Shown: positions 1 through 64,000 of the stretch, piece by piece
Position numbering within the stretch: the stretch's first letter is position 1
Layout of the letters: each line of letters starts with the position of its first letter
Assembly (NCBI GenBank): GCA_045613085.1
Contig: JAZLAG010000003.1
Span: forward strand, 48,696-112,695
Reading direction: 5' to 3'
Source: Acutalibacteraceae bacterium
GTDB taxonomy: Bacteria; Bacillota; Clostridia; Oscillospirales; Acutalibacteraceae
Length of the DNA: 64,000 bases
Position numbers and translations under genes: made by a program
The notes under the pieces: model-generated
Told to the model about the DNA's origin: nothing
Databases searched by the model: none
Seen by the model: the letters and a program-made list of their open reading frames with translations, nothing else

Positions 1-1010
1 AACTCAAGTTCACCATTAGCATTGATTGAACCATTAAGAGTTGCTGTGATATAACCTACACCTCGGTGAGTAATGCTTACAAATTTACCATCTGCAGTCA
101 TAACAGCTGTAATTGTGTAATCTTTATATACAATCTGACCATCAAGGCTCTTAACTATAGAAATATCTTTAACTGCTTCCTGAACATCACCATAGTCAAG
201 GAATTCTCTTGACATTTTAACGAGACCATCTGCATCTTTGTATGATGGGTTAGTCTGTTCTACTAAAACGATTGTAACAACATAGTTTGCACCATCTTTT
301 TTAGCTGTTGCGCTCTTAACATATTTCTTGTCGCAATCACTGATAGGCATACGATTTTTAGCATCATCTGAACCCTTTGGATTTTCTTTTACTTCAGCTT
401 CTTCTTCTGTTGTCATAAAACCAGCAATAATTCCCTCAATTGCACTACTAAGCATACCAAGACCTTCGATTTTTAAAATCTTCTGCCAACCAATTTTGTT
501 GTAGCCTGCAGTACCGTTTAAGTGAATTTCTTTAGCAGCCTTCTGATAGAAACCGAGTGGGTCTTTTAAAACTGGGTCGTTTGCATCAGCAGCGTTACCG
601 CCCTGTTGTGTTGCGCCACCTTGCTGTGTTGCACCACCTTGCTGTGTTGCGCCACCTTGCTGTGTTGTGCCACCCTGTGGTGTTGTTGATGTTGTGCCAC
701 CCTGTGGTGTTGTCTGTGTTGTACCACCTGGTGTTGTTGATGTTGTGCCACCTGGTGTTGTTGATGTTGTGCCACCTGGTGTTGTTGATGTACTACCACC
801 TGGTGTTGTTGATGTACTGCCACCTGGTGTTGTCTGTGTACCCTGTTGTGTATCACCTGTACCAGGAGCAACAGTCTGAACAGCAGCACCTGAGCCACCT
901 TTTGCAAGAATTACAACTGAAGCTATTGAAACAGCATTACTTGTGATGATTGTGAAAAATAAAGCAATACTGAGTATAATAGCAACTACTTTTAAATCTG
1001 AACTTTTCAT
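1..1010 (-). CDS. Secreted/membrane-anchored protein, C-terminal part runs off the window (signal-anchor, Thr/Gly/Pro/Gln repeat linker, globular domain)
   Basis: Own translation from ATG at 1008-1010: MKSSDLKVVAIILSIALFFTIITSNAVSIASVV..., then GGSTSTTPGG and QQGGAT repeats, then LKDPLGFYQKAAKEIHLNG...; open to position 1. Absent from the ORF track because there is no in-window stop. Confidence 0.7.
   Translation of the reverse strand, partial: MKSSDLKVVAIILSIALFFTIITSNAVSIASVVILAKGGSGAAVQTVAPGTGDTQQGTQTTPGGSTSTTPGGSTSTTPGGTTSTTPGGTTSTTPGGTTQTTPQGGTTSTTPQGGTTQQGGATQQGGATQQGGATQQGGNAADANDPVLKDPLGFYQKAAKEIHLNGTAGYNKIGWQKILKIEGLGMLSSAIEGIIAGFMTTEEEAEVKENPKGSDDAKNRMPISDCDKKYVKSATAKKDGANYVVTIVLVEQTNPSYKDADGLVKMSREFLDYGDVQEAVKDISIVKSLDGQIVYKDYTITAVMTADGKFVSITHRGVGYITATLNGSINANGELE
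597..850. repeat. In-frame tandem repeats inside the 1-1010 CDS (about 18-bp ccaccttgctgtgttgcg units, then about 24-bp ccacctggtgttgttgatgttgtg units)
   Basis: Direct reading of lines 601-840. The repeats encode QQGGAT and TTSTTPGG units on the minus strand. Confidence 0.85.
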
Positions 1011-1181
1011 TGGTAAAAATACCCCTTTCAAATTTTTTGGAAAGACATCCAAATATTAGCGTAGTTACACGCATTCACATAATAAAGATACATTAAAATC
1101 GTAAAAAAGTCAATATTTTTTCGACAATTCATTAATGATTTGTAAATATTTTTTTAAAATCGTCAAAAAGACTAATAAACC

Positions 1182-3587
1182 TTAGATTTTTTGTGCATTC
1201 CATATATCTTTTGCATACTCATTTATAGCTCTGTCAGCGGCAAATCGGCCTGAGTTTGCAATATTAGAAAGCATCATCTGGTTCCATTTTTTCTTATCTT
1301 TAAATGTTTCAACCATTTTTTGCTGAGCACGTCTGTAATCTGCAAAATCTGCAAGAACCATAAATGGGTCGTGGTGCATAATAGTACCACTGATATCTGA
1401 GAAGTTCTGACCATTAATTCCGTGAGAAATGAAGTCAAGCACTTTTCTTATATCCTCGTTATTGTTATAGAAGCTCATTGGGTCATAGCCACGACTTCTT
1501 AAAGAGTTAACCTCTTCTGTTCTCATACCGAATAAGAACATATTATCATCGCCAACTGACTCGTGAATTTCTACGTTAGCACCATCAAGTGTACCAATGG
1601 TAATAGCACCATTCATCATAAGCTTCATATTACCAGTACCACTTGCCTCTTTACCCGCAAGAGAAATCTGCTCTGAAACATCTGCCGCCGGCATAAGCTT
1701 TTCAGCATTACTTACATTGTAATCTTCAACATAAAGAACCTTAAGTCTACCTTTAACATCAGGGTCATTATTTATTAAATCAGCAAGTGCTAAAATGAAT
1801 GAAATAATTCTTTGTGCTACGTGGTAACCAGGAGCAGCCTTTGCACCGAAAATATAAGTGTGTGGTGTAAATTCTTTGTCTGGATTTTCTTTGATTGTAA
1901 GATAATCAAGCACAATGTTGAATGCATTGAGGTGTTGACGTTTGTACTCGTGAAGACGTTTAACCTGAACGTCAAAAATAGAGTTAACATCAAGCTCCTG
2001 ACCAGTTGTTTTCTTAATAAAGTCTGCAAAATCTTTTTTGTTTTCCATTTTGATTTCTGCTAACTTATTAAGAACATCTTTATCATTCTTATAATCATTG
2101 AGTTTTGAAAGATTATCTGCATCGTAAACGAATTTATCGTTACCTAAGAGTTCTTTTAAATAAGCAGTAAGTCTTGGGTTTGCCTGACAGAGCCAACGTC
2201 TGTGTGCAATACCATTTGTAACATTTGTAAATTTATCTGGCATTAAGCGGTAGAAATCGTTAAAGAGTGAATCTTTAAGAATCTGACTGTGAAGACCAGA
2301 AACGCCGTTAACACTGTGACAAGTAGCAACACAAAGGTTTGCCATACGAACAACGCCACCAGAAATAATTGCAGTTCTTTCTACATAATCCGCATCGTGT
2401 GTTGATTCCCAAATATAACCTCTGAAACGATTGTCAATCTCTTTAATAATTTCATAAACACGTGGAATAAGTCTTTTAACAAGCTCTTCACTCCAGCATT
2501 CAAGTGCTTCACTCATAACTGTGTGGTTAGTATAAGCCATAGATTTTGTAACAATATTCCATGCATCATCCCAACCATAGCCACATTCGTCGAGGAGAAT
2601 TCTCATAAGCTCAGGAATGGCCATTGTAGGATGGGTATCGTTAATATGAATAGCAACTCTGTCTGAGAAATTGTCGAGTGTGCCGTTTACTCTCAAGTGA
2701 TGGCGGACAATATCCTGAACAGAAGCAGATACTAAGAAATACTGCTGACGAAGTCTTAAAGCCTTGCCTTCTGGATGGTTATCTGATGGATAAAGAACCT
2801 TACTGATAACCTCTGCCATAGCCTGACGTTCCATTGAACGAATATAATCACCTTCGTTAAAGAGTTTCATATCAAACTCAGGTGCTTTTGCAGTCCAAAG
2901 ACGAAGAATACTTACACATTTACCATCCTTACCAGGAACAAACATATCGTAAGGAATAGCTTTAATAACTGTTCCGTTTTCAATTTCTACGTGGTGATAC
3001 TGGTCATCCCATGTATCTTTAACAGTACCTTCAAAAGTAATATCTACTGAGCTACTTTCTCTTGGTACGAGCCATACGTCACCGCCAGGAAGCCAGTTGT
3101 CAGGAAGCTCAGTTTGTTTACCATCAATAAGCTTCTGACGGAAAATACCATATTCATAAAGAATTGAGTAACCACGTGCTGAGTAGCCCTGTGTTGCAAG
3201 ACCATCTAAGTAGCAAGCAGCAAGTCTACCCAGACCACCGTTACCAAGACCAGCATCTGGTTCACATTCATAAAGGTCATCTAATTTAATACCTAAATCT
3301 TTGAGAACACTTTTAAAAGTATCTGTAAGATTAAGGTTATAAAGGTTATTTTTAAGAGAACGACCCATAAGGAATTCCATTGAAAGATAGTAAACGTTCT
3401 TTTTACCGCTTTCGTCAGATTTCTTAACTGTTTCGCCTCTGCCCTCTGTCATCATATCTCTGAGAATCATTGCGATTGCTCTATAATATTGCTCATTTGT
3501 AGCATTATGAGTAGAAACACCAAAGAAATGAAGAAGTCTGTTTTCAAGCATTTCTTTTGCTTGTTTCTTTGTAAGTTTATAATTCAT
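1182..3587 (-). CDS. glgP: Glycogen/maltodextrin phosphorylase
   Basis: 801 aa. It has the hallmark PLP-lysine region EASGTGNMKLMMNGA and the N-terminal LGNGGLGRLAACYLD motif of GT35 phosphorylases. Confidence 0.95.
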   Translation of the reverse strand: MNYKLTKKQAKEMLENRLLHFFGVSTHNATNEQYYRAIAMILRDMMTEGRGETVKKSDESGKKNVYYLSMEFLMGRSLKNNLYNLNLTDTFKSVLKDLGIKLDDLYECEPDAGLGNGGLGRLAACYLDGLATQGYSARGYSILYEYGIFRQKLIDGKQTELPDNWLPGGDVWLVPRESSSVDITFEGTVKDTWDDQYHHVEIENGTVIKAIPYDMFVPGKDGKCVSILRLWTAKAPEFDMKLFNEGDYIRSMERQAMAEVISKVLYPSDNHPEGKALRLRQQYFLVSASVQDIVRHHLRVNGTLDNFSDRVAIHINDTHPTMAIPELMRILLDECGYGWDDAWNIVTKSMAYTNHTVMSEALECWSEELVKRLIPRVYEIIKEIDNRFRGYIWESTHDADYVERTAIISGGVVRMANLCVATCHSVNGVSGLHSQILKDSLFNDFYRLMPDKFTNVTNGIAHRRWLCQANPRLTAYLKELLGNDKFVYDADNLSKLNDYKNDKDVLNKLAEIKMENKKDFADFIKKTTGQELDVNSIFDVQVKRLHEYKRQHLNAFNIVLDYLTIKENPDKEFTPHTYIFGAKAAPGYHVAQRIISFILALADLINNDPDVKGRLKVLYVEDYNVSNAEKLMPAADVSEQISLAGKEASGTGNMKLMMNGAITIGTLDGANVEIHESVGDDNMFLFGMRTEEVNSLRSRGYDPMSFYNNNEDIRKVLDFISHGINGQNFSDISGTIMHHDPFMVLADFADYRRAQQKMVETFKDKKKWNQMMLSNIANSGRFAADRAINEYAKDIWNAQKI

Positions 3588-3683
3588 AGTATCACTCCAA
3601 AAAATAGATGGGTTTATTTTACACTATTTCACGTTAAATTGCAATATTTAACTAATAAATACTATTGGATAATTTTTCTAATA

Positions 3684-5042
3684 TTACGCTTTTTCCTCCT
3701 TGAAATTTTTGAAAAAAGTCAACATAAACGGCAGTGAAACAAAAAATGTTATTATATCTGTTACTGTTTGCGATATCTGCACACCAGTTAAGCCAAAAGC
3801 ACTTGAGAGTACAAGTAGTATTGGTATAAATATAAGACCACTTCTCAAAGCAGACAAAAATGTTGCAATTTTGTTTTTACCAATACTTTGGAACATCATA
3901 TTACAGCATATACTTAAGGGCTGAAAAAACAGTGCTATGAGTTGAGCCTTAAGAGCAAATGAACCAATTTCTATAACAAGTGGGTCATCTCTGAAAATGC
4001 CTACGAGATGATCACTAAAAAAAAGACCAACAACCGCCAAGGCACTCAAAAGCAACTCCCCTACTCCCCACGTAAAGAAAAAGCCTTTTTTTACCCTTTT
4101 ATATTTCTTCGCACCGTAGTTAAACGAACAAACCGGTTGAAAGCCCTGTCCAATACCAAGACCAACAGCAAAAATGAAGAAACAAATTCTGTTAACAATA
4201 GTCATACCTGCTACTGCAGCGTCACCATAAACACCTGCAGCGTTATTGAGCAACATGGTCGATATACTTGAAAGACCTTGTCGCATAAGGCTCGGTAAAC
4301 CGGTAAAGCAAATATTTTTAAGCTGTGGCAAACCGTTTTTCAACATCTTAACAGAAAGCTTACTTTGTGTTTTATTCCTTAAAAACATACTTAGTAAAAT
4401 GCAGAAGCTTATAAGCTGAGAAACAGCAGTTGAAATACCAGCACCGTGAATACCCAAATCAAATATTCTTATTAAAACGAAGTCACCAAATATATTGAGA
4501 ATGCCACCTGCTGTAAGCCCTACCATAGCAAGAGCCGCCTTACCTTCATAACGAAGTATATTATTAAGCACGAAACTTGCCATAGTTACTGGTGCGGCAA
4601 AAAGAATCCACAAAGCGTAATCCTTAGCAAAAGGTAAAATAGTAGGCGTGCTACCGAGCAACTTTAAAAATGGTGTAGAAAACAAAAGTCCCACAAGAGT
4701 AATAACAAGACCCGCACACAAAGATGTAAAAAATGATGCAGAGGCAACAAAACTTGCTGTTTTTGTATCCTTTGCACCTAACTTTCTCGAAATAATACTT
4801 CCGGCACCATGTCCTAACATAAAGCCTATAGCCTGTATTACAGCCATCAAGCCGAACACCACGCCTACAGCACCACTTGCACTTGTGCCTAACGTACCAA
4901 CAAAGTATGTGTCGGCCATATTATAAATATTAGTTACAAGCATACTTATTGTAGTTGGAATACCTAATTTTATAATCAGTTTACCTACAGGCGTTTCTGT
5001 CATAAATTTATAATGTTTATCAATAGAATTAGCACTTTCCAC
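3684..5042 (-). CDS. MATE family efflux transporter
   Basis: 452 aa and polytopic (about 12 hydrophobic segments). The N-terminal GIPTTISMLVTNIYNMADTYFVG is typical of MATE/NorM proteins. Confidence 0.88.
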   Translation of the reverse strand: MESANSIDKHYKFMTETPVGKLIIKLGIPTTISMLVTNIYNMADTYFVGTLGTSASGAVGVVFGLMAVIQAIGFMLGHGAGSIISRKLGAKDTKTASFVASASFFTSLCAGLVITLVGLLFSTPFLKLLGSTPTILPFAKDYALWILFAAPVTMASFVLNNILRYEGKAALAMVGLTAGGILNIFGDFVLIRIFDLGIHGAGISTAVSQLISFCILLSMFLRNKTQSKLSVKMLKNGLPQLKNICFTGLPSLMRQGLSSISTMLLNNAAGVYGDAAVAGMTIVNRICFFIFAVGLGIGQGFQPVCSFNYGAKKYKRVKKGFFFTWGVGELLLSALAVVGLFFSDHLVGIFRDDPLVIEIGSFALKAQLIALFFQPLSICCNMMFQSIGKNKIATFLSALRSGLIFIPILLVLSSAFGLTGVQISQTVTDIITFFVSLPFMLTFFKNFKEEKA

Positions 5043-5082
5043 TTAATCACCGCCAATATTTTAATTATAGCATATTAACTGG

Positions 5083-5217
5083 GTAGTGTTCAAGTGGCTA
5101 GTGTAGCTAGTTGCTAGTGCTCAGTTGTTAGTTGTTAGGTGTTAGGTGTTAGGTGTTAGTTTGTAGGGGCAGACCTGTGGTCGCCCGAAATTAGTAGTTA
5201 GAAAACAGAAAGCGGTA
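5083..5217. repeat. Dispersed intergenic element, copy 1 (GC-rich core 5166-5187 ggggcagacctgtggtcgcccg flanked by degenerate GTTAG/CTAGT word repeats)
   Basis: The reverse complement of the core (CGGGCGACCA-N7-GCCCCTACAA) matches 9169-9195. The tail contains gttaggt x3. Confidence 0.5.
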
Positions 5218-5318
5218 GAATTAAATTTGATTATATTCAATTAACTGGTTATTGGAAATAGTGTATTATTGTGTTATAAAATAAATGAAACGTTTCAAAA
5301 CGCAAAAAAGGTGATAAT

Positions 5319-5846
5319 ATGAATATTGAAAAAGTAGGATTACAAATCGCAGAATTACGAAAAAATAAATGTCTAACACAAAATGATTTAGGTGAAAGAT
5401 TATGCGTCAGTTTTCAGGCTGTGAGCAAATGGGAACGTGGTGAAACTTTACCTGATACAGCAATTCTACCCGATTTAGCAAGTGTTTTATGCACTACTAT
5501 TGATTACATTTTAAATGGTGGTGAAAAGAGGGTCGAATTTAAAGGAAAAATAAATGTATCTGATATGATCAGCGGAATAAAAGCGCTAAAAGATATGGGT
5601 GAATATTTGGGAAAAGATAATTTAATATATCTCAATGCAATTAAAGGTATAAATGAAAATATGAACACCGATATTGAAGCCGCATTTAAAGATGACTACG
5701 CATTTGAAGCATTTGTTACAGAAACAATTATTCAAAGTTTGAGTATGGGTGCTTATGTTGATGTAACAGACATAAAAAATAACTTTAAGCACGAGCATTT
5801 TAAAAATATAGTTTTAAATTATTGCGAGAAGTGTGGTATTAAGTAG
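5319..5846 (+). CDS. XRE-family helix-turn-helix transcriptional regulator
   Basis: The N-terminus LRKNKCLTQNDLGERLCVSFQAVSKWERGETLPD is a classical Cro/C1 HTH. There is an aaaaggtg RBS before the ATG. Confidence 0.85.
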   Translation: MNIEKVGLQIAELRKNKCLTQNDLGERLCVSFQAVSKWERGETLPDTAILPDLASVLCTTIDYILNGGEKRVEFKGKINVSDMISGIKALKDMGEYLGKDNLIYLNAIKGINENMNTDIEAAFKDDYAFEAFVTETIIQSLSMGAYVDVTDIKNNFKHEHFKNIVLNYCEKCGIK

Positions 5847-5943
5847 GAAGGAGAGCTTTGTGGTTTGTAGTATCGTTTTTAGTGGAAAAGTATTTTTAGA
5901 GAATAGATAAGAAAGAATATAGAACAGAGAATAATACAAAACA

Positions 5944-5975
5944 AAAATCCGTCCACTTTGTGAACGGATTTTTAT
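5944..5975. terminator. Bidirectional rho-independent terminator hairpin
   Basis: aaaaatccgtccactttgtgaacggatttttatttt: an ATCCGT/ACGGAT stem with U-runs on both strands. Confidence 0.55.
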
Positions 5976-5977
5976 TT

Positions 5978-6072
5978 TGGCGGAGAAGGAGAGACTCGCA
6001 AGGCTCTGCCTTGCTTTGCTTCGCAAAACCGATTGTGTTCGGCTTCGCCGAGTTGAGTTCGAGTCTCTCCCC
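5978..6072 (-). other. tRNA-Ser-derived palindromic fragment (not a functional tRNA)
   Basis: 5974-5997 (ttttggcggagaaggagagactcg) is identical to the 3' end region of tRNA-Ser(GCU) at 6125-6148. An inverted partial T-arm copy gagttcgagtctctcc lies at 6054-6070. There is no 5' acceptor strand and no canonical T-stem. Confidence 0.5.
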
Positions 6073-6082
6073 TATCTTGAAC

Positions 6083-6121
6083 AAAAAAATAAACCCTACA
6101 CAACACTGTGGTTGTATAGGA
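6083..6121 (-). terminator. Terminator after tRNA-Ser(GCU)
   Basis: Minus-strand CCTATACAACcacagtGTTGTGTAGGG followed by tttattttttt. Confidence 0.6.
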
Positions 6122-6128
6122 TTCATTT

Positions 6129-6219
6129 TGGCGGAGAAGGAGAGACTCGAACTCTCGCGCCGGTTTCCCGACCTACGCCCTTAGCAGGGGCGCCTCGTCA
6201 CCAACTTGAGTACTTCTCC
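6129..6219 (-). tRNA. tRNA-Ser (anticodon GCU)
   Basis: Reverse complement: GGAGAAGTACTCAAGTTGGTGACGAGGCGCCCCTGCTAAGGGCG...GAGAGTTCGAGTCTCTCCTTCTCCGCCA. Anticodon loop CTGCTAA, long variable arm, encoded CCA. Confidence 0.9.
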
Positions 6220-6271
6220 ATTGGTAACCTGTCTGGTTATTATTAAATTAGCCTTTCATAAAGAAAGGCTT

Positions 6272-6360
6272 TGGCGCAGAGGGTGGGATTCGAACCCACG
6301 GTACGTTGCCGTACGACGGTTTTCAAGACCGTTCCGTTATAACCACTTCGGTACCTCTGC
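6272..6360 (-). tRNA. tRNA-Ser (anticodon UGA)
   Basis: Reverse complement: GCAGAGGTACCGAAGTGGTTATAACGGAACGGTCTTGAAAACCGT...GTGGGTTCGAATCCCACCCTCTGCGCCA. Anticodon loop CTTGAAA, long variable arm, encoded CCA. Confidence 0.9.
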
Positions 6361-6471
6361 AATTATTACGGATGATATAATAACACACGAAAAACAAATT
6401 GTCAATGCTTTTTTTGAATTTTAAAAATAATTTTTATCAATTGCACCTATCCCCTTTTTATGCTACAATAA

Positions 6472-9168
6472 ATGCATCTTAATTTTGGACGGTGCATTAT
6501 GGGTGTTGTAAGAATGATATTAAGTTTAATCCTGACAGTTTTCCAACTTATTGGTTCGTTTATTGTTCCTGGTGACAGTTTCGACTACATAAAAGAATCT
6601 TTCACTACTACAAATAAGGCGTGCTATTCAGAAAGATATTACAAAATCTCAGAAACACGTAAAAATAATACTGACACATGGCGTAATGGTATGGTTTCAG
6701 GGAACGGACTTCAAGGTGTTATTACAAGTGGTGCACCTTACAGTGATTCACTTATTTATCAAAATATACATTTTATTATGCCTAATGAAAAAGTACGTTA
6801 CTGCCCTGACACGTCAGAAGAATTAGAAACCGTAAAACAGAATATTGCTGAAAGTAAAGACATTGTTGACACTGCAAGTTACGATGACGTTTATTCTTTC
6901 CACCCAGGCGGTGCTTTAAGAATCAAACAATCATGGCAACCAACTATAAAATATTACAGATACACAAATTACGAAACTGCTGAAGCAGGTGTTGAATATA
7001 CAAATTTCGGTGGTACGTGGGAAAGATTTTCTTTCACTTCTCAGACAGATAATGCAACCATTACAAAAATCTCTGAGTCTTCAAAAGGTAAAAAAGTTAA
7101 TTTAACACTTTCTTTCGACAACATTTCTACTTTTGCAAACTTTGAGAATGGTTCTGAAGTAGATTTAAAATACAAAAAATTAGTTTCGGAAAATCTTGAC
7201 ACAATCTCTTTTATTGCACACTACCCTGAGTATGAAGAAAGCGAACTAAAAAATGGTGCTTATGCTACTGTTGTTTACGTAATAACAGAAGGTGGCACAA
7301 AAGAAAAAGTTACTTTAAAAGACGTAAAAGATACACAATACTGTGGTGTGGATAACCCAGGCTTAAAAATAACTGATGCCGACAATGTTTATCTTATTGC
7401 GATTTCAGAAAGAAATCATAACGTTGGAACTATAGAAGAATTCACAAAAGCAACTAACTACAAATTAATAAGTGATATTACTACTAAAGCTTCAGAAATT
7501 GAGAAAAAATACACTAAAGATGGAAAATTCAGTTACAATGCTTCAATAAAAGAACACGCAAAAATATTCTCTAACGAATACAATAAAGTCACTTTTAACC
7601 TTGGCGACAGCAACAACACTGTTTCAAACGAAAAACTCATTTTAAAGCAAATTGGCAAAGAAAACATTAATAACGATTTAGCCGAAAGAGCATACTACTC
7701 TGGTAGATATGCTTATCTTTGCTGTGCAGGCTACTCAACGTCTAGACTTGGTGGTATGTGGACTGGTGAATGGGCACCTGGTTGGGGCAGCAAATACACA
7801 ATGGATGCGAATGTAAATTTGCAGACTTCTTCGCTTAACACAAGCAATATGAACTCTACCTACTTAGGCTACGCAACATTCCTTTTAAGACAAATGCCAG
7901 ACTGGGAAGAAAACGCTAAAGCAACCCACGGATTCAGGGATGCAATTCAGGCTCCAGTAAACACAGATGGTGACACGGCGGTTATAACTGAAACCTGTTA
8001 CCCTTACCCTTTCCGTTACTGGAATGCGGGTGCTTCGTGGATGTTAAACCCGCTTTACGAAACGTTACTTTCATACGGTGACGTAAAAATTCCGATTTCA
8101 GAAGATTTCGATTTATACAAATTAAAATCAGTACTTTCGGTAACAGAAGAAGATTTAACCGACGAAGATATAAATGCACTCGAAGAAAAGGGATATTTAG
8201 ATTTAAGAAGTGAAATTCTATTACCTTTACTTATTAAATCTGCAAATTACTGGAACCAAATAATGACCCCTGAATATTACACCGATAAAAATGGTGAAGT
8301 TCAATTTGAAAAAGGCAAAAAAGATTTGCTTGAAAACGAAACTTATGCAATTCTTCCGAGTTATTCACCTGAAAACAATCCAGAAAACTACCCAAGCCCA
8401 TCTGTTGCAAATGCGGCAATAGATATTTCTGCTTGTAAAAGCAACCTTTTAATGCTCATTGAAATTATGAAAAGTGTTGATGAAAACGCTGACACAAGTT
8501 ATTGGGAAAACCTTTTAGAGAAACTTCCGCCATACCTTTACGATGAAACAGGTGCACTCAAAGAATGGGCGGCAAATGAATTCACAGAAAATAATCTTCA
8601 CAGACATTTAAGCCACCTTTACTGTGCTTGGCCAATGTTTGAAACACAAGACGATGACGCACTCAAAAAAGCGTGTGACCAGGCAATTTTAAACAGAGCA
8701 AGTGAAAACCAGGCAAGTCACGCATTAGTACACAGAGCGTTGATTGGTGCAAGGCTCAAAGATTCAGTTGCAGTTGAAGATTCTCTTGTAAATCTTATGA
8801 ATCACGGAATATATTATGATTCTATGATGACAAACCACGACTACGACAGGAACAGTTGTTATTGCACCGACTTTACAATAGGTTATTTAGGAATTATAAA
8901 CGAAAGTCTTGTTTACTCTTATAATGACAAAATAGAACTTTTACCTGCAATTCCTGAAAGTTTTGAAACTGGTGAAATCTGTGGTTTAAGAACAAGAAAC
9001 CGTTGTGTAATAGACTCCTTAAAATGGGATATGAACACATCAACTGTTACTGCTACAATTCATTCTGAAATAGCACAATCGTTAACAGTTTCGTGTGGAC
9101 TTTCAGATGATATAACAGAAATTGAATTCAAAGAAAACGAAGCAAAAACAGTAGAATTCAAATTCTGA
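6472..9168 (+). CDS. Large glycoside hydrolase, GH95-like (putative alpha-L-fucosidase/galactosidase type)
   Basis: 898 aa. N-terminal GMVSGNGLQGVITSG resembles the GH95 PIGNGxLG region, TMDANVNLQTS resembles the NINLQMNYW region, and HRHLSHLYCAWP resembles the GH95 HRHxSHL motif. The start could be an internal ATG. Confidence 0.65.
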   Translation: MHLNFGRCIMGVVRMILSLILTVFQLIGSFIVPGDSFDYIKESFTTTNKACYSERYYKISETRKNNTDTWRNGMVSGNGLQGVITSGAPYSDSLIYQNIHFIMPNEKVRYCPDTSEELETVKQNIAESKDIVDTASYDDVYSFHPGGALRIKQSWQPTIKYYRYTNYETAEAGVEYTNFGGTWERFSFTSQTDNATITKISESSKGKKVNLTLSFDNISTFANFENGSEVDLKYKKLVSENLDTISFIAHYPEYEESELKNGAYATVVYVITEGGTKEKVTLKDVKDTQYCGVDNPGLKITDADNVYLIAISERNHNVGTIEEFTKATNYKLISDITTKASEIEKKYTKDGKFSYNASIKEHAKIFSNEYNKVTFNLGDSNNTVSNEKLILKQIGKENINNDLAERAYYSGRYAYLCCAGYSTSRLGGMWTGEWAPGWGSKYTMDANVNLQTSSLNTSNMNSTYLGYATFLLRQMPDWEENAKATHGFRDAIQAPVNTDGDTAVITETCYPYPFRYWNAGASWMLNPLYETLLSYGDVKIPISEDFDLYKLKSVLSVTEEDLTDEDINALEEKGYLDLRSEILLPLLIKSANYWNQIMTPEYYTDKNGEVQFEKGKKDLLENETYAILPSYSPENNPENYPSPSVANAAIDISACKSNLLMLIEIMKSVDENADTSYWENLLEKLPPYLYDETGALKEWAANEFTENNLHRHLSHLYCAWPMFETQDDDALKKACDQAILNRASENQASHALVHRALIGARLKDSVAVEDSLVNLMNHGIYYDSMMTNHDYDRNSCYCTDFTIGYLGIINESLVYSYNDKIELLPAIPESFETGEICGLRTRNRCVIDSLKWDMNTSTVTATIHSEIAQSLTVSCGLSDDITEIEFKENEAKTVEFKF

Positions 9169-9233
9169 CGGGCGACCAAGCTTAAGCCCCTACAACTGAC
9201 TACTGACCACTGACTTACTTACTGACCACTGAA
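9169..9233 (+). repeat. Dispersed intergenic element, copy 2 (core CGGGCGACCAagcttaaGCCCCTACAA + CTGAC/CTTAC word tail)
   Basis: Same core as the reverse complement of 5161-5187. The tail is ctgactactgaccactgacttacttactgaccactga. Confidence 0.5.
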
Positions 9234-9234
9234 T

Positions 9235-9265
9235 AAAAAAACTCGGCTTTGAGCCGAGTTTTTTA
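9235..9265. terminator. Bidirectional terminator between convergent genes
   Basis: aaaaaaactcggctttgagccgagtttttt: a CTCGGC/GCCGAG stem with an A-run and a T-run. Confidence 0.75.
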
Positions 9266-10180
9266 TTCTATCTCTTCAATATCATAAGGTGTAGTCTGGT
9301 AAACAAAGTAGTTAAGCCAGTTATTGTAAAGAAGTGTAGCGTGTGAACGCCATTTTGCCTGTGGCTCTTTTTCGGGGTCATCTTGGGGAAAATAATTTTC
9401 TGGAATATTAGGGTTAATACCAGCAGCTAAATCTCTTAAATATTCATTTTTAAGAGTATCTGCATCATATTCAGAATGACCTGTAACAAAAATCTGCTTA
9501 CCATTATCAGTTGTTACAATATACACACCAGCATCTTCTGATGAAGCAATAATTTTAAGTTCTGGAACTTTTTCAATATCTTCACGCTTAACAGTTGTAT
9601 TTCTTGACTGTGGAACCCAGAATTCATCGTCAAAGCCTCTTAAAAGAATTGACTTCTTATAATCTGCTGTGTGTTTATAAACACCCGAAAGTTTTTCTTT
9701 TAACGGATATTTTTTAATACCATAATGGTAATAAAGCCCCGCCTGAGCACCCCAACAGATATGGAATGTGCTTGTTACGTGAGTTTTACTCCATTCCATT
9801 ATTTCGCAGAGTTCATCCCAGTATTCAACTTCTTCAAACTCCATTTTTTCTACTGGTGCACCAGTAATAATAAGACCATCAAATTTTCTGTGCTTAACAT
9901 CTTTAAAAGTTTTATAAAACTCAAATAAATGCTCCTGAGAAGTGTTTTTTGAAGTATGTGACTCTGTGTGAATAAACTCAAACTCAACCTGTAACGGTGA
10001 GTTACCCAAAAGTCTTGAAAGCTGTGTTTCAGTTTCAATCTTTTTAGGCATTAAATTTAAAAGTAATATTTTAAGCGGACGAATATCCTGAGTTATAGCT
10101 CTTGTGTCCGTCATAACAAATATATTTTCTTCAGCTAAAATATCAACTGCTGGAAGTCCGTTTGGAATTTTAATAGGCAA
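9263..10180 (-). CDS. metA: Homoserine O-acyltransferase (MetA family)
   Basis: 305 aa. [23 protein letters not shown]...[18 protein letters not shown] is the canonical MetA N-terminus. Confidence 0.9.
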
Positions 10181-10209
10181 ACCTTCTTGCCCCTTTCATT
10201 TATTATAAT

Positions 10210-10252
10210 GCCGACCGCAGGCCCTTAATTCCGAATTATGCATTCCGAATTA
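10210..10252. repeat. Degenerate relative of the dispersed element (GCCGACCgcagGCCC core + TTCCGAATT x2 tail)
   Basis: gccgaccgcaggcccttaattccgaattatgcattccgaatt lies between metY and metA. The architecture resembles copies 1 and 2 but with different tail words. Confidence 0.3.
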
Positions 10253-11530
10253 ATCTCCTAACGCCTGTTTAATATCGTTAATTAAATCCTCTGCATTTTC
10301 AAGTCCGCAAGAAAGACGAACTAAATCTGGTGAAACACCTGCTGCACGAAGCTCGTCGTCATTCATCTGACGGTGAGTTGCACTTGCTGGGTGTAAGCAA
10401 CAGCTTCTTGCATCTGCAACGTGAGTTTCAATAGCAATAATTTTAAGCTTCTTCATAAATTCTTCAGCAGCTTTTCTGCCACCTTTAACACCAAAGCTAA
10501 CAACACCACAAGTACCATTTGGAAGATACTTTTGTGCTAAACTGTAATATTTATCGCCCTCAAGACCTGCATAAGTAACCCATTCAATTTTGTCGCTTTC
10601 TTGCAAGAATTTTGCAACTGCAAGACCATTTTCACAGTGACGTTTTATACGAACGTGAAGACTTTCAAGTCCTAAATTGATATAAAATGCGCTTTGTGGA
10701 GATTGAACTGAGCCTAAATCTCTCATAAGCTGTGCAGTAGCCTTTGTAATGAATGCGCCTTCTTTACCAAAGCGTTCAGCATAAGTTACGCCGTGGTAAC
10801 TATCGTCTGGTGTACAAAGACCAGGGAACTTATCAGCGTGTGCCATCCAGTCAAATTTACCAGAATCAACAATACAACCACCAACAGAAGCACCATGACC
10901 ATCAATATATTTTGTAGTTGAATGAGTAACAATGTCTGCTCCCCATTCAATAGGACGACAATTAACAGGAGTTGCAAATGTATTATCTATAATAAGCGGA
11001 ACGCCATGAGCGTGAGCAGCCTTTGCAAATTTTTCAATATCAAGAACTGCTAAAGCAGGGTTTGCAATAGTTTCGCCGAATACTGCCTTTGTATTAGGTT
11101 TAAATGCAGCGTTTAATTCTTCCTCTGTGCAATCAGGAGAAACGAATGTGAACTCAATACCCATTCTTTTCATTGTAACTGCAAAGAGATTATATGTACC
11201 ACCATAAATAGCAGATGATGAAACAACATGGTCACCATTAGATGCTAAGTTAAATACTGAATAGAATGAAGCAGCCTGACCTGAACCTGTAAGCATTGCT
11301 GCTGTACCGCCTTCAAGTTCTGCAATTTTAGCTGCAACTAAATCGCAAGTAGGATTCTGAAGTCTTGAGTAAAAATAGCCTGTTGCTTCAAGGTCAAAAA
11401 GCTTACCCATATCTTCACTTGTATCATATTTAAAAGTTGTGCTCTGGTAAATAGGAATTTGTCTTGGTTCGCCATTACCAGGTGTATAACCACCCTGCAC
11501 ACATTTTGTTTCTATTTTATAATCGCTCAT
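10250..11530 (-). CDS. metY: O-acetylhomoserine aminocarboxypropyltransferase/sulfhydrylase (PLP-dependent)
   Basis: 426 aa. It has the Cys/Met-metabolism PLP enzyme signature around HSTTKYIDGHG (PLP lysine). Confidence 0.9.
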   Translation of the reverse strand: MSDYKIETKCVQGGYTPGNGEPRQIPIYQSTTFKYDTSEDMGKLFDLEATGYFYSRLQNPTCDLVAAKIAELEGGTAAMLTGSGQAASFYSVFNLASNGDHVVSSSAIYGGTYNLFAVTMKRMGIEFTFVSPDCTEEELNAAFKPNTKAVFGETIANPALAVLDIEKFAKAAHAHGVPLIIDNTFATPVNCRPIEWGADIVTHSTTKYIDGHGASVGGCIVDSGKFDWMAHADKFPGLCTPDDSYHGVTYAERFGKEGAFITKATAQLMRDLGSVQSPQSAFYINLGLESLHVRIKRHCENGLAVAKFLQESDKIEWVTYAGLEGDKYYSLAQKYLPNGTCGVVSFGVKGGRKAAEEFMKKLKIIAIETHVADARSCCLHPASATHRQMNDDELRAAGVSPDLVRLSCGLENAEDLINDIKQALGD

Positions 11531-11566
11531 TTTAATATCTCCTTTCGAGCAACTTAAATTTAATAA

Positions 11567-12280
11567 TTAACCAGCAAGAACAATGCACCAATAAACTGTT
11601 CTGCCATCTTTAGAATAAGCACCAACGCCTATTTCACTGAAATTTTGGCTCTTAAACGCTTTACAACTTTGTGCTTCTTTAAGCATTTTGTCAAAACATT
11701 GACCATAGCTTGTTGTTGAAACACACATTACTTTATCGGCACATTTATAAGAAATATTATTCTGGTCAAGCAATGTATTGTAATATGTATCGTCACCGCG
11801 TCTTAATGCTGTACCAGTTTGTGTAACAAACTCAAAAGCCGCCTGATCTGCTATTTTTGAAAGCTCCTCAGAAATTATTAAGGTTTTTAATGAATTATCG
11901 CTCTGAACCTTTCTGTATTCATTAATAAGAGCCACCATTTCTTCTTCATGCTTATTAAATTCGTAAGCAGGCATATACTCCTTTGCTCTAAGCTGAGCCG
12001 CAATCCTCAAAGCAAGTCTTGCATCTGCAACCTTTAATTCACCATCACAATCAATATCCGCCGCCGAAAAGTCGTGCTCACTTAAATTATTCTCCGAAAT
12101 TCCAATAGCCGTTTTCAGTATATTTCTTGCATCTGTTACTGTAACCGCACCATCGTTATCAACATCCCCGTAATAACGCTTAACCTCAAAAGCAACCATA
12201 GGTAAACAAGTAACAGCAATTAACATAACTGCAACAATTATTATCGCAATTCTTTTTAAATTCTGTTTCATTTTTAACAA
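11567..12280 (-). CDS. Secreted dockerin-containing CAP/SCP-domain protein
   Basis: Signal peptide; two dockerin Ca-binding repeats (DVDNDGAVTVTDARNILKTAIG and DIDCDGELKVADARLALRIAAQ); C-terminal CAP-like region ending GVGAY...YWCIVLAG. Confidence 0.75.
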   Translation of the reverse strand: MLKMKQNLKRIAIIIVAVMLIAVTCLPMVAFEVKRYYGDVDNDGAVTVTDARNILKTAIGISENNLSEHDFSAADIDCDGELKVADARLALRIAAQLRAKEYMPAYEFNKHEEEMVALINEYRKVQSDNSLKTLIISEELSKIADQAAFEFVTQTGTALRRGDDTYYNTLLDQNNISYKCADKVMCVSTTSYGQCFDKMLKEAQSCKAFKSQNFSEIGVGAYSKDGRTVYWCIVLAG

Positions 12281-12307
12281 CTCCTTTACTATAATTGCTG
12301 TTCTTCA

Positions 12308-13723
12308 TTAATAAAGTGTAACTTCCTGTAATTCCAACTCACCTCTGAAAGATGTGAATTTTATTTTCACTCTTTTGATTTCAGTTGGTGTTATTTTATG
12401 TATTCTCTTGTAACCTACAATTCCGCCTTTATCTACCCTTTTGAATTTACCATCACCAGTATCAAGATAAAGCTCGTATTCTTCGACGTGCTGACCGTTA
12501 GCTATATGCTCCATCATAAGCACTTTGTCAAACATATCTTTTTCTTTAAAGGTAAAAATAATTTCAGGCTCTTTATCATCAATTGCAGGCTTCCAAGTTT
12601 TATCTTCTTGGGAATTCATAAGATTTTTAACGTCATATTCACCTGAAAGTGAACTACTTGCAGTAATTTCTGCAATGCTTGAAACCTTATAAGCATAGCT
12701 TTGTTTATGACTTTTACCAAAAGCCATTAAAATCTGATAATCCATTTCTGCAAAGCTACCATCTTTCATTGGTGGCACACCTAACATCAAAGCACAGTTT
12801 GCACCAACAGATTCTAAATAAAGTTTCTGTAATCTATCTTTAGTTTTTGCAGAGTACTCATCTTCCTTATGGTAGTACCATCTGTCTCTCATTGAAACAG
12901 AAACCTCACAAGGATACCATATAAACTCAGACTCTTTTTTAATTGCCTTTCTTGAGCCTAAGTCCATATTATGCTTCTTCTCGCGTTTTTTATTTTTTCT
13001 TGATGGTGGTTCTTTACTTCTCTTGATAGCCTCTTCAATACTGTAATATTTTGGAACTACGCTCCACTCGTTTTTACGGATTACACCCCATTCATTGCCA
13101 TACCAACGAACATCAGGACCAACGAGTGAAATTACGGCATCAGGTTGACATTCTCTTACAACCTTATAATAACCCTCCCAGTCGTATTCCTGAGTGTAGC
13201 CTTTGCCATTATCTTCTGCCGCACCATCAAATCGAACATAGAATATGTCGCCATAATTTGTAAGAATTTCTCTTAAAAGTTTTTTGAAATATTCGTTATA
13301 TTCCTCACCTTTGCCATAGCTTTCAGAATTTCTGTCAAGTGGTGAAATTGCAATACCGAATTTAATACCTTGTTTTTTACATTCTTCGGAAAGCAATTTA
13401 ACCATATCTCTGTCCTCTACTTCCCAATTCACAGATTTTTCAATTGTATAATCGGTAAGTTTTGAGTACCAGAGGCAAAAACCATCGTGATGCTTTACAT
13501 TAAGCACCATTCCTTTGAATCCTGCTTCCTTAAAAAATGTTACCCATTCTTCTGCATTAAATTTTTCAGGAACAAAATTTACAGGGTCAACATTACCGTC
13601 AGTCCATTCTCTGTTAATAACCGTAGGAAGGCCAAGATTAATAAAGCCGTAAAATTCTGTTTTCTGCCACTCCAACTGGCGTTTTGACGGCTTTATTTCT
13701 GCCGCAATTTCATAAGGTTTCAT
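12308..13723 (-). CDS. Alpha-L-fucosidase (GH29-like) with C-terminal beta-sandwich
   Basis: 471 aa. Contains the VKHHDGFCLW motif typical of GH29. Confidence 0.75.
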   Translation of the reverse strand: MKPYEIAAEIKPSKRQLEWQKTEFYGFINLGLPTVINREWTDGNVDPVNFVPEKFNAEEWVTFFKEAGFKGMVLNVKHHDGFCLWYSKLTDYTIEKSVNWEVEDRDMVKLLSEECKKQGIKFGIAISPLDRNSESYGKGEEYNEYFKKLLREILTNYGDIFYVRFDGAAEDNGKGYTQEYDWEGYYKVVRECQPDAVISLVGPDVRWYGNEWGVIRKNEWSVVPKYYSIEEAIKRSKEPPSRKNKKREKKHNMDLGSRKAIKKESEFIWYPCEVSVSMRDRWYYHKEDEYSAKTKDRLQKLYLESVGANCALMLGVPPMKDGSFAEMDYQILMAFGKSHKQSYAYKVSSIAEITASSSLSGEYDVKNLMNSQEDKTWKPAIDDKEPEIIFTFKEKDMFDKVLMMEHIANGQHVEEYELYLDTGDGKFKRVDKGGIVGYKRIHKITPTEIKRVKIKFTSFRGELELQEVTLY

Positions 13724-13791
13724 ATATGTAAAAATCCTTCTTCAGTATTTTGCAAGGCAACGGACACCGTCACCTTGCAACATCAAACTAA

Positions 13792-14154
13792 TTATTTACC
13801 ATTGTCATTATTTGTAACAACAATATCTGAACCCGAACCTAAAATATCTTTTATGACAATATCACCGATTTTAACAGGTGCTTTTATAGATGCTTCATTT
13901 ATAAGCTTCATACAATCAAACATCTTATCTTTAGGAACAGGCTTTGAAGATTTTACAGGAACAACAGGCAAAGCACCATCTATAAGCTTTACCGTTGTTG
14001 TAAGGCTTCTTACTGGATTTGTAAGTTCATCTCTTGCATAGGCGTCACCGCGTTTACAAGTGTTACCTGTTACAGAAAGAATTTCGCCGTTTTCAATCTC
14101 CACTTCAATAGGACAACCTAACGGACAGGATACACAAATTAAATTCTTTTTCAT
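13792..14154 (-). CDS. DUF1667-type small Cys-rich protein (third subunit of the clostridial glycerol-3-P oxidoreductase cluster)
   Basis: 120 aa with MKKNLICVSCPLGCPIEVE. Its position after the two flavoproteins is the usual arrangement. Confidence 0.75.
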   Translation of the reverse strand: MKKNLICVSCPLGCPIEVEIENGEILSVTGNTCKRGDAYARDELTNPVRSLTTTVKLIDGALPVVPVKSSKPVPKDKMFDCMKLINEASIKAPVKIGDIVIKDILGSGSDIVVTNNDNGK

Positions 14155-14167
14155 TTTCAGTACCCCC

Positions 14168-15421
14168 TTATTCTTCTATTCTTACAGTGATTTCACTGTT
14201 TTCATTCATATTTTTAAGCATCTCAGGTGTAATTAAAACATTTTCCATTTCACCTGGTGCTAACATAACCTTCTTCTTAGATGAAAGAATATTGCCATCA
14301 CATTCAACAACGACCTTGGCACCTTTATAAACTTGTCCCACTCTGAAATAAAGCTTTACGCCCTCTTCATTTTTTATATCAACCCTTTGTGGAACAATGT
14401 AACGAACACCATTGATACCTTTAGTGTTTACATATGTGCCCTCTTGCTTTTTACCAAAAATGTAATTTGCAGCACCTTTACCAGCAATTTTACTTTCCTC
14501 AGTAACATAGTCAACAAGGTCATGAACCTGTAAAACATTACCACACGCAAAAATACCTTTATGGAGTGTTTCTCTGTATTCGTCAACAACAGGTCCGCCT
14601 GTGATTCCGTCAAGGTCAACACCAACGCCCTTTGAAAGCTCGTTTTCAGGAATAAGACCAACTGAGAGAAGAAGTGTATCACATTCAATATATTGCTCGG
14701 TACCAGGAATTGGCTTTAATTTTTCGTCAACATTAGCAATAGTAACGCCCTCGAGTCTTTCTTTACCATGAGTAGCTATAACTGTGCAACTGAGTCTTAA
14801 CGGAATACCAAAATCGTCAAGGCACTGAACAATATTTCTTTTAAGACCACCCGAATAAGGCATAAGCTCACAAACAACCTTAACCTCTGCACCCTCAAGT
14901 GTCATTCTTCTTGCCATAATAAGTCCTATATCACCAGAACCTAAAATAACAACCTTTTTACCTGGCATATATCCATCAATATTTACATATTTCTGTGCAG
15001 TACCAGCAGTCATAACACCAGCAGGACGAGAACCTGCGATTGACAGAGCACCACGAGGTCTTTCACGACAACCCATAGCAAGAACTACTGCAATTGCCTG
15101 AAATTTAATAAGACCATCTTTATTATTAACAGCTGTAACGACATTGTCCTTAGAAATATCTAAAACCATTGTATCAGTAAAAACATCAATATCAGTTTTT
15201 TCTACCTCAGCAATAAATCTGCCAGCATATTCAGGACCTGAAAGCTCTTCACCAAAATAATGAAGACCGAAGCCAGTGTGAATACATTGTTCAAGAATAC
15301 CGCCGAGTGTTTCAGCTCTTTCTAAAATGACGATTTTCTGAACGCCCTCTTCCTTAGCCTGAAGAGCTGCCGCCATACCAGCAGGACCACCGCCAACTAC
15401 AACTAAATCATAATTTAACAT
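14168..15421 (-). CDS. FAD/NAD(P)-binding pyridine nucleotide-disulfide-type oxidoreductase
   Basis: 417 aa with two Rossmann GxGxxG motifs (VVVGGGPAGMAAA and VVILGSGDIGL). Confidence 0.85.
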   Translation of the reverse strand: MLNYDLVVVGGGPAGMAAALQAKEEGVQKIVILERAETLGGILEQCIHTGFGLHYFGEELSGPEYAGRFIAEVEKTDIDVFTDTMVLDISKDNVVTAVNNKDGLIKFQAIAVVLAMGCRERPRGALSIAGSRPAGVMTAGTAQKYVNIDGYMPGKKVVILGSGDIGLIMARRMTLEGAEVKVVCELMPYSGGLKRNIVQCLDDFGIPLRLSCTVIATHGKERLEGVTIANVDEKLKPIPGTEQYIECDTLLLSVGLIPENELSKGVGVDLDGITGGPVVDEYRETLHKGIFACGNVLQVHDLVDYVTEESKIAGKGAANYIFGKKQEGTYVNTKGINGVRYIVPQRVDIKNEEGVKLYFRVGQVYKGAKVVVECDGNILSSKKKVMLAPGEMENVLITPEMLKNMNENSEITVRIEE

Positions 15422-15434
15422 CTTTCCTGCCTCC

Positions 15435-16868
15435 TTACTTTGTTTTATCGTACATTATATTTGAATTTCCACCGAACTTAGTTATTGTATTAACAGGAAC
15501 ATTTAATTCTCTTGCTAAAATTTCAACAACCTTGCTACCACAGAAGCCACCCTGACATCTGCCCATTCCGGCACGGGTTCTTCTTTTAACACCATCAACA
15601 TCTCTTGCACCTGCTGGAGCGTGAATAGCATCAATAATTTCACCCTCAGTAATTGTTTCACAACGGCAAACTATTCTGCCATAAGCCTTATTTTTCGCAA
15701 TAAGCTTTTCTCTCTGTGTTGAGGTCATTTCTCTGAAACGAACAGGCTCAGGTCTTATTGGGTTAAATGCTGATTTCTTTTGGACATCGCCTATAAGCTC
15801 TGTTACAATACCACCAACCATTTCAGCAATAGCAGGAGCGGAAGAAAGACCAGGAGATTCAATACCAGCAACATTTATAAAATTCTTATTTTTCTCGGAT
15901 GAACCGATTATAAAATCATCAGCTGTGCAGTGAGCACGGTTACCACTGAATGATGTAATTGCATTTCTTAATGATACCGCAGGAATACTCTTAATAGCTG
16001 AATTATAAACACTCTCAAGCCCCTCTGCAGTTGTATCAACATTATCACCATCATCGTGCTCTACAGCAGATGGTCCTACTATTAAGTTACCATCAACTGT
16101 AGGAGAAACAAGAACACCTTTACCCATCTTTGTAGGGCACTGGAATATTGTTCTGAATGCTAATGCACCTTGTGATTTATCAAGAAGATAATAGTCACCG
16201 CGTCTTGGTTTAATTTCGATTGATGTATCACCAATCATTTCTGCTACCTTACCTGAATAAACACCGGCAGCATTTATAACTATTGTAGCCTCTATTTCAC
16301 CAGTGCTTGTCTTAAGTGTAAAGCTATCACCATTATCACTGATAGCTGTTACCTCGCAATTTCTTATAAACTCAGCACCATTTGTTACAGCATTTTCAAC
16401 ACCAGCAATTGTCAATTCGTAAGGACAAACTATTGAAGAAGTTGGTGCCAAGAGTGCCGCAACAGCCTCATCCCCAATATTCCTCTCCATTTTAACGAGT
16501 TCATCTCTATACACAATTGAAAGCTCAGGCACACCATTTTGCTTTCCTCTTTCAAGAAGTTCTTTTAAATGCTCAACTTCTTCCTCGGAAAAAGCAACAA
16601 CAAGAGCACCTATATTTTTAAGAGGAACATTAAGCTCTTTACAAGTTGTTTTCATCAGCTCAACACCACGGACATTAAGCTTTGCCTTTAATGAACCTGG
16701 CTTTGCATCAAAGCCAGCGTGAACAATTGCACTATTTGCTTTTGTTGCACCCATTGCACAATCATTAGCTTTTTCTAACAATGCAATTTTCAAATTATAC
16801 TTTGAAAGCTCTCTTGTAATAAGCGAACCTACAACTCCCGCACCTATTACTGCCACATCGTACTTCAT
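15435..16868 (-). CDS. FAD-dependent glycerol-3-phosphate dehydrogenase/oxidase-like protein with BFD-like [2Fe-2S] C-terminal domain
   Basis: 477 aa with MKYDVAVIGAGVVGS at the N-terminus and C-terminal CRCE...GMGRCQGGFC. Confidence 0.8.
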   Translation of the reverse strand: MKYDVAVIGAGVVGSLITRELSKYNLKIALLEKANDCAMGATKANSAIVHAGFDAKPGSLKAKLNVRGVELMKTTCKELNVPLKNIGALVVAFSEEEVEHLKELLERGKQNGVPELSIVYRDELVKMERNIGDEAVAALLAPTSSIVCPYELTIAGVENAVTNGAEFIRNCEVTAISDNGDSFTLKTSTGEIEATIVINAAGVYSGKVAEMIGDTSIEIKPRRGDYYLLDKSQGALAFRTIFQCPTKMGKGVLVSPTVDGNLIVGPSAVEHDDGDNVDTTAEGLESVYNSAIKSIPAVSLRNAITSFSGNRAHCTADDFIIGSSEKNKNFINVAGIESPGLSSAPAIAEMVGGIVTELIGDVQKKSAFNPIRPEPVRFREMTSTQREKLIAKNKAYGRIVCRCETITEGEIIDAIHAPAGARDVDGVKRRTRAGMGRCQGGFCGSKVVEILARELNVPVNTITKFGGNSNIMYDKTK

Positions 16869-17154
16869 TTAAACAACTCCTTAGATAATTCAACTTTTTA
16901 TCTATATAATAAATCAATACATGCATAATTATAACAATTATACTCACAAAAATCAAGTGTATCTTATCACCAATATAATCCTTTGCTAATGCCAAATAAT
17001 CCCACTCCGAAAAACACTATTAAGAATTTTTAAGAATTTTAACATAATATCATTTTTTACTTGAATATCCAACACTTTTGTGTTAAAATGACTAATAACA
17101 TATTAAATTTAATAGAGAGATAAAAGTATAATTTAACAAAAAGTGAGGGGTAAT

Positions 17155-17787
17155 ATGTCAAACAAGGACGAGCGTTCAACCAAAGTCAATGCAAGCGACA
17201 GACGAGTTAAGCGCACAAAAAAGCTTTTAAGAGATTCTTTGTTTACTCTTTTGCAACAAAAATCAATAAATGAAATAACAGTTACAGAATTAACAGATAT
17301 TGCCGATATCAACCGTGCGACATTCTATTTTTACTACACCGATCTTTTAGATATGTTAGCCCAGATTCAGAACGAAGCCTACGAAATGTTTGAGGATGTT
17401 TTAAACGGTACAGAGAATTCTGTAAACTCCCCTGAAGCATTTGCAAAATACATTGAAAACATTTTGTTGTTCTGCAAAAGTAATCCAACCATCGCTAAAT
17501 TTGTTATCACGCGCGAGTATAACAACAACAAGGTTTTAACGAGAATAAAAAAGCTTCTTGCAAAAAATGTTCCTGTTGCTAAAGAAAACTATGCACAAGA
17601 TGACCCAAGAAGGTTCATTTTAAATTTCGCTCTCAACGCTTTAACCGGCACTGTTGTTGACTGGATGGACGATGGTATGATTATCCCCCCTGATGTTATG
17701 GCAGATTTTATTTCTAATATGTATATAAGTGGTTCACTTTTTGCAAAAAATAAGTTCTCATCATATTCCCAAGAAGACGATGAATAA
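17155..17787 (+). CDS. TetR/AcrR-family regulator (DhaS-like)
   Basis: HTH region INEITVTELTDIADINRATFYFYY. I prefer the ATG at 17155 because it is preceded by the gtgagggg RBS, rather than the track start at 17143. Confidence 0.85.
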   Translation: MSNKDERSTKVNASDRRVKRTKKLLRDSLFTLLQQKSINEITVTELTDIADINRATFYFYYTDLLDMLAQIQNEAYEMFEDVLNGTENSVNSPEAFAKYIENILLFCKSNPTIAKFVITREYNNNKVLTRIKKLLAKNVPVAKENYAQDDPRRFILNFALNALTGTVVDWMDDGMIIPPDVMADFISNMYISGSLFAKNKFSSYSQEDDE

Positions 17788-17796
17788 AACACAAAA

Positions 17797-17830
17797 GCAC
17801 CCCAACGATTCATAAAAATAGTTGGGGTGC
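17797..17830 (+). terminator. Terminator of the TetR gene
   Basis: GCACCCCAAC...GTTGGGGTGC stem followed by taaaattt. Confidence 0.55.
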
Positions 17831-17839
17831 TAAAATTTA

Positions 17840-17876
17840 CAACCACAACAAAAAACTGGTGTTTTTGTTGTGGTTG
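17840..17876 (-). terminator. Terminator of the ABC exporter operon
   Basis: CAACCACAACAAAAA...TTTTTGTTGTGGTTG stem; on the minus strand it is followed by a T-rich run. Confidence 0.6.
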
Positions 17877-17887
17877 CATTTTTGCTT

Positions 17888-20800
17888 TTATTCTACTGAT
17901 TTTAGTGATTCAACCATACTGATTTTCTTTAACTTTTTGTGCATCATGAGATTTACGATAATCGCAAAAATTATAGTACAGAAAGCCGCCAACACAAAGC
18001 TCCACCATTTAAGAGTTGTGCTGAATGTAACAGTATCAATATCAACAACACCTACAACAGCAATATTTAAGAATATACCGACAAATAAGCCTATTACAAT
18101 ACCAAAGAATGTTAAAATAACATTTTCGCGATAAATATAAGCTGAAACTTCGTCGTCATAGAAGCCTAAAACCTTAAGAGTAGCAAGTTCCTTAATTCTT
18201 TCATTTATATTAATGTTATTAAGGTTGTAAAGAACAACAAATGCAAGGGTTATAGCTGCAATAATAAACACAAGTGTAACTAAATTAAGAACATTGATAA
18301 TATTATTGAAGTTATCGATAACAACAGTTGTATAAACTGTACCATTTACATTTTTAACTTCACTTATCTGTGATTCAAGGGTTGCTTTATTCTCTACTGT
18401 CATTCCATCAGTAATTGAACAGAATAAATAGTTGTAATCAGGAACAGTATTGGTCATTCTGTAATATGTTGCAGGAGTAACATACACATAATGGAATGTA
18501 TAGTTATCTGAAATACCTGTAACATTAACCTCGTACTCAACCTTTTTAGAACCCTCTGTCCATGAAAGTTTAACTGTATCACCAATTTCAGTTTTAGTCT
18601 TTTCTGCAAATTTCTTTGTGATAACTGCACCGTCATCGGTAAACGCTACATCTTTATTACCGTCTTTCAAATTAACAAATTCCTTAAGCATTTCAGGTGC
18701 TTGTGGAACCAAAACATCAACTTCCATAACCTTGTCAGTTCTGTCAGAGTAGCCCTCACAAACTTTAAGGAATCCTAACATTGAAGTTTCTATTCCGTCA
18801 AGATTTGTAATACTTTTAACTACATCACTGTTTGGTGTATAGCTTTCATTAGTATCTTTTAGAACAACCTGCAAGTCATACTGTGCAACACCATCATCGC
18901 CATACTGATTTGTAATAACAGTACTAATTGCATTCTGAAGTCCGAATGCAGAAAGCATAAGTGCTGTACAACCTGCAATACCAATAACAGTAACTGCGAA
19001 ACGCTTTTTATTTCTGAAAAGGTTTCTGACTGTAACCTTCGAAGTAAAGTTAAGCCTTGACCAGATAGATGGTATATTTTCAAGGTAAACACGCTTACCA
19101 TCCTTTGGCGGTTTTGGTCTCATAAGAATTGAAGCTGGAGTTTTCAACTCTTTTGAGCAAGAAAGATAAGCCGCAAAAGTTGTTAAGCCAATTGAAATAA
19201 CTGCACCTAAAATAATATAACCTGGAAGAAGCTGAACTGTCAGCTTTGGTATCTCATACATAATTCCCCACGCAGCAAATATAGCGTGTGGAAGACCTGA
19301 AAAGCCTGCAAGAACACCGATTACGGTACCAATTGTACTAGCAGAAAATGCATAAATAAGATATTTACTGATAATAGTCTTATCCTCATAACCCAATGCT
19401 TTCATAGTACCTAATTGTGTTCTTTGCTCTTCAACTAATCTTGTCATAGTTGTAAGACAAACAAGAGTTGAAACTATAAAGAAGAATGTCGGGAAGATAT
19501 ATGCGAGTTTTTGCATATTCTGAGCCGCTTCGCCATAACCAGTATAACCTGGTGAATCACCACGGTCATAAACAGACCACGAAGCACCATTATTTATTGT
19601 TTCAAGTAAAGCTATACCCTTACTATATTCTGTTTTTACTACGCCTAATTTAGCGTTTGCTTCTGCTTCAGCTGCTTCCAATTTCTTTTCTGCACCCTCA
19701 AGAATTTGTTGAATATTCTGAAGCTGCATTGTCTGATATGTAAGCTGGGTCTGAGCGTTATTATACTCTGTCTGAGCCTTTAAAGAACCGAATTGAAGGT
19801 CAAAACCACTTGATTGAATCTGGTCCTTGAATTGTGACAATTGAGTCTCCGCTAATTCTAACTGTGCGTCAGCATTATCAAGCTGGGTTTTCGCTGCCTT
19901 TAATTGCTGATCAGCATCATACCACTCAGCGTATTTTTCATCATAAACCGCTTTACTTTCCTGATAAGTTTCTTCCGCTACAACAAGCTCTGTGTTGTAT
20001 TGCTCAAGTAAAGCTTCTGTTTCTACAACAACATCGGCAGCCATACCCTGAGCTGTAAGGTTAGAAGCTGAGAAAAGAATTTTTGCAAGCTCTGGGTTTG
20101 TTTCTTCGAGACGTTCTGCCATTTTATCTAAGTCAAGGTCTTCCTGAGAAACATTCTGATTATTTTTAATACTGTCAAGAGTTGACTGGGTACTACCAAT
20201 TAACGCTTCTGTTGTTTCAATTTTAAGCTTAGCTGCTAAAAGCTCGCTATTCGCAGTATCAAGCTGGTCTTTAGCTGAGTCAGCTTTCGCCTTATTATTA
20301 TTGTACTCTGTTGTTTTTGCAGTATGCTCTGCACGCCTTTCTGCAACAATAGTAATTTTCGAGTTATATTCGTTAACAGCAGCTAAATACTGACTGCTAC
20401 CTGAATCAAGCTGAGACTGTGCTATTGCATATTTTTCTTCGAGTTCTTTCTGAGCTGCTTTGAGTTTTTCTTCACCAGAAATTTCAAGCTCTTTAAGTTC
20501 TGCAATTTGTTGTCTTGCATCTGCTAGCTGTGCATCAACACCAGCCTCTGCCTGAGAAATCTGATTTTTAGCACTTATGAGCTTTTGTGGAAGTCCTACA
20601 CTTAAAGAAGCTGCTCTATCCTTAACAATTGATTCAGATGCAAGAAGAATTGTATTCTGCATCTCTTCAACATATTCATTATATTCATCTGTGTAAGCAA
20701 TTAAATCATCTGTACCATTAAGTGTGATGTATGCCTCACTATAATAGTCAATTCTTGGTTGGAATACCTCATTAGAAACATAAATGAAGTCACCCAATTT

Positions 20801-21463
20801 ACCACTACCCGCAGTAGTTGCACCGCGCTCGTAAGAAACCCAATAAGGTGAAAGAGCAACACCAACAATTTCAAATTCATTAACTCTTAAATAATAAGAA
20901 ATTTCTTCATTATCACCAACAACCTTAACCTTGTTACCAATTTTAAATTGGTCTGGTGTTGTAAGTGCACTACAGGTAACAATACATTCGTTAGCATTCT
21001 CAGGATATCTACCCTCAACTAATTCGAGTCTGTTTATATAATTCTCATCATCAACGCCACCCTGATGGAAAGAATACACCTGATTCATATCCATGCCAAA
21101 TACGCGAACTGTAAGCTCTGAGCCGTCGATATCAACAATACCTTCAAAGGTTTCGCCATCTTCTGCTGGTGTCTGAACAAAGCCATCAACAAATTTCATA
21201 CCCTGAACAGCTTTAACACCCTCTATAAGACGAACTTTTTCAAGATCTTCCTCATAAAGTCCTATAAAGGATTGCAGTCTCAAATCCATAAGATTATTCT
21301 TTTTGTAGTATGTATCTGCAGACTCTGTCATATCAGTAGATACTGAATTAAGTCCCACAAAAAGACCGCTACCCAACGCAACAATTGCTACGATTGAAAT
21401 AAAACGGCTTATTGTTTTTTTGATGGAACGCATCGTATCGGTTGCATACGCTCTTGTCATCAC
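17888..21463 (-). CDS. FtsX/MacB-type ABC transporter permease with giant extracytoplasmic coiled-coil insert
   Basis: 1191 aa. Two FtsX-like 4-TM modules; residues ~285-625 are heptad-like and Ala/Gln/Glu/Lys-rich. Confidence 0.88.
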   Translation of the reverse strand: MMTRAYATDTMRSIKKTISRFISIVAIVALGSGLFVGLNSVSTDMTESADTYYKKNNLMDLRLQSFIGLYEEDLEKVRLIEGVKAVQGMKFVDGFVQTPAEDGETFEGIVDIDGSELTVRVFGMDMNQVYSFHQGGVDDENYINRLELVEGRYPENANECIVTCSALTTPDQFKIGNKVKVVGDNEEISYYLRVNEFEIVGVALSPYWVSYERGATTAGSGKLGDFIYVSNEVFQPRIDYYSEAYITLNGTDDLIAYTDEYNEYVEEMQNTILLASESIVKDRAASLSVGLPQKLISAKNQISQAEAGVDAQLADARQQIAELKELEISGEEKLKAAQKELEEKYAIAQSQLDSGSSQYLAAVNEYNSKITIVAERRAEHTAKTTEYNNNKAKADSAKDQLDTANSELLAAKLKIETTEALIGSTQSTLDSIKNNQNVSQEDLDLDKMAERLEETNPELAKILFSASNLTAQGMAADVVVETEALLEQYNTELVVAEETYQESKAVYDEKYAEWYDADQQLKAAKTQLDNADAQLELAETQLSQFKDQIQSSGFDLQFGSLKAQTEYNNAQTQLTYQTMQLQNIQQILEGAEKKLEAAEAEANAKLGVVKTEYSKGIALLETINNGASWSVYDRGDSPGYTGYGEAAQNMQKLAYIFPTFFFIVSTLVCLTTMTRLVEEQRTQLGTMKALGYEDKTIISKYLIYAFSASTIGTVIGVLAGFSGLPHAIFAAWGIMYEIPKLTVQLLPGYIILGAVISIGLTTFAAYLSCSKELKTPASILMRPKPPKDGKRVYLENIPSIWSRLNFTSKVTVRNLFRNKKRFAVTVIGIAGCTALMLSAFGLQNAISTVITNQYGDDGVAQYDLQVVLKDTNESYTPNSDVVKSITNLDGIETSMLGFLKVCEGYSDRTDKVMEVDVLVPQAPEMLKEFVNLKDGNKDVAFTDDGAVITKKFAEKTKTEIGDTVKLSWTEGSKKVEYEVNVTGISDNYTFHYVYVTPATYYRMTNTVPDYNYLFCSITDGMTVENKATLESQISEVKNVNGTVYTTVVIDNFNNIINVLNLVTLVFIIAAITLAFVVLYNLNNININERIKELATLKVLGFYDDEVSAYIYRENVILTFFGIVIGLFVGIFLNIAVVGVVDIDTVTFSTTLKWWSFVLAAFCTIIFAIIVNLMMHKKLKKISMVESLKSVE

Positions 21464-21497
21464 ACAAAAATCCTTTCTAAAAACAATAAAACTAAAA

Positions 21498-22199
21498 TTA
21501 CCAATCTATTTCTTCAACAGAAACAGGATTTTCGTTCACTTCATTTTTAACGACACGACCACTTTTAACAGTAATAATTCTGTCAGCCATTGGTGCCAAT
21601 GCCGCATTGTGAGTAATAACAACAATTGTCATACCAGACTCACGACTTGTATCCTGTAAAAGCTTTAAAATCTGCTTACCTGTGTTGTAATCGAGAGCAC
21701 CTGTAGGCTCGTCACAAAGCAAAATCTTAGGGTTTTTAGCAAGTGCTCTGGCAATAGAAACACGCTGTTGTTCACCACCAGAAAGCTGTGCAGGGAAGTT
21801 GTCAAGTCTTTCACCCAAGCCAACTCTCTCAAGAACCTTAACAGGATTAAGTGCTTTATCACCTATCTGTGTTGCAAGCTCAACATTTTCAAGTGCAGTA
21901 AGGTTTGGTACAAGATTATAAAACTGGAACACAAAGCCTACATCAAAGCGTCTGTATTCAATAAGACTTTTATTATCATATTCATTTATAAGGTCACCGC
22001 CGACACGAACTTTACCATCATCACAATCGTCCATGCCGCCTAAAATATTAAGAATAGTAGTTTTACCAGCACCAGAAGCACCTAAAATAATGCAAAACTC
22101 CCCTTGCTCAATATTAAATGTAACACCGTCTGCAGCGTTTATTGTAACCTCACCCATTTTATAGGTTTTGTAAACAGAATCGAATTCTATAAAACTCAT
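21498..22199 (-). CDS. ABC transporter ATP-binding protein (MacB/LolD type)
   Basis: Walker [10 protein letters not shown], signature [14 protein letters not shown], Walker B ILLCDEPT. Confidence 0.95.
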
Positions 22200-22343
22200 T
22201 TAATTCAGCCTTTCAAAATCTTTTATAAACTATCGCTTAAAAGCTTTAAGCAAAATCATCCTACATTCTACAATAAATAACAATTTTAGTCAATGAAAAT
22301 AAGGAATAAAAAATAAATTTACAATTCGTAAATATTTACTGTT

Positions 22344-23732
22344 TTACGAAACTATTTTTACAGCTTCTTTCATAACTCTGCTTGCTACCGGTAACGCGGT
22401 ACTTACTCCCCAACCGCCATTTTCTACAACAACCACTACGGCAAGCGGAGTCGTTTTATCTTCGCAAAAGCCTAAAAACCACGAATGAGGCTTTTCGTCT
22501 TCTGATACCTCTGCCGTACCTGTCTTACCACACATATTAATACCCGAAAAATTCCAGTCACCATAGTTATCTTTTACTGTGCTTCTCATATATTTTTTGA
22601 GAGTTTTTGCAGTTTCTTCTGTGGTGTAAATACATTCATCTGCAGTAGTTTCACTTATTATTCTACCCGATGGTGATGCAATAGTTTTTACTACAAATGG
22701 TAATTTTGCAGTGCCATTATTTGCAATCGCACCTGCAACAGTCAGCATATGATAAGGATTAACAAGTGTTGTGTATTGACCTACTGTTGCCCACGCTAAA
22801 TCTGAGCTACTTGCATCTGTAAGATTTAAAACGCTTTCTTCTGTTACACCATTACCAAAATTGAAGTTTTTTGAAAAACCGAATTGCTTTGCGGTATTCT
22901 GTAGCTTTGTACCATCAAGCTTTTTTGAAAGTTCTGCAAATGCACAGTTGCAGGAATTTACAAGTGCTTTTTCTAAATCAACATCACCATGTTTCTTTGG
23001 ACAAGTAACGCTTACGCCATTAATAAACATTTCGCCATCACATTCATACTCCCAAGAATCAATCTCAGGAATATTTTCTAAAATGCATGCCGTAGTAATA
23101 ATTTTAAATATTGAACCAGGTGTATAAACTCCGTCAATGAGTCTGTTTAAATAAAGACCTTCATATCTGCCGTTTTCATTTTTCTCTATTTCTTCCACAG
23201 AGGGTTTATTACGGATATCAAAATTAGGACTTGAAACCGAGCAAAGCATTTCGCCCGTTTCATAATTATAAACTGCAACTACACCTTTTCTGCTACCTAA
23301 AGCATCTAATGCAGTCGCAGAAAGTGATGCGTCTATTGTTAAAGTAACATCATTACCGCGTTCATATTTTTTCAAAGAGTAAATTCCTGTCACAAGATTG
23401 TAGCCTATAAGTTCTCTTTTATATGCAGTCTGAACGCCAGACGCTATATACCCCTCACTATCACCTACAATATGAAGCGTTGAGCGTCTTACTCTTTCTG
23501 AATTATTATAAACTCTTTTACCGTCTTTTGTTTCTGCAAGAACCTCGCCATTTCTGTCAACAATATTACCCGCACCTATAAAGCTACCACCATTCACAAG
23601 GTGAGAGTTGACCCTTAGCGTAGCCCATTTTTCTGCATTTACGCCAAGATTTATTGCAAGATAAACAAGGCCACAAACAAAAAATGCAACAAGCAAAACT
23701 ACAACAAAGGCTCTTCTAGTCGTCGATTTCAT
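22344..23732 (-). CDS. Class B penicillin-binding protein (transpeptidase)
   Basis: SxxK (SIFK), SxN (SCN) and KTG (GKTGTA) motifs, with an N-terminal TM anchor. Confidence 0.9.
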   Translation of the reverse strand: MKSTTRRAFVVVLLVAFFVCGLVYLAINLGVNAEKWATLRVNSHLVNGGSFIGAGNIVDRNGEVLAETKDGKRVYNNSERVRRSTLHIVGDSEGYIASGVQTAYKRELIGYNLVTGIYSLKKYERGNDVTLTIDASLSATALDALGSRKGVVAVYNYETGEMLCSVSSPNFDIRNKPSVEEIEKNENGRYEGLYLNRLIDGVYTPGSIFKIITTACILENIPEIDSWEYECDGEMFINGVSVTCPKKHGDVDLEKALVNSCNCAFAELSKKLDGTKLQNTAKQFGFSKNFNFGNGVTEESVLNLTDASSSDLAWATVGQYTTLVNPYHMLTVAGAIANNGTAKLPFVVKTIASPSGRIISETTADECIYTTEETAKTLKKYMRSTVKDNYGDWNFSGINMCGKTGTAEVSEDEKPHSWFLGFCEDKTTPLAVVVVVENGGWGVSTALPVASRVMKEAVKIVS

Positions 23733-25419
23733 CTGTCACCCTCCTTTTCTGCTTTGGCACTGGTCTTTCCAAATCAGGCTTAAAATTAGAGAATGTTCTG
23801 ACATCAACTGATTTTATAAACGCCAAAAGACAGAAACAACAAATAATGCTTGAACCGCCTTTGCTGATAAATGGCAATGTAACTCCTGTGAGTGGCAATA
23901 AATCTGTCACCCCAAAGATATTGAGCATCGTCTGAAACAAAATCATAGAAACTGTTGCAACTCCACTTATAGCATAAAATGTAGATTTTGCTTTCTGAGC
24001 ATTTATAATAGTTGCGACAGTAATTAATGCATAAGTCACGGGAATTAAAAATCCCATAATTATGCCAAATTCTTCACAGACTACACCGAAAACCAAATCC
24101 TCTGCGGCAGCAAATATATTTCTTAATTTACCATTTCCAAGCCCTAGACCAAAAAGTCCGCCACTTGCAGAATAAATAAGAGTTCTTGTTTGCTGATAGC
24201 CTGTTGTATCCATATTTTCCCATATGTGTAAATACCCAGAGAATCTCGAAGCAACATAAGGCTTAAAAAGTATTATAAGCACTGCACCCAGAGCCGCACC
24301 TATACATATAAGCATAAGTGTTCTGACATCGCCTGAACGCATGAAAGCTATAACTATAAATGTAAAGAAAAATATCAATGCCGCGCCAAAATCGTACATT
24401 AAGAAAAGCTCAACAACACATACTGCAGCAAATATCATATAAAGCGTAAGGTGTCTTACAGATTGTAAGCGTTCAAGCGTTACCGCACCTACAAAAATAA
24501 ACGCAACCTTTACAAGCTCTGATGGTTGAAGAGATACACCACCTATATTAACCCAACTCAACGCACCATTAGTTGGCTCTGCAATTACTAATGTAAGTGC
24601 CAAAAGGCCTATTGCACCAATACCAACAATATATCTGAACACCTTAATAGCATCAATAAACCTTAAAACTGTCAATAAAGCACAGAATCCCAGAACGCCT
24701 ATAATTATTGCAAAAAATTGCTTTAAAGCACCACTTGGGTAAATACTTGCAACAATACCTAAACCAATTGACGAAAACAAAAATGCTATTGCTTCTAATT
24801 CAAAGGTTGTAATTCTCATAACTATTAAAGCAAAGAAATAATAACCCCATGTGAGTATAATCATTCCAAGAAAAGCACTTGCAACAAAAAAGTCAAATTT
24901 GCCATCTGGAAACGATGTTAAAACCATTTCCAACAAATTAAAAATCGAAATAAAAATAAGAATAAAAAGATAGTTCGGTCTTGCAATTTTAAGACTCTTA
25001 TCTTTGATATATTTAAACTTATTTACTGAAAGCGTATATTCTAGACCGCCGAAGCCCACTCTGTCACCATCATAAATACTTGCTTTTCTTTTAATTTTTT
25101 CTCCATTTACTGTAACACCCGCTTTAGAATTTGTATCAAAAATCACAAACCCCTTGTTTCTGAAAGCAATAACAGCGTGCAGTCGTGAAATTGTATCAAA
25201 ACCTAAAACAATATCACAGGCTTTGTTTCTTCCAATTGACAATTCGTTATCCCTAAGAGTAATAACCTCACCTGTTATATCGTTTATAAGTCTACCGCGA
25301 ATTGGATTTGTAGCCTTTTTAAAGAACATAGAAATAACTACTCTTACAACAACATAAAGCGCAATAAGGAGAAGCGCATATCTTGACACTGTAGTTAATG
25401 CATCAAAAAAGATACCCAT
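23716..25419 (-). CDS. FHA domain fused to a SEDS (FtsW/RodA) peptidoglycan polymerase
   Basis: TM segment plus FHA (LSIGRNKACDIVLGFDTISRLHAVI...GVTVNG), then about 10 TM with the SEDS C-terminus LPLTGVTLPFISKGGSS. I prefer the start at 25419 because of the aaggatg RBS. Confidence 0.85.
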   Translation of the reverse strand: MGIFFDALTTVSRYALLLIALYVVVRVVISMFFKKATNPIRGRLINDITGEVITLRDNELSIGRNKACDIVLGFDTISRLHAVIAFRNKGFVIFDTNSKAGVTVNGEKIKRKASIYDGDRVGFGGLEYTLSVNKFKYIKDKSLKIARPNYLFILIFISIFNLLEMVLTSFPDGKFDFFVASAFLGMIILTWGYYFFALIVMRITTFELEAIAFLFSSIGLGIVASIYPSGALKQFFAIIIGVLGFCALLTVLRFIDAIKVFRYIVGIGAIGLLALTLVIAEPTNGALSWVNIGGVSLQPSELVKVAFIFVGAVTLERLQSVRHLTLYMIFAAVCVVELFLMYDFGAALIFFFTFIVIAFMRSGDVRTLMLICIGAALGAVLIILFKPYVASRFSGYLHIWENMDTTGYQQTRTLIYSASGGLFGLGLGNGKLRNIFAAAEDLVFGVVCEEFGIIMGFLIPVTYALITVATIINAQKAKSTFYAISGVATVSMILFQTMLNIFGVTDLLPLTGVTLPFISKGGSSIICCFCLLAFIKSVDVRTFSNFKPDLERPVPKQKRRVTDEIDD

Positions 25420-25544
25420 ATTTCCACATCCTTTCATAAATTATCATATTATTATACAATAAAAATTTAAAATAATCAATCTTTCTTGACAACGTATTGT
25501 AAGGTATTGTAAAATTAGAATATATTATTTTTTTGGAGGCAGTT

Positions 25545-26594
25545 ATGGCAGTTACAAAATCATTATATGGCGAATTAAATGGCGTAAAGGTAAATTCATT
25601 TACAATAATAAACGAAAATGGTTTGAAAGCCGAAATAATCGAAAAAGGTGCTACATTAGAGAAGCTTTTTGTAAAAGATAAGAACGGCTCTCTTCTTGAT
25701 GTTTTATCTGGTCACGACACATTAGAAGGTCACGTAGAAAGAAGCGACTATCAGGGCGTTGTTGTAGGTCAATACGCTAACAGAATAAAAGGCGGTAAAT
25801 TCTCAATAGACGGCGTAGAATACAACCTCACAAAGAATGATAACGGAATTATCTGTCTTCACGGTGGTGGTGAATATTCTTCGGCTATCTGGAGTGGTGA
25901 AGCTACATCTGACAAGGCTGTAACCTTTACATTCTTTAGTAAGGATGGTACTGATGGCTTCCCAGGTAACGTTGATGCAAGTGTTACATATGAACTCACT
26001 GACAATGATGAATTAATACTTACTTACAACGCAGTATCAGATAAAAAGACTGTAATTAATCTTACGAACCACGCTTACTTTAACCTTAACGGCTTTGATT
26101 CAGGTGACATTTTAAATCACGAATTAAAAATCAATGCAGATTATTTCACACCAATTGATGAAACAAGTATTCCTACTGCTATGTCACAGGCTGTAGAGAA
26201 CACACCATTTGATTTCAGAGAATTCAAAAAAATCGGAAAAGAAATTGACAACACCGACTGTGTTCAGATTAAAAATGGTAATGGCTACGACCACAACTTT
26301 ATTATTAACGACTTCGATGGTACGTTAAAAACCTGTGCTATTGCAAAGGGTGATAAATCAGGTATTACAATGGAAGTTAAAACAACTCTCCCAGGGGTTC
26401 AGTTCTACACAGGAAACTTCCTTGATGGTACTGTTATTGGTAAAGCACAAAAGCCTCTTACAAAAAGATGTTCATTCTGCTTAGAAACCCAGGTATTCCC
26501 TGACTCACCAAACCATCAGGACTGGTGTAAGTGTGTATATGATGCAGGCGAAGAATACTCTTCAAAAACTGTTTTTGCTTTTTCTGCCAAATAA
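25545..26594 (+). CDS. galM: Aldose 1-epimerase (galactose mutarotase)
   Basis: ggagg RBS. Contains VVGQYANRI, NLTNHAYFNL and the GFCLETQ-like FCLETQVFPDSPN motif. Confidence 0.88.
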   Translation: MAVTKSLYGELNGVKVNSFTIINENGLKAEIIEKGATLEKLFVKDKNGSLLDVLSGHDTLEGHVERSDYQGVVVGQYANRIKGGKFSIDGVEYNLTKNDNGIICLHGGGEYSSAIWSGEATSDKAVTFTFFSKDGTDGFPGNVDASVTYELTDNDELILTYNAVSDKKTVINLTNHAYFNLNGFDSGDILNHELKINADYFTPIDETSIPTAMSQAVENTPFDFREFKKIGKEIDNTDCVQIKNGNGYDHNFIINDFDGTLKTCAIAKGDKSGITMEVKTTLPGVQFYTGNFLDGTVIGKAQKPLTKRCSFCLETQVFPDSPNHQDWCKCVYDAGEEYSSKTVFAFSAK

Positions 26595-26689
26595 TAATTT
26601 TTTGTTAATAAATCCTCCATTCATTGACTGTATTGCTTTTATTTGGTATAATTATGTCTCAAAAACAACCATTTCTGGAAATGAGGATA

Positions 26690-28495
26690 ATGATGAAATT
26701 AACACACCGCTTAATTGCGGCAATTTTAGCTGTTGCAAGTTGTTTATCACTAATGACTGTTGTTGCTTCAGCTAAAAAATTCGCTAAAAAAATCAACACC
26801 AATATTGGGGTTAAAACTCAATATGAATATGAAGCAAACAAGCCCTCATGGCTTCGTCAACTTGTAATTAAAGAAAATATGCTCTCAGTTGATGGTATTG
26901 TAACAGAGAAAGCTATGCACCCTGTTACCTCTTACCCTTATATTACTGATGCACCTTCCTTCAAAGAAGAAGTAAGCGAGTATGTAGAAATCTACACTTT
27001 AGACGAAGAATCACAAAAAGCTGCTTACATTTATGTTTTCCAGCAATTAGGTGCACTCTCTATAATAGCTGACCCTGACGCTACCGACCAGTCAAAAGTT
27101 GAGTGGTTAAGAGAGCAAGGCATCATTATTACAGAAGAGGAAGAAAAAGACCCTGAGTCCATCCTTATGATAAGTGCACTTTACGCTTTATGGAAAAATG
27201 ACTTTTTCTATGTATTAGAGGGTGAACGTTTAACAATACCAGCTGGAACAACGCTCGAAGCAGCTCTTATGATGTATATGGTAGGCTTCGGCAGAGACGA
27301 CCGCTCTCTTATAGCATTCTTAGATAAATATTTCAACATAACTCAAATTGTAAATTTTGAGGATTATGTTTACTATACTTGTCTTTTTGCACTTTATACT
27401 AACGGCTATGTAACATCTCGTGAAATTACTACAATTGAACGTAACGAGGTATTCAGAAGACTTGCTATAATGTCAATTTCTAATGCGGGTATTTCAGTCG
27501 ATGTCAAAACCGCCACTGATGAAGAAGTACAAATTAAATATATGGCGGCTATGCTTGGTACTCAGTATAATGTTACATTAGACCCAGACTCAACCTTTAA
27601 AGCTAACAGACAAAACACAGTTCACCATTACATAATTCAGAGAATGGCTTATGAGGACAAGGGGTTAGCACTCTCCTCCTCCAAATATACATACGAAGAA
27701 GCGTTTGACATCGTATTAAAGAAAACAAATCGCTTTGACCTTGAAAAAACTTTTTACTCAGATATTTATGAGTACAATGTTTATCTCGATTACTTCAGAG
27801 AATCGATTTATATAAACCCTACACCGATTGATAACGGCTTACTTACCGTAAAAATCAATGATGAAAAAGTTGACCTTTCACAATACACAAATATTCCGTT
27901 AACCAATGAACCAACACAAATGCTTATGGTTAATGTAAAATACAACGGTGAATCAGCTGAAACTACCACGTATCGACTCAATATTTATCAAGGAATGGAA
28001 GTAGCCGAGGACAAAAATGTTACTGGTGTAATTTCAAATATCGGCACAGAAATTGCTCCTAACCTTAAAAATCCTGTTACTCCTAGCTACGACTATCTTG
28101 ACCCAACACTCAATGTAAACAATGTTGTTCCTAACCCTACACCTCAGATTTTACATATCAATGACCAAGGACAGTTGGTGGACAGTCAGGGTAATGTTAT
28201 CAGCGACTCTGTAAAAGAAAGTCTTCCTCAAGGGTACGGCTATATTTTAGATGCAAATGGTGTTGTTACTATAGGTAAGCTTGATGAGGTTACAACTACT
28301 CTTGACTCTACAGATTCTCCCGCACTCGATAAGGAACAAATTAAATCTATAGTTATCTATTTTTCTGCATTTCTTGTACTTGCTGCCACAATTGGCGGAT
28401 ATATCTACTACAGAATGACTGTTAAGAGAAGAAGAACAAAATCTGTAAAAAAAGAAGATACAAAACAAAAAAAGAAAGATAAGAAGAAAAAATAA
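26690..28495 (+). CDS. Hypothetical secreted protein with C-terminal TM anchor and Lys-rich tail
   Basis: Signal peptide MMKLTHRLIAAILAVASCLSLMTVVASA after a gagg RBS. C-terminal TM segment IVIYFSAFLVLAATIGGYIYY, then KRRRTKSVKKEDTKQKKKDKKKK. No recognisable catalytic motif. Confidence 0.6.
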   Translation: MMKLTHRLIAAILAVASCLSLMTVVASAKKFAKKINTNIGVKTQYEYEANKPSWLRQLVIKENMLSVDGIVTEKAMHPVTSYPYITDAPSFKEEVSEYVEIYTLDEESQKAAYIYVFQQLGALSIIADPDATDQSKVEWLREQGIIITEEEEKDPESILMISALYALWKNDFFYVLEGERLTIPAGTTLEAALMMYMVGFGRDDRSLIAFLDKYFNITQIVNFEDYVYYTCLFALYTNGYVTSREITTIERNEVFRRLAIMSISNAGISVDVKTATDEEVQIKYMAAMLGTQYNVTLDPDSTFKANRQNTVHHYIIQRMAYEDKGLALSSSKYTYEEAFDIVLKKTNRFDLEKTFYSDIYEYNVYLDYFRESIYINPTPIDNGLLTVKINDEKVDLSQYTNIPLTNEPTQMLMVNVKYNGESAETTTYRLNIYQGMEVAEDKNVTGVISNIGTEIAPNLKNPVTPSYDYLDPTLNVNNVVPNPTPQILHINDQGQLVDSQGNVISDSVKESLPQGYGYILDANGVVTIGKLDEVTTTLDSTDSPALDKEQIKSIVIYFSAFLVLAATIGGYIYYRMTVKRRRTKSVKKEDTKQKKKDKKKK

Positions 28496-28579
28496 TTTAA
28501 CGATTATTTACCAATACTAGAATTATATATTTTTTAAAATTCCGTTCATAATTTTTTCCAAAATTTAGTCTATAATAAC

Positions 28580-28616
28580 GGCTAACAACTAATAGCTAAC
28601 AGCTAATAACTAAACA
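28580..28616 (+). repeat. G-poor CTAAC/AGCTAA word tract upstream of the response-regulator RBS
   Basis: ggctaacaactaatagctaacagctaataactaaaca. Same word style as the tails at 9196-9233 and 33224-33282. Confidence 0.4.
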
Positions 28617-28629
28617 AAGGGGTGTTTTT

Positions 28630-29328
28630 ATGGCAACAGAAAAAATCCTTATAGTTGATGATGAAGCTAATATTTGCGAATTATTAAGGTTGTACCTCGA
28701 AAAAGAGGGGTATACTACACAAGTTGTAAACGATGGCAACACCGCAATAAGCGTTTTCGAAACATTCAAGCCAGATATGGTTCTTTTAGATATTATGCTT
28801 CCAGGTCTTGATGGTTGGCAGATTTGCCGAGAAATACGAAAAACTTCTCAGACACCTATTATTATGCTCACGGCAAAAGGCGAGGTTTTTGACAAGGTTC
28901 TTGGTCTTGAATTGGGTGCCGATGACTACATTGTTAAGCCATTCGAGCCTAAAGAGGTTATAGCAAGAGTCAAGGCTGTTTTAAGACGCGTCAGCCCCCA
29001 ACAGCCTGTAGCAGAAGATACCAATAAGGTTGTTAATTACGATAAACTCTCCATTAACCTTACTAACTACGAATTAAAAATCAATGGCGAATATGTTGAC
29101 GCTCCGCCAAAGGAATTAGAGCTTATTTATCACCTTGCAAGTAACCCTAATCGTGTTTACACCCGTGACCAGCTTTTAGATGAGGTCTGGGGCTTTGAAT
29201 ACTATGGCAACTCAAGAACTGTCGATGTTCATGTTAAGCGTTTAAGAGAAAAATTAGAAGGCGTTTCAGACCAATGGGAATTACGCACTATTTGGGGCGT
29301 AGGCTACAAGTTTGATACAAAAGCTTAA
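28630..29328 (+). CDS. OmpR/PhoB-family response regulator
   Basis: Receiver domain (ILIVDDE...DMVLLDIMLPGLDG...LTAKG) plus winged-helix C-terminus (RTVDVHVKRLREKL...GVGYKF). Confidence 0.95.
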   Translation: MATEKILIVDDEANICELLRLYLEKEGYTTQVVNDGNTAISVFETFKPDMVLLDIMLPGLDGWQICREIRKTSQTPIIMLTAKGEVFDKVLGLELGADDYIVKPFEPKEVIARVKAVLRRVSPQQPVAEDTNKVVNYDKLSINLTNYELKINGEYVDAPPKELELIYHLASNPNRVYTRDQLLDEVWGFEYYGNSRTVDVHVKRLREKLEGVSDQWELRTIWGVGYKFDTKA

Positions 29329-29331
29329 CTT

Positions 29332-30828
29332 ATGGAAAGACTAAAATCAAAATTAAAAAGTAATAAGCGCGGAGCTTTCTTTCTTAAATATTTTGTTATT
29401 CTGGCGTTAATAATTGTAATAGGCTTTCTTATTACTGGTCTTACACTTATGGTTTTTGTTTTTAATTATTCAAAGCAAGAAACTCTTGCTAATTTAAGCA
29501 AAAACTCTATAAATATTTCAAAATTCACATCAGAAATATTATGCTCAGATTTAGCATTGCATAATCCTGAAGCTACTGCGCTTTTGTTTTATAATAATTT
29601 AAACACAACTGCTGATGCCAGTGGCGATATGATATTTATGTGCAATAGCACTGGTGATATTATTGCTTGCTATGACACGGTAAAATCCCCAGAGAAAATA
29701 GTAGAACACGCGGTATGTGAAGAACATAAAGCTCTGCACATACCAAAAGGATATATTGTAAAAGCAGAGAAAATAGGCTACGCAGACTACACCAAATTGG
29801 GCGGTGTTTTCGAGGAAATCCACGCAGTTGCTATTTCGCCAATAACTGTTGAAAAAGAAATTGCAGGCTTCACAATTTGTGCCTCACCTATTTCTGGACA
29901 GCTCGCTGGTTATTTTATAAAGCTTTTAACATCGTTTTTAACAGCTGCAATTTTTGCTCTTGTAATTTTAACATTAGCACTTTTCTTTTTAGCAGACAAA
30001 ATGACCAAGCCAATAAGAGAACTAGCAAAAGCCTCTCGTTGTTACTCTTCTGGCGATTTTTCATACAGAGTCCCTGAACCAGATGAAGAAAACGAAATGA
30101 CCGAGCTTATTGTTGAATTCAATTCAATGGCAGATTCTTTAGAGGCTCTTGAAAATTCGAGAAGGAACTTTGTTTCAAGCGTTTCGCACGAATTTAAGAC
30201 ACCTATGACAACAATCGGTGGATTTATAAATGGCATTCTAGATGGTACTATTCCTCCCGAAAAACAAAATTATTATTTAGAAATTGTTTCTTCTGAGGTA
30301 AAAAGACTTTCTAAAATGGTTAACGCAATGCTCAACATTTCGAGAATTGAAACTGGAAAATTGAATCTGAAAATCGAAAGATTTGATGTTTCAAAAAATC
30401 TTTTAAATACCTTTTTAACCTTTGAACAGCTTATAACAGAGAAAAATATTACTATAGAAGGGCTTGAGGAATTAGATGAACTATCTATTCCTGGTGACCA
30501 ATCAATGCTCGATCAGGTTATTTATAACTTGATTGATAATGCAGTTAAATTCACCAATGAAAATGGTAAAATAAGTGTTACAACAAAAAAAGATAATGAT
30601 TTTTGCTATTTCTCAATAACAAATACAGGCAAAGGTATTCCACCCCAGCATATAAGGAATGTATTTGATAGATTTTATAAAGTTGACGAGTCAAGAAGTG
30701 CCGACACAAAAAGCACTGGTCTTGGACTACACTTAGTAAAAAGCATTGTAGAACTTCACGGCGGTAAGGTTACTGTTATTAGTGAATCTGATAAATTCAC
30801 TGAGTTCACTGTAAAATTACCAAAGTAA
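29332..30828 (+). CDS. Sensor histidine kinase (HAMP-HisKA-HATPase)
   Basis: H-box FVSSVSHEFKTPMT, N-box DNAVKF, G1 TNTGKGI, G2 GLGL; two TM segments. Confidence 0.9.
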   Translation: MERLKSKLKSNKRGAFFLKYFVILALIIVIGFLITGLTLMVFVFNYSKQETLANLSKNSINISKFTSEILCSDLALHNPEATALLFYNNLNTTADASGDMIFMCNSTGDIIACYDTVKSPEKIVEHAVCEEHKALHIPKGYIVKAEKIGYADYTKLGGVFEEIHAVAISPITVEKEIAGFTICASPISGQLAGYFIKLLTSFLTAAIFALVILTLALFFLADKMTKPIRELAKASRCYSSGDFSYRVPEPDEENEMTELIVEFNSMADSLEALENSRRNFVSSVSHEFKTPMTTIGGFINGILDGTIPPEKQNYYLEIVSSEVKRLSKMVNAMLNISRIETGKLNLKIERFDVSKNLLNTFLTFEQLITEKNITIEGLEELDELSIPGDQSMLDQVIYNLIDNAVKFTNENGKISVTTKKDNDFCYFSITNTGKGIPPQHIRNVFDRFYKVDESRSADTKSTGLGLHLVKSIVELHGGKVTVISESDKFTEFTVKLPK

Positions 30829-30895
30829 CTTCAATTTTATTTCAATATACTTCTGTTATTTTTATAACATAATAACAGAAACGGAGGATTTTTTA

Positions 30896-32452
30896 ATGGA
30901 CGAATTCAATAATGGACAAAACTATTCCCAAGCGAATGAGAATTCTAATGTAAACACAGGTGCACAGAACACAACTGCACCTCAACAAAACAATAATTAT
31001 ATGGGGTATTCAAATCCGCAACAACCCAACTACACTCAAGGTGGTATGTCGTACCCGACATCCCCTGCCGGATATGCACAAAACCCTCAATACACTCCAA
31101 ATAATCAAGGCTTTGGTACTTCTCCAAACAACACAACACCATTTAATACTCAAAGCTACCAAAGCTCACCTTTTCAGAATCCAGTAAAACAGAAACAATC
31201 CAAAACCGGCAAAACTGTTTTCGCAATTTTAATTGTGCTTTGCATAGCAGTTGCTTCGATTTTAATAGGTACTTCTATTTCAGGTGACAATCCATTGGGT
31301 AACAGCGGTAATATAGCTTCACAGAATGAATCTGACAAAATCGCTGGTGCAACCCCTGATGTAGAGAAATCACCATATGCGGCAGAAGAATATTCTGGCA
31401 AAGGCTCTATGACACCCGTTCAGATTTATGATACTGTTAAAGAATCAAATGTTGGTATTCTTGTTTATTACCAGAACCAACAGGCTGGCGAGGGTTCGGG
31501 CGTCATTGTAGGCGAAAAGGAAGGCTACACATATATAATTACATGTGCTCATGTTATTGCAGACAAAGGCGTAGATGTTCAAGTACAATTTTTTGATTCA
31601 ACAGAGTTAGATGCAGAAATTGTCGGTATTGATACCAAAACAGATATCGGTGTTGTAAGAGTTAAGAAAACAGGCTTTAAGGCTGCTACCTTTGGCGATT
31701 CTGATTCACTTAAAATCGGCACAGCTGTTTACGCTATTGGTAACCCAGGTGGTACAGAATTCTTTGGTTCATTTACAGATGGCATTGTCTCTTCTCTTGA
31801 CAGACCAATAGCTACTTCTTCAAACGGCTATTACGACTTACCTTGCATTCAGCACACAGCTGCAATTAATCCTGGTAACTCTGGTGGTGCTTTAGTTAAC
31901 GAGTTTGGTCAGATTATAGGTATTAACTCTTCAAAAATTGCAGACACAGAATACGAAGGTATGGGCTTTGCTGTTCCATCTGAAAAAGTTCTCGAAATTT
32001 ACAACCAGATTATTGAACATGGTTATGTTACAAACAGACCAATGCTTGGTATAACTTATTATGCAGTTTCTACTGATTCAACCTACTCAGCTATTGCATG
32101 GAAAAACAATCTTCCTTACGGCTCAATAGTTATCGCTGGTATTGCTACTAACAGTAGTCTTAATGAAACAAACATTAAAGCTGGTGATATTATTACAGCA
32201 GTTAACGGCAAAAAGCTTGATGATACAGCAATTCTTTTAGAAGCCATTGAAAACGCAAAGGTTGGCGATAAATTAACACTCACAGTTGTTCGTCTTAACA
32301 ACAGCGGTGCAGTTGCTACTACCTTTGATGCTGAAATCACTTTAGTTGAAGATAAAGGCAATACAGTTTATAACGAACCTGTAACAGAGCAACAACAGCA
32401 ATCTGCTGAAGATTACTTTGAACAGTTCCCTTTTAATCCTTTCGGTTATTAA
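30896..32452 (+). CDS. htrA: HtrA/DegP-family serine protease with PDZ domain and long Q/N/P-rich N-terminal region
   Basis: Catalytic region TCAHV...D...GNSGGALVN; TM at about residue 105; PDZ-like C-terminus. Confidence 0.9.
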   Translation: MDEFNNGQNYSQANENSNVNTGAQNTTAPQQNNNYMGYSNPQQPNYTQGGMSYPTSPAGYAQNPQYTPNNQGFGTSPNNTTPFNTQSYQSSPFQNPVKQKQSKTGKTVFAILIVLCIAVASILIGTSISGDNPLGNSGNIASQNESDKIAGATPDVEKSPYAAEEYSGKGSMTPVQIYDTVKESNVGILVYYQNQQAGEGSGVIVGEKEGYTYIITCAHVIADKGVDVQVQFFDSTELDAEIVGIDTKTDIGVVRVKKTGFKAATFGDSDSLKIGTAVYAIGNPGGTEFFGSFTDGIVSSLDRPIATSSNGYYDLPCIQHTAAINPGNSGGALVNEFGQIIGINSSKIADTEYEGMGFAVPSEKVLEIYNQIIEHGYVTNRPMLGITYYAVSTDSTYSAIAWKNNLPYGSIVIAGIATNSSLNETNIKAGDIITAVNGKKLDDTAILLEAIENAKVGDKLTLTVVRLNNSGAVATTFDAEITLVEDKGNTVYNEPVTEQQQQSAEDYFEQFPFNPFGY

Positions 32453-32493
32453 TGTTCAGGAAATAGGGCATCACTAAAACCAAATATGATCTC

Positions 32494-32531
32494 AAAAAAA
32501 GAAACCTATCAATTACGATAGATTTCTTTTT
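32494..32531. terminator. Bidirectional terminator between htrA and the rhomboid gene
   Basis: aaaaaaagaaacctatcaattacgatagatttcttttttt. Confidence 0.65.
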
Positions 32532-32580
32532 TTACTTTATTCCTATGTATTCAACTATCCTTTTGAGTTCATTCAACCCG

Positions 32581-33225
32581 TCAACAAATCGAAATAAATC
32601 CCATCAACAACCCCCCTATAAAACCTGAGATATGTTCAAAAGCAGTAACTTTACCTACAAGCATTCCGCCTATTGTATAAATACCAAGTATAACAATTGC
32701 TACTAAAGGCAATCCAGAAAACATAATCGTTTCACTTTTTAAAGCGAGCATAATAAATACGGCAATAAGACCATAAATACCCGTTGATGCACCCTCGCCC
32801 TCCTGCAATTTATAAACGAACGCCATATATAAACCAGATATTAATACAGAACCACTAAAACAAATTGCAGTTTTTAGCAAACCAAGTTGCGACTCAACTG
32901 CATATCCGACGATAAGCATTGCAGTAATATTTGAAATAATGTGCCACACTCCCACATGAAGAAGTGACGACGACATCAGTCGCCATACCTGACCTTTTTT
33001 TATTTTCTTTTCTGACAGGTGCAAAGCCCGATTTATGTATCCTTTATTGTGACCTGACCACAATTTTTCTTTTAGTGTCACTGTTTCTGTTTTCGGAATA
33101 ATAAAAAAATTATCAAGTATATAAATTACAAAAATAATTGTACAAAAAGTTATTGTGAAAACCAGCATACTTTTCTCCTTTGTTTTTATTTTATTGTAAA
33201 TATATTCATCGTTATTGTCAAGCAA
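32581..33225 (-). CDS. Rhomboid-family intramembrane serine protease
   Basis: HxxxN region (WHIISNITAM), GxSxG (GASTGIYG) and a C-terminal H (FEHISGFIGG). The start may be the internal M at residue 20. Confidence 0.8.
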   Translation of the reverse strand: MLDNNDEYIYNKIKTKEKSMLVFTITFCTIIFVIYILDNFFIIPKTETVTLKEKLWSGHNKGYINRALHLSEKKIKKGQVWRLMSSSLLHVGVWHIISNITAMLIVGYAVESQLGLLKTAICFSGSVLISGLYMAFVYKLQEGEGASTGIYGLIAVFIMLALKSETIMFSGLPLVAIVILGIYTIGGMLVGKVTAFEHISGFIGGLLMGFISIC

Positions 33226-33282
33226 TCCCTAATCCCTAGCCCCAACACCTAACAACTTACTGACCTACTGACAACTAACTAT
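33224..33282. repeat. G-poor word tract (CCCTAA, CTAAC, CTGAC units) with a GCCCCAACA core remnant
   Basis: aatccctaatccctagccccaacacctaacaacttactgacctactgacaactaacta. Confidence 0.4.
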
Positions 33283-33310
33283 TGACAAATCCCCTTCTAA
33301 ATTCTAAAAT
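33282..33310 (+). promoter_or_regulatory. Sigma-70-type promoter for ttcA
   Basis: TTGACA (33282-33287), a 17-nt spacer, then TAAAAT (33305-33310), 32 nt upstream of the ATG at 33342. Confidence 0.55.
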
Positions 33311-33341
33311 ACTAACATATCAAAAAAGCGTGGTGGTAAAA

Positions 33342-34052
33342 ATGCAAAAGATTTTAGGTTGTGTCAGAAATGCAGTTGACACTTACAATATGATTGAAGT
33401 TGGTGACAAAATCGCCGTTGGTGTTTCTGGTGGTAAAGACTCCGTTTTACTGCTCAAGGCACTTTGTGGCTTAAAAGCATTTTACCCCGTAGATTTTGAA
33501 ATAGTCGCTATCACTCTTGATATGCGTTTCAATAACGTTGATGGTGATTTTTCTGAAATTCAGAAAATCTGCGATGAATATAACGTTCATTACGAAATAA
33601 GACGAACTGAGCTTTTCGATATAATTTTCAACGTGCGAAAAGAAAGCAATCCTTGCAGTCTATGTTCGAGAATGCGCCGTGGAATTCTTCACGACACAGC
33701 AAAAGAATTAGGCTGCAACAAAATTGCACTGGGGCATCACCTTGACGATGCTGCCGAAACGTTTTTAATGAATCTTTTAAGTGAAGCAAGAATTGGTTGT
33801 TTTCAGCCTGTTACATATCTTTCAAGAAAAGATATTACTATGATAAGACCGCTCATTCATTTAACTGAGAATGACGTAGAGCTTGCTATTAAGCGACTTA
33901 ACCTACCAGTTGTTAAAAGCAAATGCCCTGCCGACGAAAACACAAGGCGTGAAGACGTAAAAATTCTTATAAAACAGTTAAACGAACAATATGAAGATGT
34001 TCCGCAGAAAATTATAGGTGCAATAAAACGTAGTCATATTGATAATTGGTGA
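33342..34052 (+). CDS. ttcA: tRNA 2-thiocytidine biosynthesis TtcA-family PP-loop ATPase
   Basis: PP-loop SGGKDS and CSLCSRMRRG motif. The ATG at 33342 follows a ggtgg RBS; the track start at 33282 lies inside the promoter. Confidence 0.78.
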   Translation: MQKILGCVRNAVDTYNMIEVGDKIAVGVSGGKDSVLLLKALCGLKAFYPVDFEIVAITLDMRFNNVDGDFSEIQKICDEYNVHYEIRRTELFDIIFNVRKESNPCSLCSRMRRGILHDTAKELGCNKIALGHHLDDAAETFLMNLLSEARIGCFQPVTYLSRKDITMIRPLIHLTENDVELAIKRLNLPVVKSKCPADENTRREDVKILIKQLNEQYEDVPQKIIGAIKRSHIDNW

Positions 34053-34130
34053 TTGACATATTTCACAAAAAATGGTATATTTATTTGTATAGTTATTTTA
34101 AATTTCAATTTTCAAAATGGAGTGTGTGAA

Positions 34131-36224
34131 ATGACAAATATTCAGGAAATATTCGGCTGTCAGGTTTTTAACGAAACTGTTATGCAGAGCCGTTTACCTA
34201 AAGATACTTATCGTTCACTTATTAAGACAATAAAAGACGGTAAAACTCTTGATATTGATACAGCTAACGTCATAGCAAACGCTATGAAAGACTGGGCTAT
34301 TGAAAAAGGAGCAACACATTTTACACACTGGTTCCAACCTATGACAGATGTTACCGCTGAAAAGCACGACAGCTTCATTACCCCGGTTTCTGGTGGTAAG
34401 GTAATGCTTGAGTTCTCAGGTAAAACCCTCGTTCGTGGTGAGCCTGATGCTTCTTCTCTTCCTAATGGTGGTCTTCGTTCTACATTTGAAGCAAGAGGCT
34501 ACACTGCATGGGACCCTACATCATTTGCATTTATTAAAGATGATACATTATGTATTCCTACCGCTTTCTGCTCTTACGGTGGTGAATCTCTTGACAAAAA
34601 AACTCCGCTTCTTCGCTCTATGGAAGCTGTGGACAAGCAGGCATTAAGAGTTTTAAGACTCTTTGGTGAAAATAATGTTACAAGAGTTACAACAACTGTT
34701 GGTGCCGAGCAGGAATATTTCCTTATAGATAAAGAAGTTTATAACAAACGACCTGACTTAAAGCTTTGCAATCGTACTCTTTTCGGTTGTCGTTCTGCAA
34801 AAGGTCAGGAGCTTGATGACCACTATTTTGGTAAAATCAAGCCGCGTGTTTCAGCATATATGAAAGAGCTCGATGAAGAACTCTGGAAGTTAGGTATTCT
34901 TTCTAAAACAAAGCACAATGAAACCGCTCCTGCACAGCACGAGTTAGCACCAATTTTCACTTCTGCTAACGTTGCAACAGACCACAACCAGCTTATTATG
35001 GAAATGATGAAAACTGTTGCAGACAGACACGATATGGTTTGTATTCTTCACGAAAAACCATTTGAAGGAATTAACGGTAGCGGTAAGCACAACAACTGGG
35101 CTATTTGTGAGGATAATAAAATTAACCTTTTAAATCCTGGTGATTCTCCATCACAGAATACAAGATTTTTACTTTTCATTACTGCAGTTATTAAAGCGGT
35201 TGATGATTACCAGGAACTTTTAAGAGCATCTGTTGCTACTGCAGGTAACGACAGAAGACTTGGTGCAGGCGAAGCACCACCAGCAGTTATTTCTATCTTC
35301 TTAGGTGACGAATTAACAGCAATTTTTGAGGCACTTGAAAAAGGCGAACTTTATAAAGAAAGGAAGCCATCTGACCTCGAAATCGGTGCAAGAGTTCTTC
35401 CTAAATTACCACAGGATACAACAGACAGAAACCGTACTTCTCCATTTGCATTCACCGGTAATAAATTTGAATTCAGAATGCTCGGTTCTTCTGCTTCTAT
35501 TGCAGATACAAACACAATTCTTAACACTGCAATTGCAGAATCTTTGAGAGTATTTGCTGATGAGCTTGAAAACTCAAAAGATTTTGACACAGACGTTCTT
35601 GAGCTTATTAAAAAGACTATTAAAAAGCATTCAAGAATTATCTTTAATGGTAATAACTATTCTGACGAGTGGCACAAGGAAGCTAAAAAGCGTGGCTTGC
35701 TTGCTCTTAACTCAACTGCTGAGGCATTACCATATATTACTGATAAAAAGGCTATTGACCTTTTCTCAAAGCACAAGGTATTCACAGAAAGTGAACTCAT
35801 TTCAAGACGTGACGTTAAACTCAATACATATTCAAAAACATTAAAGATTGAAGCACTCACAATGCTCGAAATGACAAAGAGAGATATTCTCCCTGCAGTT
35901 ATAAAATTCAAGGGCAAGGTTGCAAGTGAAATTAATTCACTTACAGCTATCGGTCCTGAAATGGATTGTTCAGTTGAAAAAACTCTCTTAGCAAAAATTT
36001 CAAAGTTATCTATGAAATTAGGCAGAGCACTTAAAACACTTGAACAACTCACAGAAAAGAGCGACGACTTCTCAACTAATCAGGCAGAAGCAGATTATTA
36101 CAACGACAAAATGCTCCCTGCAATGAATAACTTAAGAGAAATTGTTGACGAGTTAGAAACTATAGTAGCACGTGAAGACTGGCCTTACCCAAGCTACACC
36201 GAAATGCTCTATAGCGTAAGATAA
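34131..36224 (+). CDS. glnN: Type III glutamine synthetase
   Basis: About 698 aa from the ATG at 34131 (ggagtg RBS). The size and the NGSGKHNNW motif are characteristic of GSIII. Confidence 0.88.
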   Translation: MTNIQEIFGCQVFNETVMQSRLPKDTYRSLIKTIKDGKTLDIDTANVIANAMKDWAIEKGATHFTHWFQPMTDVTAEKHDSFITPVSGGKVMLEFSGKTLVRGEPDASSLPNGGLRSTFEARGYTAWDPTSFAFIKDDTLCIPTAFCSYGGESLDKKTPLLRSMEAVDKQALRVLRLFGENNVTRVTTTVGAEQEYFLIDKEVYNKRPDLKLCNRTLFGCRSAKGQELDDHYFGKIKPRVSAYMKELDEELWKLGILSKTKHNETAPAQHELAPIFTSANVATDHNQLIMEMMKTVADRHDMVCILHEKPFEGINGSGKHNNWAICEDNKINLLNPGDSPSQNTRFLLFITAVIKAVDDYQELLRASVATAGNDRRLGAGEAPPAVISIFLGDELTAIFEALEKGELYKERKPSDLEIGARVLPKLPQDTTDRNRTSPFAFTGNKFEFRMLGSSASIADTNTILNTAIAESLRVFADELENSKDFDTDVLELIKKTIKKHSRIIFNGNNYSDEWHKEAKKRGLLALNSTAEALPYITDKKAIDLFSKHKVFTESELISRRDVKLNTYSKTLKIEALTMLEMTKRDILPAVIKFKGKVASEINSLTAIGPEMDCSVEKTLLAKISKLSMKLGRALKTLEQLTEKSDDFSTNQAEADYYNDKMLPAMNNLREIVDELETIVAREDWPYPSYTEMLYSVR

Positions 36225-36230
36225 AAAATT

Positions 36231-36259
36231 AAATGGGGATTTCTAAAATCCCCATTTAT
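36231..36259 (+). terminator. Weak terminator hairpin after the glutamine synthetase gene
   Basis: aaatggggatttctaaaatccccatttat. Confidence 0.45.
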
Positions 36260-36266
36260 AAAATAT

Positions 36267-36351
36267 GCGGGTATGGTGGAATTGGCAGACACGCAAGATT
36301 TAGGTTCTTGTGCCGAAAGGTGTACAGGTTCGACCCCTGCTACCCGCACCA
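36267..36351 (+). tRNA. tRNA-Leu (anticodon UAG)
   Basis: GCGGGTATGGTGGAATTGGCAGACACGCAAGATTTAGGTTCTTGTGCCGAAAGGTGTACAGGTTCGACCCCTGCTACCCGCACCA. Anticodon stem CAAGA/TCTTG, loop TTTAGGT, long variable arm, encoded CCA. Confidence 0.92.
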
Positions 36352-36390
36352 AACAACCTTGGTAGAATTACCAAGGTTGTTTTTTATTGT
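36352..36390 (+). terminator. Terminator of tRNA-Leu
   Basis: AACAACCTTGGTAgaatTACCAAGGTTGTT followed by ttttatt. Confidence 0.75.
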
Positions 36391-36467
36391 TCCACGCCTT
36401 TGGGAACAATAAAAAAACACCGCATCCATTTCGGTAGCGGTGTTTTGTCATAATTCTTATTTTACTG

Positions 36468-39371
36468 TTAGTTTTTACACAACATTTCTTCAAAAACTTC
36501 TGTTGGTACTGGTTTTGAATAGTAATAACCTTGTAAATAGCAATTCTCAAATTGACGCAAGAACTCAACCTGCGAAAGAAGTTCAACACCTTCAACAACA
36601 ACGTCTAAATCCATAGTATGTGCCATTTCGATTAACGCTTTCATAATAACATGGCTCTTGTCGCCTTCACCATCAAGGAATTTTAAATCAAGTTTAATAA
36701 TATCCAATGGCATTTCTTTTAACATATTAAGTGATGAGTAACCACTACCGAAGTCATCCATAGCAATCCTGAAACCATCTGCCTGAAGTTCACGAATTGT
36801 ATCGAAAATTTTCCCTGAATCTTCGCTGCAAAGTGATTCTGTAATTTCAAGCTCAATATCTTGTGGCTCCAAGTCATACTTTTCAATCAACTCTCTGAAC
36901 TGACCACGCAATTCACTACCATAGAAGTGGATTCGTGAAACATTAATAGAAATAGGAACAGTTTTTATCCCTTTTTTCTTTAATTCTGACTGGAAACGAC
37001 AAGTTTCTTCCCAAACGAAGTGGTCAAGCGGGTCGATAAATCCGTTGCGTTCAAATATATTAATAAATACACCCGGTGACACAAGTCCCTTTTGAGGATG
37101 TTGCCAACGAACAAGCGTTTCACCACCGACAATTGATTCAGTAATCGAATCATATTTAGGCTGAACAACTATAAAGAACTGGCGTTCTGCCAAAGCTTGC
37201 TCCATTTCAGACTCAACTTCTTGTTCTAACTGAGCTTGTTTGCGTACGTTATCATCATAGAAATGGATATATTCCGTATATGTGTAGTTTTTGTTACGGG
37301 TCGCTTCTATTGCCCTGTCACACATAACGTTAACAGGCATTTCCTTATCTTCTGCCAAAAATACACCGTAAACTACTCGAACATCAATATCATCAAGGAA
37401 TGTTTTAAAATTCTTAGGAAGTTCTATTTTTTCAAACTCAGATTTTGGAATACACATATAATAATTGTCTATCATAAAACGAGCAAAAATTATGCGCTGA
37501 TTTACATCTAATTTCTGCAACTGTGCACCAATTTCTTTTAACAACTGGTCACCTGCACTCATACCATAGTGCTCATTTACAACCCTAAAATTACAGATAT
37601 TCATAGAGATAATATAAAAAAGTTCATTTGATTCTTTAATAAGTTTCCCTGCTTCTTCATAGAAATAAGAACGATTATAAAGACCTGTAATCTCATCTTC
37701 TCTTGCTTTTTTCTGTAATATTTCAAACTCTCTTCTTTGTATTTTTGCATCAGCTAATTTGTTTGTAAAAATTCCATAACCAATTATTGCAAATAACAAA
37801 ATTAAAACTACAACAATCATCCATTTCCAGTTCTGGTAAAAAAAGTCAGAATTCTCAAGTGGATACGGTGACATAAGCAATTCACGTTTTACGATTTCGT
37901 TAATCTCGTCGTAAGTAATGTGGTGGATTGCTTTATTTATAATATCTATAAGCATCTGTTGTTCTTCTGATGCTACTAAACACACATTATTTCCGTGGTC
38001 AACCCCCGGAACAACCGTAAGTTTATCTGAAAACTCAGGTTTCTGCATTAAATAACTTGCACGGTGTGTATTTTGAATTACCACACCAACTTTTTTATCG
38101 GTAAGAGCTTCAAAGCAGGATTTAGCATCATCAAAATACTGAATCTCGTAGTCAGGATTTTCCTCAAGAAGCATTGGTTCTAAATATGCTAAATCCTTTG
38201 TTAAAGCAATAATATGGGATACATATTCATCTTCAACAAAAGCAACTTTACGCTTAACATATGAAACGGAAACGTTTGTAATAGAATTCGAAAGAATAGT
38301 ATCTTCCAAATCACTCATATACTGTAAAGCATTTTGTGTATGTAAAAGAAGGTAACCATCATTCATAAAGTCCTTGTAGGTTTCCTGAGAGTAATTTTCA
38401 ACATCTCCGCCTTCAAGAACAATATTGATACCGCTTTTCTGAGAGAGAAGTTTTATAACCTCTGCCCATATACCTTTGGTTTCGCCGTTTTCCATATAAC
38501 AAGATGGATGTTGATCCTGAATAAGCTTAACCTTTATAGTTCCAAGGTTTTTAATGTAATTCAACTCTTCTTTTGTGTAAAGAGGCATACTGCTTATTGA
38601 CTCGTGATTAAAATACTTTGCCCTCAAATTACCTTCAAAAGAAGGCTCGTCTAACATAATTTCGTGAAGTACGTCATCTATCTCATTAATTAAATTTTGA
38701 TTTTTAAATTGTGCAATGCAATAAAATGGGTCAGTACCAGAAATATCAACTAATTTAAGTCCTGAAGTAGCATAACGGCTACCAACCACCATCATATCAA
38801 TCCCGCCGTTACTAAGGGCAGCCTTCATCTCGTTTTCTTTATTAAAATAAACAGCCTCAAATGAAATTTCCGTTTCATTTGCATACTTTTCAAAGTCGGA
38901 AGCAGAATAACTTTCTTCAAGCAACCCTACTTTACTTCCTTGCATCGTTTCGTAGTCTTGGTAGAAATATTTGCTATCTGTTTTTGCGTAAAGAATAGAT
39001 GTCTCATAACCGATAGGCATTGACGAATATAAAAATTCTGCCGCACGCTCATCGGTATAGTGAGCAGTACAAATCAAATCGATACTGCCATTGCGCAATT
39101 TTTCTAGCGAATCGTGCCAACTATCATCTTTGACATATTTATACTTCCAACCTGTGTATTCAGCGATTTTTTCAAGATATTCAACACCATATCCGTAATA
39201 GTGTCCGTCGCTTTCTTTAATAAACTGAGAGTTGCTGTCATAACCAACTCTTACCACCTTTTCTTCTGAAGCAAAGACGGTTTGCGGAACTATTAAAAAA
39301 GCAACCATCAAAGACAATAAAATACAACAAATTGATTTAACCGGTCTTAAAAATTTGCACATAATTTTCAT
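36468..39371 (-). CDS. Signalling protein: two periplasmic solute-binding (SBP_bac_3-like) domains, TM, degenerate GGDEF, intact EAL (c-di-GMP phosphodiesterase)
   Basis: 967 aa. The GGDEF site reads RFMIDNY. The EAL residues are present: ETLVR, INVS, EITES, DDFGSGYSSL, KLD, EGVE, QGYYYSKP. Confidence 0.88.
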   Translation of the reverse strand: MKIMCKFLRPVKSICCILLSLMVAFLIVPQTVFASEEKVVRVGYDSNSQFIKESDGHYYGYGVEYLEKIAEYTGWKYKYVKDDSWHDSLEKLRNGSIDLICTAHYTDERAAEFLYSSMPIGYETSILYAKTDSKYFYQDYETMQGSKVGLLEESYSASDFEKYANETEISFEAVYFNKENEMKAALSNGGIDMMVVGSRYATSGLKLVDISGTDPFYCIAQFKNQNLINEIDDVLHEIMLDEPSFEGNLRAKYFNHESISSMPLYTKEELNYIKNLGTIKVKLIQDQHPSCYMENGETKGIWAEVIKLLSQKSGINIVLEGGDVENYSQETYKDFMNDGYLLLHTQNALQYMSDLEDTILSNSITNVSVSYVKRKVAFVEDEYVSHIIALTKDLAYLEPMLLEENPDYEIQYFDDAKSCFEALTDKKVGVVIQNTHRASYLMQKPEFSDKLTVVPGVDHGNNVCLVASEEQQMLIDIINKAIHHITYDEINEIVKRELLMSPYPLENSDFFYQNWKWMIVVVLILLFAIIGYGIFTNKLADAKIQRREFEILQKKAREDEITGLYNRSYFYEEAGKLIKESNELFYIISMNICNFRVVNEHYGMSAGDQLLKEIGAQLQKLDVNQRIIFARFMIDNYYMCIPKSEFEKIELPKNFKTFLDDIDVRVVYGVFLAEDKEMPVNVMCDRAIEATRNKNYTYTEYIHFYDDNVRKQAQLEQEVESEMEQALAERQFFIVVQPKYDSITESIVGGETLVRWQHPQKGLVSPGVFINIFERNGFIDPLDHFVWEETCRFQSELKKKGIKTVPISINVSRIHFYGSELRGQFRELIEKYDLEPQDIELEITESLCSEDSGKIFDTIRELQADGFRIAMDDFGSGYSSLNMLKEMPLDIIKLDLKFLDGEGDKSHVIMKALIEMAHTMDLDVVVEGVELLSQVEFLRQFENCYLQGYYYSKPVPTEVFEEMLCKN

Positions 39372-39513
39372 ATTTGAAGCCTCTTTTTTATTTTATATCA
39401 AATACAATTATATTATAACTTTTTTTATATAAAATTCAAGTAATTTTGAGTTTTTACACTTAAATTCGATATTTCAATTTAATTTTTTCTGATTTTATTC
39501 TAGTTTATTTAAT

Positions 39514-39544
39514 AAAAAAACGCAACTAAACAGTTGCGTTTTTC
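39514..39544 (-). terminator. Terminator of the ahpC / flavoprotein reductase operon
   Basis: Minus-strand AACGCAACTgtttAGTTGCGTT followed by tttttttatt. Confidence 0.65.
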
Positions 39545-39551
39545 TATATAT

Positions 39552-41201
39552 TCAATTACTAATCAATTCTAAAACCTGATTTATATTTTTCTTACCGAAA
39601 GATACTTTGTCATCATTAATAACAAGACACGGAACACTCATCACATTGTATTTTTTTCGTAATTCATCAAAATGCTGAATGTCGTAAACTTCGGCACGGA
39701 TATTTGGATTTAACGTTGCTATACGCTGACAAGCAATAACTAAATCAGGGCACATAGTACACGATAAAGTCACCAATATCTTCATATCTACAGTACTTTT
39801 TATTTCTTTAATTTCCTGAATAGTTTGTTCATCTGATTGTTGACCTGGTCCTGATGCATTATAAAGACTAATCACAAAGGTTGTGAACTCGTGACCGGAC
39901 GGAACACCATGAAACGCAATACCTGTATCACTACCATCTTCAAGAAAAACACGGACACATGGTGCTACATCTGATGAAGCATTTTTTTCAGCAACTATTA
40001 CTGTAATTTTATCTGTAAGAGCTGAGATATTTTCGATTAAACTTTCTAACTCACTTGAAACAGGACGATTATCTAAATAAAGCTTCAACACAAGATTACG
40101 CTCAAACTTACTGAAAATATCTAATAACTGTTGCTTTATTTCATCTGAAAAAGCATCGTTTGAATTATGAGAAATATTTTCTTCTGAAGCTTTTGATTTT
40201 TCAATAATTTTCGCTTTCGGTTGTTTCGGATACAGCCCTGTTTTTTGTTGCATTTCGGCAACGTATTTTTCAAGTTCGGTAGCAGCCAAAGCACCGTCAC
40301 CAGTAGCGGTTACAATCTGTCGGAGCGGTTTTATGCAGACATCTCCTGCAGCATAAATTCCGTCAACATTTGTTTTTTGCTCAGAGTCGGTAATAATATA
40401 TCCGTGCTCATTCAGTTCAATTATATCTTTTACAAGTTCTGTGTCAGGAGAATATCCTGCAAAAACAAACACACCGAAAAAGTCTCCGTTTTCAGCACGA
40501 TATTCTGAAATTTCACCTGTTTTTGTGTTTTTATAACGAATATAATTAAGCCCACTTTCACCTGAGACTTCTTCAACTACAGTATTTGGCACAACAGTTA
40601 TTTTCTCGTGATTTTTTGCCTTGTCTGCTACAGAAGCGGCACAACTGAAATCATCTTTTCTTATAAAAATTGTTACATGCTTTGCAAACTTAGTTAAAAA
40701 AACGCTTTCTTCGGCAGCAGCAAAACCGCCACCTATAACAAACACTTCTTTGTCGGTGAAAAATTCGCCATCACAAGTAGCACAATAAGCAACACCACGA
40801 CCTTTGTGCTCTTCTTCACCCTTAAAACCAACTGTTCTTGGGTGTGCACCAGTAGCAATCAAGACACCGAAACAATAAAAATCTCCGTGGTCGGTATGAA
40901 CCGTTTTAATTTCATTAGTAACACTGAACCCTTTAGCTTCTGCAATTAAACATTCTGCACCAAAGTTTTCAGCCTGATGACGCATTGTATCGGTAAGTGC
41001 TTTACCACTTGTTTTCTCTATACCAGGATAATTTACAACTTCGTTTGTAATAGTAATCTGACCGCCGAACTGCTCTTTTTCGAGCAATAATACTCTGTAT
41101 TTAGCACGGGCGAGATATAGAGCGGCGGTAAGTCCTGCGGGACCGCCACCAACTATTATTACATCATATAAATTATCCTTATTTATTTTTTGTAAATCCA
41201 T
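39552..41201 (-). CDS. Thioredoxin-reductase-like flavoprotein with C-terminal thioredoxin/glutaredoxin-like modules (AhpF-type function, inverted domain order)
   Basis: N-terminal DVIIVGGGPAGLTAALYLAR and redox CATCDG; C-terminal LVTLSCTMCPDLV CxxC fold. Its stop is adjacent to ahpC. Confidence 0.8.
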   Translation of the reverse strand: MDLQKINKDNLYDVIIVGGGPAGLTAALYLARAKYRVLLLEKEQFGGQITITNEVVNYPGIEKTSGKALTDTMRHQAENFGAECLIAEAKGFSVTNEIKTVHTDHGDFYCFGVLIATGAHPRTVGFKGEEEHKGRGVAYCATCDGEFFTDKEVFVIGGGFAAAEESVFLTKFAKHVTIFIRKDDFSCAASVADKAKNHEKITVVPNTVVEEVSGESGLNYIRYKNTKTGEISEYRAENGDFFGVFVFAGYSPDTELVKDIIELNEHGYIITDSEQKTNVDGIYAAGDVCIKPLRQIVTATGDGALAATELEKYVAEMQQKTGLYPKQPKAKIIEKSKASEENISHNSNDAFSDEIKQQLLDIFSKFERNLVLKLYLDNRPVSSELESLIENISALTDKITVIVAEKNASSDVAPCVRVFLEDGSDTGIAFHGVPSGHEFTTFVISLYNASGPGQQSDEQTIQEIKEIKSTVDMKILVTLSCTMCPDLVIACQRIATLNPNIRAEVYDIQHFDELRKKYNVMSVPCLVINDDKVSFGKKNINQVLELISN

Positions 41202-41764
41202 TATAACTGACCTACAAGGTCAAGACTTGGTTTAAGTGTTTCAGCACCTGGTTTCCAGTTAGCAGGACAAACCTCATCGCCGTGAGCGTGAACGAACTGA
41301 CAAGCCTGAACCTTACGGAAAAGTTCTTCTGCATTTCTACCCACGTTACCTGCAGTTATTTCGTAACCCACGATTTTACCTTCTGGGTTAATAATAAACG
41401 TACCACGCTCTGCTAAACCGTCAGATTCAATAAGAACTTCAAAATCTTCTGAAATTTCGTGTGTAGGGTCTGCAAGCATTGGGAAATTGATTTTTTTAAT
41501 TCTTTCAGAAGCATCGTGCCAAGCCTTGTGAACGAAGTGAGTATCAGTAGAAACTGAATATATTTCACAACCGACATTTCTGAATTCTTCATACTTGTTT
41601 GCTAAATCTTCAAGCTCAGTAGGACAAATAAAAGTGAAGTCTGCAGGATAGAAAAAGAAAACACTCCATTTGCCAAGAATATCATCTTTTGAGACTGTCT
41701 TAAATTCACCAGCGTGAAATGCATTGGCTTTAAAATTTGAAACTTCTTTATTAATAATTGACAT
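41201..41764 (-). CDS. ahpC: Peroxiredoxin, typical 2-Cys (AhpC)
   Basis: FFFYPADFTFICPTE peroxidatic Cys motif and C-terminal EVCPANW resolving Cys. I prefer the start at 41764 (aaggatgg RBS). Confidence 0.92.
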   Translation of the reverse strand: MSIINKEVSNFKANAFHAGEFKTVSKDDILGKWSVFFFYPADFTFICPTELEDLANKYEEFRNVGCEIYSVSTDTHFVHKAWHDASERIKKINFPMLADPTHEISEDFEVLIESDGLAERGTFIINPEGKIVGYEITAGNVGRNAEELFRKVQACQFVHAHGDEVCPANWKPGAETLKPSLDLVGQL

Positions 41765-41869
41765 AGTAAAAACCATCCTTTTTTTAATTTCTGTATTTAG
41801 TATGTCATTTTTTCTTAAATAAATACATTCTGTCTTGGTTATACTAAAAACAGATTGGAAGTGACGTTT

Positions 41870-43285
41870 ATGAAAACAATTTTAGAAAAGCCACATATAA
41901 AAGGTTTTATTCCTTTTGGTCTTGCTGCTTTTCTTGTAGGCTTAGTTGGTGGTTTCACCTCTTTACTCGGCCCTGCTTTTGTTGAAGAATTAAATCTCCC
42001 ATACAACAATACAACCTGGACAGCACTTGCTATGGCTATGTCAACCGCCGCATTTGCACCAATACTGGGTAAATTAGGCGATATAATAGGGCGAAGAGTA
42101 ACCTTATTAATAGGTATAGTTGTTTTTGCACTCGGTAATGTTCTCACCGCAATAGCACCTTCGCTTTTATTTATGCTTTTAGCACGTTTTATTGTTGGTA
42201 TGGGAACTGCCGCTATTGCACCTGTCGTAATGTCGTATATAGTCACAGAATTCCCAAGAGACAAAATCGCAAAAGGCTTTGCACTTTATATGTTTGTTTC
42301 GAGTATTTCTGTAATTTTCGGACCGACGCTTGGTGGCTTGATTATCGAATATTTTAACTGGCGCACAATGATTTGGGTGTGTGTCGTTATTTCGGTAATT
42401 ACATTTTTACTTTGCCTTATGATTGGTAATAAAAAGCCGACTGTAAAAAATGATATAAAGAATTTTGATAGTATAGGTGCTGTTTTTATATTAATCTTCT
42501 TTAGTCTACTGCTTTGTGTACCATCTTTTGGTCAGAATTTCGGTTGGCAATCAAAGCAATTTTTAATAGTTCTCATTGCTTCAATAATTTCAGGTATAGG
42601 ATTATGTATAGCAGAAAAAAGAGCGATAAATCCAATTATACAATGGCTTTTTATAAAGAGAAAAGCGTTCATACTTTCTGTTATTGCACTTTTTCTTACA
42701 CAAGGACTTATGCAAGCAAATATGACTAACGTTATTATTTTTGTAAACTACACTCAGCCACAGAATTCTGTTATATCTGGTTACGCAATCTCTATTATGT
42801 ATATAGGAATGTCTCTCGGAGCTGTAATTTTAGGACCACTTGCAGACCGATATGAACCTAAAAAAGTGCTTGCAGGTTCTCTTACTCTTACAGGAATAGG
42901 TAGTGCAATTATGCTACTGTTCACAGAAAATTCTTCAGTTCTTTTGCTTGCAGCTTCACTTGGGTTGCTCGGATTTGGGCTTGGTGGAAACGGTACAATC
43001 TTTATGAAAGTTGTGCTGTCCGGTGTACCACTTGAAAACTCAGGTGCAGGAACAGGAACTTACGGACTTTTCCGTGACCTTGCCGCACCATTTGGCGTTG
43101 CCGTGTTTGTACCGATGTTTACTAACAGAGCCTCTGCCCTTATAACTTCAGGGGCAACTGAAATTACTGCCGCTATTGACTCAGTAAAAACATTAGCTTT
43201 AGTTGAATTTGCGTGTATTGCAATTGGCATAATTACAGTACTTTTTCTTCCAAGAATTCACAATAAAGAAGGAGAAATTATATGA
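41870..43285 (+). CDS. MFS transporter, 14-TM DHA2-like
   Basis: Motif A-like LGKLGDIIGRR; about 14 hydrophobic segments. The ATG at 41870 follows ggaagtga. Confidence 0.82.
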   Translation: MKTILEKPHIKGFIPFGLAAFLVGLVGGFTSLLGPAFVEELNLPYNNTTWTALAMAMSTAAFAPILGKLGDIIGRRVTLLIGIVVFALGNVLTAIAPSLLFMLLARFIVGMGTAAIAPVVMSYIVTEFPRDKIAKGFALYMFVSSISVIFGPTLGGLIIEYFNWRTMIWVCVVISVITFLLCLMIGNKKPTVKNDIKNFDSIGAVFILIFFSLLLCVPSFGQNFGWQSKQFLIVLIASIISGIGLCIAEKRAINPIIQWLFIKRKAFILSVIALFLTQGLMQANMTNVIIFVNYTQPQNSVISGYAISIMYIGMSLGAVILGPLADRYEPKKVLAGSLTLTGIGSAIMLLFTENSSVLLLAASLGLLGFGLGGNGTIFMKVVLSGVPLENSGAGTGTYGLFRDLAAPFGVAVFVPMFTNRASALITSGATEITAAIDSVKTLALVEFACIAIGIITVLFLPRIHNKEGEII

Positions 43286-44079
43286 AATTAAAAGATAAAA
43301 TTATTTTGATAACCGCATCTACAAGAGGTATAGGCTTAGCTTGTGTTAAAGCGTGCGCCAAAGAAGGTGCTGTCGTTTATATGGCGGCAAGAAATTTAGA
43401 CCTTGCAAAAGAAGAAGCAGACAAACTCAATGCACAGGGGTATAGTGTTAAATATGTTTTTAATGATGCAAGTAAGCCTGAATCTTTTACTACAATGATA
43501 GAAGATGTTGTAAAAGATACTGGTCATATTGACGTTCTTGTAAACAATTTCGGAACATCAAAACCCGGTCAGGACCTTGATTTTTCAAACACCGATGTCA
43601 ATGTTTTCCTTGATACTGTCAACATCAATCTCAGGAGTGTTTTTGCCGCAAGTAAAGAAGCGGTAAAATATATGGCAAAGCAAGGTGGCGGAAGTATTAT
43701 TAACATTTCTTCTGTTGGTGGTCTTGTGCCTGATATTTCACAAGTATCATACGGCACAAGCAAGGCGGCAATAAATTACCTCACGAAACTTATTGCCGTA
43801 CACGAAGCAAGAAACAACATCCGTTGTAATGCGGTTCTTCCAGGAATGACCGCAACTGATGCAGTCGAGAAAAATCTTACCGGTGAATTCAGAGAGTTGT
43901 TTCTTCGCCACATACCATTTAACAGAATGGGTAAACCTGAAGAAATTGCTTCTGCAGTAGTTTATTTTGCAAGTGATGATTCACTCTACACCACTGGTCA
44001 GATATTAACCGTTTCTGGTGGATTTGGTCTTGCAACACCACTTTATGGTGATTTGGCGAACAAAACAAATCGCAGATAA
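43282..44079 (+). CDS. Short-chain dehydrogenase/reductase (SDR)
   Basis: TASTRGIG cofactor motif, NNFG, and catalytic YGTSK. ATGA overlap with the MFS gene. Confidence 0.9.
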   Translation: MKLKDKIILITASTRGIGLACVKACAKEGAVVYMAARNLDLAKEEADKLNAQGYSVKYVFNDASKPESFTTMIEDVVKDTGHIDVLVNNFGTSKPGQDLDFSNTDVNVFLDTVNINLRSVFAASKEAVKYMAKQGGGSIINISSVGGLVPDISQVSYGTSKAAINYLTKLIAVHEARNNIRCNAVLPGMTATDAVEKNLTGEFRELFLRHIPFNRMGKPEEIASAVVYFASDDSLYTTGQILTVSGGFGLATPLYGDLANKTNRR

Positions 44080-44110
44080 AATAAAAATACGGTTAAGTAT
44101 CTATATCCTC

Positions 44111-44139
44111 TTGACAATTCCGTTTTTATATACTATTAT
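44111..44139 (+). promoter_or_regulatory. Near-consensus sigma-70 promoter reading into structured element A
   Basis: TTGACA (44111-44116), exactly 17 nt, then TATTAT (44134-44139). No ORF follows; the next features are element A, the tRNA-Leu fragment and a terminator. Confidence 0.55.
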
Positions 44140-44189
44140 GCAGATATAGAAAAAGGCAAAACACGAAACCCCTTGATTCTATTGGGATT

Positions 44190-44465
44190 AGAGTGAGTGT
44201 GTTCGAACCAGATATGGTTTAATACAGTCACTTTCCCCTGTAACATCGTTAAAACTCTTGAAATACGGCAGTATTCCTACGAGTTTTGCCTTGTTACAGA
44301 AAAAACTGCCAAGTATTAAACTTCGCAGAACCTTAAATGTTCGAGTTTGCGTGCATTTTGGGTTTTCTTTGGCGTAGTTATACTGGCGTATATCAAGACA
44401 AAAAAACACAAAGGGTGCGTGAAATCGGACATTTAAGGCATATTTGGTTCAAATACACTCACTCT
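44190..44465 (+). ncRNA. Candidate structured RNA element, copy A (276 nt), unclassified
   Basis: AGAGTGAGTGT (44190-44200) pairs perfectly with ACACTCACTCT (44455-44465), extendable to about 20 bp. Two blocks are shared with copy B: 44241-44296 (51/56 identical) and 44364-44405 (40/42), at the same offsets. A promoter lies upstream and a terminator at 44546-44581. Confidence 0.5.
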
Positions 44466-44492
44466 TGAGCTTGTCCCCAAGGTGGCGTGACC

Positions 44493-44545
44493 TTTAGGTT
44501 CTTGTGCCGAAAGGTGTACAGGTTCAAGTCCTGCTACCCGCACCA
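44493..44545 (+). pseudogene. 3' half of tRNA-Leu(UAG), duplicated fragment (att-like scar)
   Basis: tttaggttcttgtgccgaaaggtgtacaggttcaagtcctgctacccgcacca matches 36299-36351 except for 3 T-loop positions. There is no 5' acceptor or D-arm. Confidence 0.85.
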
Positions 44546-44581
44546 AACAACTTTGGTAGAATTACCAAGGTTGTTTTTTTA
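44546..44581 (+). terminator. Duplicate of the tRNA-Leu terminator
   Basis: aaacaactttggtagaattaccaaggttgttttttt; one substitution relative to 36352-36388. Confidence 0.7.
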
Positions 44582-44678
44582 TTATCTTACTTAGAAACAT
44601 ACCCAAGGACTTGAACCTGCTCTCACCGAAGGTGAACAAAATCGTTGCCGTTCTGACGGCAAAGCGTAGCGAGCGCCG

Positions 44679-44700
44679 TCGAGTCCTGTCAGGTGTACCA
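44679..44700 (+). pseudogene. Second, unrelated tRNA-like 3'-end fragment
   Basis: tcgagtcctgtcaggtgtacca resembles T-loop/T-stem/acceptor/ACCA. There is no matching 5' half; an inverted ggacttgaacc T-arm-like piece lies at 44608-44618. Confidence 0.4.
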
Positions 44701-44741
44701 AACCAGGTGTTCATTCAAATACTGAATGAACACCTGGTTTT
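44700..44741. terminator. Strong hairpin/terminator
   Basis: AAACCAGGTGTTCATTCaaatactGAATGAACACCTGGTTT followed by t; a 17-bp stem. Confidence 0.7.
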
Positions 44742-44809
44742 ATTGATACTGTACGAATATTCACGCCTAAAATCTCAAATCGTAATACTTAAGATTTTTG
44801 GGTTTATGT

Positions 44810-46465
44810 TCATTGTTTTTTATTTTTAGCTATACACTTGCTATAATTACAATCTTTACTTTCAATTACTTCAATCGGAAACTCTTTATTAATGCAAAAT
44901 GTAATTTTTTCTAAACTATTTTCGTTTGATTTTTTTAATTTTAACCCTCTGTATAATAAAGTATATATAGCAACGACACGATCAGATAATTCATATTTAT
45001 CAATTGTTGTACTTACTGTATCATATGTACATATCACATCCGTTACAACAATTATGTTTTTATCTTTGGGTAACACTTGCTCTATATCATTCGTAGAATT
45101 TTTATCTTCAGATTTCGCTGGGATAACATATTGAAACGGAAGATTGAGTTTCATAGCCAAAAGAGCTGCTAATATTGAACCTTCTAAATCCAAGCCAATA
45201 ATTATAGCGTTCTCATTAAAGCTTTTTTTTGTGCAATGTTCAGCGAATTTTTCTATACATATATCACAAATTTTTTCAGTTTCAATTATTTCATTTGTGT
45301 CAATCCAATCGCGAGAACAATATTTGCTATTTATTTTATAATGACCACCATCTAACAAATTTTTGTTTTCAATATATTCTTTCAAAATATTACTTGTATG
45401 TTCATGTAAAACATCTGGATACTCATATTCCATAGATTCTATTAATTCTGTTTTAACTATGGCTTTATCTTCAGCATTGATAATTGTGCTTAATTCCTTA
45501 AGATTATTAAAGGAAGATATTGGATCCAACATACTATTTATTTCTCTATTAACAATTTCATTACCAGATACGATTTTAATCTTATCGCTACGAAAACCAA
45601 TTTTTGAATTTTCTGGTTTATTGAAGACAAGATTTAATGCAGTTGTTAACTCTTTTAATATTTTGCTTCGCACTTCCATTATCTCACAAACAATATTTGA
45701 AATATCATCATTATTTAAATTTATATATTCATCATCGCAATATATTTCTATTTGTGATAAATCATTTTCAGTATAATCCATCATACTGAAATAATGTAAT
45801 CGTTTCCAGTGTTTAATCGATATTCGTTCCTTTTCATTTTCTACTGAAAGTTGATCTGCAAATAGTTCAGTTCCTAATCGGTCTGAAGTGATATCAAACT
45901 CATCTGCTAATCTTAAAATTGCAGCAATTGCTTTCCCGTTAATTCCCCCACTCATTCTGAATAATAATTCAGGATTTTTTATTCCGTTTTTTTCGTCTTC
46001 AACAGAACCATCTTTTATATCACTGTGTGCTGTAATAATTTTCCTAATAACACTTATATCGTTATGTGTAATATTATTTCTTTGTTTTTCTTGAGCTAGT
46101 GGCGATGATTGATTATTCTCTTCATCCTTTACATAATCTGCAGACTCTTTAGAATGTGTATTTCTATTCCAATTTTTATTTACTGCCATAGATATATCAT
46201 GAAACAGAACCGATAAATGTAAAACATAGAGTTCTTTAGATGTAAACATATTTGAATCAGCGTGTAACAATATTATTTCACTTATAATTCTGAATATATC
46301 GTTGCAGTGCTTATCGAAATCATGAGCAGTGTACAAAACTTCACCTATAGGGCACCCCCTGTTTAGGAGTTCCCCGTAATGCTCAGCCAATCTATCAAAA
46401 GATTCCTGATGTTCTTTTTCCATCAATATATAACATTGGTATTGTGTATAATCCTTTTTAATCAT
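44810..46465 (-). CDS. HD-domain phosphohydrolase fused to a type I phosphoribosyltransferase (PRTase)-fold domain; gene 3 of the candidate system
   Basis: 551 aa. HD elements: FDKHCNDIF, LFHDIS (46190-46207), TAHSD, RLADEFD. C-terminal PRTase signatures: IIIGLDLEGSILAALLA and PRPP-loop-like NIIVVTDVICTYDTV (45014-45058). GGAGGAG RBS; 8-nt overlap with the upstream gene. Confidence 0.65.
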   Translation of the reverse strand: MIKKDYTQYQCYILMEKEHQESFDRLAEHYGELLNRGCPIGEVLYTAHDFDKHCNDIFRIISEIILLHADSNMFTSKELYVLHLSVLFHDISMAVNKNWNRNTHSKESADYVKDEENNQSSPLAQEKQRNNITHNDISVIRKIITAHSDIKDGSVEDEKNGIKNPELLFRMSGGINGKAIAAILRLADEFDITSDRLGTELFADQLSVENEKERISIKHWKRLHYFSMMDYTENDLSQIEIYCDDEYINLNNDDISNIVCEIMEVRSKILKELTTALNLVFNKPENSKIGFRSDKIKIVSGNEIVNREINSMLDPISSFNNLKELSTIINAEDKAIVKTELIESMEYEYPDVLHEHTSNILKEYIENKNLLDGGHYKINSKYCSRDWIDTNEIIETEKICDICIEKFAEHCTKKSFNENAIIIGLDLEGSILAALLAMKLNLPFQYVIPAKSEDKNSTNDIEQVLPKDKNIIVVTDVICTYDTVSTTIDKYELSDRVVAIYTLLYRGLKLKKSNENSLEKITFCINKEFPIEVIESKDCNYSKCIAKNKKQ

Positions 46466-47459
46466 TTGCTCCTCCTAAATCATCACTAAAGCCAGAAATT
46501 ATGTAATCTATGTTCTGTTCTTTTGTATTAACAAGTGAGATAATTTTATTTAAAATAGATTCAGCGTATTTATCTGAAGTTGTATTTATATACGAAGCTA
46601 CAGAAATACCTCCGATAAGGTTTGCTCCAGCAAGAGTTATAATGGTATTTAAAGTTTTAATTTCGGTACCAAGGCATACAAAATCGCTCACAACATAATA
46701 CGACTTATCTCTTCTAATCTTATTAAATATATTTGATATTGAGGTGTTTTTTGGCCCCAAACCTAGACAATGAACAACTTTTTTGTTTAGTAATTTCCCT
46801 ACTAAAGTTGCGATAATACCACCCGTTTTACTTGTGCTAATAAGAGCATCAATTTTATCAATACCAAAATCATAAATATGTTTAGCAAGTTCATATATTA
46901 TAAACATATAAGAATTAAAACCGTAAAAAATTCTATTGATATGGGTGTATGTTGAACTATATATACCAGATGAATCAAGAAATTTGATACCGCCAGTTTC
47001 TATTACATTATTTAATTGTAATATCTCCATAATATGCATTGAATATATTTTTCTATAGTCCAATTTCTCAACAATCTTCAAATCGTTTATATTTTTACCA
47101 TAAACATCATTTTCATTTTGCAACCCATTAATGCTTTCAATTATTCTTTCTCCTATTAATAAATCATTTCCAACATTAACAAAAAAAAGATTATCTATAA
47201 ACTTACTATTATTATAATTTTCGAAAGCTCTATTACAAAACACTATATTCTTAAAATCTAAGATTATTTTAGAAGTTTTGTTTTTAGAATAAAGTGTTTC
47301 AATATAAATTTTCAGTTCATTGATAAATTGATCTGATAATGCAATATCTCTTTCATATTGTGGCATCTTTGTACTATTCTTAAAAACAAAAATAAAAGTA
47401 TTATATGCAAGAGGAATTAAATACATTTCATCATTCTTTATACAATAAAAATCAAACAT
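46458..47459 (-). CDS. PRTase-fold protein with N-terminal alpha/beta (possibly STAS-like) module; gene 2 of the candidate system
   Basis: 333 aa. ALISTSKTGGIIATLVGKLL and PRPP-loop-like YYVVSDFVCLGTEI (46659-46700); FLDSSGIYS at 46956-46982. GAGGAGG RBS; 8-nt overlaps on both sides. Confidence 0.6.
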   Translation of the reverse strand: MFDFYCIKNDEMYLIPLAYNTFIFVFKNSTKMPQYERDIALSDQFINELKIYIETLYSKNKTSKIILDFKNIVFCNRAFENYNNSKFIDNLFFVNVGNDLLIGERIIESINGLQNENDVYGKNINDLKIVEKLDYRKIYSMHIMEILQLNNVIETGGIKFLDSSGIYSSTYTHINRIFYGFNSYMFIIYELAKHIYDFGIDKIDALISTSKTGGIIATLVGKLLNKKVVHCLGLGPKNTSISNIFNKIRRDKSYYVVSDFVCLGTEIKTLNTIITLAGANLIGGISVASYINTTSDKYAESILNKIISLVNTKEQNIDYIISGFSDDLGGAND

Positions 47460-48411
47460 TTCTATTTACCTCCTCTTTACTCAATGGTATTTCTATTTCA
47501 ATATGAACACCTGAAAACTTCAAATTTCTTCGAATATTATTTTTATAATTTTCTGAAAATAACAATGCTCTCATATTTAAATCTGTATTTGACAATTCAA
47601 ATGGGATAATCATATTTTGAGTTAAAATAAGTTGATCTTTGTTAGAGTGTATTCTAACAACACCGCCTAAAGATATTGTTTTTTTTATTACACTATATAA
47701 ACCAAAAGGTTTTTCGTATCTTAAAAAAACACCTTTTATTATAGCGTCTAATTCATTTTCTACTACGCTTCCTTTACTTTTAAAAGAATTTAAAAATCCT
47801 CTACCACAATCAGAATATGATATATACACCTTTTCTCTGGAATAATTATACTGTATTGTCATAAAGCAAAAACTATCTCCATGTTTCTTAGAATTCTCTA
47901 TTATTTCATGAGACAATTCTAATATTAAGTTTGCTGGAACAACATAAGAATTGTATTTTTCTAGAAATTTATTAGTAAAACCACGCGAGTAACGGCATAG
48001 TTTGTTCCACGATTCTTGTTCCGTTTCATTTTTATTAAAAAAAACTGTAGTGTTAAGTTTATCCATATTACTCTCAGACATACCAGCCCATATTGAATCA
48101 TCAAAAGAAAAACAACCATATTTTTGTGCGAAATTTATAAATTGTATATCATACAAATATCTCTTTAATTTCCCAGCAGAAATGTTATTGGGAATAAATA
48201 CTTTAGGCGCAGCTCCAGTTGATTCTGAAACAATATAACCTACACAAAGCAAATTAGGAATTACCGAAGGATCAATACTTTTTACCTCTGAAAAATCGAA
48301 TATTAACTGTTTGTTTTTTCCTTCAATGTAATAATTATGCAATTTTCCTAATACCTCATTATAGAATACGTATGAAGTCAAATTTCCATCCAAATGTATT
48401 ATATATTGCAT
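47452..48411 (-). CDS. STAS-like domain fused to a GHKL (RsbW/SpoIIAB-like) ATPase/kinase domain; gene 1 of the candidate system
   Basis: 319 aa. N-half LIFDFSEVKSIDPSVIPNLL (48247-48306). C-half N-box ELSHEIIENSKKHG (47878-47919), G1 DCGRG (47797-47811), G2-like FGLYSV...GGVVRIHS. GGAGG RBS. Confidence 0.6.
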   Translation of the reverse strand: MQYIIHLDGNLTSYVFYNEVLGKLHNYYIEGKNKQLIFDFSEVKSIDPSVIPNLLCVGYIVSESTGAAPKVFIPNNISAGKLKRYLYDIQFINFAQKYGCFSFDDSIWAGMSESNMDKLNTTVFFNKNETEQESWNKLCRYSRGFTNKFLEKYNSYVVPANLILELSHEIIENSKKHGDSFCFMTIQYNYSREKVYISYSDCGRGFLNSFKSKGSVVENELDAIIKGVFLRYEKPFGLYSVIKKTISLGGVVRIHSNKDQLILTQNMIIPFELSNTDLNMRALLFSENYKNNIRRNLKFSGVHIEIEIPLSKEEVNRNV

Positions 48412-48612
48412 TCCTTAGCCTCCTAAATTACTCTTTTATGTTAAAAATAAACTTAAAAACATTAGGTCCTAAATCAACTTTATGTAATGTTTCTCCACCT
48501 AACAGTTTTGGTTTTAAACTAATTTATATACATTATAGTATCAACTTAATTCTATCTTTAAAGAATACTTCTATTTTCTCATTCTTTCAATTAAATTCAC
48601 AAAAATGCTTTC

Positions 48613-48642
48613 ATTTTCGACAAAAACGCTATATTTTCGACA
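48613..48642 (-). promoter_or_regulatory. Direct repeat TGTCGAAAAT x2 (20-nt phasing) upstream of the three-gene operon; possible operator
   Basis: attttcgaca occurs at 48613-48622 and 48633-48642. A TATAAT hexamer (reverse complement of 48532-48537) and TTGATA (48539-48544) lie downstream in the minus sense. Confidence 0.3.
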
Positions 48643-48651
48643 TTTATAAAT

Positions 48652-48698
48652 CAAAAAACAACCCACATCATAGTTATAATTAACTACGATGTGGGTTG
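48652..48698 (-). terminator. Terminator of the flavodoxin-like gene; insulates the three-gene operon
   Basis: Minus-strand CAACCCACATCgtagttaattataactatGATGTGGGTTG followed by ttttttgattt. Confidence 0.75.
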
Positions 48699-48707
48699 GA
48701 CTCTTTT

Positions 48708-49256
48708 TCACTTATTCAAAAAATCAGCTATATTTTTAATCTCAGTTATAACATTGTCGTCTTCAATAGCAGGAACTTCATTTGTATTAAAACTACCTAC
48801 TAATTTATAAATTTCTGTAGTGTTTATATGGTTTAAAACTCCGCACAATGTTTCGTAGGCTTTTTGGGGGTTACCATCACCACCGCCGACAAGGATTATA
48901 GCACCTCTCTTTGATTTGATTAAAGGTACTTGATTGCGAAAATGTTTAGCAGCAAAATATGTTTGAAATCTACTACAAACATCAAGAAGTTTTCCTGTAG
49001 ACTGAGAAAAATATATTGGTGATGCCAACACAACATTGTCACAATCAACTATATAATCATATATTTTTGACATTTCATCGTTGATTGAACATCCATCATT
49101 ACTCCAACAATATCTGCAATCTACACAGGGTGAGATATTAGAATAATAAGCATCAACAATCTTATATTCTCCATTTAGTTGTTCTATTAATTCATTGATT
49201 AAACTTACAGTATCTCCGTTCTTATGCGGAGAACCATTTATAATAAGTGTTTTCAA
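48708..49256 (-). CDS. Flavodoxin-fold NAD(P)H-dependent FMN reductase / iron-sulfur flavoprotein-like
   Basis: LIINGSPHKNGDT, CVDCRYC, VLASPIYF. I prefer the TTG start at 49256 after the GGGAGTG RBS, which overlaps the upstream stop; the track start at 49292 lacks an RBS. Confidence 0.7.
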   Translation of the reverse strand: MKTLIINGSPHKNGDTVSLINELIEQLNGEYKIVDAYYSNISPCVDCRYCWSNDGCSINDEMSKIYDYIVDCDNVVLASPIYFSQSTGKLLDVCSRFQTYFAAKHFRNQVPLIKSKRGAIILVGGGDGNPQKAYETLCGVLNHINTTEIYKLVGSFNTNEVPAIEDDNVITEIKNIADFLNK

Positions 49257-49260
49257 AAAA

Positions 49261-49773
49261 TCACTCCCACAATCCTGAAGTTGATTTACCACTTTTACCT
49301 GTAATGCCTACGACTCTTGGCCATTGGTTAGTCTCAATTATTGTAGTTGCATTTATATTACCTAAATGTGCATAGAAATGACGGAACTGCGACATTATCA
49401 AGCCAAGTCGGTTTTGCTTACAACCGGTTGGTATCTCATACAACATTTCATCGTCAAGGCTATTCAAATAATCTGTGATTTTTGCTTTTATGCTTTGCAA
49501 ATACTCCTGTAACTGCTCTTTTGACAATGTTTCTTCACTTGCAATATCAAGAGAGTTTAAATTCTCCGTATGAAATGGCGGATGCGCATATTCTTTAGGA
49601 TTTATGTACCATTGGTCTAAACTGTGTAGCATATGATAACAATGTTTCCAAATAGGCATATCGCAGAGAATGTAGTCCATATTACAGGTCTGAAGCATTA
49701 TATCAGCATTAGTGAAAATTGTTTCGGTATTCAGTTTGATTGCATTTACTAAGTCTTTTGCCATAAGCAACAC
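49261..49773 (-). CDS. DinB-superfamily-like helical protein
   Basis: 170 aa with spaced His residues (WKHCYHMLHSLDQW ... FRHFYAHLGN) typical of the DinB/YfiT fold. Confidence 0.5.
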   Translation of the reverse strand: MLLMAKDLVNAIKLNTETIFTNADIMLQTCNMDYILCDMPIWKHCYHMLHSLDQWYINPKEYAHPPFHTENLNSLDIASEETLSKEQLQEYLQSIKAKITDYLNSLDDEMLYEIPTGCKQNRLGLIMSQFRHFYAHLGNINATTIIETNQWPRVVGITGKSGKSTSGLWE

Positions 49774-49779
49774 CTTCTT

Positions 49780-49902
49780 TTATAATTTACAATACATCTC
49801 CTGTGCTTTTGGTATAAAGCCGAGTTTTTCATAAAGTGAAATAGCATTAGTATTTTTAGTAAGCATATGAAGATTTATAAAACTGCAGGTTTGTCTGCAT
49901 TC
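49780..49902 (-). pseudogene. C-terminal remnant of a GNAT acetyltransferase
   Basis: Own translation: ECRQTCSFINLHMLTKNTNAISLYEKLGFIPKAQEMYCKL*, which contains the GNAT motif N..A..LYEKLGF. An in-frame TAG lies immediately upstream and there is no N-terminal part. Confidence 0.5.
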
Positions 49903-49932
49903 CTACTGGAGATTTTGGTTTTAACTACTGAT

Positions 49933-50577
49933 TTATATACAACTAAGAAAATGATCAAACATTTTTTTAATCTGTTCAATCAATTCATATTGTCCAATCT
50001 TAATGTCCTTATCATTTTCTTTAAAAGTATATGAATAAAATTCAGGGTTAGTTTGATTGTTATTTAAATCCGTTTCAATGTGTGAAAAATCACTGACTGA
50101 ATGTTTATAAGAATTAGATATCTCATTTAAGTTGTCTATAAAGTTATAAAATGAATCAAGTTCATCTATAACTTTATATTTAGTTTGTCGTTTAAGATAT
50201 TTTCCAATCGAATCAATTTCTTTAGTTTTATCGTTAATATTATTAACTCCAACTTTATTAATCCACAAACCATAAATCATTTGATCAACTGTTTTTCGTG
50301 CATGATATATTATATCTTCAACAATAATAAAATCTTTTAATTTTGCTGAATAGTATGATTTTTCATCATTAGACAATGATTGGTAACAATTTTTAAAACT
50401 AGAATATGATGCACATAATAATTCAATATGATTAATTCTAACTACTATATCATTACATATCATAATTAGCATTAGTTTATTTTTGTCATAAAGTCTTTGA
50501 AAATGTGTTTTGTACTCCTTAGAAGTTATAAAATCCTTATTGCTTAAGTAATCGTTATGTATTGCTTTTCTTATCAT
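49933..50577 (-). CDS. Hypothetical protein (214 aa), very AT-rich, no recognisable domain
   Basis: The ATG at 50577 is preceded by AAGGAG, 2 nt after the APH stop. The sequence is Lys/Asn/Ile-rich and probably helical. Confidence 0.55.
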   Translation of the reverse strand: MIRKAIHNDYLSNKDFITSKEYKTHFQRLYDKNKLMLIMICNDIVVRINHIELLCASYSSFKNCYQSLSNDEKSYYSAKLKDFIIVEDIIYHARKTVDQMIYGLWINKVGVNNINDKTKEIDSIGKYLKRQTKYKVIDELDSFYNFIDNLNEISNSYKHSVSDFSHIETDLNNNQTNPEFYSYTFKENDKDIKIGQYELIEQIKKMFDHFLSCI

Positions 50578-50579
50578 AA

Positions 50580-51449
50580 TTATACTCCTTTTATATACCA
50601 AGTTGGCACAGGGTTCTGCATATTGTCGTACCAATCAAGCACATCCTTTGCTTGATTCAGCATTGTCTGAATTTCGCCATCACCGAAAGGAATTGCCCAC
50701 GGGATTGATGAAAGCATATTACTGCTGATGTAAAGTGCGAGGAGTTTCCAAAAATCCATAGGTACTTGCATTTCAAAATAGCCATTAACGATACCTGATG
50801 CAAAAAGCGGAGCAGACTGTGCACACCATACAATGCGATTGAATTCTTCCCACGGATCACCGAAATCATATCGGTCAAAATCAATAATAACGATTTTGCC
50901 ATTTTCAATCATCATATTACCGATATGATAATCTCCGTGCTGATAAGTTTGAGGTCTGTTTTTCAGCAAATGTCGGTTAGCTTCTATGTAATCAATTATA
51001 TATTCAGCACCATTAAATTTCACAGGACAGTCATTATACATCTGTATTTTTCTGTCCATCTTCCTATTGAATCGCTCTTCCCAATCTGGTTGGTCTGCAG
51101 GTGCTGGTATTGAGTGAATTTTCTTTAAAATTCTGCCTGCTTCAAGTCCGAGTGCATACTGTTCAGAGTCTGCAAGATATGGAACAACCTCATTTGCATC
51201 TTTGCCATCAATCCAAGTCTGCAATGTATAAACACCCTCGTCACACTTGCCAAAGTCAACAGGCTTACACATAGGCACACCAAGCTTTTCAACTTGCTTT
51301 TGCATAATGTACATATTCTCACGGTTTGCACTCTTTTCAAAAGGTGTAACACGTAAAAGATATTTTGTACCGTCAGCAGTTGTGACACAATATTTCTTGT
51401 CACCCGACCAACCTTTGTTTATGGATTTTTTTGTTATAAAATCAATCAT
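50580..51449 (-). CDS. Aminoglycoside/antibiotic phosphotransferase (APH) family kinase
   Basis: Brenner motif HGDYHIGNMM and metal-binding IIDFDRYDFGDPWEEF. Confidence 0.85.
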   Translation of the reverse strand: MIDFITKKSINKGWSGDKKYCVTTADGTKYLLRVTPFEKSANRENMYIMQKQVEKLGVPMCKPVDFGKCDEGVYTLQTWIDGKDANEVVPYLADSEQYALGLEAGRILKKIHSIPAPADQPDWEERFNRKMDRKIQMYNDCPVKFNGAEYIIDYIEANRHLLKNRPQTYQHGDYHIGNMMIENGKIVIIDFDRYDFGDPWEEFNRIVWCAQSAPLFASGIVNGYFEMQVPMDFWKLLALYISSNMLSSIPWAIPFGDGEIQTMLNQAKDVLDWYDNMQNPVPTWYIKGV

Positions 51450-51951
51450 TGTAATATCCTTTTTCTTTGAACCAGTTAGTGTATCTTCTTTTTTGTGTAT
51501 CTATCATTTTATCGGAATTAACAAACTCAATAAATTCATTTTCGCTAACCCATTTGAAAGATATTGTTTCACCTTTTTGGAGTTTTACATTATTTTTATC
51601 ACAATTTGTAGTGCATAAGAAACAATGAAATAAACATTTATCATCATCGAAAGTATAATAAGCAAACTCTTTAAAATCGTTGCAAACTATCCCCGTTTCT
51701 TCAAACAATTCACGCTTTATGCAATCGATTTCATTTTCGCCTTTAAGAGCAGAACCACCTGCTGTTGCTTCGTAAAAACCTGGGTAAATATCTTTCTTCA
51801 AATCTCGTTGCATTAGAAGATAATCACCATCTGTATGACGAACAAGCACTTCGCAAACAAGGTGATAAATTCCATCTGGAATAGGTTTACCACGGACTAA
51901 ATCTATATTTGCTAAAGTTCCATCTTTATGATATCCATCCCAAATTTCCAT
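51442..51951 (-). CDS. NUDIX hydrolase
   Basis: Nudix box GGSALKGENEIDCIKRELFEETGI. The start at 51951 follows an AAGAGGTG RBS. Confidence 0.85.
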   Translation of the reverse strand: MEIWDGYHKDGTLANIDLVRGKPIPDGIYHLVCEVLVRHTDGDYLLMQRDLKKDIYPGFYEATAGGSALKGENEIDCIKRELFEETGIVCNDFKEFAYYTFDDDKCLFHCFLCTTNCDKNNVKLQKGETISFKWVSENEFIEFVNSDKMIDTQKRRYTNWFKEKGYYND

Positions 51952-51953
51952 AA

Positions 51954-52931
51954 CTACACCTCTTTGCACATAGTAATCTCTGCTTCAGACTTATCCACAA
52001 TTCTAAACCCACATTTACTATAAAGTCCTATTGCTACCAAATTATCTTTCGTTGTATGTAATTTCACTTGTTTGTATCCACGTTGTTTCAGATATTGAAT
52101 TGCAAATTCTACTGCAAATTTTCCAACACCTTGATGTTTGAATTCATTTGACACAACAAGCATTGAAATCCAGGCAACCTCTTTATTTTGCAATCCGTTC
52201 AACTTCAACCAAGCACATGGTATATCATTTTTACAAACAATAAAATTTTCTTCGTCAGAAGCTTGTGGTTCTGTAAATGCTTTTTGCCATTCTTCCAATG
52301 AAATAATTTCTGTATGCAAAGCAGAAAGATTATTTTCTTCAGACATAAGATTGTATATGAAGTTAACATCTTTTTCTGTAAATGGTCGTACAGCATATTG
52401 ATTCTGCAAGTCAATTTCAAATCGCAATGAAGTTTTACCATCATCACAGAATTTTTCTTTTAGTTTGCCGCCATTTTTCAATATCGTTTTAATTGCACCA
52501 TGGTTATTTTCATAAGGAACGATTTCTACACTTTTGAATTCAGTATCTCTACAAATATCTAAAGCAAGACGCAACATAATTGTTCCTAAACCTTTGCTTC
52601 TATGCCAAGGAGCAAGCCCTGAATGAAGATGTCCTCTGTGAGTATTTGAACTATTTATAACTATAGCACCAAATATCTCTTTATTATCATCTACAAGAAA
52701 ATACAGTGTACACGGAACTCCTGTGGAAAGCATTGAGCCTGTTATTCGGTCATCCTCACACCATTCCAACCATTTTGAATACGAAACATTTTCTCCCAAT
52801 AATTTACTATATCTGCGTAACAACTGAGGTTGAATGTTATCTTCAATGGACTCCCATTTATCCATCATTTCTGTGTACTGCTTTTCATAAGTTTCGTCTG
52901 GTATAACAAGTTTATAATTTTTAATATCCAT
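51954..52931 (-). CDS. Tandem-domain GNAT N-acetyltransferase
   Basis: Two acetyl-CoA motifs: HRSKGLGTIMLRLAL and FKHQGVGKFAVEFAI. Confidence 0.85.
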   Translation of the reverse strand: MDIKNYKLVIPDETYEKQYTEMMDKWESIEDNIQPQLLRRYSKLLGENVSYSKWLEWCEDDRITGSMLSTGVPCTLYFLVDDNKEIFGAIVINSSNTHRGHLHSGLAPWHRSKGLGTIMLRLALDICRDTEFKSVEIVPYENNHGAIKTILKNGGKLKEKFCDDGKTSLRFEIDLQNQYAVRPFTEKDVNFIYNLMSEENNLSALHTEIISLEEWQKAFTEPQASDEENFIVCKNDIPCAWLKLNGLQNKEVAWISMLVVSNEFKHQGVGKFAVEFAIQYLKQRGYKQVKLHTTKDNLVAIGLYSKCGFRIVDKSEAEITMCKEV

Positions 52932-52946
52932 AATAGTTTCCTCCTG

Positions 52947-52985
52947 TAAAAAATATAGGCACCTCCGAAACGGAGATGCCTTTTA
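52947..52985 (-). terminator. Terminator downstream of the LytTR gene
   Basis: GGCATCTCCGtttCGGAGGTGCC (minus sense) followed by tatatttttt. Confidence 0.55.
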
Positions 52986-53152
52986 AATTTACAGAAAGAT
53001 ATATTACATCAATCGCAAATGGACAAAATGGCATCTCTGTTTCGTAACATAGTATTCATTGTCATTTCGTCCACCTACCTTTAAATAATCTTCAATAATT
53101 ATACTCTTATGTTTTAAGAAAGTCAATATTTAGAAATGTACAAATCAACACT

Positions 53153-53662
53153 TCATTTACCAAACTCCAAAAACGCTTTTTTGAAATCATTAACTTTTCT
53201 TGTAGATGTATAAACTGAGTATTCTTTACCCTTACACTTCATTTTCACAAAATCTTTTGTTACTTCTCCAACATAGCAAAGATTCACAAGGTAACTGCTG
53301 TGTGGTTGAGCGAACATTTTCGGATTGAGTGTATCTTTCCAATACTCTAAAGAAAAATTTGTCTCAATTCGTTTCCCATCAACATACACCGCAGATTTTC
53401 TGTTTTCTATTGCTATGTAAATAATTTCACTTGGATGTATTCTACACACATCCTTGTTACTTGTCTGAACAATCAAATCTCTGTTGCAACAAGGTTTATT
53501 GCAAAACTCGTTTTCACCATTCAATTTAATACAAATTTTTTCTATACCACAACAATTTGTTAATTCAAAAGATATCTCATTATCATTTAAAAGTTTAATA
53601 ACTTTTTCCGTTGTTTCATCTTTTTTCGCCATATCATAAACTACTGAACTCATAAAACCCAT
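53153..53662 (-). CDS. Stand-alone LytTR DNA-binding domain protein with Cys-rich N-terminus
   Basis: IHPSEIIYIAIENRKSAVYVDGKRIETNFSLEYW...PHSSYLVNL is LytTR-like. The start could be 53653 (MSSVV) after caggatgg. Confidence 0.78.
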   Translation of the reverse strand: MGFMSSVVYDMAKKDETTEKVIKLLNDNEISFELTNCCGIEKICIKLNGENEFCNKPCCNRDLIVQTSNKDVCRIHPSEIIYIAIENRKSAVYVDGKRIETNFSLEYWKDTLNPKMFAQPHSSYLVNLCYVGEVTKDFVKMKCKGKEYSVYTSTRKVNDFKKAFLEFGK

Positions 53663-53686
53663 CCTGTATTTTTAATACGAAGGTTT

Positions 53687-53963
53687 AAGGTGACGGGAGT
53701 CGAACCCCGTACGCCTAAAATTTAAATCTTTCGGCACATTAAGCCGTTTTTTGTCTTGTTATACGCCAGTATGACTACGCCAAAGAAACACCTTACTGCA
53801 CCAAAATCTTTACAATTTTAGATGCAAGCAGTTTTGTAAGACGAAAAAATTTCCAATAACAAGGAAGAACTCGCAGGAATACTGTCGTATTTCAAGAGTT
53901 TTGACGATGTTAGTGGAAATTTTTGTCTTCCAAAACCGTGCGGTGTTTGGCTCCCGTCACCTT
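53687..53963 (-). ncRNA. Candidate structured RNA element, copy B (277 nt), directly upstream of the LytTR gene
   Basis: In the minus sense, AAGGTGACGGGAG (53951-53963) pairs perfectly with CTCCCGTCACCTT (53687-53699). Conserved blocks lie at 53857-53912 and 53747-53788, matching copy A at the same offsets (52 and 176). The element ends 25-34 nt before the LytTR start. Confidence 0.5.
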
Positions 53964-54069
53964 ACCCTCATTTATATATGACGAAAATCGACAAAAGCTA
54001 CATAAAAATTTTGGAATTTTATGAAAATCAGCGTTTTGTATATAGTAAAACAATTGAAATTAGTAAAAA

Positions 54070-54118
54070 TCACAACAAAAAGTGGTTGTAAAAAACTCTA
54101 CACTTTTACAACCACTTT
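54070..54118 (-). terminator. Terminator of the lipoprotein gene
   Basis: AAAGTGGTTGTAAAAgtgtagagttTTTTACAACCACTTT (minus sense), then a T-rich run. Confidence 0.6.
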
Positions 54119-54127
54119 ATCTTATTT

Positions 54128-55015
54128 TCATACCGTAATCGTATTATCCATGACAATAGTTACGTTCTCTACGTCTTTGCCAAATGCTTTTAGGTTATCC
54201 ATACTTATTGTTACGGTGCAATTCCACGTTCCGCTTACAATTTCACCGTTTTCATCAATAACAACGTTCACAGTAGGATTTGTGTAATATATTTTTGTAT
54301 CTTCTTCATTCTCTGAAAGTTCTATTGAAAGTCCCCTGTCGTTTAAATCTTTAACAATATCACTTATATCGCCGATAGTAGAAATTGCGTGACCGACGCT
54401 ACCGCTATTTACATCTTCTTTTGTACCCGAAGTCTGTTCATTCATAAGCATTTCTATTGCGACACCGTTACTGACTTTATAAGCTTTTGCCGAACTTACG
54501 TCATCTGCAACAAGATTTTCGTAACTACCAGTAATTCCGTTTATTTCGGTTGAATTACTCTCAAGGAATTTGGTAATTATGGACTTTATGAAAGACATCA
54601 TTTTTTCATTTTCGCCATCGTTAATATTGATTTCTTTCATAACGATTTTTTGAGAAGACTTTTCAGACTCGCTGGAGTTTTTTGCAGCATTTTTATATTC
54701 TTCTACAATTCTTTCTTTTGACCAGTTGGCAGGATCATCGTCTGTTTCAGTAGTAACCACTTCCGCATTAATAGTTGTTGACTGGGTAGTTGTAATTTGA
54801 GAAGAATCCTGAACATTATTTTCAACAGTAGTATCAACTATTGGTGTTTCAGTGTTCAAAATATTATCTGTAACAACCTCATTTACAGTACCATTAAAAA
54901 TTGTTGTACTCTCTAATGTAACCGAAGTTTCTTCACTTGCTTTACAAGCAGTTAAAGTGAAAAACACTATTAAAGAGAGCAACCCCGAAAACGCTCTTTT
55001 CATTGTTACATTCAT
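54128..55015 (-). CDS. Lipoprotein, paralogous in architecture to the 1-1010 protein
   Basis: MNVTMKRAFSGLLSLIVFFTLTAC lipobox after a GAGG RBS, then a Thr/Val/Glu-rich linker and a C-terminal domain. The track start at 55174 is unlikely. Confidence 0.7.
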   Translation of the reverse strand: MNVTMKRAFSGLLSLIVFFTLTACKASEETSVTLESTTIFNGTVNEVVTDNILNTETPIVDTTVENNVQDSSQITTTQSTTINAEVVTTETDDDPANWSKERIVEEYKNAAKNSSESEKSSQKIVMKEININDGENEKMMSFIKSIITKFLESNSTEINGITGSYENLVADDVSSAKAYKVSNGVAIEMLMNEQTSGTKEDVNSGSVGHAISTIGDISDIVKDLNDRGLSIELSENEEDTKIYYTNPTVNVVIDENGEIVSGTWNCTVTISMDNLKAFGKDVENVTIVMDNTITV

Positions 55016-55025
55016 AAATTTTTCC

Positions 55026-55394
55026 TCACCCGCAATAAATTTCAATTGCCTTTGACACAAACTCAGTTGTGCCATTACCGTGCTGGTCAATATTATTTTT
55101 AAATCGCTCATCAACAACATACATCTGACCAAGACCTTTGAGAATTTCAGTTGTACAAGTGTAATAATTCTCACTTATAAAATTCAGAAGTTTTGCTACA
55201 AGTACCTGTGCTTCACTTGAAGAAACTTCTGCACCACTATTTTTGCAATCTGCAAATTCTTTGAATATAGCGTTCATTTCATCTGCAAGAGCAAACCACT
55301 TTTCATCTGTATAATTTTTTGTTTTATCTTTGTGTTCGTTATATGCTTCAGTATCTCCAAAACGTTCACGAACTTCATTTTCATAATTCTGCAT
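55026..55394 (-). CDS. TipAS antibiotic-recognition-domain protein (no MerR HTH)
   Basis: YENEVRERFGDTEAY...EKW...EAQ.LVAKL...GQMYVVDERFKNNID matches the TipAS/SkgA pattern. Confidence 0.72.
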   Translation of the reverse strand: MQNYENEVRERFGDTEAYNEHKDKTKNYTDEKWFALADEMNAIFKEFADCKNSGAEVSSSEAQVLVAKLLNFISENYYTCTTEILKGLGQMYVVDERFKNNIDQHGNGTTEFVSKAIEIYCG

Positions 55395-55542
55395 AATATC
55401 ACCGTTTTTCATTCTATCATACCATCAAAAAATCCGCAACCATAATTTACAATTTGCCAGGTGTATGGTATAACCTATTTTATAAACTTGAATTGTATAA
55501 AATTTCACTTATTAATTAACAACAAAATGGATAAAATTATGA

Positions 55543-55686
55543 AAGTTCTTAAATTTGATACAACAAAAAAGGACGTATGAAATATATCTTGTTGATAATG
55601 AAAAGAACGGCGAGCTTATTACTGTGACCGAAAACTTAGAATTCACCCTCAAACCTTTCTCATTTATGCTTATTAAAGAAATATAA
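55543..55686 (+). pseudogene. Possible 3' remnant of a glycoside hydrolase gene
   Basis: The frame reads ...YEIYLVDNEKNGELITVTENLEFTLKPFSFMLIKEI*, bounded upstream by TGA, with no start codon or RBS. Confidence 0.25.
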
Positions 55687-55694
55687 AAAGAAAC

Positions 55695-55733
55695 AAAACT
55701 CTCAAGTCAAATTGACCTGAGAGTTTTGTTTTT
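55695..55733. terminator. Bidirectional terminator
   Basis: AAAACTCTCAAGTCAAaTTGACCTGAGAGTTTT followed by gttttt. Confidence 0.6.
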
Positions 55734-56760
55734 ATATAATCTTCTTTTCAATATATTCCGAAGTCATTGCATTAAGAAGACAATTATAATTCATTTTAAA
55801 CTCCACTATATCGCCTACTTTATAAACCTTATCACAATTAGTAACATCGAGTACAACATGGTCACTACTTCCGCCCACAATCTGCATTTTTACATCAACA
55901 CAAGAAAGTCCTGAAAGATAAATGTCCTGCTTACCAATAGCAACAATTGCTCTGTCAATAAATTCTGCTGAATCAACAGATTCATTAACATCTTTAGGTT
56001 TCGACTTTAACTCTATAATCTCAGCTTTTAAAATAAAGTTATCAGTTTTGGCTCCTTCAAAGCATTCGTCATAAACAGGAATATTCCCAAGATAAACTGC
56101 TTCACCAATTCTGAGATTATTAATTCTCTTATCAAGACCATCTGATAATAATAGCGGAATTGAGCTTGAAGCACCGCCAGAAATAACAGGAAACATCTTA
56201 TTGATATAACCTTCTAAAACATTTACATTTGAAATGAATTCCGACATATTCTCCTTAGTTGGAACAACATCATTAAGACAACTAAGATTTGTACCAATAC
56301 CAATAACCAGAATTCCCGGAAGTTCGTTACACAAATCAACCAATTGTACCAATTCGTCTATATAGCACCCTTCACGAAGGTCACCACACTCGCACATAAG
56401 TATCACCTTATGAACTGTAGTTTGCTTTAAAGCAGACTCGTTAAGTGCTAATAAAATATCTTTTTCAGTATTAAGGCTGACATCCACATACTTAACAACC
56501 TCATCCACCTCAGAAATCATCGGTGAACGAATCAACCACTTCTCTGCATTGATATCTTTAAATTTAATAAGATTCTGGAGTCTGGAATCACAAATTGTTT
56601 TCACATCACTCTTGCTTATAATCTTCTCAACAAGAGCCGAGTCCCCTGCCAAAACTTTTGTAACAAGAGAAATGAAAATCCCACGCTCATCACAGGCTTT
56701 TTTCAGAATATTGATATTATCAATAATACCATCAACTTTTATCTCAATACAAGGATACAT
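55732..56760 (-). CDS. Alanine/ornithine-racemase-family PLP enzyme (COG3457-like predicted amino-acid racemase)
   Basis: 342 aa. N-terminal TIM-barrel pattern with a candidate PLP Lys in ISLVTKVLAG. Confidence 0.6.
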   Translation of the reverse strand: MYPCIEIKVDGIIDNINILKKACDERGIFISLVTKVLAGDSALVEKIISKSDVKTICDSRLQNLIKFKDINAEKWLIRSPMISEVDEVVKYVDVSLNTEKDILLALNESALKQTTVHKVILMCECGDLREGCYIDELVQLVDLCNELPGILVIGIGTNLSCLNDVVPTKENMSEFISNVNVLEGYINKMFPVISGGASSSIPLLLSDGLDKRINNLRIGEAVYLGNIPVYDECFEGAKTDNFILKAEIIELKSKPKDVNESVDSAEFIDRAIVAIGKQDIYLSGLSCVDVKMQIVGGSSDHVVLDVTNCDKVYKVGDIVEFKMNYNCLLNAMTSEYIEKKII

Positions 56761-56763
56761 AAG

Positions 56764-57513
56764 TTACTCCGTTTTTTGTTTAATAAATGCACCAATCGTT
56801 TTAAATGAATTACGCTCTATTTCAAAAAATGAATCTTCAATAGGTGCCACAGGTTCTGCACCCTTTGCCTTAAGTGCTTCGTTTATAATTTTTTCAGTAT
56901 ACCAAGGGTTTTTAACAAACACAGGACCTAACGCGTTAGTAAATATTGCATTTTTATATTTACCGCCCTCAGTAGTATCTGTATCATTATTTCCCTTACC
57001 ATAAATCAACTTACCAAGTGCATCATTTTCATCCTTCAAGAAGAAATCGACTAAATGAATCTGCACTGCCATCAACTCAAAGCTTTCGTCTTCTGTAAGG
57101 CAGAAATGAAGGTCATCACCGTAAATGGCTTTTCTTTCAACTGCTTCAGCATGAATGATCCCTAAACCTTCAACATCACTACCATCAGCACGCTTTGTTT
57201 TATCAATTAACACTGCACCTGTAGTGCCAATAGCAATAACAGGCTTACCAGCATCTACAAAATCATAAATAGCATTATCATATTTCTTTATGTTTTCTAC
57301 AATTGAAGAGACGGTTTTCAATTCACCTGCATTCATAAATATAATATCAGAATTTTCGAAATCAATGGTTTGTGCAAAGGTGTCAATGCGGTTGATTTTA
57401 ACCTCTAACCCCATCTTTTTGCCAACCTTTTCAAACGCCATTAAATTACCTCTGTCGCCGTGAAGATTTAAGAGGTCAGGATAGAGCCAAGTAATATTTA
57501 ATGTGTTATTCAT
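56764..57513 (-). CDS. gatD: Lipid II isoglutaminyl synthase, glutaminase subunit (GatD, CobQ-type amidotransferase)
   Basis: LNITWLYPDLLNLHGDRGN N-terminus and adjacency to murT. GGAGGAG RBS before the ATG at 57513. Confidence 0.78.
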   Translation of the reverse strand: MNNTLNITWLYPDLLNLHGDRGNLMAFEKVGKKMGLEVKINRIDTFAQTIDFENSDIIFMNAGELKTVSSIVENIKKYDNAIYDFVDAGKPVIAIGTTGAVLIDKTKRADGSDVEGLGIIHAEAVERKAIYGDDLHFCLTEDESFELMAVQIHLVDFFLKDENDALGKLIYGKGNNDTDTTEGGKYKNAIFTNALGPVFVKNPWYTEKIINEALKAKGAEPVAPIEDSFFEIERNSFKTIGAFIKQKTE

Positions 57514-57514
57514 A

Positions 57515-58885
57515 TTATTTTTCTCCTCCATATTGCTTAGTAGAAACCTCAAGTTCATTATATTTCTTAAGCCAGGTTATAAGATAAACATTATCAATCG
57601 GGAATTTATCAAGCTCACTTAAAATAGCTTCATCGCTATCATTAGGTAAAATTGAAATATCCTCTGGAGATATACCCGCATAAATCATTCTGTTTGCAGT
57701 ATCATAAGCTACTGCTTCAGAGAAGCATATATAATGCTTGATATTATTCTTTTTAAGTGATTCAAAATCAACGTCAAAAGCATAGAAGGTATTTGTATAA
57801 TACGGGTCAAAATCTTTTAATTCTTCTAATCCCATCAAAAGAATTTTTTCATCTGGGTCTTTAGCAATATAGTCTAATGCAGTCTGGAGTGTTTCCGGAT
57901 TTTCTTGCTTTATACGAATATATTTTAATGTCTTTGTTTTATACTTAAGAGTTTCCATTCTACCGCTGATATTTTTAAAGTTTAAAAATGCTTTTTGCAA
58001 TTCATCGTTAGAAATTCCAACGCTATTACACACCGCAATGCAAAGAGCATAATTGAAAATATAGAAAGGCTCATTGTTAGTTACTGTGAAGCGGTAGCCA
58101 TTACAATCGAAGCTACTGCGGTCAGAAAATTCTACATTCTCAGCCATAAATGCAACCTTTTCCTCAGAAGCAAAGCTACAACCAGCACAATGAAATTTAC
58201 CAACATTATCTACATTGTAATAATCAAAAACTATCTTGTCATTACATTTCGGACAAGGCATTGTTACATCGTAAAACTTGTCCTTTGTAAATGAATACTT
58301 AGTTTTACCAACACCATAATAAACTACACTCTCAGTAAGATCCTCAAACGCTTTTGCACGGGGCTCACCATCGTTAAGAAAGAGAGTCATATCTGAGTTA
58401 AAAACCTTTTTGAATTTCTGCACAATATAATCAGGTTCGCCGTTTCTTTGTACCTGATCTTTTTGTAAATTTGTAACACAAACCTTACGAGCAGGAATAT
58501 ATTTATATATATGCTCCATAGAGCGTTCGTCTATTTCAAAAGAAAAATATTCTGTTTTCATTTTACCTGTGAGGGTTGAATTACGGATTAACGCAGTAGC
58601 AATACCGCCAATCATATTAGCACCCTCAAGGTTAGAGCAAACTGTTTTGCCAGCACTTCTGAGAGCGTGAACCACCATATTATTTGCGGTAGATTTACCA
58701 TTTGTGCCTGTAATAAAAATCACTTTATCAACATCTATACCCTTAAAATGACTAATAAAATCTGGCATTAGGAGATTTGCCTTTGCACCAGGCATATTTG
58801 TACCTCTGCCTTTTGCAAAAATATTACAGAAGAGCATTAATGCTTTTCCTACACAAAGTGTAAAAAGAAACTTAAGTTTTTTCAT
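57515..58885 (-). CDS. murT: Lipid II isoglutaminyl synthase, Mur-ligase-like subunit (MurT)
   Basis: P-loop ITGTNGKST, Cys4 ribbon CPKCNDK...HCAGCSF, and a DUF1727-like C-terminus. GGAGG RBS before the ATG at 58885. Confidence 0.82.
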   Translation of the reverse strand: MKKLKFLFTLCVGKALMLFCNIFAKGRGTNMPGAKANLLMPDFISHFKGIDVDKVIFITGTNGKSTANNMVVHALRSAGKTVCSNLEGANMIGGIATALIRNSTLTGKMKTEYFSFEIDERSMEHIYKYIPARKVCVTNLQKDQVQRNGEPDYIVQKFKKVFNSDMTLFLNDGEPRAKAFEDLTESVVYYGVGKTKYSFTKDKFYDVTMPCPKCNDKIVFDYYNVDNVGKFHCAGCSFASEEKVAFMAENVEFSDRSSFDCNGYRFTVTNNEPFYIFNYALCIAVCNSVGISNDELQKAFLNFKNISGRMETLKYKTKTLKYIRIKQENPETLQTALDYIAKDPDEKILLMGLEELKDFDPYYTNTFYAFDVDFESLKKNNIKHYICFSEAVAYDTANRMIYAGISPEDISILPNDSDEAILSELDKFPIDNVYLITWLKKYNELEVSTKQYGGEK

Positions 58886-58942
58886 AAAAACCCTCCAAAA
58901 TAAATTACACAATATTCTACTATATTTCACTATGAAAGTCAA

Positions 58943-60580
58943 TTAAAGACTGTTTGACACATTATTCTCGTTAATAATATTGCCAACACAAATACCCTCA
59001 ATTCTAAACTCTTTATCAAACACATTATTCTTTATTTCTGCATTTTCCAGATACTCAAGATGTATCAAGTGGGTGTCACCGTAGCAATTTTTAAAAATAT
59101 TATTTTCAAGAATCAGCTTGCCGTGAACAAATTCTTTTGATTCTTCATCCATAACCTTTGGTGTGTATCTTATAGTCGGTGCACCAGAGAATGTAGGACC
59201 AAAATCACACGCATCAATTATATTATTCTTAAAAACTATCTCTTTAGTGTAGCCTGACTCAAACCAGAAATTGCAATCATCTTCAATAAGAAGTGCTGGA
59301 CCCCACAACTTGAAAAACGTATTATTTTCTATAACAACCTTACCGCGTGTTGTCGCGAGTATTCCCCTACCAGCAGTCTGAGAAAAAGAACAGTTCTGCA
59401 CTAATAAATCGGGTATCCACGAAGCATTTTCTATAACATCTTTTTTCTTATTAAGTTTTGGTAATTCTCTGTCGAGATAAAGTTTTATATCTGTATCGTT
59501 GATTTGAGTAAAGTTTAAAACCTTTACAGTATAATATGGCTTTAATGTATCCCATTTTATAAATTCAAGTTCGTCACTAATTTCGAATGCCTGAAAGCCC
59601 CAGCTTTCATTGTGCATAAATCGGACTATAATTGATTTTTCTTTTTTATTCGCTTTAACAATTCTCAGGTGGGTTCCGTGAACATTTATATAATCATCGT
59701 GAGCACCAAAGGCTTTACAATTTTTAATCTCTAATTGACCGCGACAACCCGAAAACTGAAAAAAATCGGCAGTGCTTGCAATAGTTCTGTGCTCTGCTGG
59801 TGTGAAATCGCAATTTAAAAATGATACATTTTCACAGAATTGCGAAACCATACCCAGACCATGCATAAACTTCACTCTTAAATTTTCGAATCTGAGATTT
59901 TTGCATCTCTCAAAAAAACTACCAACCTGGTCGCGAATTATATTTCTTGTCTGGATTGTAGTACCAACTTTGAAAGAAATAGCGGGATTTTTAAAATGTA
60001 CCCTCAGAACATTATTACCGAGATTCTCTATTTTTGAAAAATTCAAATCTGCTCGTCTAAAATCACGAGTTTCAAAGCTTTCTGGGTCGAACACCTTAAT
60101 ATGCCTTTTATTACCGTGATAGCTATCAATCCAATACGGCTTGCCATTTTTGTCGTTTTCGCCTACCCAGAAAAGTTCATTTCCACGAATAGTGTAAAGA
60201 CAATCTTCGTTTATTTTAATATCAAAAACGCCATTTTCGCTCGACAGAACTTTGAACTCAGACATTGTCGGACACGCGTAATCTAAAGTCAGATTTTTTA
60301 CAGTAATATTTTCACAGTGGTCAAAAAGAACTGGGGTCATTTTACCATGAACTAATATAGTTGCACCATTACCATCAATTGTGATATTTTTCTGATTTTT
60401 AAGATAAACTGCGGTATAGCGTGTGCCATCAGGATTTTCTTCCTTTTTTGCAGTATTTGAGCAATAATAACCTTGAAGCAAAAAAGAGTCATCTTGCCTT
60501 ACATCGTAGATTCTATTCTTTTCTAAAACTACTGTATCGTTATCATTGACTTTTAAAAATATTTCACTTAATTCATTCAT
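58943..60580 (-). CDS. Right-handed parallel beta-helix (pectin-lyase-fold) protein, probable glycoside hydrolase
   Basis: Repetitive NITIDGNGATI / ITVKNLTLDY / IENNTF / FKNNII motifs. No signal peptide is evident. Confidence 0.55.
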   Translation of the reverse strand: MNELSEIFLKVNDNDTVVLEKNRIYDVRQDDSFLLQGYYCSNTAKKEENPDGTRYTAVYLKNQKNITIDGNGATILVHGKMTPVLFDHCENITVKNLTLDYACPTMSEFKVLSSENGVFDIKINEDCLYTIRGNELFWVGENDKNGKPYWIDSYHGNKRHIKVFDPESFETRDFRRADLNFSKIENLGNNVLRVHFKNPAISFKVGTTIQTRNIIRDQVGSFFERCKNLRFENLRVKFMHGLGMVSQFCENVSFLNCDFTPAEHRTIASTADFFQFSGCRGQLEIKNCKAFGAHDDYINVHGTHLRIVKANKKEKSIIVRFMHNESWGFQAFEISDELEFIKWDTLKPYYTVKVLNFTQINDTDIKLYLDRELPKLNKKKDVIENASWIPDLLVQNCSFSQTAGRGILATTRGKVVIENNTFFKLWGPALLIEDDCNFWFESGYTKEIVFKNNIIDACDFGPTFSGAPTIRYTPKVMDEESKEFVHGKLILENNIFKNCYGDTHLIHLEYLENAEIKNNVFDKEFRIEGICVGNIINENNVSNSL

Positions 60581-60581
60581 T

Positions 60582-62840
60582 TTAATTTACCGCAATTGTA
60601 ATTGTGTTCTTAAGTCTTATATCGTTAGAGGATGCACCAACTAAAATTTCAAACTCACCGTCTTCAACAACCCATTCGAAGTGTCTGTCGAGAAGCTTAA
60701 AAGAATCGAAATCAAGCTTAAATTCTACTGTTTTTGTTTCACCAGTTTCTAGTGTAATTCTCTCGAAGCCTTTGAGTTCTTTAGGTGGAGTAATAATTGA
60801 AGAAACCTTGTCGTTTACATAAAGCTGAACGACCTCGTCGCCCTTTACTTTACCAGTATTTTTAATATCAACTGAAACAATATAATCTAATTCACTCTGT
60901 TTTTGAATTTTAAGATTCTTATACTCGAAGCTTGTATAAGAAAGACCAAAACCAAATTCATAACGCGGTCTTCTGCTACCCTCAAACATAACTTCAGTAT
61001 TATTAGGTAAAACAGTGTAATAGCATGGGATTCTGTAAGAATCCTGTGGGAATGACACAGGCAATCTACCTGCAGGGTTATTTAACCCAACAAGTGTTTC
61101 AGCAATTGCTTTAGCACCAGTTTCACCACCGAACCAAGCAACCAAAATTGCATTACAGATACAATTTTCAACAGATAAGTCAATTGCTCTGCCATTTTCA
61201 AGAACAAGAACAACAGGCTTTCCTGTTTTAGCAACCTCTTCAATTAATTCGCGTTGCTTACCCGCTAATTTTAAATCAGCTCTGTCATGACCCTCGCTAC
61301 TTGTGAATGTATTGTCACCACAAACAATAATAGCAATATCACTATTTTTTGCAATTTCTACAGCCTCAGGAATACATTCCTTTTCATCCTCATCATATAC
61401 TTCAACAAGATGTGGTTGTCCTTCCTGTGTTTCTACATGAAGGTCCTTTGGAATACCGCAACCATTACAATATGTAATTTCCACTTCGTTACCCAATAAT
61501 GTTTTCAACTCATCCAAAACAGACTTTAATTCATAACCATCAGGAACAGAAGAATACCCGCCTAATCTCTGACGATTTGCAGATGGACCTAAAAGAGCAA
61601 TTTTCTTATACTTCTCTTTTTGAAGAGGTAATATACCATCATTTTTAATAAGTGTCATAGACTTTCTTGCCGCTTCGTGTGATGCAGTTAAATGCTTCTC
61701 GCATCTTATTACACTTTTGTGTAAGTGTTCGTCTGTGTAGGGATTTTCAAAAAGTCCTAACTCGAATTTTACTTTGAGTACTCTCAAAACAGCATCGTCG
61801 ATTCGTTTCATTGGGATTCTGCCAGATTTAACATTCTTTATAATTGTTTCTTCCCATATTTTCGTGTCGTAATCGCAACACCCCTGCATATCAAGACCAG
61901 CATTTATTGAATCACAAATTGCATCTTCATCAGTTGCAGCAGTAAAATGACGATTTACGAGTCTTACAACTGAACCCCAGTCTGCTCTTACATAACCTTT
62001 CATCCCCCATTTTTCACGAAGGATATCGGTTAAATAATACTTAGAGCTTAAAACAACCTCACCGTCAATAGCGTTGTAGCAAGACATTACATTGTAGGCT
62101 CCCGCCTTTTTTATAGCGGTTTCAAATACAGGCAAATAGCTCTGTTCAATTTCTCTTCTGCCTACGCGTGCCTGGGCACAGTTTATACCATTTTCAGGAA
62201 TACCATGAACACAATAATGCTTAGGCTCACACACAACTGCATCGGGTCTTTCTATATTACCATCCTGTTGCTCACCTGTAACAATCTGATAGCCAAGTTC
62301 ACAAGAAAGATAAGTATCTTCACCAAAGGTTTCTTCAACTCTGCCCCAGCGAGGTTCTCTTGCTACATCAAGATTTGGAGCTAAAATCTCGTGCATACCT
62401 AAAGCACGGGTTTCACTCGCAATTGCTCTGCCTATAGAATTTACATTTTTTCTGTCAAAGCTTGCTGCTAATGCAAGTGGTACTGGGAATACTGTAGCAC
62501 CTGGCCAAAGAATTCCGTGTAATGCTTCTCCTGTAAACATACAAGGAATACCGAGTCTTGAATTCTCAACAACAAATTTCTGTAATTTATTAAAAAGAAC
62601 CGGGTGAGAATAGCAATCGTGAATAAAGCCAATTCCTCTGTTACCTAAAGTTTCCTTTAATTTATCTTCCATTATTTCCGAATCAGTATGAACAGCACAA
62701 TGATATAATTTGTGAGGCTTGGTAGAAAATTCCACCCCTCTTATAATATCCATCTGTGCAACTTTTTCTTCTAAAGTCATTATTGAAAGCAGACTTTTAG
62801 CTCTTTCTTCAGGTGAAAGTGATGTGTTTTTGTAATCCAT
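60582..62840 (-). CDS. GH3 beta-glucosidase/xylosidase-type glycoside hydrolase
   Basis: KHYCVHG, nucleophile region GYVRADWG, and a C-terminal FnIII-like domain. I prefer the start at 62840 (MDYKNTSLSPEERA...). Confidence 0.9.
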   Translation of the reverse strand: MDYKNTSLSPEERAKSLLSIMTLEEKVAQMDIIRGVEFSTKPHKLYHCAVHTDSEIMEDKLKETLGNRGIGFIHDCYSHPVLFNKLQKFVVENSRLGIPCMFTGEALHGILWPGATVFPVPLALAASFDRKNVNSIGRAIASETRALGMHEILAPNLDVAREPRWGRVEETFGEDTYLSCELGYQIVTGEQQDGNIERPDAVVCEPKHYCVHGIPENGINCAQARVGRREIEQSYLPVFETAIKKAGAYNVMSCYNAIDGEVVLSSKYYLTDILREKWGMKGYVRADWGSVVRLVNRHFTAATDEDAICDSINAGLDMQGCCDYDTKIWEETIIKNVKSGRIPMKRIDDAVLRVLKVKFELGLFENPYTDEHLHKSVIRCEKHLTASHEAARKSMTLIKNDGILPLQKEKYKKIALLGPSANRQRLGGYSSVPDGYELKSVLDELKTLLGNEVEITYCNGCGIPKDLHVETQEGQPHLVEVYDEDEKECIPEAVEIAKNSDIAIIVCGDNTFTSSEGHDRADLKLAGKQRELIEEVAKTGKPVVLVLENGRAIDLSVENCICNAILVAWFGGETGAKAIAETLVGLNNPAGRLPVSFPQDSYRIPCYYTVLPNNTEVMFEGSRRPRYEFGFGLSYTSFEYKNLKIQKQSELDYIVSVDIKNTGKVKGDEVVQLYVNDKVSSIITPPKELKGFERITLETGETKTVEFKLDFDSFKLLDRHFEWVVEDGEFEILVGASSNDIRLKNTITIAVN

Positions 62841-62979
62841 AAGAATACTCCAATATTGAAAAAAATTCGATGTAAAAAGTATATCATTTAATAGTGTGCA
62901 AGTCAATTAAATATATTTGCAAATATTATAATTATGTGATAGAATATATATATTAAATTTTTTATAATAGGGTGATTTA

Positions 62980-64000
62980 ATGTCAAAAGCACTGACCCCT
63001 GAAAAACTAAAAAAACAAGCTTTAAAAAGAGAAAAAGAAATCCAAAAATGGGAAAAAGAAAAAGCGAGACCGAAACGCAACCTTTATTTTGCTTACCTTG
63101 TTTTCATTATTACGCTTATTTACGGCACTGATGAAATTGCTTCTCAAATAGGCACCTTAATGAAAACAGAAATCGCAAATGACCTTTTAAGCAAATTTGG
63201 TGAAAGCTCCGTTGGTATTTTAGATGTTCTTTCAATTCTTGTAGTACCATTTCAGGCTATAGGTCTTTTATATAGACCACTTGCTGACCGTTGGGGCAGA
63301 AAAAAATTCTTAATTATAAACACCTTTGGTATGAGCATTGCTCTTCTTGTAATTTTCTTATCAAATAATTTATTCTTATACTTCGTGGGTGCTGCTTTAG
63401 TTCAGTTCTTTATTCCACATGATATGCACGTTGTTTATATAATGGAGTCTTCTCCCTCCAAGCACAGAGCGAGAGTTTATTCATCAATTAAATTTATAGC
63501 TAATATGTCTGTTATGGTTATTCCTCTTTTAAGAAGATTTTTAATGACCGAAGCTTCAGAGTGGCGAAATGTTTATTTTATTCCTGCAATAATCGGTTTA
63601 GTTTCTTCGTTTATAGCACTTATGACCGCACGAGAAACTGACACATTTATTGAATCGAGACTTCGTTACTTAAGAATGACCGACGAAGAACGAGAAGAAG
63701 AAAAGCGAAAAAAATCAAGCGAAAATGCTCAGGGTGGTTTAGTTCACGCTTTGAAATTCGCTTTGAAGCATAAACAATTAAAGTGGCTTTATATCACGTC
63801 TGCTCTTGCTAACATTGGTTTTATTGGAACTATTAATTATCAGGTTATTTTGTCTTATGGCTACGCACAGAACTATGTTGAAAATGGTCTTTTCACTTCT
63901 TTGGGCGAAGAGGTTATGAATGCAGTAAGCGTAGGACCTGTAACGACTGCACTTTTTATGTTCCCTATTGGTTGTGCGGTCTCTCAAGTTATAATGGGCT
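62980..64000 (+). CDS. MFS transporter, C-terminal part runs off the window
   Basis: Own translation from the ATG at 62980 (agggtga RBS): MSKALTPEKLKK...YRPLADRWGRKK (MFS motif A)... It stays open to the window end. Confidence 0.78.
   Translation, partial: MSKALTPEKLKKQALKREKEIQKWEKEKARPKRNLYFAYLVFIITLIYGTDEIASQIGTLMKTEIANDLLSKFGESSVGILDVLSILVVPFQAIGLLYRPLADRWGRKKFLIINTFGMSIALLVIFLSNNLFLYFVGAALVQFFIPHDMHVVYIMESSPSKHRARVYSSIKFIANMSVMVIPLLRRFLMTEASEWRNVYFIPAIIGLVSSFIALMTARETDTFIESRLRYLRMTDEEREEEKRKKSSENAQGGLVHALKFALKHKQLKWLYITSALANIGFIGTINYQVILSYGYAQNYVENGLFTSLGEEVMNAVSVGPVTTALFMFPIGCAVSQVIMG

Follow-up and report, generated by a model that had tools for sequence, protein, structure and literature searches.

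Two structured insertions in an Acutalibacteraceae genome, very probably copies of a MITE-like repeat widespread in Oscillospirales

Two related stretches of DNA, elements A and B, lie within a 64-kb window of an Acutalibacteraceae genome (the window being the whole stretch of DNA that was analyzed), and the question they raise is whether they are genes of a new structured RNA or insertions of a dispersed repeat. The first-pass annotation took A for a candidate structured RNA with its own promoter and B for its paralogue. The homology of A and B is borne out by the blocks that they share; the interpretation as a gene and its paralogue is not, because both are absent from the orthologous loci of relatives and dispersed copies stand beside unrelated genes. 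Very probably, both elements were inserted as copies of a MITE-like repeat, non-autonomous and without coding capacity, that is widespread and multi-copy in Oscillospirales. The features of both elements are collected in Table 1.

Table 1. Coordinates of elements A and B, their parts and the neighboring promoter within the window
Feature	Position	Strand	Remarks
Element A	44190..44465	+	276 bp, long class; fold z = -10.1
A left junction TA	44189..44190	.	TSD copy, or T^A plus first repeat base, depending on parsing
A right junction TT	44465..44466	.	imperfect match to left TA
A 5' terminal inverted repeat, terminal-helix arm	44190..44216	+	includes GTTCGAACC
A 3' terminal inverted repeat, other terminal-helix arm	44439..44465	+	includes T-loop-like GGTTCAAAT
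A arm 1, hairpin module, core motif at apex	44238..44299	+	minus strand folds better
A core motif CTTGAAATACGGCAGTATTCCTACG, arm 1 apex	44257..44281	+	
A arm 2, second hairpin module, inverted	44331..44438	+	plus strand folds better
A inverted core motif (CTTGATATACGCCAGTATAACTACG on minus strand), arm 2 apex	44373..44397	-	
Element B, long class, in LytTR gene leader	53687..53963	-	fold z = -8.6
B upstream junction TA	53963..53964	.	from comparison of empty and occupied sites
B downstream junction TA	53686..53687	.	from comparison of empty and occupied sites
B 5' terminal inverted repeat TAAGGTGACGGGAGCCAAACACCG	53941..53964	-	
B 3' terminal inverted repeat GGGGTTCGACTCCCGTCACCTTA	53686..53709	-	with T-loop-like box
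B core motif CTTGAAATACGACAGTATTCCTGCG, arm 1 apex	53872..53896	-	arm 1 = 53829-53938
B inverted core motif (CTTGTTATACGCCAGTATGACTACG on plus strand), arm 2 apex	53755..53779	+	arm 2 = 53710-53826
TTGACA-17-TATTAT promoter	44111..44139	+	host or island sequence, outside A

Every statement on the sequence in the original description was accurate. The blocks that A shares with B are identical at 51 of 56 and 40 of 42 positions and stand at the reported offsets from the 5' end (52 and 175/176), within an overall identity of ~71%. The ends of A, AGAGTGAGTGT and ACACTCACTCT, pair with one another as proposed, in a helix that runs to 27 bp, and A and B have terminal helices of different sequence, each of which still pairs. 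Both elements fold to a common plan in which a terminal helix of ~25–27 bp encloses two long arms, with minimum free energies of -107.2 kcal/mol for A and -102.1 kcal/mol for B, as against about -60 kcal/mol for dinucleotide shuffles; in the shuffle test the opposite strands of both elements fold about as well as the given ones. Taken singly, arm 1 of A reaches -19.6 kcal/mol on the plus strand and -22.9 kcal/mol on the minus strand, and arm 2 reaches -39.9 and -25.4 kcal/mol, respectively. The core motif at the tips of these arms has a chance expectation of 0.00 in the window, where A and B are the sole copies of the repeat. The first-pass annotation overlooked that the second conserved block repeats the first in inverted form (CTTGATATACGCCAGTATAAC versus CTTGAAATACGGCAGTATTCC, three mismatches in 21), and it likewise did not state that B lies on the minus strand.

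No described RNA family accounts for either element, in line with the earlier failure to recognize the signature of one. Rfam 15, which covers among others tmRNA, 6S, RNase P, riboswitches, OLE, GOLLD, ROOL, raiA, and HEARO, returned three tRNAs at gathering score over the whole window, none of them in A or B, and at E-values up to 10 it gave for both regions only sub-threshold matches, far under the gathering scores and none with a convincing E-value; B has a 13-nt match to the tmRNA model (E = 0.043). ARAGORN, run on the window, placed no tRNA or tmRNA at A or B, and the low-threshold “mitochondrial” calls that were all it produced on the A-excised sequence were disregarded. The piece that follows A, considered as a tmRNA, a tRNA, or a tRNA with a group I intron, was rejected as such, being a duplicated 3' half of a tRNA-Leu with a terminator.

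Other structured elements were also considered. A retron msr-msd was rejected, as the Pfam annotation of the 19 neighboring genes includes no reverse transcriptase and dispersal in many copies is unlike retrons. The attC sites of integrons are arrayed between cassettes beside an IntI gene and carry R'/R'' boxes of the form GTTRRRY; the copies found here are solitary and dispersed, the LytTR operon has none among its small genes, and this assignment was rejected too. Readings of the core motif as part of a retron, an attC site, a K-turn, or a promoter found no support from sequence, and PADLOC and NCBIfam searches with the unknown neighboring proteins returned nothing informative.

Evidence of insertion comes from the orthologous loci of relatives. 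LytTR orthologues at 85–89% identity were retrieved with their flanks, and the flanks of B in the window align contiguously to these loci with the 277 nt of B skipped. The empty sites (L126–L136) read GAGGGGTAAACCTTCG / ...AAATGAGGGGTAAACCTTCGTATTAAAAATACAGG... and hold a single TA, whereas the occupied site reads ...AAATGAGGG-TA-(AGGTGACGGGAG...CTCCCGTCACCT)-TA-AACCTTCG..., with TA at both junctions (spelled out, GAGGG-TA-[AGGTGAC...GTCACCT]-TA-AACCTTCG); the insertion point is 23 nt upstream of the LytTR start codon. As TA is palindromic, a duplication of TA is inseparable from insertion at T^A of an element whose ends are one base longer. An exact-sequence look-up of the LytTR protein of the window (with two start codons) and of its SDR protein found neither on record.

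For A, a pattern scan of metagenome contigs gave two loci (L144 and L145) where the leader runs without interruption (...cacgaaaccccttgattctattgggtttgtRgcttgtcacc...); in the window, A is placed between ...ctattgggat and tgagcttgtcccc.... The same promoter is also present in L145, and at a further locus (L143) promoter and leader are conserved as far as the A insertion point. The promoter that the first-pass annotation assigned to A is therefore real in sequence and position, matching the consensus at 11 of 12 positions, but it belongs to the host or island sequence, since it and the leader are uninterrupted at sites where A is missing. The 3' end of an SDR orthologue (L141) is interrupted by a B-type copy, a third polymorphism. 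Close copies occur at unrelated loci in other species: one of them (L083), flanked by TA on either side, matches A at 91% identity, and two more (L023 and L092) match B at 95%. A and B are thus insertions that are missing from the orthologous loci of relatives. The right junction of A, which is TT rather than TA, is a point against a MITE-like insertion.

The empty sites largely refute the proposal that A and B are paralogous genes of a new ~276-nt structured non-coding RNA, with A under its own promoter. In favor of that proposal are the very stable folds and extensive covariation, the lack of a shared ORF or a known family, and the near-consensus promoter upstream of A; yet promoter and leader persist without A, and each genome carries many copies at unrelated sites. 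Neither an orientation bias nor a conserved sigma-70-type promoter inside the elements was found, and the long-class copies have no downstream gene in common, being followed by genes for lipoproteins, RadC-like proteins, an ABC ATPase, FlgB, LysR, LytTR, and others. The equal folding of both strands overall and the preference of the two arms for opposite strands also speak against one dedicated transcript. A stand-alone RNA gene was rejected on these grounds, and we hold the proposal to be extremely improbable.

The homologues of A and B make up a large family. A scan of one genome per GTDB species for the 21-nt core motif CTTGAWATACGNCAGTATWMC found it at 120 loci at least, with differing flanks, in genomes of Oscillospiraceae, Ruminococcus, and Acutalibacteraceae. 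Among the matches listed, nearly all belong to these three groups or to unclassified Clostridia, from gut and rumen; the MAGs CAJTTE01 and CANRNI01 contribute nine and seven of the listed loci, and many of the listed matches sit at contig ends, as is expected of a repeat that breaks assemblies. Carriers in culture include Clostridiales bacterium NK3B98, Ruminococcaceae bacterium P7, and Oscillospiraceae POC01. Viral contigs yielded only five matches, which argues against an association with phages. BLASTN of A and B against plasmid and phage collections gave no match, and a short-class copy gave one partial match there, to an unannotated Subdoligranulum replicon.

Comparison of copies from the same genome gives sharp boundaries, with terminal inverted repeats and TA-rich flanks on every copy. 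The elements measure 160–283 bp and their terminal inverted repeats 11–44 bp in 75 well-defined copies, the repeats starting with T(T)A(A)G, TAG, and similar sequences. Examples of the ends are TTAA|GGCAAYACCGCACAA...TTGTGCGGTRTTGCC|TTAA and CTA|GGGTGTATCTGAAAACTC...GAGTTTTCAGATACACCC|TAG, while the GGAACTG family, TAA|GGAACTGT...ACAGTTCC|TAA (or TTA...TTA), has direct 3-bp flanks in seven of eight copies; ends of the repeats include TAAGGTGACGGGAG..., TTAGAGTGAGTGTG..., TTAAGGCAAYACCGC..., and TAGGGTGTATCTGAAAAC.... The sequences that flank the invariant motif within an element are specific to each family and still complementary to one another. Short-class copies (~160–190 bp) form just one rod, tipped by the motif. 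Long-class copies (~275–283 bp), to which A and B belong, have a terminal helix of ~25 bp and two motif-tipped arms of ~105 nt in opposite orientations, so that the modules are arranged head to head. At two sites in one locus (L070), 41-bp deletion derivatives consist of the terminal inverted repeats only.

An alignment of 20 long-class copies folded with RNAalifold gave 52 consensus pairs, 45 of them with double compensatory changes, and 25 terminal pairs are conserved over all 20. The compensatory helix that the first-pass annotation had described from A and B therefore generalizes to the long class. Covariation among further homologues had been proposed there as a check on an RNA gene, and its outcome is divided: the covariation does extend past A and B, but the homologues that show it are dispersed, multi-copy repeats. 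Where the terminal helices differ, they represent the inverted repeats of separate subfamilies of a mobile element, and co-variation of such ends is expected without any RNA function.

Taken together, A and B have several features of MITEs: they are short (MITEs being under ~800 bp) and non-coding (the only ORF of at least 60 aa in A, at 44188–44409 on the minus strand with a GTG start, has no counterpart in B), they possess terminal inverted repeats, they belong to a family with many dispersed copies per genome, and they are polymorphic for presence and absence. At the junctions, B has TA on both sides as against the single TA of its empty site, in keeping either with TA duplication or with insertion at T^A, and A has TA and TT. 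A DDE transposase that targets TA, of the IS630/Tc1-mariner type or from an IS5 subgroup, would probably act in trans to move the elements by cut and paste, and subfamilies with different ends may be served by different transposases. The mobilizing enzyme is one that we infer, as the 8-kb loci retrieved (~0.9 Mb of flanks) contained neither an autonomous IS nor a transposase gene flanked by matching ends. A search of all fetched loci for TA-flanked inverted repeats 0.7–2.6 kb apart turned up nothing beyond MITE pairs, a host gene enclosed by two MITEs, and an unrelated unit with a tyrosine recombinase.

The center of these repeats is better conserved than their ends. On one strand the apex reads CTTGAAATAC-GNCA-GTATTCCTGCG, on the other GCA-GGAAUAC-UGNC-GUAUUUC-AA, and families with unrelated ends and stems share these 25 nt exactly or almost exactly. 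The apex stem in arm 2 of long copies covaries (ATAC/GTAT, AAGGC/GCCTT, AATGC/GCATT) around a conserved CUGNCG loop. A center that is more conserved than the ends, and common to families with unrelated inverted repeats, is unusual for a plain MITE.

The folds are also biased toward one strand. Every one of 51 short copies folds better on the strand antisense to CTTGAAATACG..., by a mean of 21 kcal/mol and with 6.8 G-U pairs versus 2.1; the bias remains after removal of the apex and recurs in all eight representatives of families with distinct ends. The G-U pairs of short copies occur on both halves of the rod, so a mutation bias specific to one half does not explain them. In long copies arm 1 and arm 2 favor opposite strands, which gives the element a pseudo-dyad and means that no single transcript contains both arms in their optimal form. 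Orientation showed no correlation with GC skew as a proxy for replication direction (26 versus 21 copies) and no significant preference among co-directional gene pairs (16 versus 9 for short copies, 6 versus 5 for long ones). For an element that lives purely as double-stranded DNA, wobble pairs would not be predicted to prefer one strand.

The earlier claim of selection on RNA or single-stranded DNA structure consequently survives in part: the strand-biased G-U pairing speaks for it, whereas the terminal-helix covariation, on which it had been based, does not. Together, the conserved apex and the strand bias of the wobble pairs suggest that the ~105-nt module is under selection in single-stranded form, as RNA or DNA, and this selection probably acts on the copies that propagate rather than on each insertion. 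The hairpin module might go further and, as a single strand, have a function on which propagation of the repeat depends, for instance as a cofactor or recognition hairpin for the mobilizing enzyme, making this a mechanistically distinct, hairpin-dependent element; we put this forward tentatively and consider it unlikely. If true, it would account for the retention of the module in families whose ends are unrelated, and for the tolerance of wobble pairs on one strand only, regardless of gene or replication direction, and it would set hairpin-dependent small mobile elements apart as a class from ordinary DDE MITEs.

The same observations could be pressed to the point of denying a DDE mechanism altogether, with A and B as mobile, hairpin-dependent single-strand elements resembling REPINs with their RAYTs or the PATEs of IS200/IS605, in which one strand would fold into the rod and its imperfect apical hairpin, marked by a conserved G-T mismatch, would be recognized by an HUH/Y1-type or other structure-reading enzyme. 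Strand-specific, imperfect hairpins with a conserved G-T mismatch and high copy number are indeed common to REPINs, PATEs, and the present repeat; the strand-specific pairing of all 51 short copies and all eight distinct-end families, the wobble pairs on both rod halves, the opposite preferences of the long-copy arms, and an apical hairpin more conserved than the ends are all compatible with such a mechanism. The sense-strand motif moreover starts with CTTGA(A/T)A, which appears similar to the site nicked by Rep proteins of the pC194/phiX174 type (CTTG^ATA) and to the CTTG that IS91 targets. However, REPINs and PATEs lack terminal inverted repeats and target duplications and show a replication-strand bias, and the present repeat differs: its inverted repeats and its TA/TWA flanks with direct 3-bp repeats fit a DDE enzyme rather than IS200/IS605 or REPINs, and the GC-skew comparison gave no correlation. 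The 41-bp derivatives reduced to their inverted repeats point the same way, as do the short elements, which have one central apical hairpin instead of a subterminal pair. Only the strand-specific hairpin fits REPINs or PATEs; an assignment to them was rejected, and a single-strand mechanism of this kind appears quite improbable.

To return to the MITE-like insertions, their positions bear on what they may do for the host. A would have inserted ~45 nt into a short, promoter-driven host transcript, and B downstream of the LytTR promoter region, ahead of the ribosome-binding site, so the host transcripts should include both as very stable folds (-107 and -102 kcal/mol) that may alter the processing or translation of these transcripts. 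A stronger proposal is co-option, in which the insertions would now work as RNA structures in cis, B as a regulatory or processing element within the 5' UTR of the LytTR operon and A in a comparable capacity in the short promoter-driven transcript; the conserved apex would then bind a host RNA-binding protein or mark a site of RNase cleavage. A and B do lie in regions expected to be transcribed and in the same orientation relative to transcription, many copies elsewhere end 10–40 nt upstream of a ribosome-binding site and start codon, and the strand-biased wobble pairs, the conserved apical UGNC loop, and the covarying arm 2 stems are what a functional RNA might display. Relatives nevertheless do without the insertions, the genes beside the copies are unrelated, and the better-folding strand of short copies in co-directional gene pairs is if anything less often the transcribed one (9 versus 16, not significant). 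Co-option is thus conceivable for these two copies, and the odds are clearly against it.

The closest known systems are the TA-flanked structured MITEs RUP, Correia, and ERIC, with BOX closest in modular build; background on RUP, BOX, and SPRITE is available (PMC3049150). RUP and the IS630-mobilized MITEs, such as cyanobacterial Nezha, are likewise small, non-coding, multi-copy, and intergenic, with pairing terminal inverted repeats and insertion at TA with apparent duplication. RUP differs in its length (107 bp versus 160–283 bp here), and no matching IS630-type element was found for the present repeat, which has a central hairpin shared across families with unrelated ends and strand-biased wobble pairs. 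Correia elements (CREE/NEMIS, Neisseria) and ERIC/IRU elements (enterobacteria) are co-transcribed with neighboring genes as long RNA hairpins that can be cleaved by RNase III or RNase E or otherwise change expression (PMC3049150). They too are TA-flanked inverted-repeat elements, but they belong to another phylum and have other sequences, and Correia conserves its ends, whereas here the center is conserved and the ends vary by subfamily; no promoter or IHF-type box was recognized in the present repeat. BOX of S. pneumoniae (boxA-boxB-boxC) shares the modular principle, the present repeat using its ~100-nt module once in short copies and twice, head to head, in long ones; the modules of BOX are direct and in tandem, however, those here are inverted rods, and there is no sequence similarity.

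We therefore regard the family as a new member among structured MITEs, absent from Rfam; a literature search found neither motif nor family described. When genomes are annotated, these repeats, which fold like real structured RNAs and show abundant covariation, will recur as false non-coding RNA candidates in Oscillospirales; they also break MAG assemblies, as the many copies at contig ends indicate. They are insertion-polymorphic among close relatives and land in promoters, leaders, and the 3' ends of genes, as the LytTR leader and the SDR orthologue in L141 illustrate, and they are thus a source of regulatory variation in abundant anaerobes of gut and rumen. With a conserved center, a wobble bias on one strand, and a head-to-head dimer with tRNA-like ends, the family offers a test case for the action of MITE hairpins in single-stranded form.

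The tRNA-like ends are a peculiarity of the long class. The 3' repeat of many long copies resembles the T arm and acceptor strand found at the 3' ends of tRNA and tmRNA (GGTTCGAnTCC..., for example CAGGTTCGAGTCCTGTCACACTA in L109), but CCA, a D arm, and an anticodon arm are lacking. The pairing of the T stem is not kept across copies, A and L015 being without it, and the box pairs with the 5' repeat instead.

A duplicated tRNA segment bounds about 8.1 kb of the window, with the sequence just 3' of repeat copy A matching sequence at the tRNA-Leu(TAG) gene as a direct repeat in which 86 of 92 positions are identical. The repeated unit comprises the 3' half of the tRNA together with its terminator, the downstream copy being the "tRNA-like" piece that follows A. 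Genes for a c-di-GMP phosphodiesterase, AhpF, AhpC, an MFS protein and an SDR protein lie between the two copies, and no integrase is found inside this segment. The two copies have the look of an att-type duplication that an integrative element left behind. In the metagenome contig L145, which has an empty site for A, the order is promoter, leader, pseudo-5'-half, tRNA-Leu 3' half and terminator, the last joined directly to sequence matching the window from 36389 onward, which in the window lies 3' of the true tRNA-Leu gene; because of this junction, the two repeat copies must be arranged or recombined differently in this relative.

Coordinates of the features described
Feature	Location	Strand	Remark
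True tRNA-Leu(TAG) gene	window 36267-36351
tRNA-Leu direct repeat	window 36299-36390 and 44493-44576
Second T-arm-like fragment	window 44600-44640	minus	GCAGGTTCAAGTCCTTGGG, inverted
Bidirectional terminator region	window 44645-44750
LytTR-headed run of small accessory genes	window 44810-53662	minus
Proteins with weak phosphoribosyltransferase-like regions	window 44810-46465 and 46458-47459	minus
tRNA-Leu repeat region of relative	L145 1140-1420		contig RHMF01006021
Mini tRNA-like piece	L137 920-1010
B-type copy	L141 3276-3348		TAAGGCGACGAGAGCCAAACACCGCACGG..., in SDR orthologue 3' end
41-bp derivatives	L070 587-627 and 3207-3247
Nested small palindromic repeat	L074 4710-4790; L118 ~7500-7560
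Tyrosine-recombinase gene	L071 1119-2570		382 aa; perfect 20-bp inverted repeats and TA on flanks

The second T-arm-like fragment adjoins the bidirectional terminator region. In L137, a more distant SDR orthologue is followed on its 3' side by another kind of mini tRNA-like piece (GGAGGCG...hairpin...AAGAGTTCGATCCTCTCCGTCTCCACCA, with a terminator), which is recognized neither by ARAGORN in bacterial mode nor by Rfam.

At the LytTR locus lies a hypervariable island whose LytTR "head" is conserved. In the window the LytTR gene is followed by GNAT, NUDIX, APH, DinB-like and FMN reductase genes, two unknowns and an HD-CE plus phosphoribosyltransferase protein, while in relatives (L126-L134, empty sites for copy B) a XerC/D-like integrase is located ~1.1 kb away from the same gene, which precedes wholly different cargo, either methyltransferase/HAD/GmrSD or HNH/Mrr. 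Two neighbouring window proteins both contain weak phosphoribosyltransferase-like regions, fused in one of them to an HD-CE domain; neither has a PADLOC match or a specific NCBIfam name.

Elsewhere, the B-type copy in L141, a contig that terminates within the repeat, alters the C-terminus of the SDR orthologue (276 aa against 265 aa). The two derivatives in L070 consist solely of both inverted-repeat ends of the GGCAAYACCGC family. The tyrosine-recombinase unit of L071 appears to have no relation to the MITE-like repeats. Short-class elements in L074 and L118 host a small palindromic repeat of another kind (…GGTCAGCC…CTGTCAGCTTCGCTGACA…), nested in the apex or an arm.

Follow-up and report, generated by a model that had tools for sequence, protein, structure and literature searches.

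A rare, mobile three-gene cassette encoding STAS-GHKL, PRTase-fold and HD-CE-PRTase proteins as a candidate anti-phage or toxin system

Three overlapping genes in a 64,000-nucleotide stretch of an Acutalibacteraceae contig (the window) encode a STAS-GHKL protein (P1), a PRTase-fold protein (P2) and an HD-CE-PRTase protein (P3), and this trio is best read, with moderate confidence, as a single horizontally mobile conflict module, either anti-phage defence or toxin-antitoxin-like. It forms a rare, mobile and fast-evolving cassette, a candidate anti-phage or toxin system. What the sequences show directly are the ORFs, their folds and conserved residues, and, for the trio as a whole, its synteny and co-evolution, its mobility and neighbours, and the swapping of its effector. 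A conflict system had been proposed in the initial annotation from the window alone; comparative evidence (synteny, co-evolution, mobile and defence neighbours elsewhere, and effector swapping) strengthened that proposal, whereas the window copy itself is not within a recognisable defence island. The features of the operon and its flanks are as follows:

44493..44579, plus strand: partial duplicate of the 3′ half of tRNA-Leu(tag) and its terminator, 95% identical to 36299-36385
44700..44741, strand not assigned: strong hairpin 3′ of P3, -32.5 kcal/mol
44810..46465, minus strand: P3 ORF, 551 aa, predicted effector
46458..46476, minus strand: P2/P3 junction, Shine-Dalgarno AGGAGG (46471-46476) and 8-nt start/stop overlap ATGATTAA (46458-46465)
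46458..47459, minus strand: P2 ORF, 333 aa, predicted adaptor/regulator
47452..47475, minus strand: P1/P2 junction, Shine-Dalgarno GAGGAGG (47469-47475) and 8-nt start/stop overlap ATGTTTGA (47452-47459)
47452..48411, minus strand: P1 ORF, 319 aa, predicted sensor/switch
48419..48424, minus strand: Shine-Dalgarno AGGAGG of the P1 start codon, read from the sequence
48659..48698, minus strand: intrinsic terminator of the upstream FMN-reductase gene, 18-pair stem and U-run, -28.8 kcal/mol

Translational coupling, flanking terminators and low GC mark P1-P2-P3 as a real operon. The overlapping ORFs, the GGAGG-type Shine-Dalgarno sequence ahead of each start, the upstream terminator and downstream hairpins, and the low GC were all as initially annotated; GC was 27.5% in the operon against 35.2% in the window, and GC3 was 18-20% in the trio against 25-29% in neighbouring genes. 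The hairpin at 44700-44741 is likely the (bidirectional) operon terminator, and the FMN-reductase terminator insulates the trio, so that its promoter must sit within 48425-48658. Homologues were found for all three proteins (77, 36 and 18 clusters for P1, P2 and P3, respectively) and their gene order is kept in other genomes; thus, the ORFs are not chance. The trio begins ∼230 nt to the right of one of two tRNA 3′-fragment scars claimed earlier. That at 44493-44579 stood up as a copy of the 3′ half of tRNA-Leu(tag), intact at 36267-36351; the repeat occurs twice in the window (none expected by chance), and this copy is the att-type scar at the right-hand boundary of an 8.2-kb insertion. The other (∼44612-44700) was recognised by neither ARAGORN nor Rfam.

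The domains of the three proteins, all on the minus strand, were assigned as follows:

48037..48411, minus strand: P1 STAS-like N-terminal domain, aa 1-125
47455..48024, minus strand: P1 GHKL ATPase/kinase C-terminal domain, aa ∼130-319
47010..47459, minus strand: P2 alpha/beta N-domain, no family assignment, aa 1-150
46461..47009, minus strand: P2 OPRTase-like type I PRTase fold, aa 151-333
45767..46333, minus strand: P3 HD-CE phosphohydrolase domain, aa 45-233, Pfam HD-CE 1.1e-20
44918..45292, minus strand: P3 OPRTase-like PRTase domain, Pfam aa 392-516, Pribosyltran 1.8e-6 (beginning at aa ∼364 if the hood region is counted)

P1 is, as modelled by AF2 (pLDDT 93.8, pTM 0.92), the predicted fusion of a STAS domain and a Bergerat-fold (GHKL) ATPase with an intact ATP site, in agreement with the initial reading. 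Foldseek matched it to SpoIIAA (1th8_B, prob 1.0) and SpoIIAB (1l0o_A, prob 0.98), as well as to histidine kinases and Topo VI-B; at E 0.01 the family profile aligned with the histidine-kinase N-box and G1 motifs, and N173, H177, D201, G203, G205 and G237 are invariant. Classical partner switching, which had been invoked for this protein, is not supported: no conserved phospho-acceptor Ser/Thr was present in either the P1 STAS domain, where 21 of 35 sequences carry Leu at the canonical phospho-Ser position, or the P2 N-domain, and the operon includes no sigma factor. A VapS-type phospho-switch for P2 is thus unsupported. The P2 N-domain is also not demonstrably STAS by profile comparison with that of P1 (hhalign E 0.011, prob 4%).

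The PRTase fold proposed for the C-terminal half of P2 (AF2 pLDDT 85.9) was borne out by Foldseek matches to an OPRTase (4ohc, E 5.6e-8) and to APRTs, and by NCBIfam pyrE_Therm (1.5e-6). This half is related to the PRTase domain of P3 (hhalign E 7e-6), whose family profile matched the OPRTase domain of UMP synthase at 2.9e-6; both domains are closest to orotate PRTases, and the only Pfam family matched by either was Pribosyltran. The earlier reading of PRTase folds in P2 and P3 held. Both PRPP loops keep one acid and lack the first of the canonical DD pair, making catalysis by the PRTase domains uncertain. D476 and T483 of P3 are at least 90% conserved. The HD-plus-PRTase composition of P3 was likewise upheld, and by its Pfam match (74.9 bits; cutoff 27) the HD domain is assigned to the already defined HD-CE (conflict effector) family; H48, H53, H89, D90, H147, D188, E189 and D191, including the H...HD...H...D ligands, are invariant. 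P3 matched neither Pfam PF01966 nor the PADLOC dGTPase models, the latter ruling out the dGTPase/SAMHD1 type to which the HD domain had been likened.

Members of the P1 family are few and patchily distributed, with 133 clusters at E<=1e-30 among 1.84 billion representatives. The trio is syntenic in 23 non-redundant loci of Clostridia and Bacteroidales; of the 32 genome loci, 15 kept both order and strand, as did further loci from metagenomes and one from IMG/VR, with Bacteroidales accounting for two loci of conserved order. Distance matrices of P1, P2 and P3 correlate (rho 0.78-0.82), and mean identity between loci is just 26-29% for the trio versus 63% for a linked gene encoding the thymidylate synthase ThyX. 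Coordinated fast divergence is typical of immune genes. A housekeeping operon for pyrimidine/thymidylate salvage and its regulation would suit the OPRTase-like domains of P2 and P3, the link to ThyX and an HD nucleotidase; however, the rarity and patchiness of the family, the low operon GC, the divergence of the trio relative to ThyX, flanking genes that differ in every lineage, the degenerate PRPP loops, and an apparent transfer of the trio into Bacteroidales along with ThyX make this extremely unlikely.

Many copies of the trio have mobile genes next to them, and several have immune genes as neighbours. Four integrases and four Mob_Pre relaxases, as well as IS66 and IS110, were found near its loci, and one copy lies at a prophage end (L033). 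GajA/GajB (Gabija) and a Schlafen-like protein are immediately upstream in L002, a CBASS TIR-STING operon is near the trio in L048/49, HsdR in the P0250 locus and a Dam methyltransferase in L011, and a dCTP deaminase, a defence dGTPase and an OLD-like ATPase apparently lie beside the copy attributed to L039. The proximity of Gabija, CBASS, dCTP deaminase/dGTPase and RM genes is suggestive of defence islands, which had been named as a check on the proposal; the window copy departs from this pattern, with no recognised defence neighbour, integrase or mobile-element gene alongside it in the 64 kb, and with a NUDIX protein as the sole neighbour matching a candidate family, PDC-S07. The mobile genes, together with a small, translationally coupled, low-GC cassette and a toxin-like effector with a putative neutralising partner, would also befit an addiction (toxin-antitoxin) system serving mobile-element stability or inter-element competition, with no dedicated anti-phage role. 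Such a system is improbable here: the window copy has no remaining mobile-element genes alongside it, the suggested defence islands point elsewhere, and VapKSC and ShosTA, which are TA-type systems of this logic, nevertheless defend against phage.

Several copies lie inside or adjoin polysaccharide loci (L004/L045-47, L035/36, L041-43, L039 and L033), a setting that is compatible with another chemistry and counts against the conflict reading. In PRPP-dependent glycan modification, ribofuranose-5-phosphate would be added to a surface polysaccharide and the 5-phosphate then removed, as by the PRTase-like CriT, whose PRPP site likewise has a non-canonical acid arrangement, and the phosphatase CrpP (PMC10299916); either phosphatase head described below would suit. 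This is nonetheless a slim prospect, as many loci have no glycan genes, e.g., the window, L002 (Gabija), L037 (Agr/T7SS) and L048 (CBASS), and the trio in L045 breaks an otherwise contiguous CapD-PglD-PglC-type block, into which it looks like an insertion. Additionally, the best structural hits are to nucleobase PRTases, which have a base-binding hood, rather than to CriT, and glycan assembly has no use for a STAS-GHKL switch, ThyX or an HD-CE-family protein.

Three features that were invisible in the window alter the mechanistic picture of a conflict module: the ThyX partner, calcineurin-like effector variants and radical-SAM fusions. A ThyX gene adjoins the trio in 13 of the 23 loci (none at the window copy), with 4-nt ATGA overlaps in L011 and L016 and an alternative gene order in L051, and P3 carries a fused radical-SAM domain in L006 and L007. 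In L048/L049 and the P0250 locus, a Metallophos (calcineurin-like) head replaces the HD head, with the P3-type PRTase domain (E 3e-28), P1 and P2 all still present. One possibility is a nucleotide-synthesising immune module, in which PRTase, HD and ThyX/radical-SAM make a modified pyrimidine nucleotide (an antiviral analogue or signal, viperin/Ophion-like); production would be under the control of P1, with ThyX either feeding the affected thymidylate step or bypassing it. We give this reading a fairly low probability. The ThyX and radical-SAM associations and the orotate PRTase-like domains are consistent with it, as is Ophion (rSAM, PHP and PRTase), a validated defence system with proposed nucleotide modification (bioRxiv 2025.09.30.679545). 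However, the window copy and ∼10 other loci keep the trio with neither ThyX nor rSAM, the PRPP loops are degenerate, and the swap of HD for Metallophos better suits a generic phosphoesterase effector than a dedicated biosynthetic step. The linked ThyX, moreover, has the look of an ordinary thymidylate synthase under strong conservation (match to M. tuberculosis ThyX at 1e-23; signature RHRxxSxxQES present). Its congruence with the trio is weak (between L002 and L015, ThyX is 90% identical and P3 24%), so that its role may be indirect.

For the preferred reading, a conflict module, we infer the trigger, substrate, phenotype and mechanism steps with VapKSC as the analogue. P3 would be the effector, its HD-CE phosphohydrolase, with intact catalytic residues and joined to an OPRTase-like domain, being predicted to attack free nucleotides. 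P2 would act as an adaptor that holds, inhibits or completes P3; type I PRTases function as dimers, and the PRTase-like domain of P2 thus probably pairs with that of P3. P1 would be the sensor/switch, phosphorylating or remodelling P2 or P3 upon a cue of infection or damage and so freeing their activity, and the predicted outcome is collapse or corruption of the nucleotide pool followed by growth arrest. A canonical ThyX accompanies the module in over half of the related loci, suggesting that the pyrimidine/thymidylate branch is the pool concerned; ThyX may serve as a metabolic buffer or bypass.

As the initial annotation had it, the trio was not recognised as a named defence system, PADLOC v2 detecting none of P1, P2 and P3; its models presumably cover ShosT and retron effectors, to which P2 and P3 were unmatched. 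No experiment on the architecture of STAS-GHKL protein, PRTase adaptor and HD-CE-PRTase was found in the literature. Nicastro, Burroughs, Iyer and Aravind (NAR, 2023; cited in PMC12871103) reportedly predicted that HD-CE, Calcineurin-CE and PRTase-CE degrade nucleotides at phosphate or glycosidic bonds, and are said to have built on the functional equivalence of HD and calcineurin-like effectors; the trio resembles these families in its clear Pfam HD-CE member and its HD to calcineurin-like swap. Its predicted outcome is shared with dGTPase/SAMHD1-type and PUA-Cal-HAD systems, in which a phosphoesterase collapses nucleotide pools, whereas its regulator would be a STAS-GHKL switch where those systems have allosteric dNTP sites or a PUA sensor, respectively. 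SpoIIAA/SpoIIAB and RsbV/RsbW have the fold of both halves of P1, fused there into one chain; the trio differs from them in the missing sigma factor and the Leu that is frequent at the phospho-Ser position.

PRTase-fold toxins or effectors in small defence operons are also known from ShosTA, an established PRTase toxin system (PMC11961720), PsyrTA, type III-A3 retrons and Ophion, in which a PRTase occurs together with rSAM and a phosphoesterase. ShosT, like P3, joins a phosphohydrolase and a PRTase in one chain; however, its hydrolase is a Rossmann-type PPase rather than an HD domain, and it requires the DD pair D331/D332, of which P2 and P3 each retain one acid. A STAS-GHKL protein is found in none of these four, nor is a pair of PRTase proteins, and the trio has no DprA-like antitoxin, reverse transcriptase or ncRNA. 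A tested parallel in organisation is VapKSC (STAS-GHKL kinase, STAS adaptor and toxin), which protects against phage (Chambers et al., EMBO J 2026, PMC13373217). VapKSC and CapK/CapS share the three-gene order of STAS-GHKL protein, adaptor and toxin, and VapK and CapK resemble P1 in the STAS and GHKL fusion, the intact ATP site, the SpoIIAA/SpoIIAB-like fold and a STAS domain of their own with no phospho-acceptor (PMC13373217); VapKSC and the trio both occur near other immune genes. In contrast, P1 has no HTH domain, P2 is a 333-aa protein with a PRTase-fold C-terminal half instead of a small STAS protein, and P3 is an HD-CE-PRTase or Metallophos-PRTase instead of a PIN nuclease. With no conserved Ser/Thr in P2 and the first acid missing from both PRPP loops, the trio is thus an analogue, not a member, of the VapKSC family.

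The three genes of the trio were recovered exactly where the initial annotation had placed them, in the order P1 (predicted sensor), P2 (predicted adaptor), and P3 (predicted effector):

47452-48411, minus strand: P1, 319 aa
46458-47459, minus strand: P2, 333 aa
44810-46465, minus strand: P3, 551 aa

The genes are joined by the proposed 8-nt start/stop overlaps, which read ATGTTTGA and ATGATTAA at the two junctions on the minus strand, and a Shine-Dalgarno sequence of the AGGAGG type precedes every one of the three starts. The hairpins described on either side were also found, specifically an insulating upstream hairpin at 48659-48698 (18 bp, -28.8 kcal/mol, with a U-run) that terminates an FMN-reductase gene, and a downstream hairpin at 44700-44741 (-32.5 kcal/mol) after P3. 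The operon has a GC content of 27.5%, against 35.2% for the window, and its GC3 is 18-20%, against 25-29% for neighboring genes. A promoter scan of the trio locus performed no better than on shuffled sequence, and therefore no promoter is named; Rfam gave chance-level matches only across the same locus, with no retron ncRNA, no sigma-factor gene was found in or beside the operon, and neither thyX nor a thyX remnant was found in the window.

The co-occurrence that the initial annotation had anticipated was borne out in relatives, where the three genes keep the same order and strand. In a one-genome-per-species scan, 32 loci with a P3 relative were obtained, and 15 of these, including two from Bacteroidales MAGs, carry a tightly packed trio with this shared order and strand; at the remaining genome loci the HD-CE domain characteristic of P3 lies inside unrelated proteins of ~900 aa. 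Genome loci, metagenome contigs, and one IMG/VR contig together yielded 23 non-redundant HD-type trios, and the order P1-P2-P3 is kept in all trio loci. The pairwise-identity matrices of the three proteins are correlated (rho 0.78-0.82) at a mean identity of 26-29%, showing that they co-diversify quickly, and P1-P2-P3 thus form one unit. The P1 family is rare, with 133 clusters at 50% identity (E<=1e-30) among 1.84 billion representatives, and none of the three proteins bears a name in public sources.

P1 has no match in Pfam, NCBIfam, or PADLOC, and a single-sequence PDB search with it returned nothing useful; nevertheless, its reading as a STAS domain fused to a GHKL domain is upheld by fold matches and invariant ATP-site residues. 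In an AlphaFold (AF2) model built from a 35-member family alignment (pLDDT 93.8, pTM 0.92), the N-half resembles SpoIIAA-type STAS domains (Foldseek 1th8_B, prob 1.0), and the C-half resembles the GHKL domains of SpoIIAB, histidine kinases, and Topo VI-B (Foldseek). The N-box and G1 of the family profile align to histidine kinases (E 0.01) and also to anti-sigma F, and N173, H177, D201, G203, G205, and G237 are 100% conserved in the family alignment. The canonical acceptor position of the STAS domain is occupied by Leu in 21 of the 35 sequences. As a separate observation, Foldseek matched the P1 model to an unnamed viral protein of 233 aa (BFVD J7KH07; E 2.4e-8, TM 0.68 target-normalised) that could be a phage-encoded STAS/GHKL-like protein; a viral DUF4325 (STAS-like) protein was also matched weakly.

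The two-part reading of P2, an N-terminal alpha/beta module followed by a type I PRTase fold, likewise stands. Its C-half (aa ~151-333) adopts an OPRTase/APRT fold that includes a hood of the OPRTase type (Foldseek 4ohc, E 5.6e-8), and the protein matches NCBIfam pyrE at 1.5e-6. The alpha/beta N-half (~150 aa) was considered as a possible STAS domain and rejected, the hhalign comparison with the P1 STAS domain being not significant (E 0.011, prob 4%). No Ser/Thr column within aa 1-150 is conserved at >=85%, and P2 has invariant Ser/Thr residues in just two places, S163/S164 of the hood hairpin and S208/S210 of the PPi loop. Pfam detected no HTH domain in P1 or P2, and at E<=1 neither P2 nor P3 was matched by PADLOC.

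Pfam and the family profile agree with the proposal that P3 combines an HD domain with a second PRTase fold. Residues 45-233 match Pfam HD-CE (74.9 bits, cutoff 27, E 1.1e-20), a domain (PF24391) present in 77 of 77 P3 homologs, and across 70 sequences there is no variation at the HD ligands H48, H53, H89, D90, H147, D188, E189, and D191. The "CE" stands for conflict effector, and the family was reportedly defined by Nicastro and colleagues in 2023 as a predicted nucleotide-targeting effector; literature searches under the family name returned unrelated papers only. The C-half of P3 matches Pribosyltran (PF00156; 27.8 bits, cutoff 26.3, 1.8e-6) and is OPRTase-like, with a family profile that matches OPRT domains at 2.9e-6, and the PRTase halves of P3 and P2 are themselves related (hhalign E 7e-6). 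HD-CE was also seen at the N-terminus of large proteins of ~700-980 aa (L020-L023, L025, and L027-L032, at ~10001-12600 in most; L008 5457-8399) in Flavobacteriia, other Bacteroidota, Cloacimonadota, Cyanobacteria, and Clostridia; none of these loci has P1 or P2, and the large proteins are separate, uncharacterised HD-CE architectures.

For the PPi and 5'-phosphate loops of the two PRTase domains, P2 shows S208-T-S210-K-T-G213 and G264-T-E, which are invariant or nearly so, and P3 shows G424-x-D426-x-x-G429 and T480-x-x-T483. Their sequences are compatible with PRPP or nucleotide binding, which does not in itself prove catalysis. In the PRPP loop of P2, D259 occurs in 17 of the 17 sequences that are not gapped there, after a C, F, S, or L at position 258; in that of P3, T475 (57/70 sequences) is followed by D476 (68/70). 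Both loops therefore keep the second acid only and lack the DD/ED pair, of which the DD form is used by catalytic PRTases, including the ShosT toxin (PMC11961720). For this reason the PRTase domains may serve as altered catalysts, nucleotide/PRPP sensors, or a scaffold.

The architecture of P3 varies among relatives. At L013-L015 the protein is split, with the HD and PRTase parts encoded by separate ORFs, and at L006 (6524-9013) and L007 (3129-5564), where ThyX is absent, P3 homologs of 811-829 aa have at their C-terminus a radical-SAM-like domain that contains the motif CxxxCxxC (Pfam Radical_SAM 1.2e-5, under the curated cutoff). At L048/L049 and the P0250 locus, which are distant loci of the P1 family, a calcineurin-like (Metallophos) head takes the place of HD in the product of the third gene; the L048 version retains a PRTase domain of the P3 type (E 3e-28) and follows P1-like and P2-like genes:

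L048 7001-11658 (the same as L049): P1-like, 417 aa; P2-like, 333 aa; Metallophos-PRTase, 604 aa; unknown, 195 aa

Since the HD head is replaced and the rest retained, P1, P2, and the P3-type PRTase domain are the constant parts, and the catalytic head of P3 is exchangeable.

Of the 23 non-redundant loci, 13 have a canonical ThyX gene beside the trio, with two gene orders and two phyla represented; in 12 lineages it immediately follows P3 and shares its strand.

Positions of ThyX relative to the trio
Downstream of P3: L002, L005, L009, L011, L013-L016, L018, L035/36, L041-43, L044
Upstream of P1: L051, 561-1181

The linked proteins (207-215 aa) carry the RHRxxSxxQES signature and match Pfam Thy1 (2e-50) and M. 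tuberculosis ThyX (1e-23); the gap between P3 and ThyX is mostly <=90 nt, with ATGA overlaps in L011 and L016. Their mean identity of 63% is far above that of P1-P3, and congruence with the trio is weak (rho 0.28-0.44), such that ThyX of L002 and L015 are 90% identical whereas the P3 proteins share just 24%. No conserved accessory gene was found beyond ThyX, only lineage-specific genes, for example a 137-aa ORF in L001, L009, and L010. The ThyX linkage and the OPRTase-like character of the PRTase domains point to the pyrimidine/thymidylate branch; a literature search combining ThyX with anti-phage defense found nothing relevant. An immune module that synthesizes a modified nucleotide would account for ThyX and the radical-SAM domain and has a precedent in Ophion (bioRxiv 2025.09.30.679545), but loci without either gene exist and the linked ThyX looks ordinary, and we regard this explanation as unlikely.

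The genomic context of the window copy is unremarkable. Its neighbors encode an FMN reductase, APH, NUDIX, GNAT, and LytTR proteins, and the sole PADLOC match among them is that of a NUDIX protein to the candidate family PDC-S07 (2.8e-10):

36267-36385: intact tRNA-Leu(tag) plus terminator, part of which is duplicated 8.2 kb downstream at 44493-44579
49261-49773, minus strand: 170-aa ORF, no Pfam or PADLOC match
49933-50634, minus strand: 233-aa ORF, 24% GC, no Pfam or PADLOC match
51442-51969, minus strand: NUDIX protein matching PDC-S07, within a run of APH, NUDIX, and GNAT genes

The 170- and 233-aa ORFs sit just upstream of the terminator that insulates the trio, and the latter, AT-rich like the trio, may be foreign as well. 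Of the two tRNA 3'-fragment scars reported next to the operon, the one at 44493-44579 was confirmed as a 95% copy of 36299-36385 (the tRNA-Leu(tag) 3' half plus terminator), but the second "tRNA-like" fragment, at 44612-44700 and ending in ...GTCGAGTCCTGTCAGGTGTACCA, was recognized by neither ARAGORN nor Rfam. The 8.2 kb between the two copies (36386-44492) encode an EAL/GGDEF sensor protein, AhpF/AhpC, an MFS transporter, and an SDR, contain no integrase, and look like a decayed tRNA-targeted island. The trio starts ~230 nt past the right-hand copy, and no third tRNA-Leu fragment able to delimit an island around it was found.

A setting among defense or mobile-element genes, as would suit a conflict effector, is not recognizable for the window copy but is seen in several relatives, specifically L002, L033, L039, L048/49, the loci with integrases, and the P0250 locus.

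Contexts of the trio and its variants in relatives
L002: GajA, GajB, Schlafen/AlbA_2 protein, then P1-P2-P3-ThyX
L011: Dam methyltransferase directly upstream
L033: end of a prophage tail/lysis block
L037: Agr/T7SS region
L039: apparently dCTP deaminase, dGTPase, OLD-like ATPase, and SMEK_N around the trio
L048/49: adjoining CBASS CD-NTase plus TIR-STING operon
P0250 locus: adjoining HsdR
L004/L045-47, L035/36, L041-43: polysaccharide contexts

When 223 flanking ORFs from 21 loci were pooled (sets of 148 and 75), defense genes included GajA (3e-162), GajB (2.5e-94), type I and II methyltransferases, and AbiD, together with the PADLOC candidates PDC-S15 and PDC-M10B and the nucleotide-depletion defenses dCTP deaminase (7.8e-134), dGTPase (6.9e-39), and an OLD/AriA-like ATPase. 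At L039, the region directly upstream of the trio (1239-6125) holds genes for a 578-aa kinase plus deaminase protein, to which the dCTPase match is attributed, a 470-aa HD protein, to which the dGTPase match is attributed, and a 280-aa radical-SAM protein whose gene overlaps that of the HD protein; the HD and radical-SAM pair may be a separate system. Mobile-element genes among the same 223 ORFs were, in raw counts, Phage_integrase (four), Mob_Pre (four), AAA_25 (four), DnaB_C (three), IS66, and TnpV. That the trio serves such elements as an addiction module nevertheless seems to us distinctly improbable. A phage or plasmid origin was rejected, the module being essentially absent from these collections: tblastn of INPHARED with P3 and blastn of a plasmid collection gave no match, and IMG/VR held one trio locus among 2.9 million contigs.

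Two further explanations bear on these flanks. PRPP-dependent glycan ribofuranosylation is real chemistry (PMC10299916), and some trio loci lie inside glycan clusters; many others lie outside them (among these the window, L002, L037, and L048/49), however, and neither the STAS-GHKL protein nor ThyX nor membership of HD-CE fits this chemistry, which leaves it very unlikely. Housekeeping pyrimidine salvage is hardly credible, for the trio is rare and low in GC, diverges rapidly, and has variable flanks. In L045 (7710-14012; the same as L004, L046, and L047), the trio and ORFs of 137 and 221 aa interrupt what would otherwise seem a contiguous glycan operon of CapD/PglF-type, PglD, and PglC-type (Bac_transf) genes, which suggests insertion of a five-gene cassette into a polysaccharide locus.

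The best-supported reading of the trio is a sensor-adaptor-effector conflict module. P1 would be the sensor, by analogy with the architecture of CapK and VapK, and P3, with its intact HD site, is the predicted nucleotide-targeting effector. Type I PRTases act as dimers, and because the PRTase domains of P2 and P3 are related, we infer a P2-P3 heterodimer in which P2 would be the adaptor, pairing with P3 through these domains; more speculatively, ThyX might buffer or bypass self-damage. A more specific version, which we hold tentatively as possible if doubtful, is a hitherto uncharacterised immune family in which a STAS-GHKL sensor gates a heterodimeric P2-P3 PRTase scaffold with interchangeable phosphoesterase/radical-SAM heads and acts specifically on the pyrimidine/thymidylate pool, the co-transferred ThyX being a built-in metabolic antidote or bypass. 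ThyX would then be equivalent to a type IV antitoxin: phage DNA synthesis would be starved or poisoned, but the host would live through this or recover.

The trio is a well-supported, testable candidate conflict module, with a predicted function. If validated, it would represent a new nucleotide-targeting immune family from gut Clostridia and Bacteroidales, groups from which, to our knowledge, few defense systems have so far been tested. It would also extend the newly discovered STAS-GHKL kinase gating of CapK and VapK to metabolic effectors, provide a concrete case of PRTase-fold domains as a constant scaffold or sensor beneath swappable phosphoesterase heads, and explain a recurrent, hitherto unreported linkage between a defense-like cassette and thymidylate synthase; through that linkage, it becomes testable whether immune systems bring their own metabolic antidote to self-inflicted nucleotide damage.

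Among known systems, the closest likeness is to VapKSC and CapKS, in which the STAS-GHKL kinases VapK and CapK phosphorylate a STAS adaptor upon ssDNA, leading to toxin release or de-repression of an immune operon (PMC13373217). P1 too is a fused STAS and GHKL protein with an intact ATP-binding site, and the kinase, adaptor, toxin order of VapKSC is matched by P1-P2-P3. P2, however, has no STAS domain bearing an absolutely conserved Ser/Thr phospho-acceptor, and the effector is an HD-CE-PRTase or Metallophos-PRTase protein, not a PIN (VapC) nuclease or STAS-wHTH repressor. Because the P2 N-domain lacks a conserved Ser/Thr, the P1 STAS acceptor is mostly Leu, and the PRPP loops keep the second acid only, the trio is not assigned to the VapKSC family, and the resemblance would be a functional analogy short of membership. 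In contrast to SpoIIAB/SpoIIAA and RsbW/RsbV, P1 has its STAS and kinase domains in one chain in place of a separate phospho-Ser antagonist, and there is no sigma factor. ShosTA, PsyrTA, and retrons differ in that the trio has no PADLOC match, DprA-like antitoxin, or RT plus ncRNA. The trio phosphatase is HD or Metallophos, not HAD as in CriT/CrpP, glycan genes flank some loci only, and the closest structures to the P2 PRTase are nucleobase PRTases. The dGTPase/SAMHD1 type that had been invoked for P3 was rejected, since PADLOC, including its dGTPase models, gave no match and Pfam assigns HD-CE, not PF01966. The initial annotation had recognized no named defense system, and PADLOC on the three proteins agreed; nor was a matching system found in PADLOC v2, or any matching system or experimental work on this architecture in the searchable literature. 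The parts are of known kinds, namely HD-CE effectors, STAS-GHKL gating, and PRTase toxins; what is new, within PADLOC v2 and the searchable literature and with a prior computational listing in Nicastro et al. 2023 possible, is their combination, a two-PRTase scaffold with exchangeable HD, calcineurin-like, and radical-SAM heads and a frequent ThyX partner.
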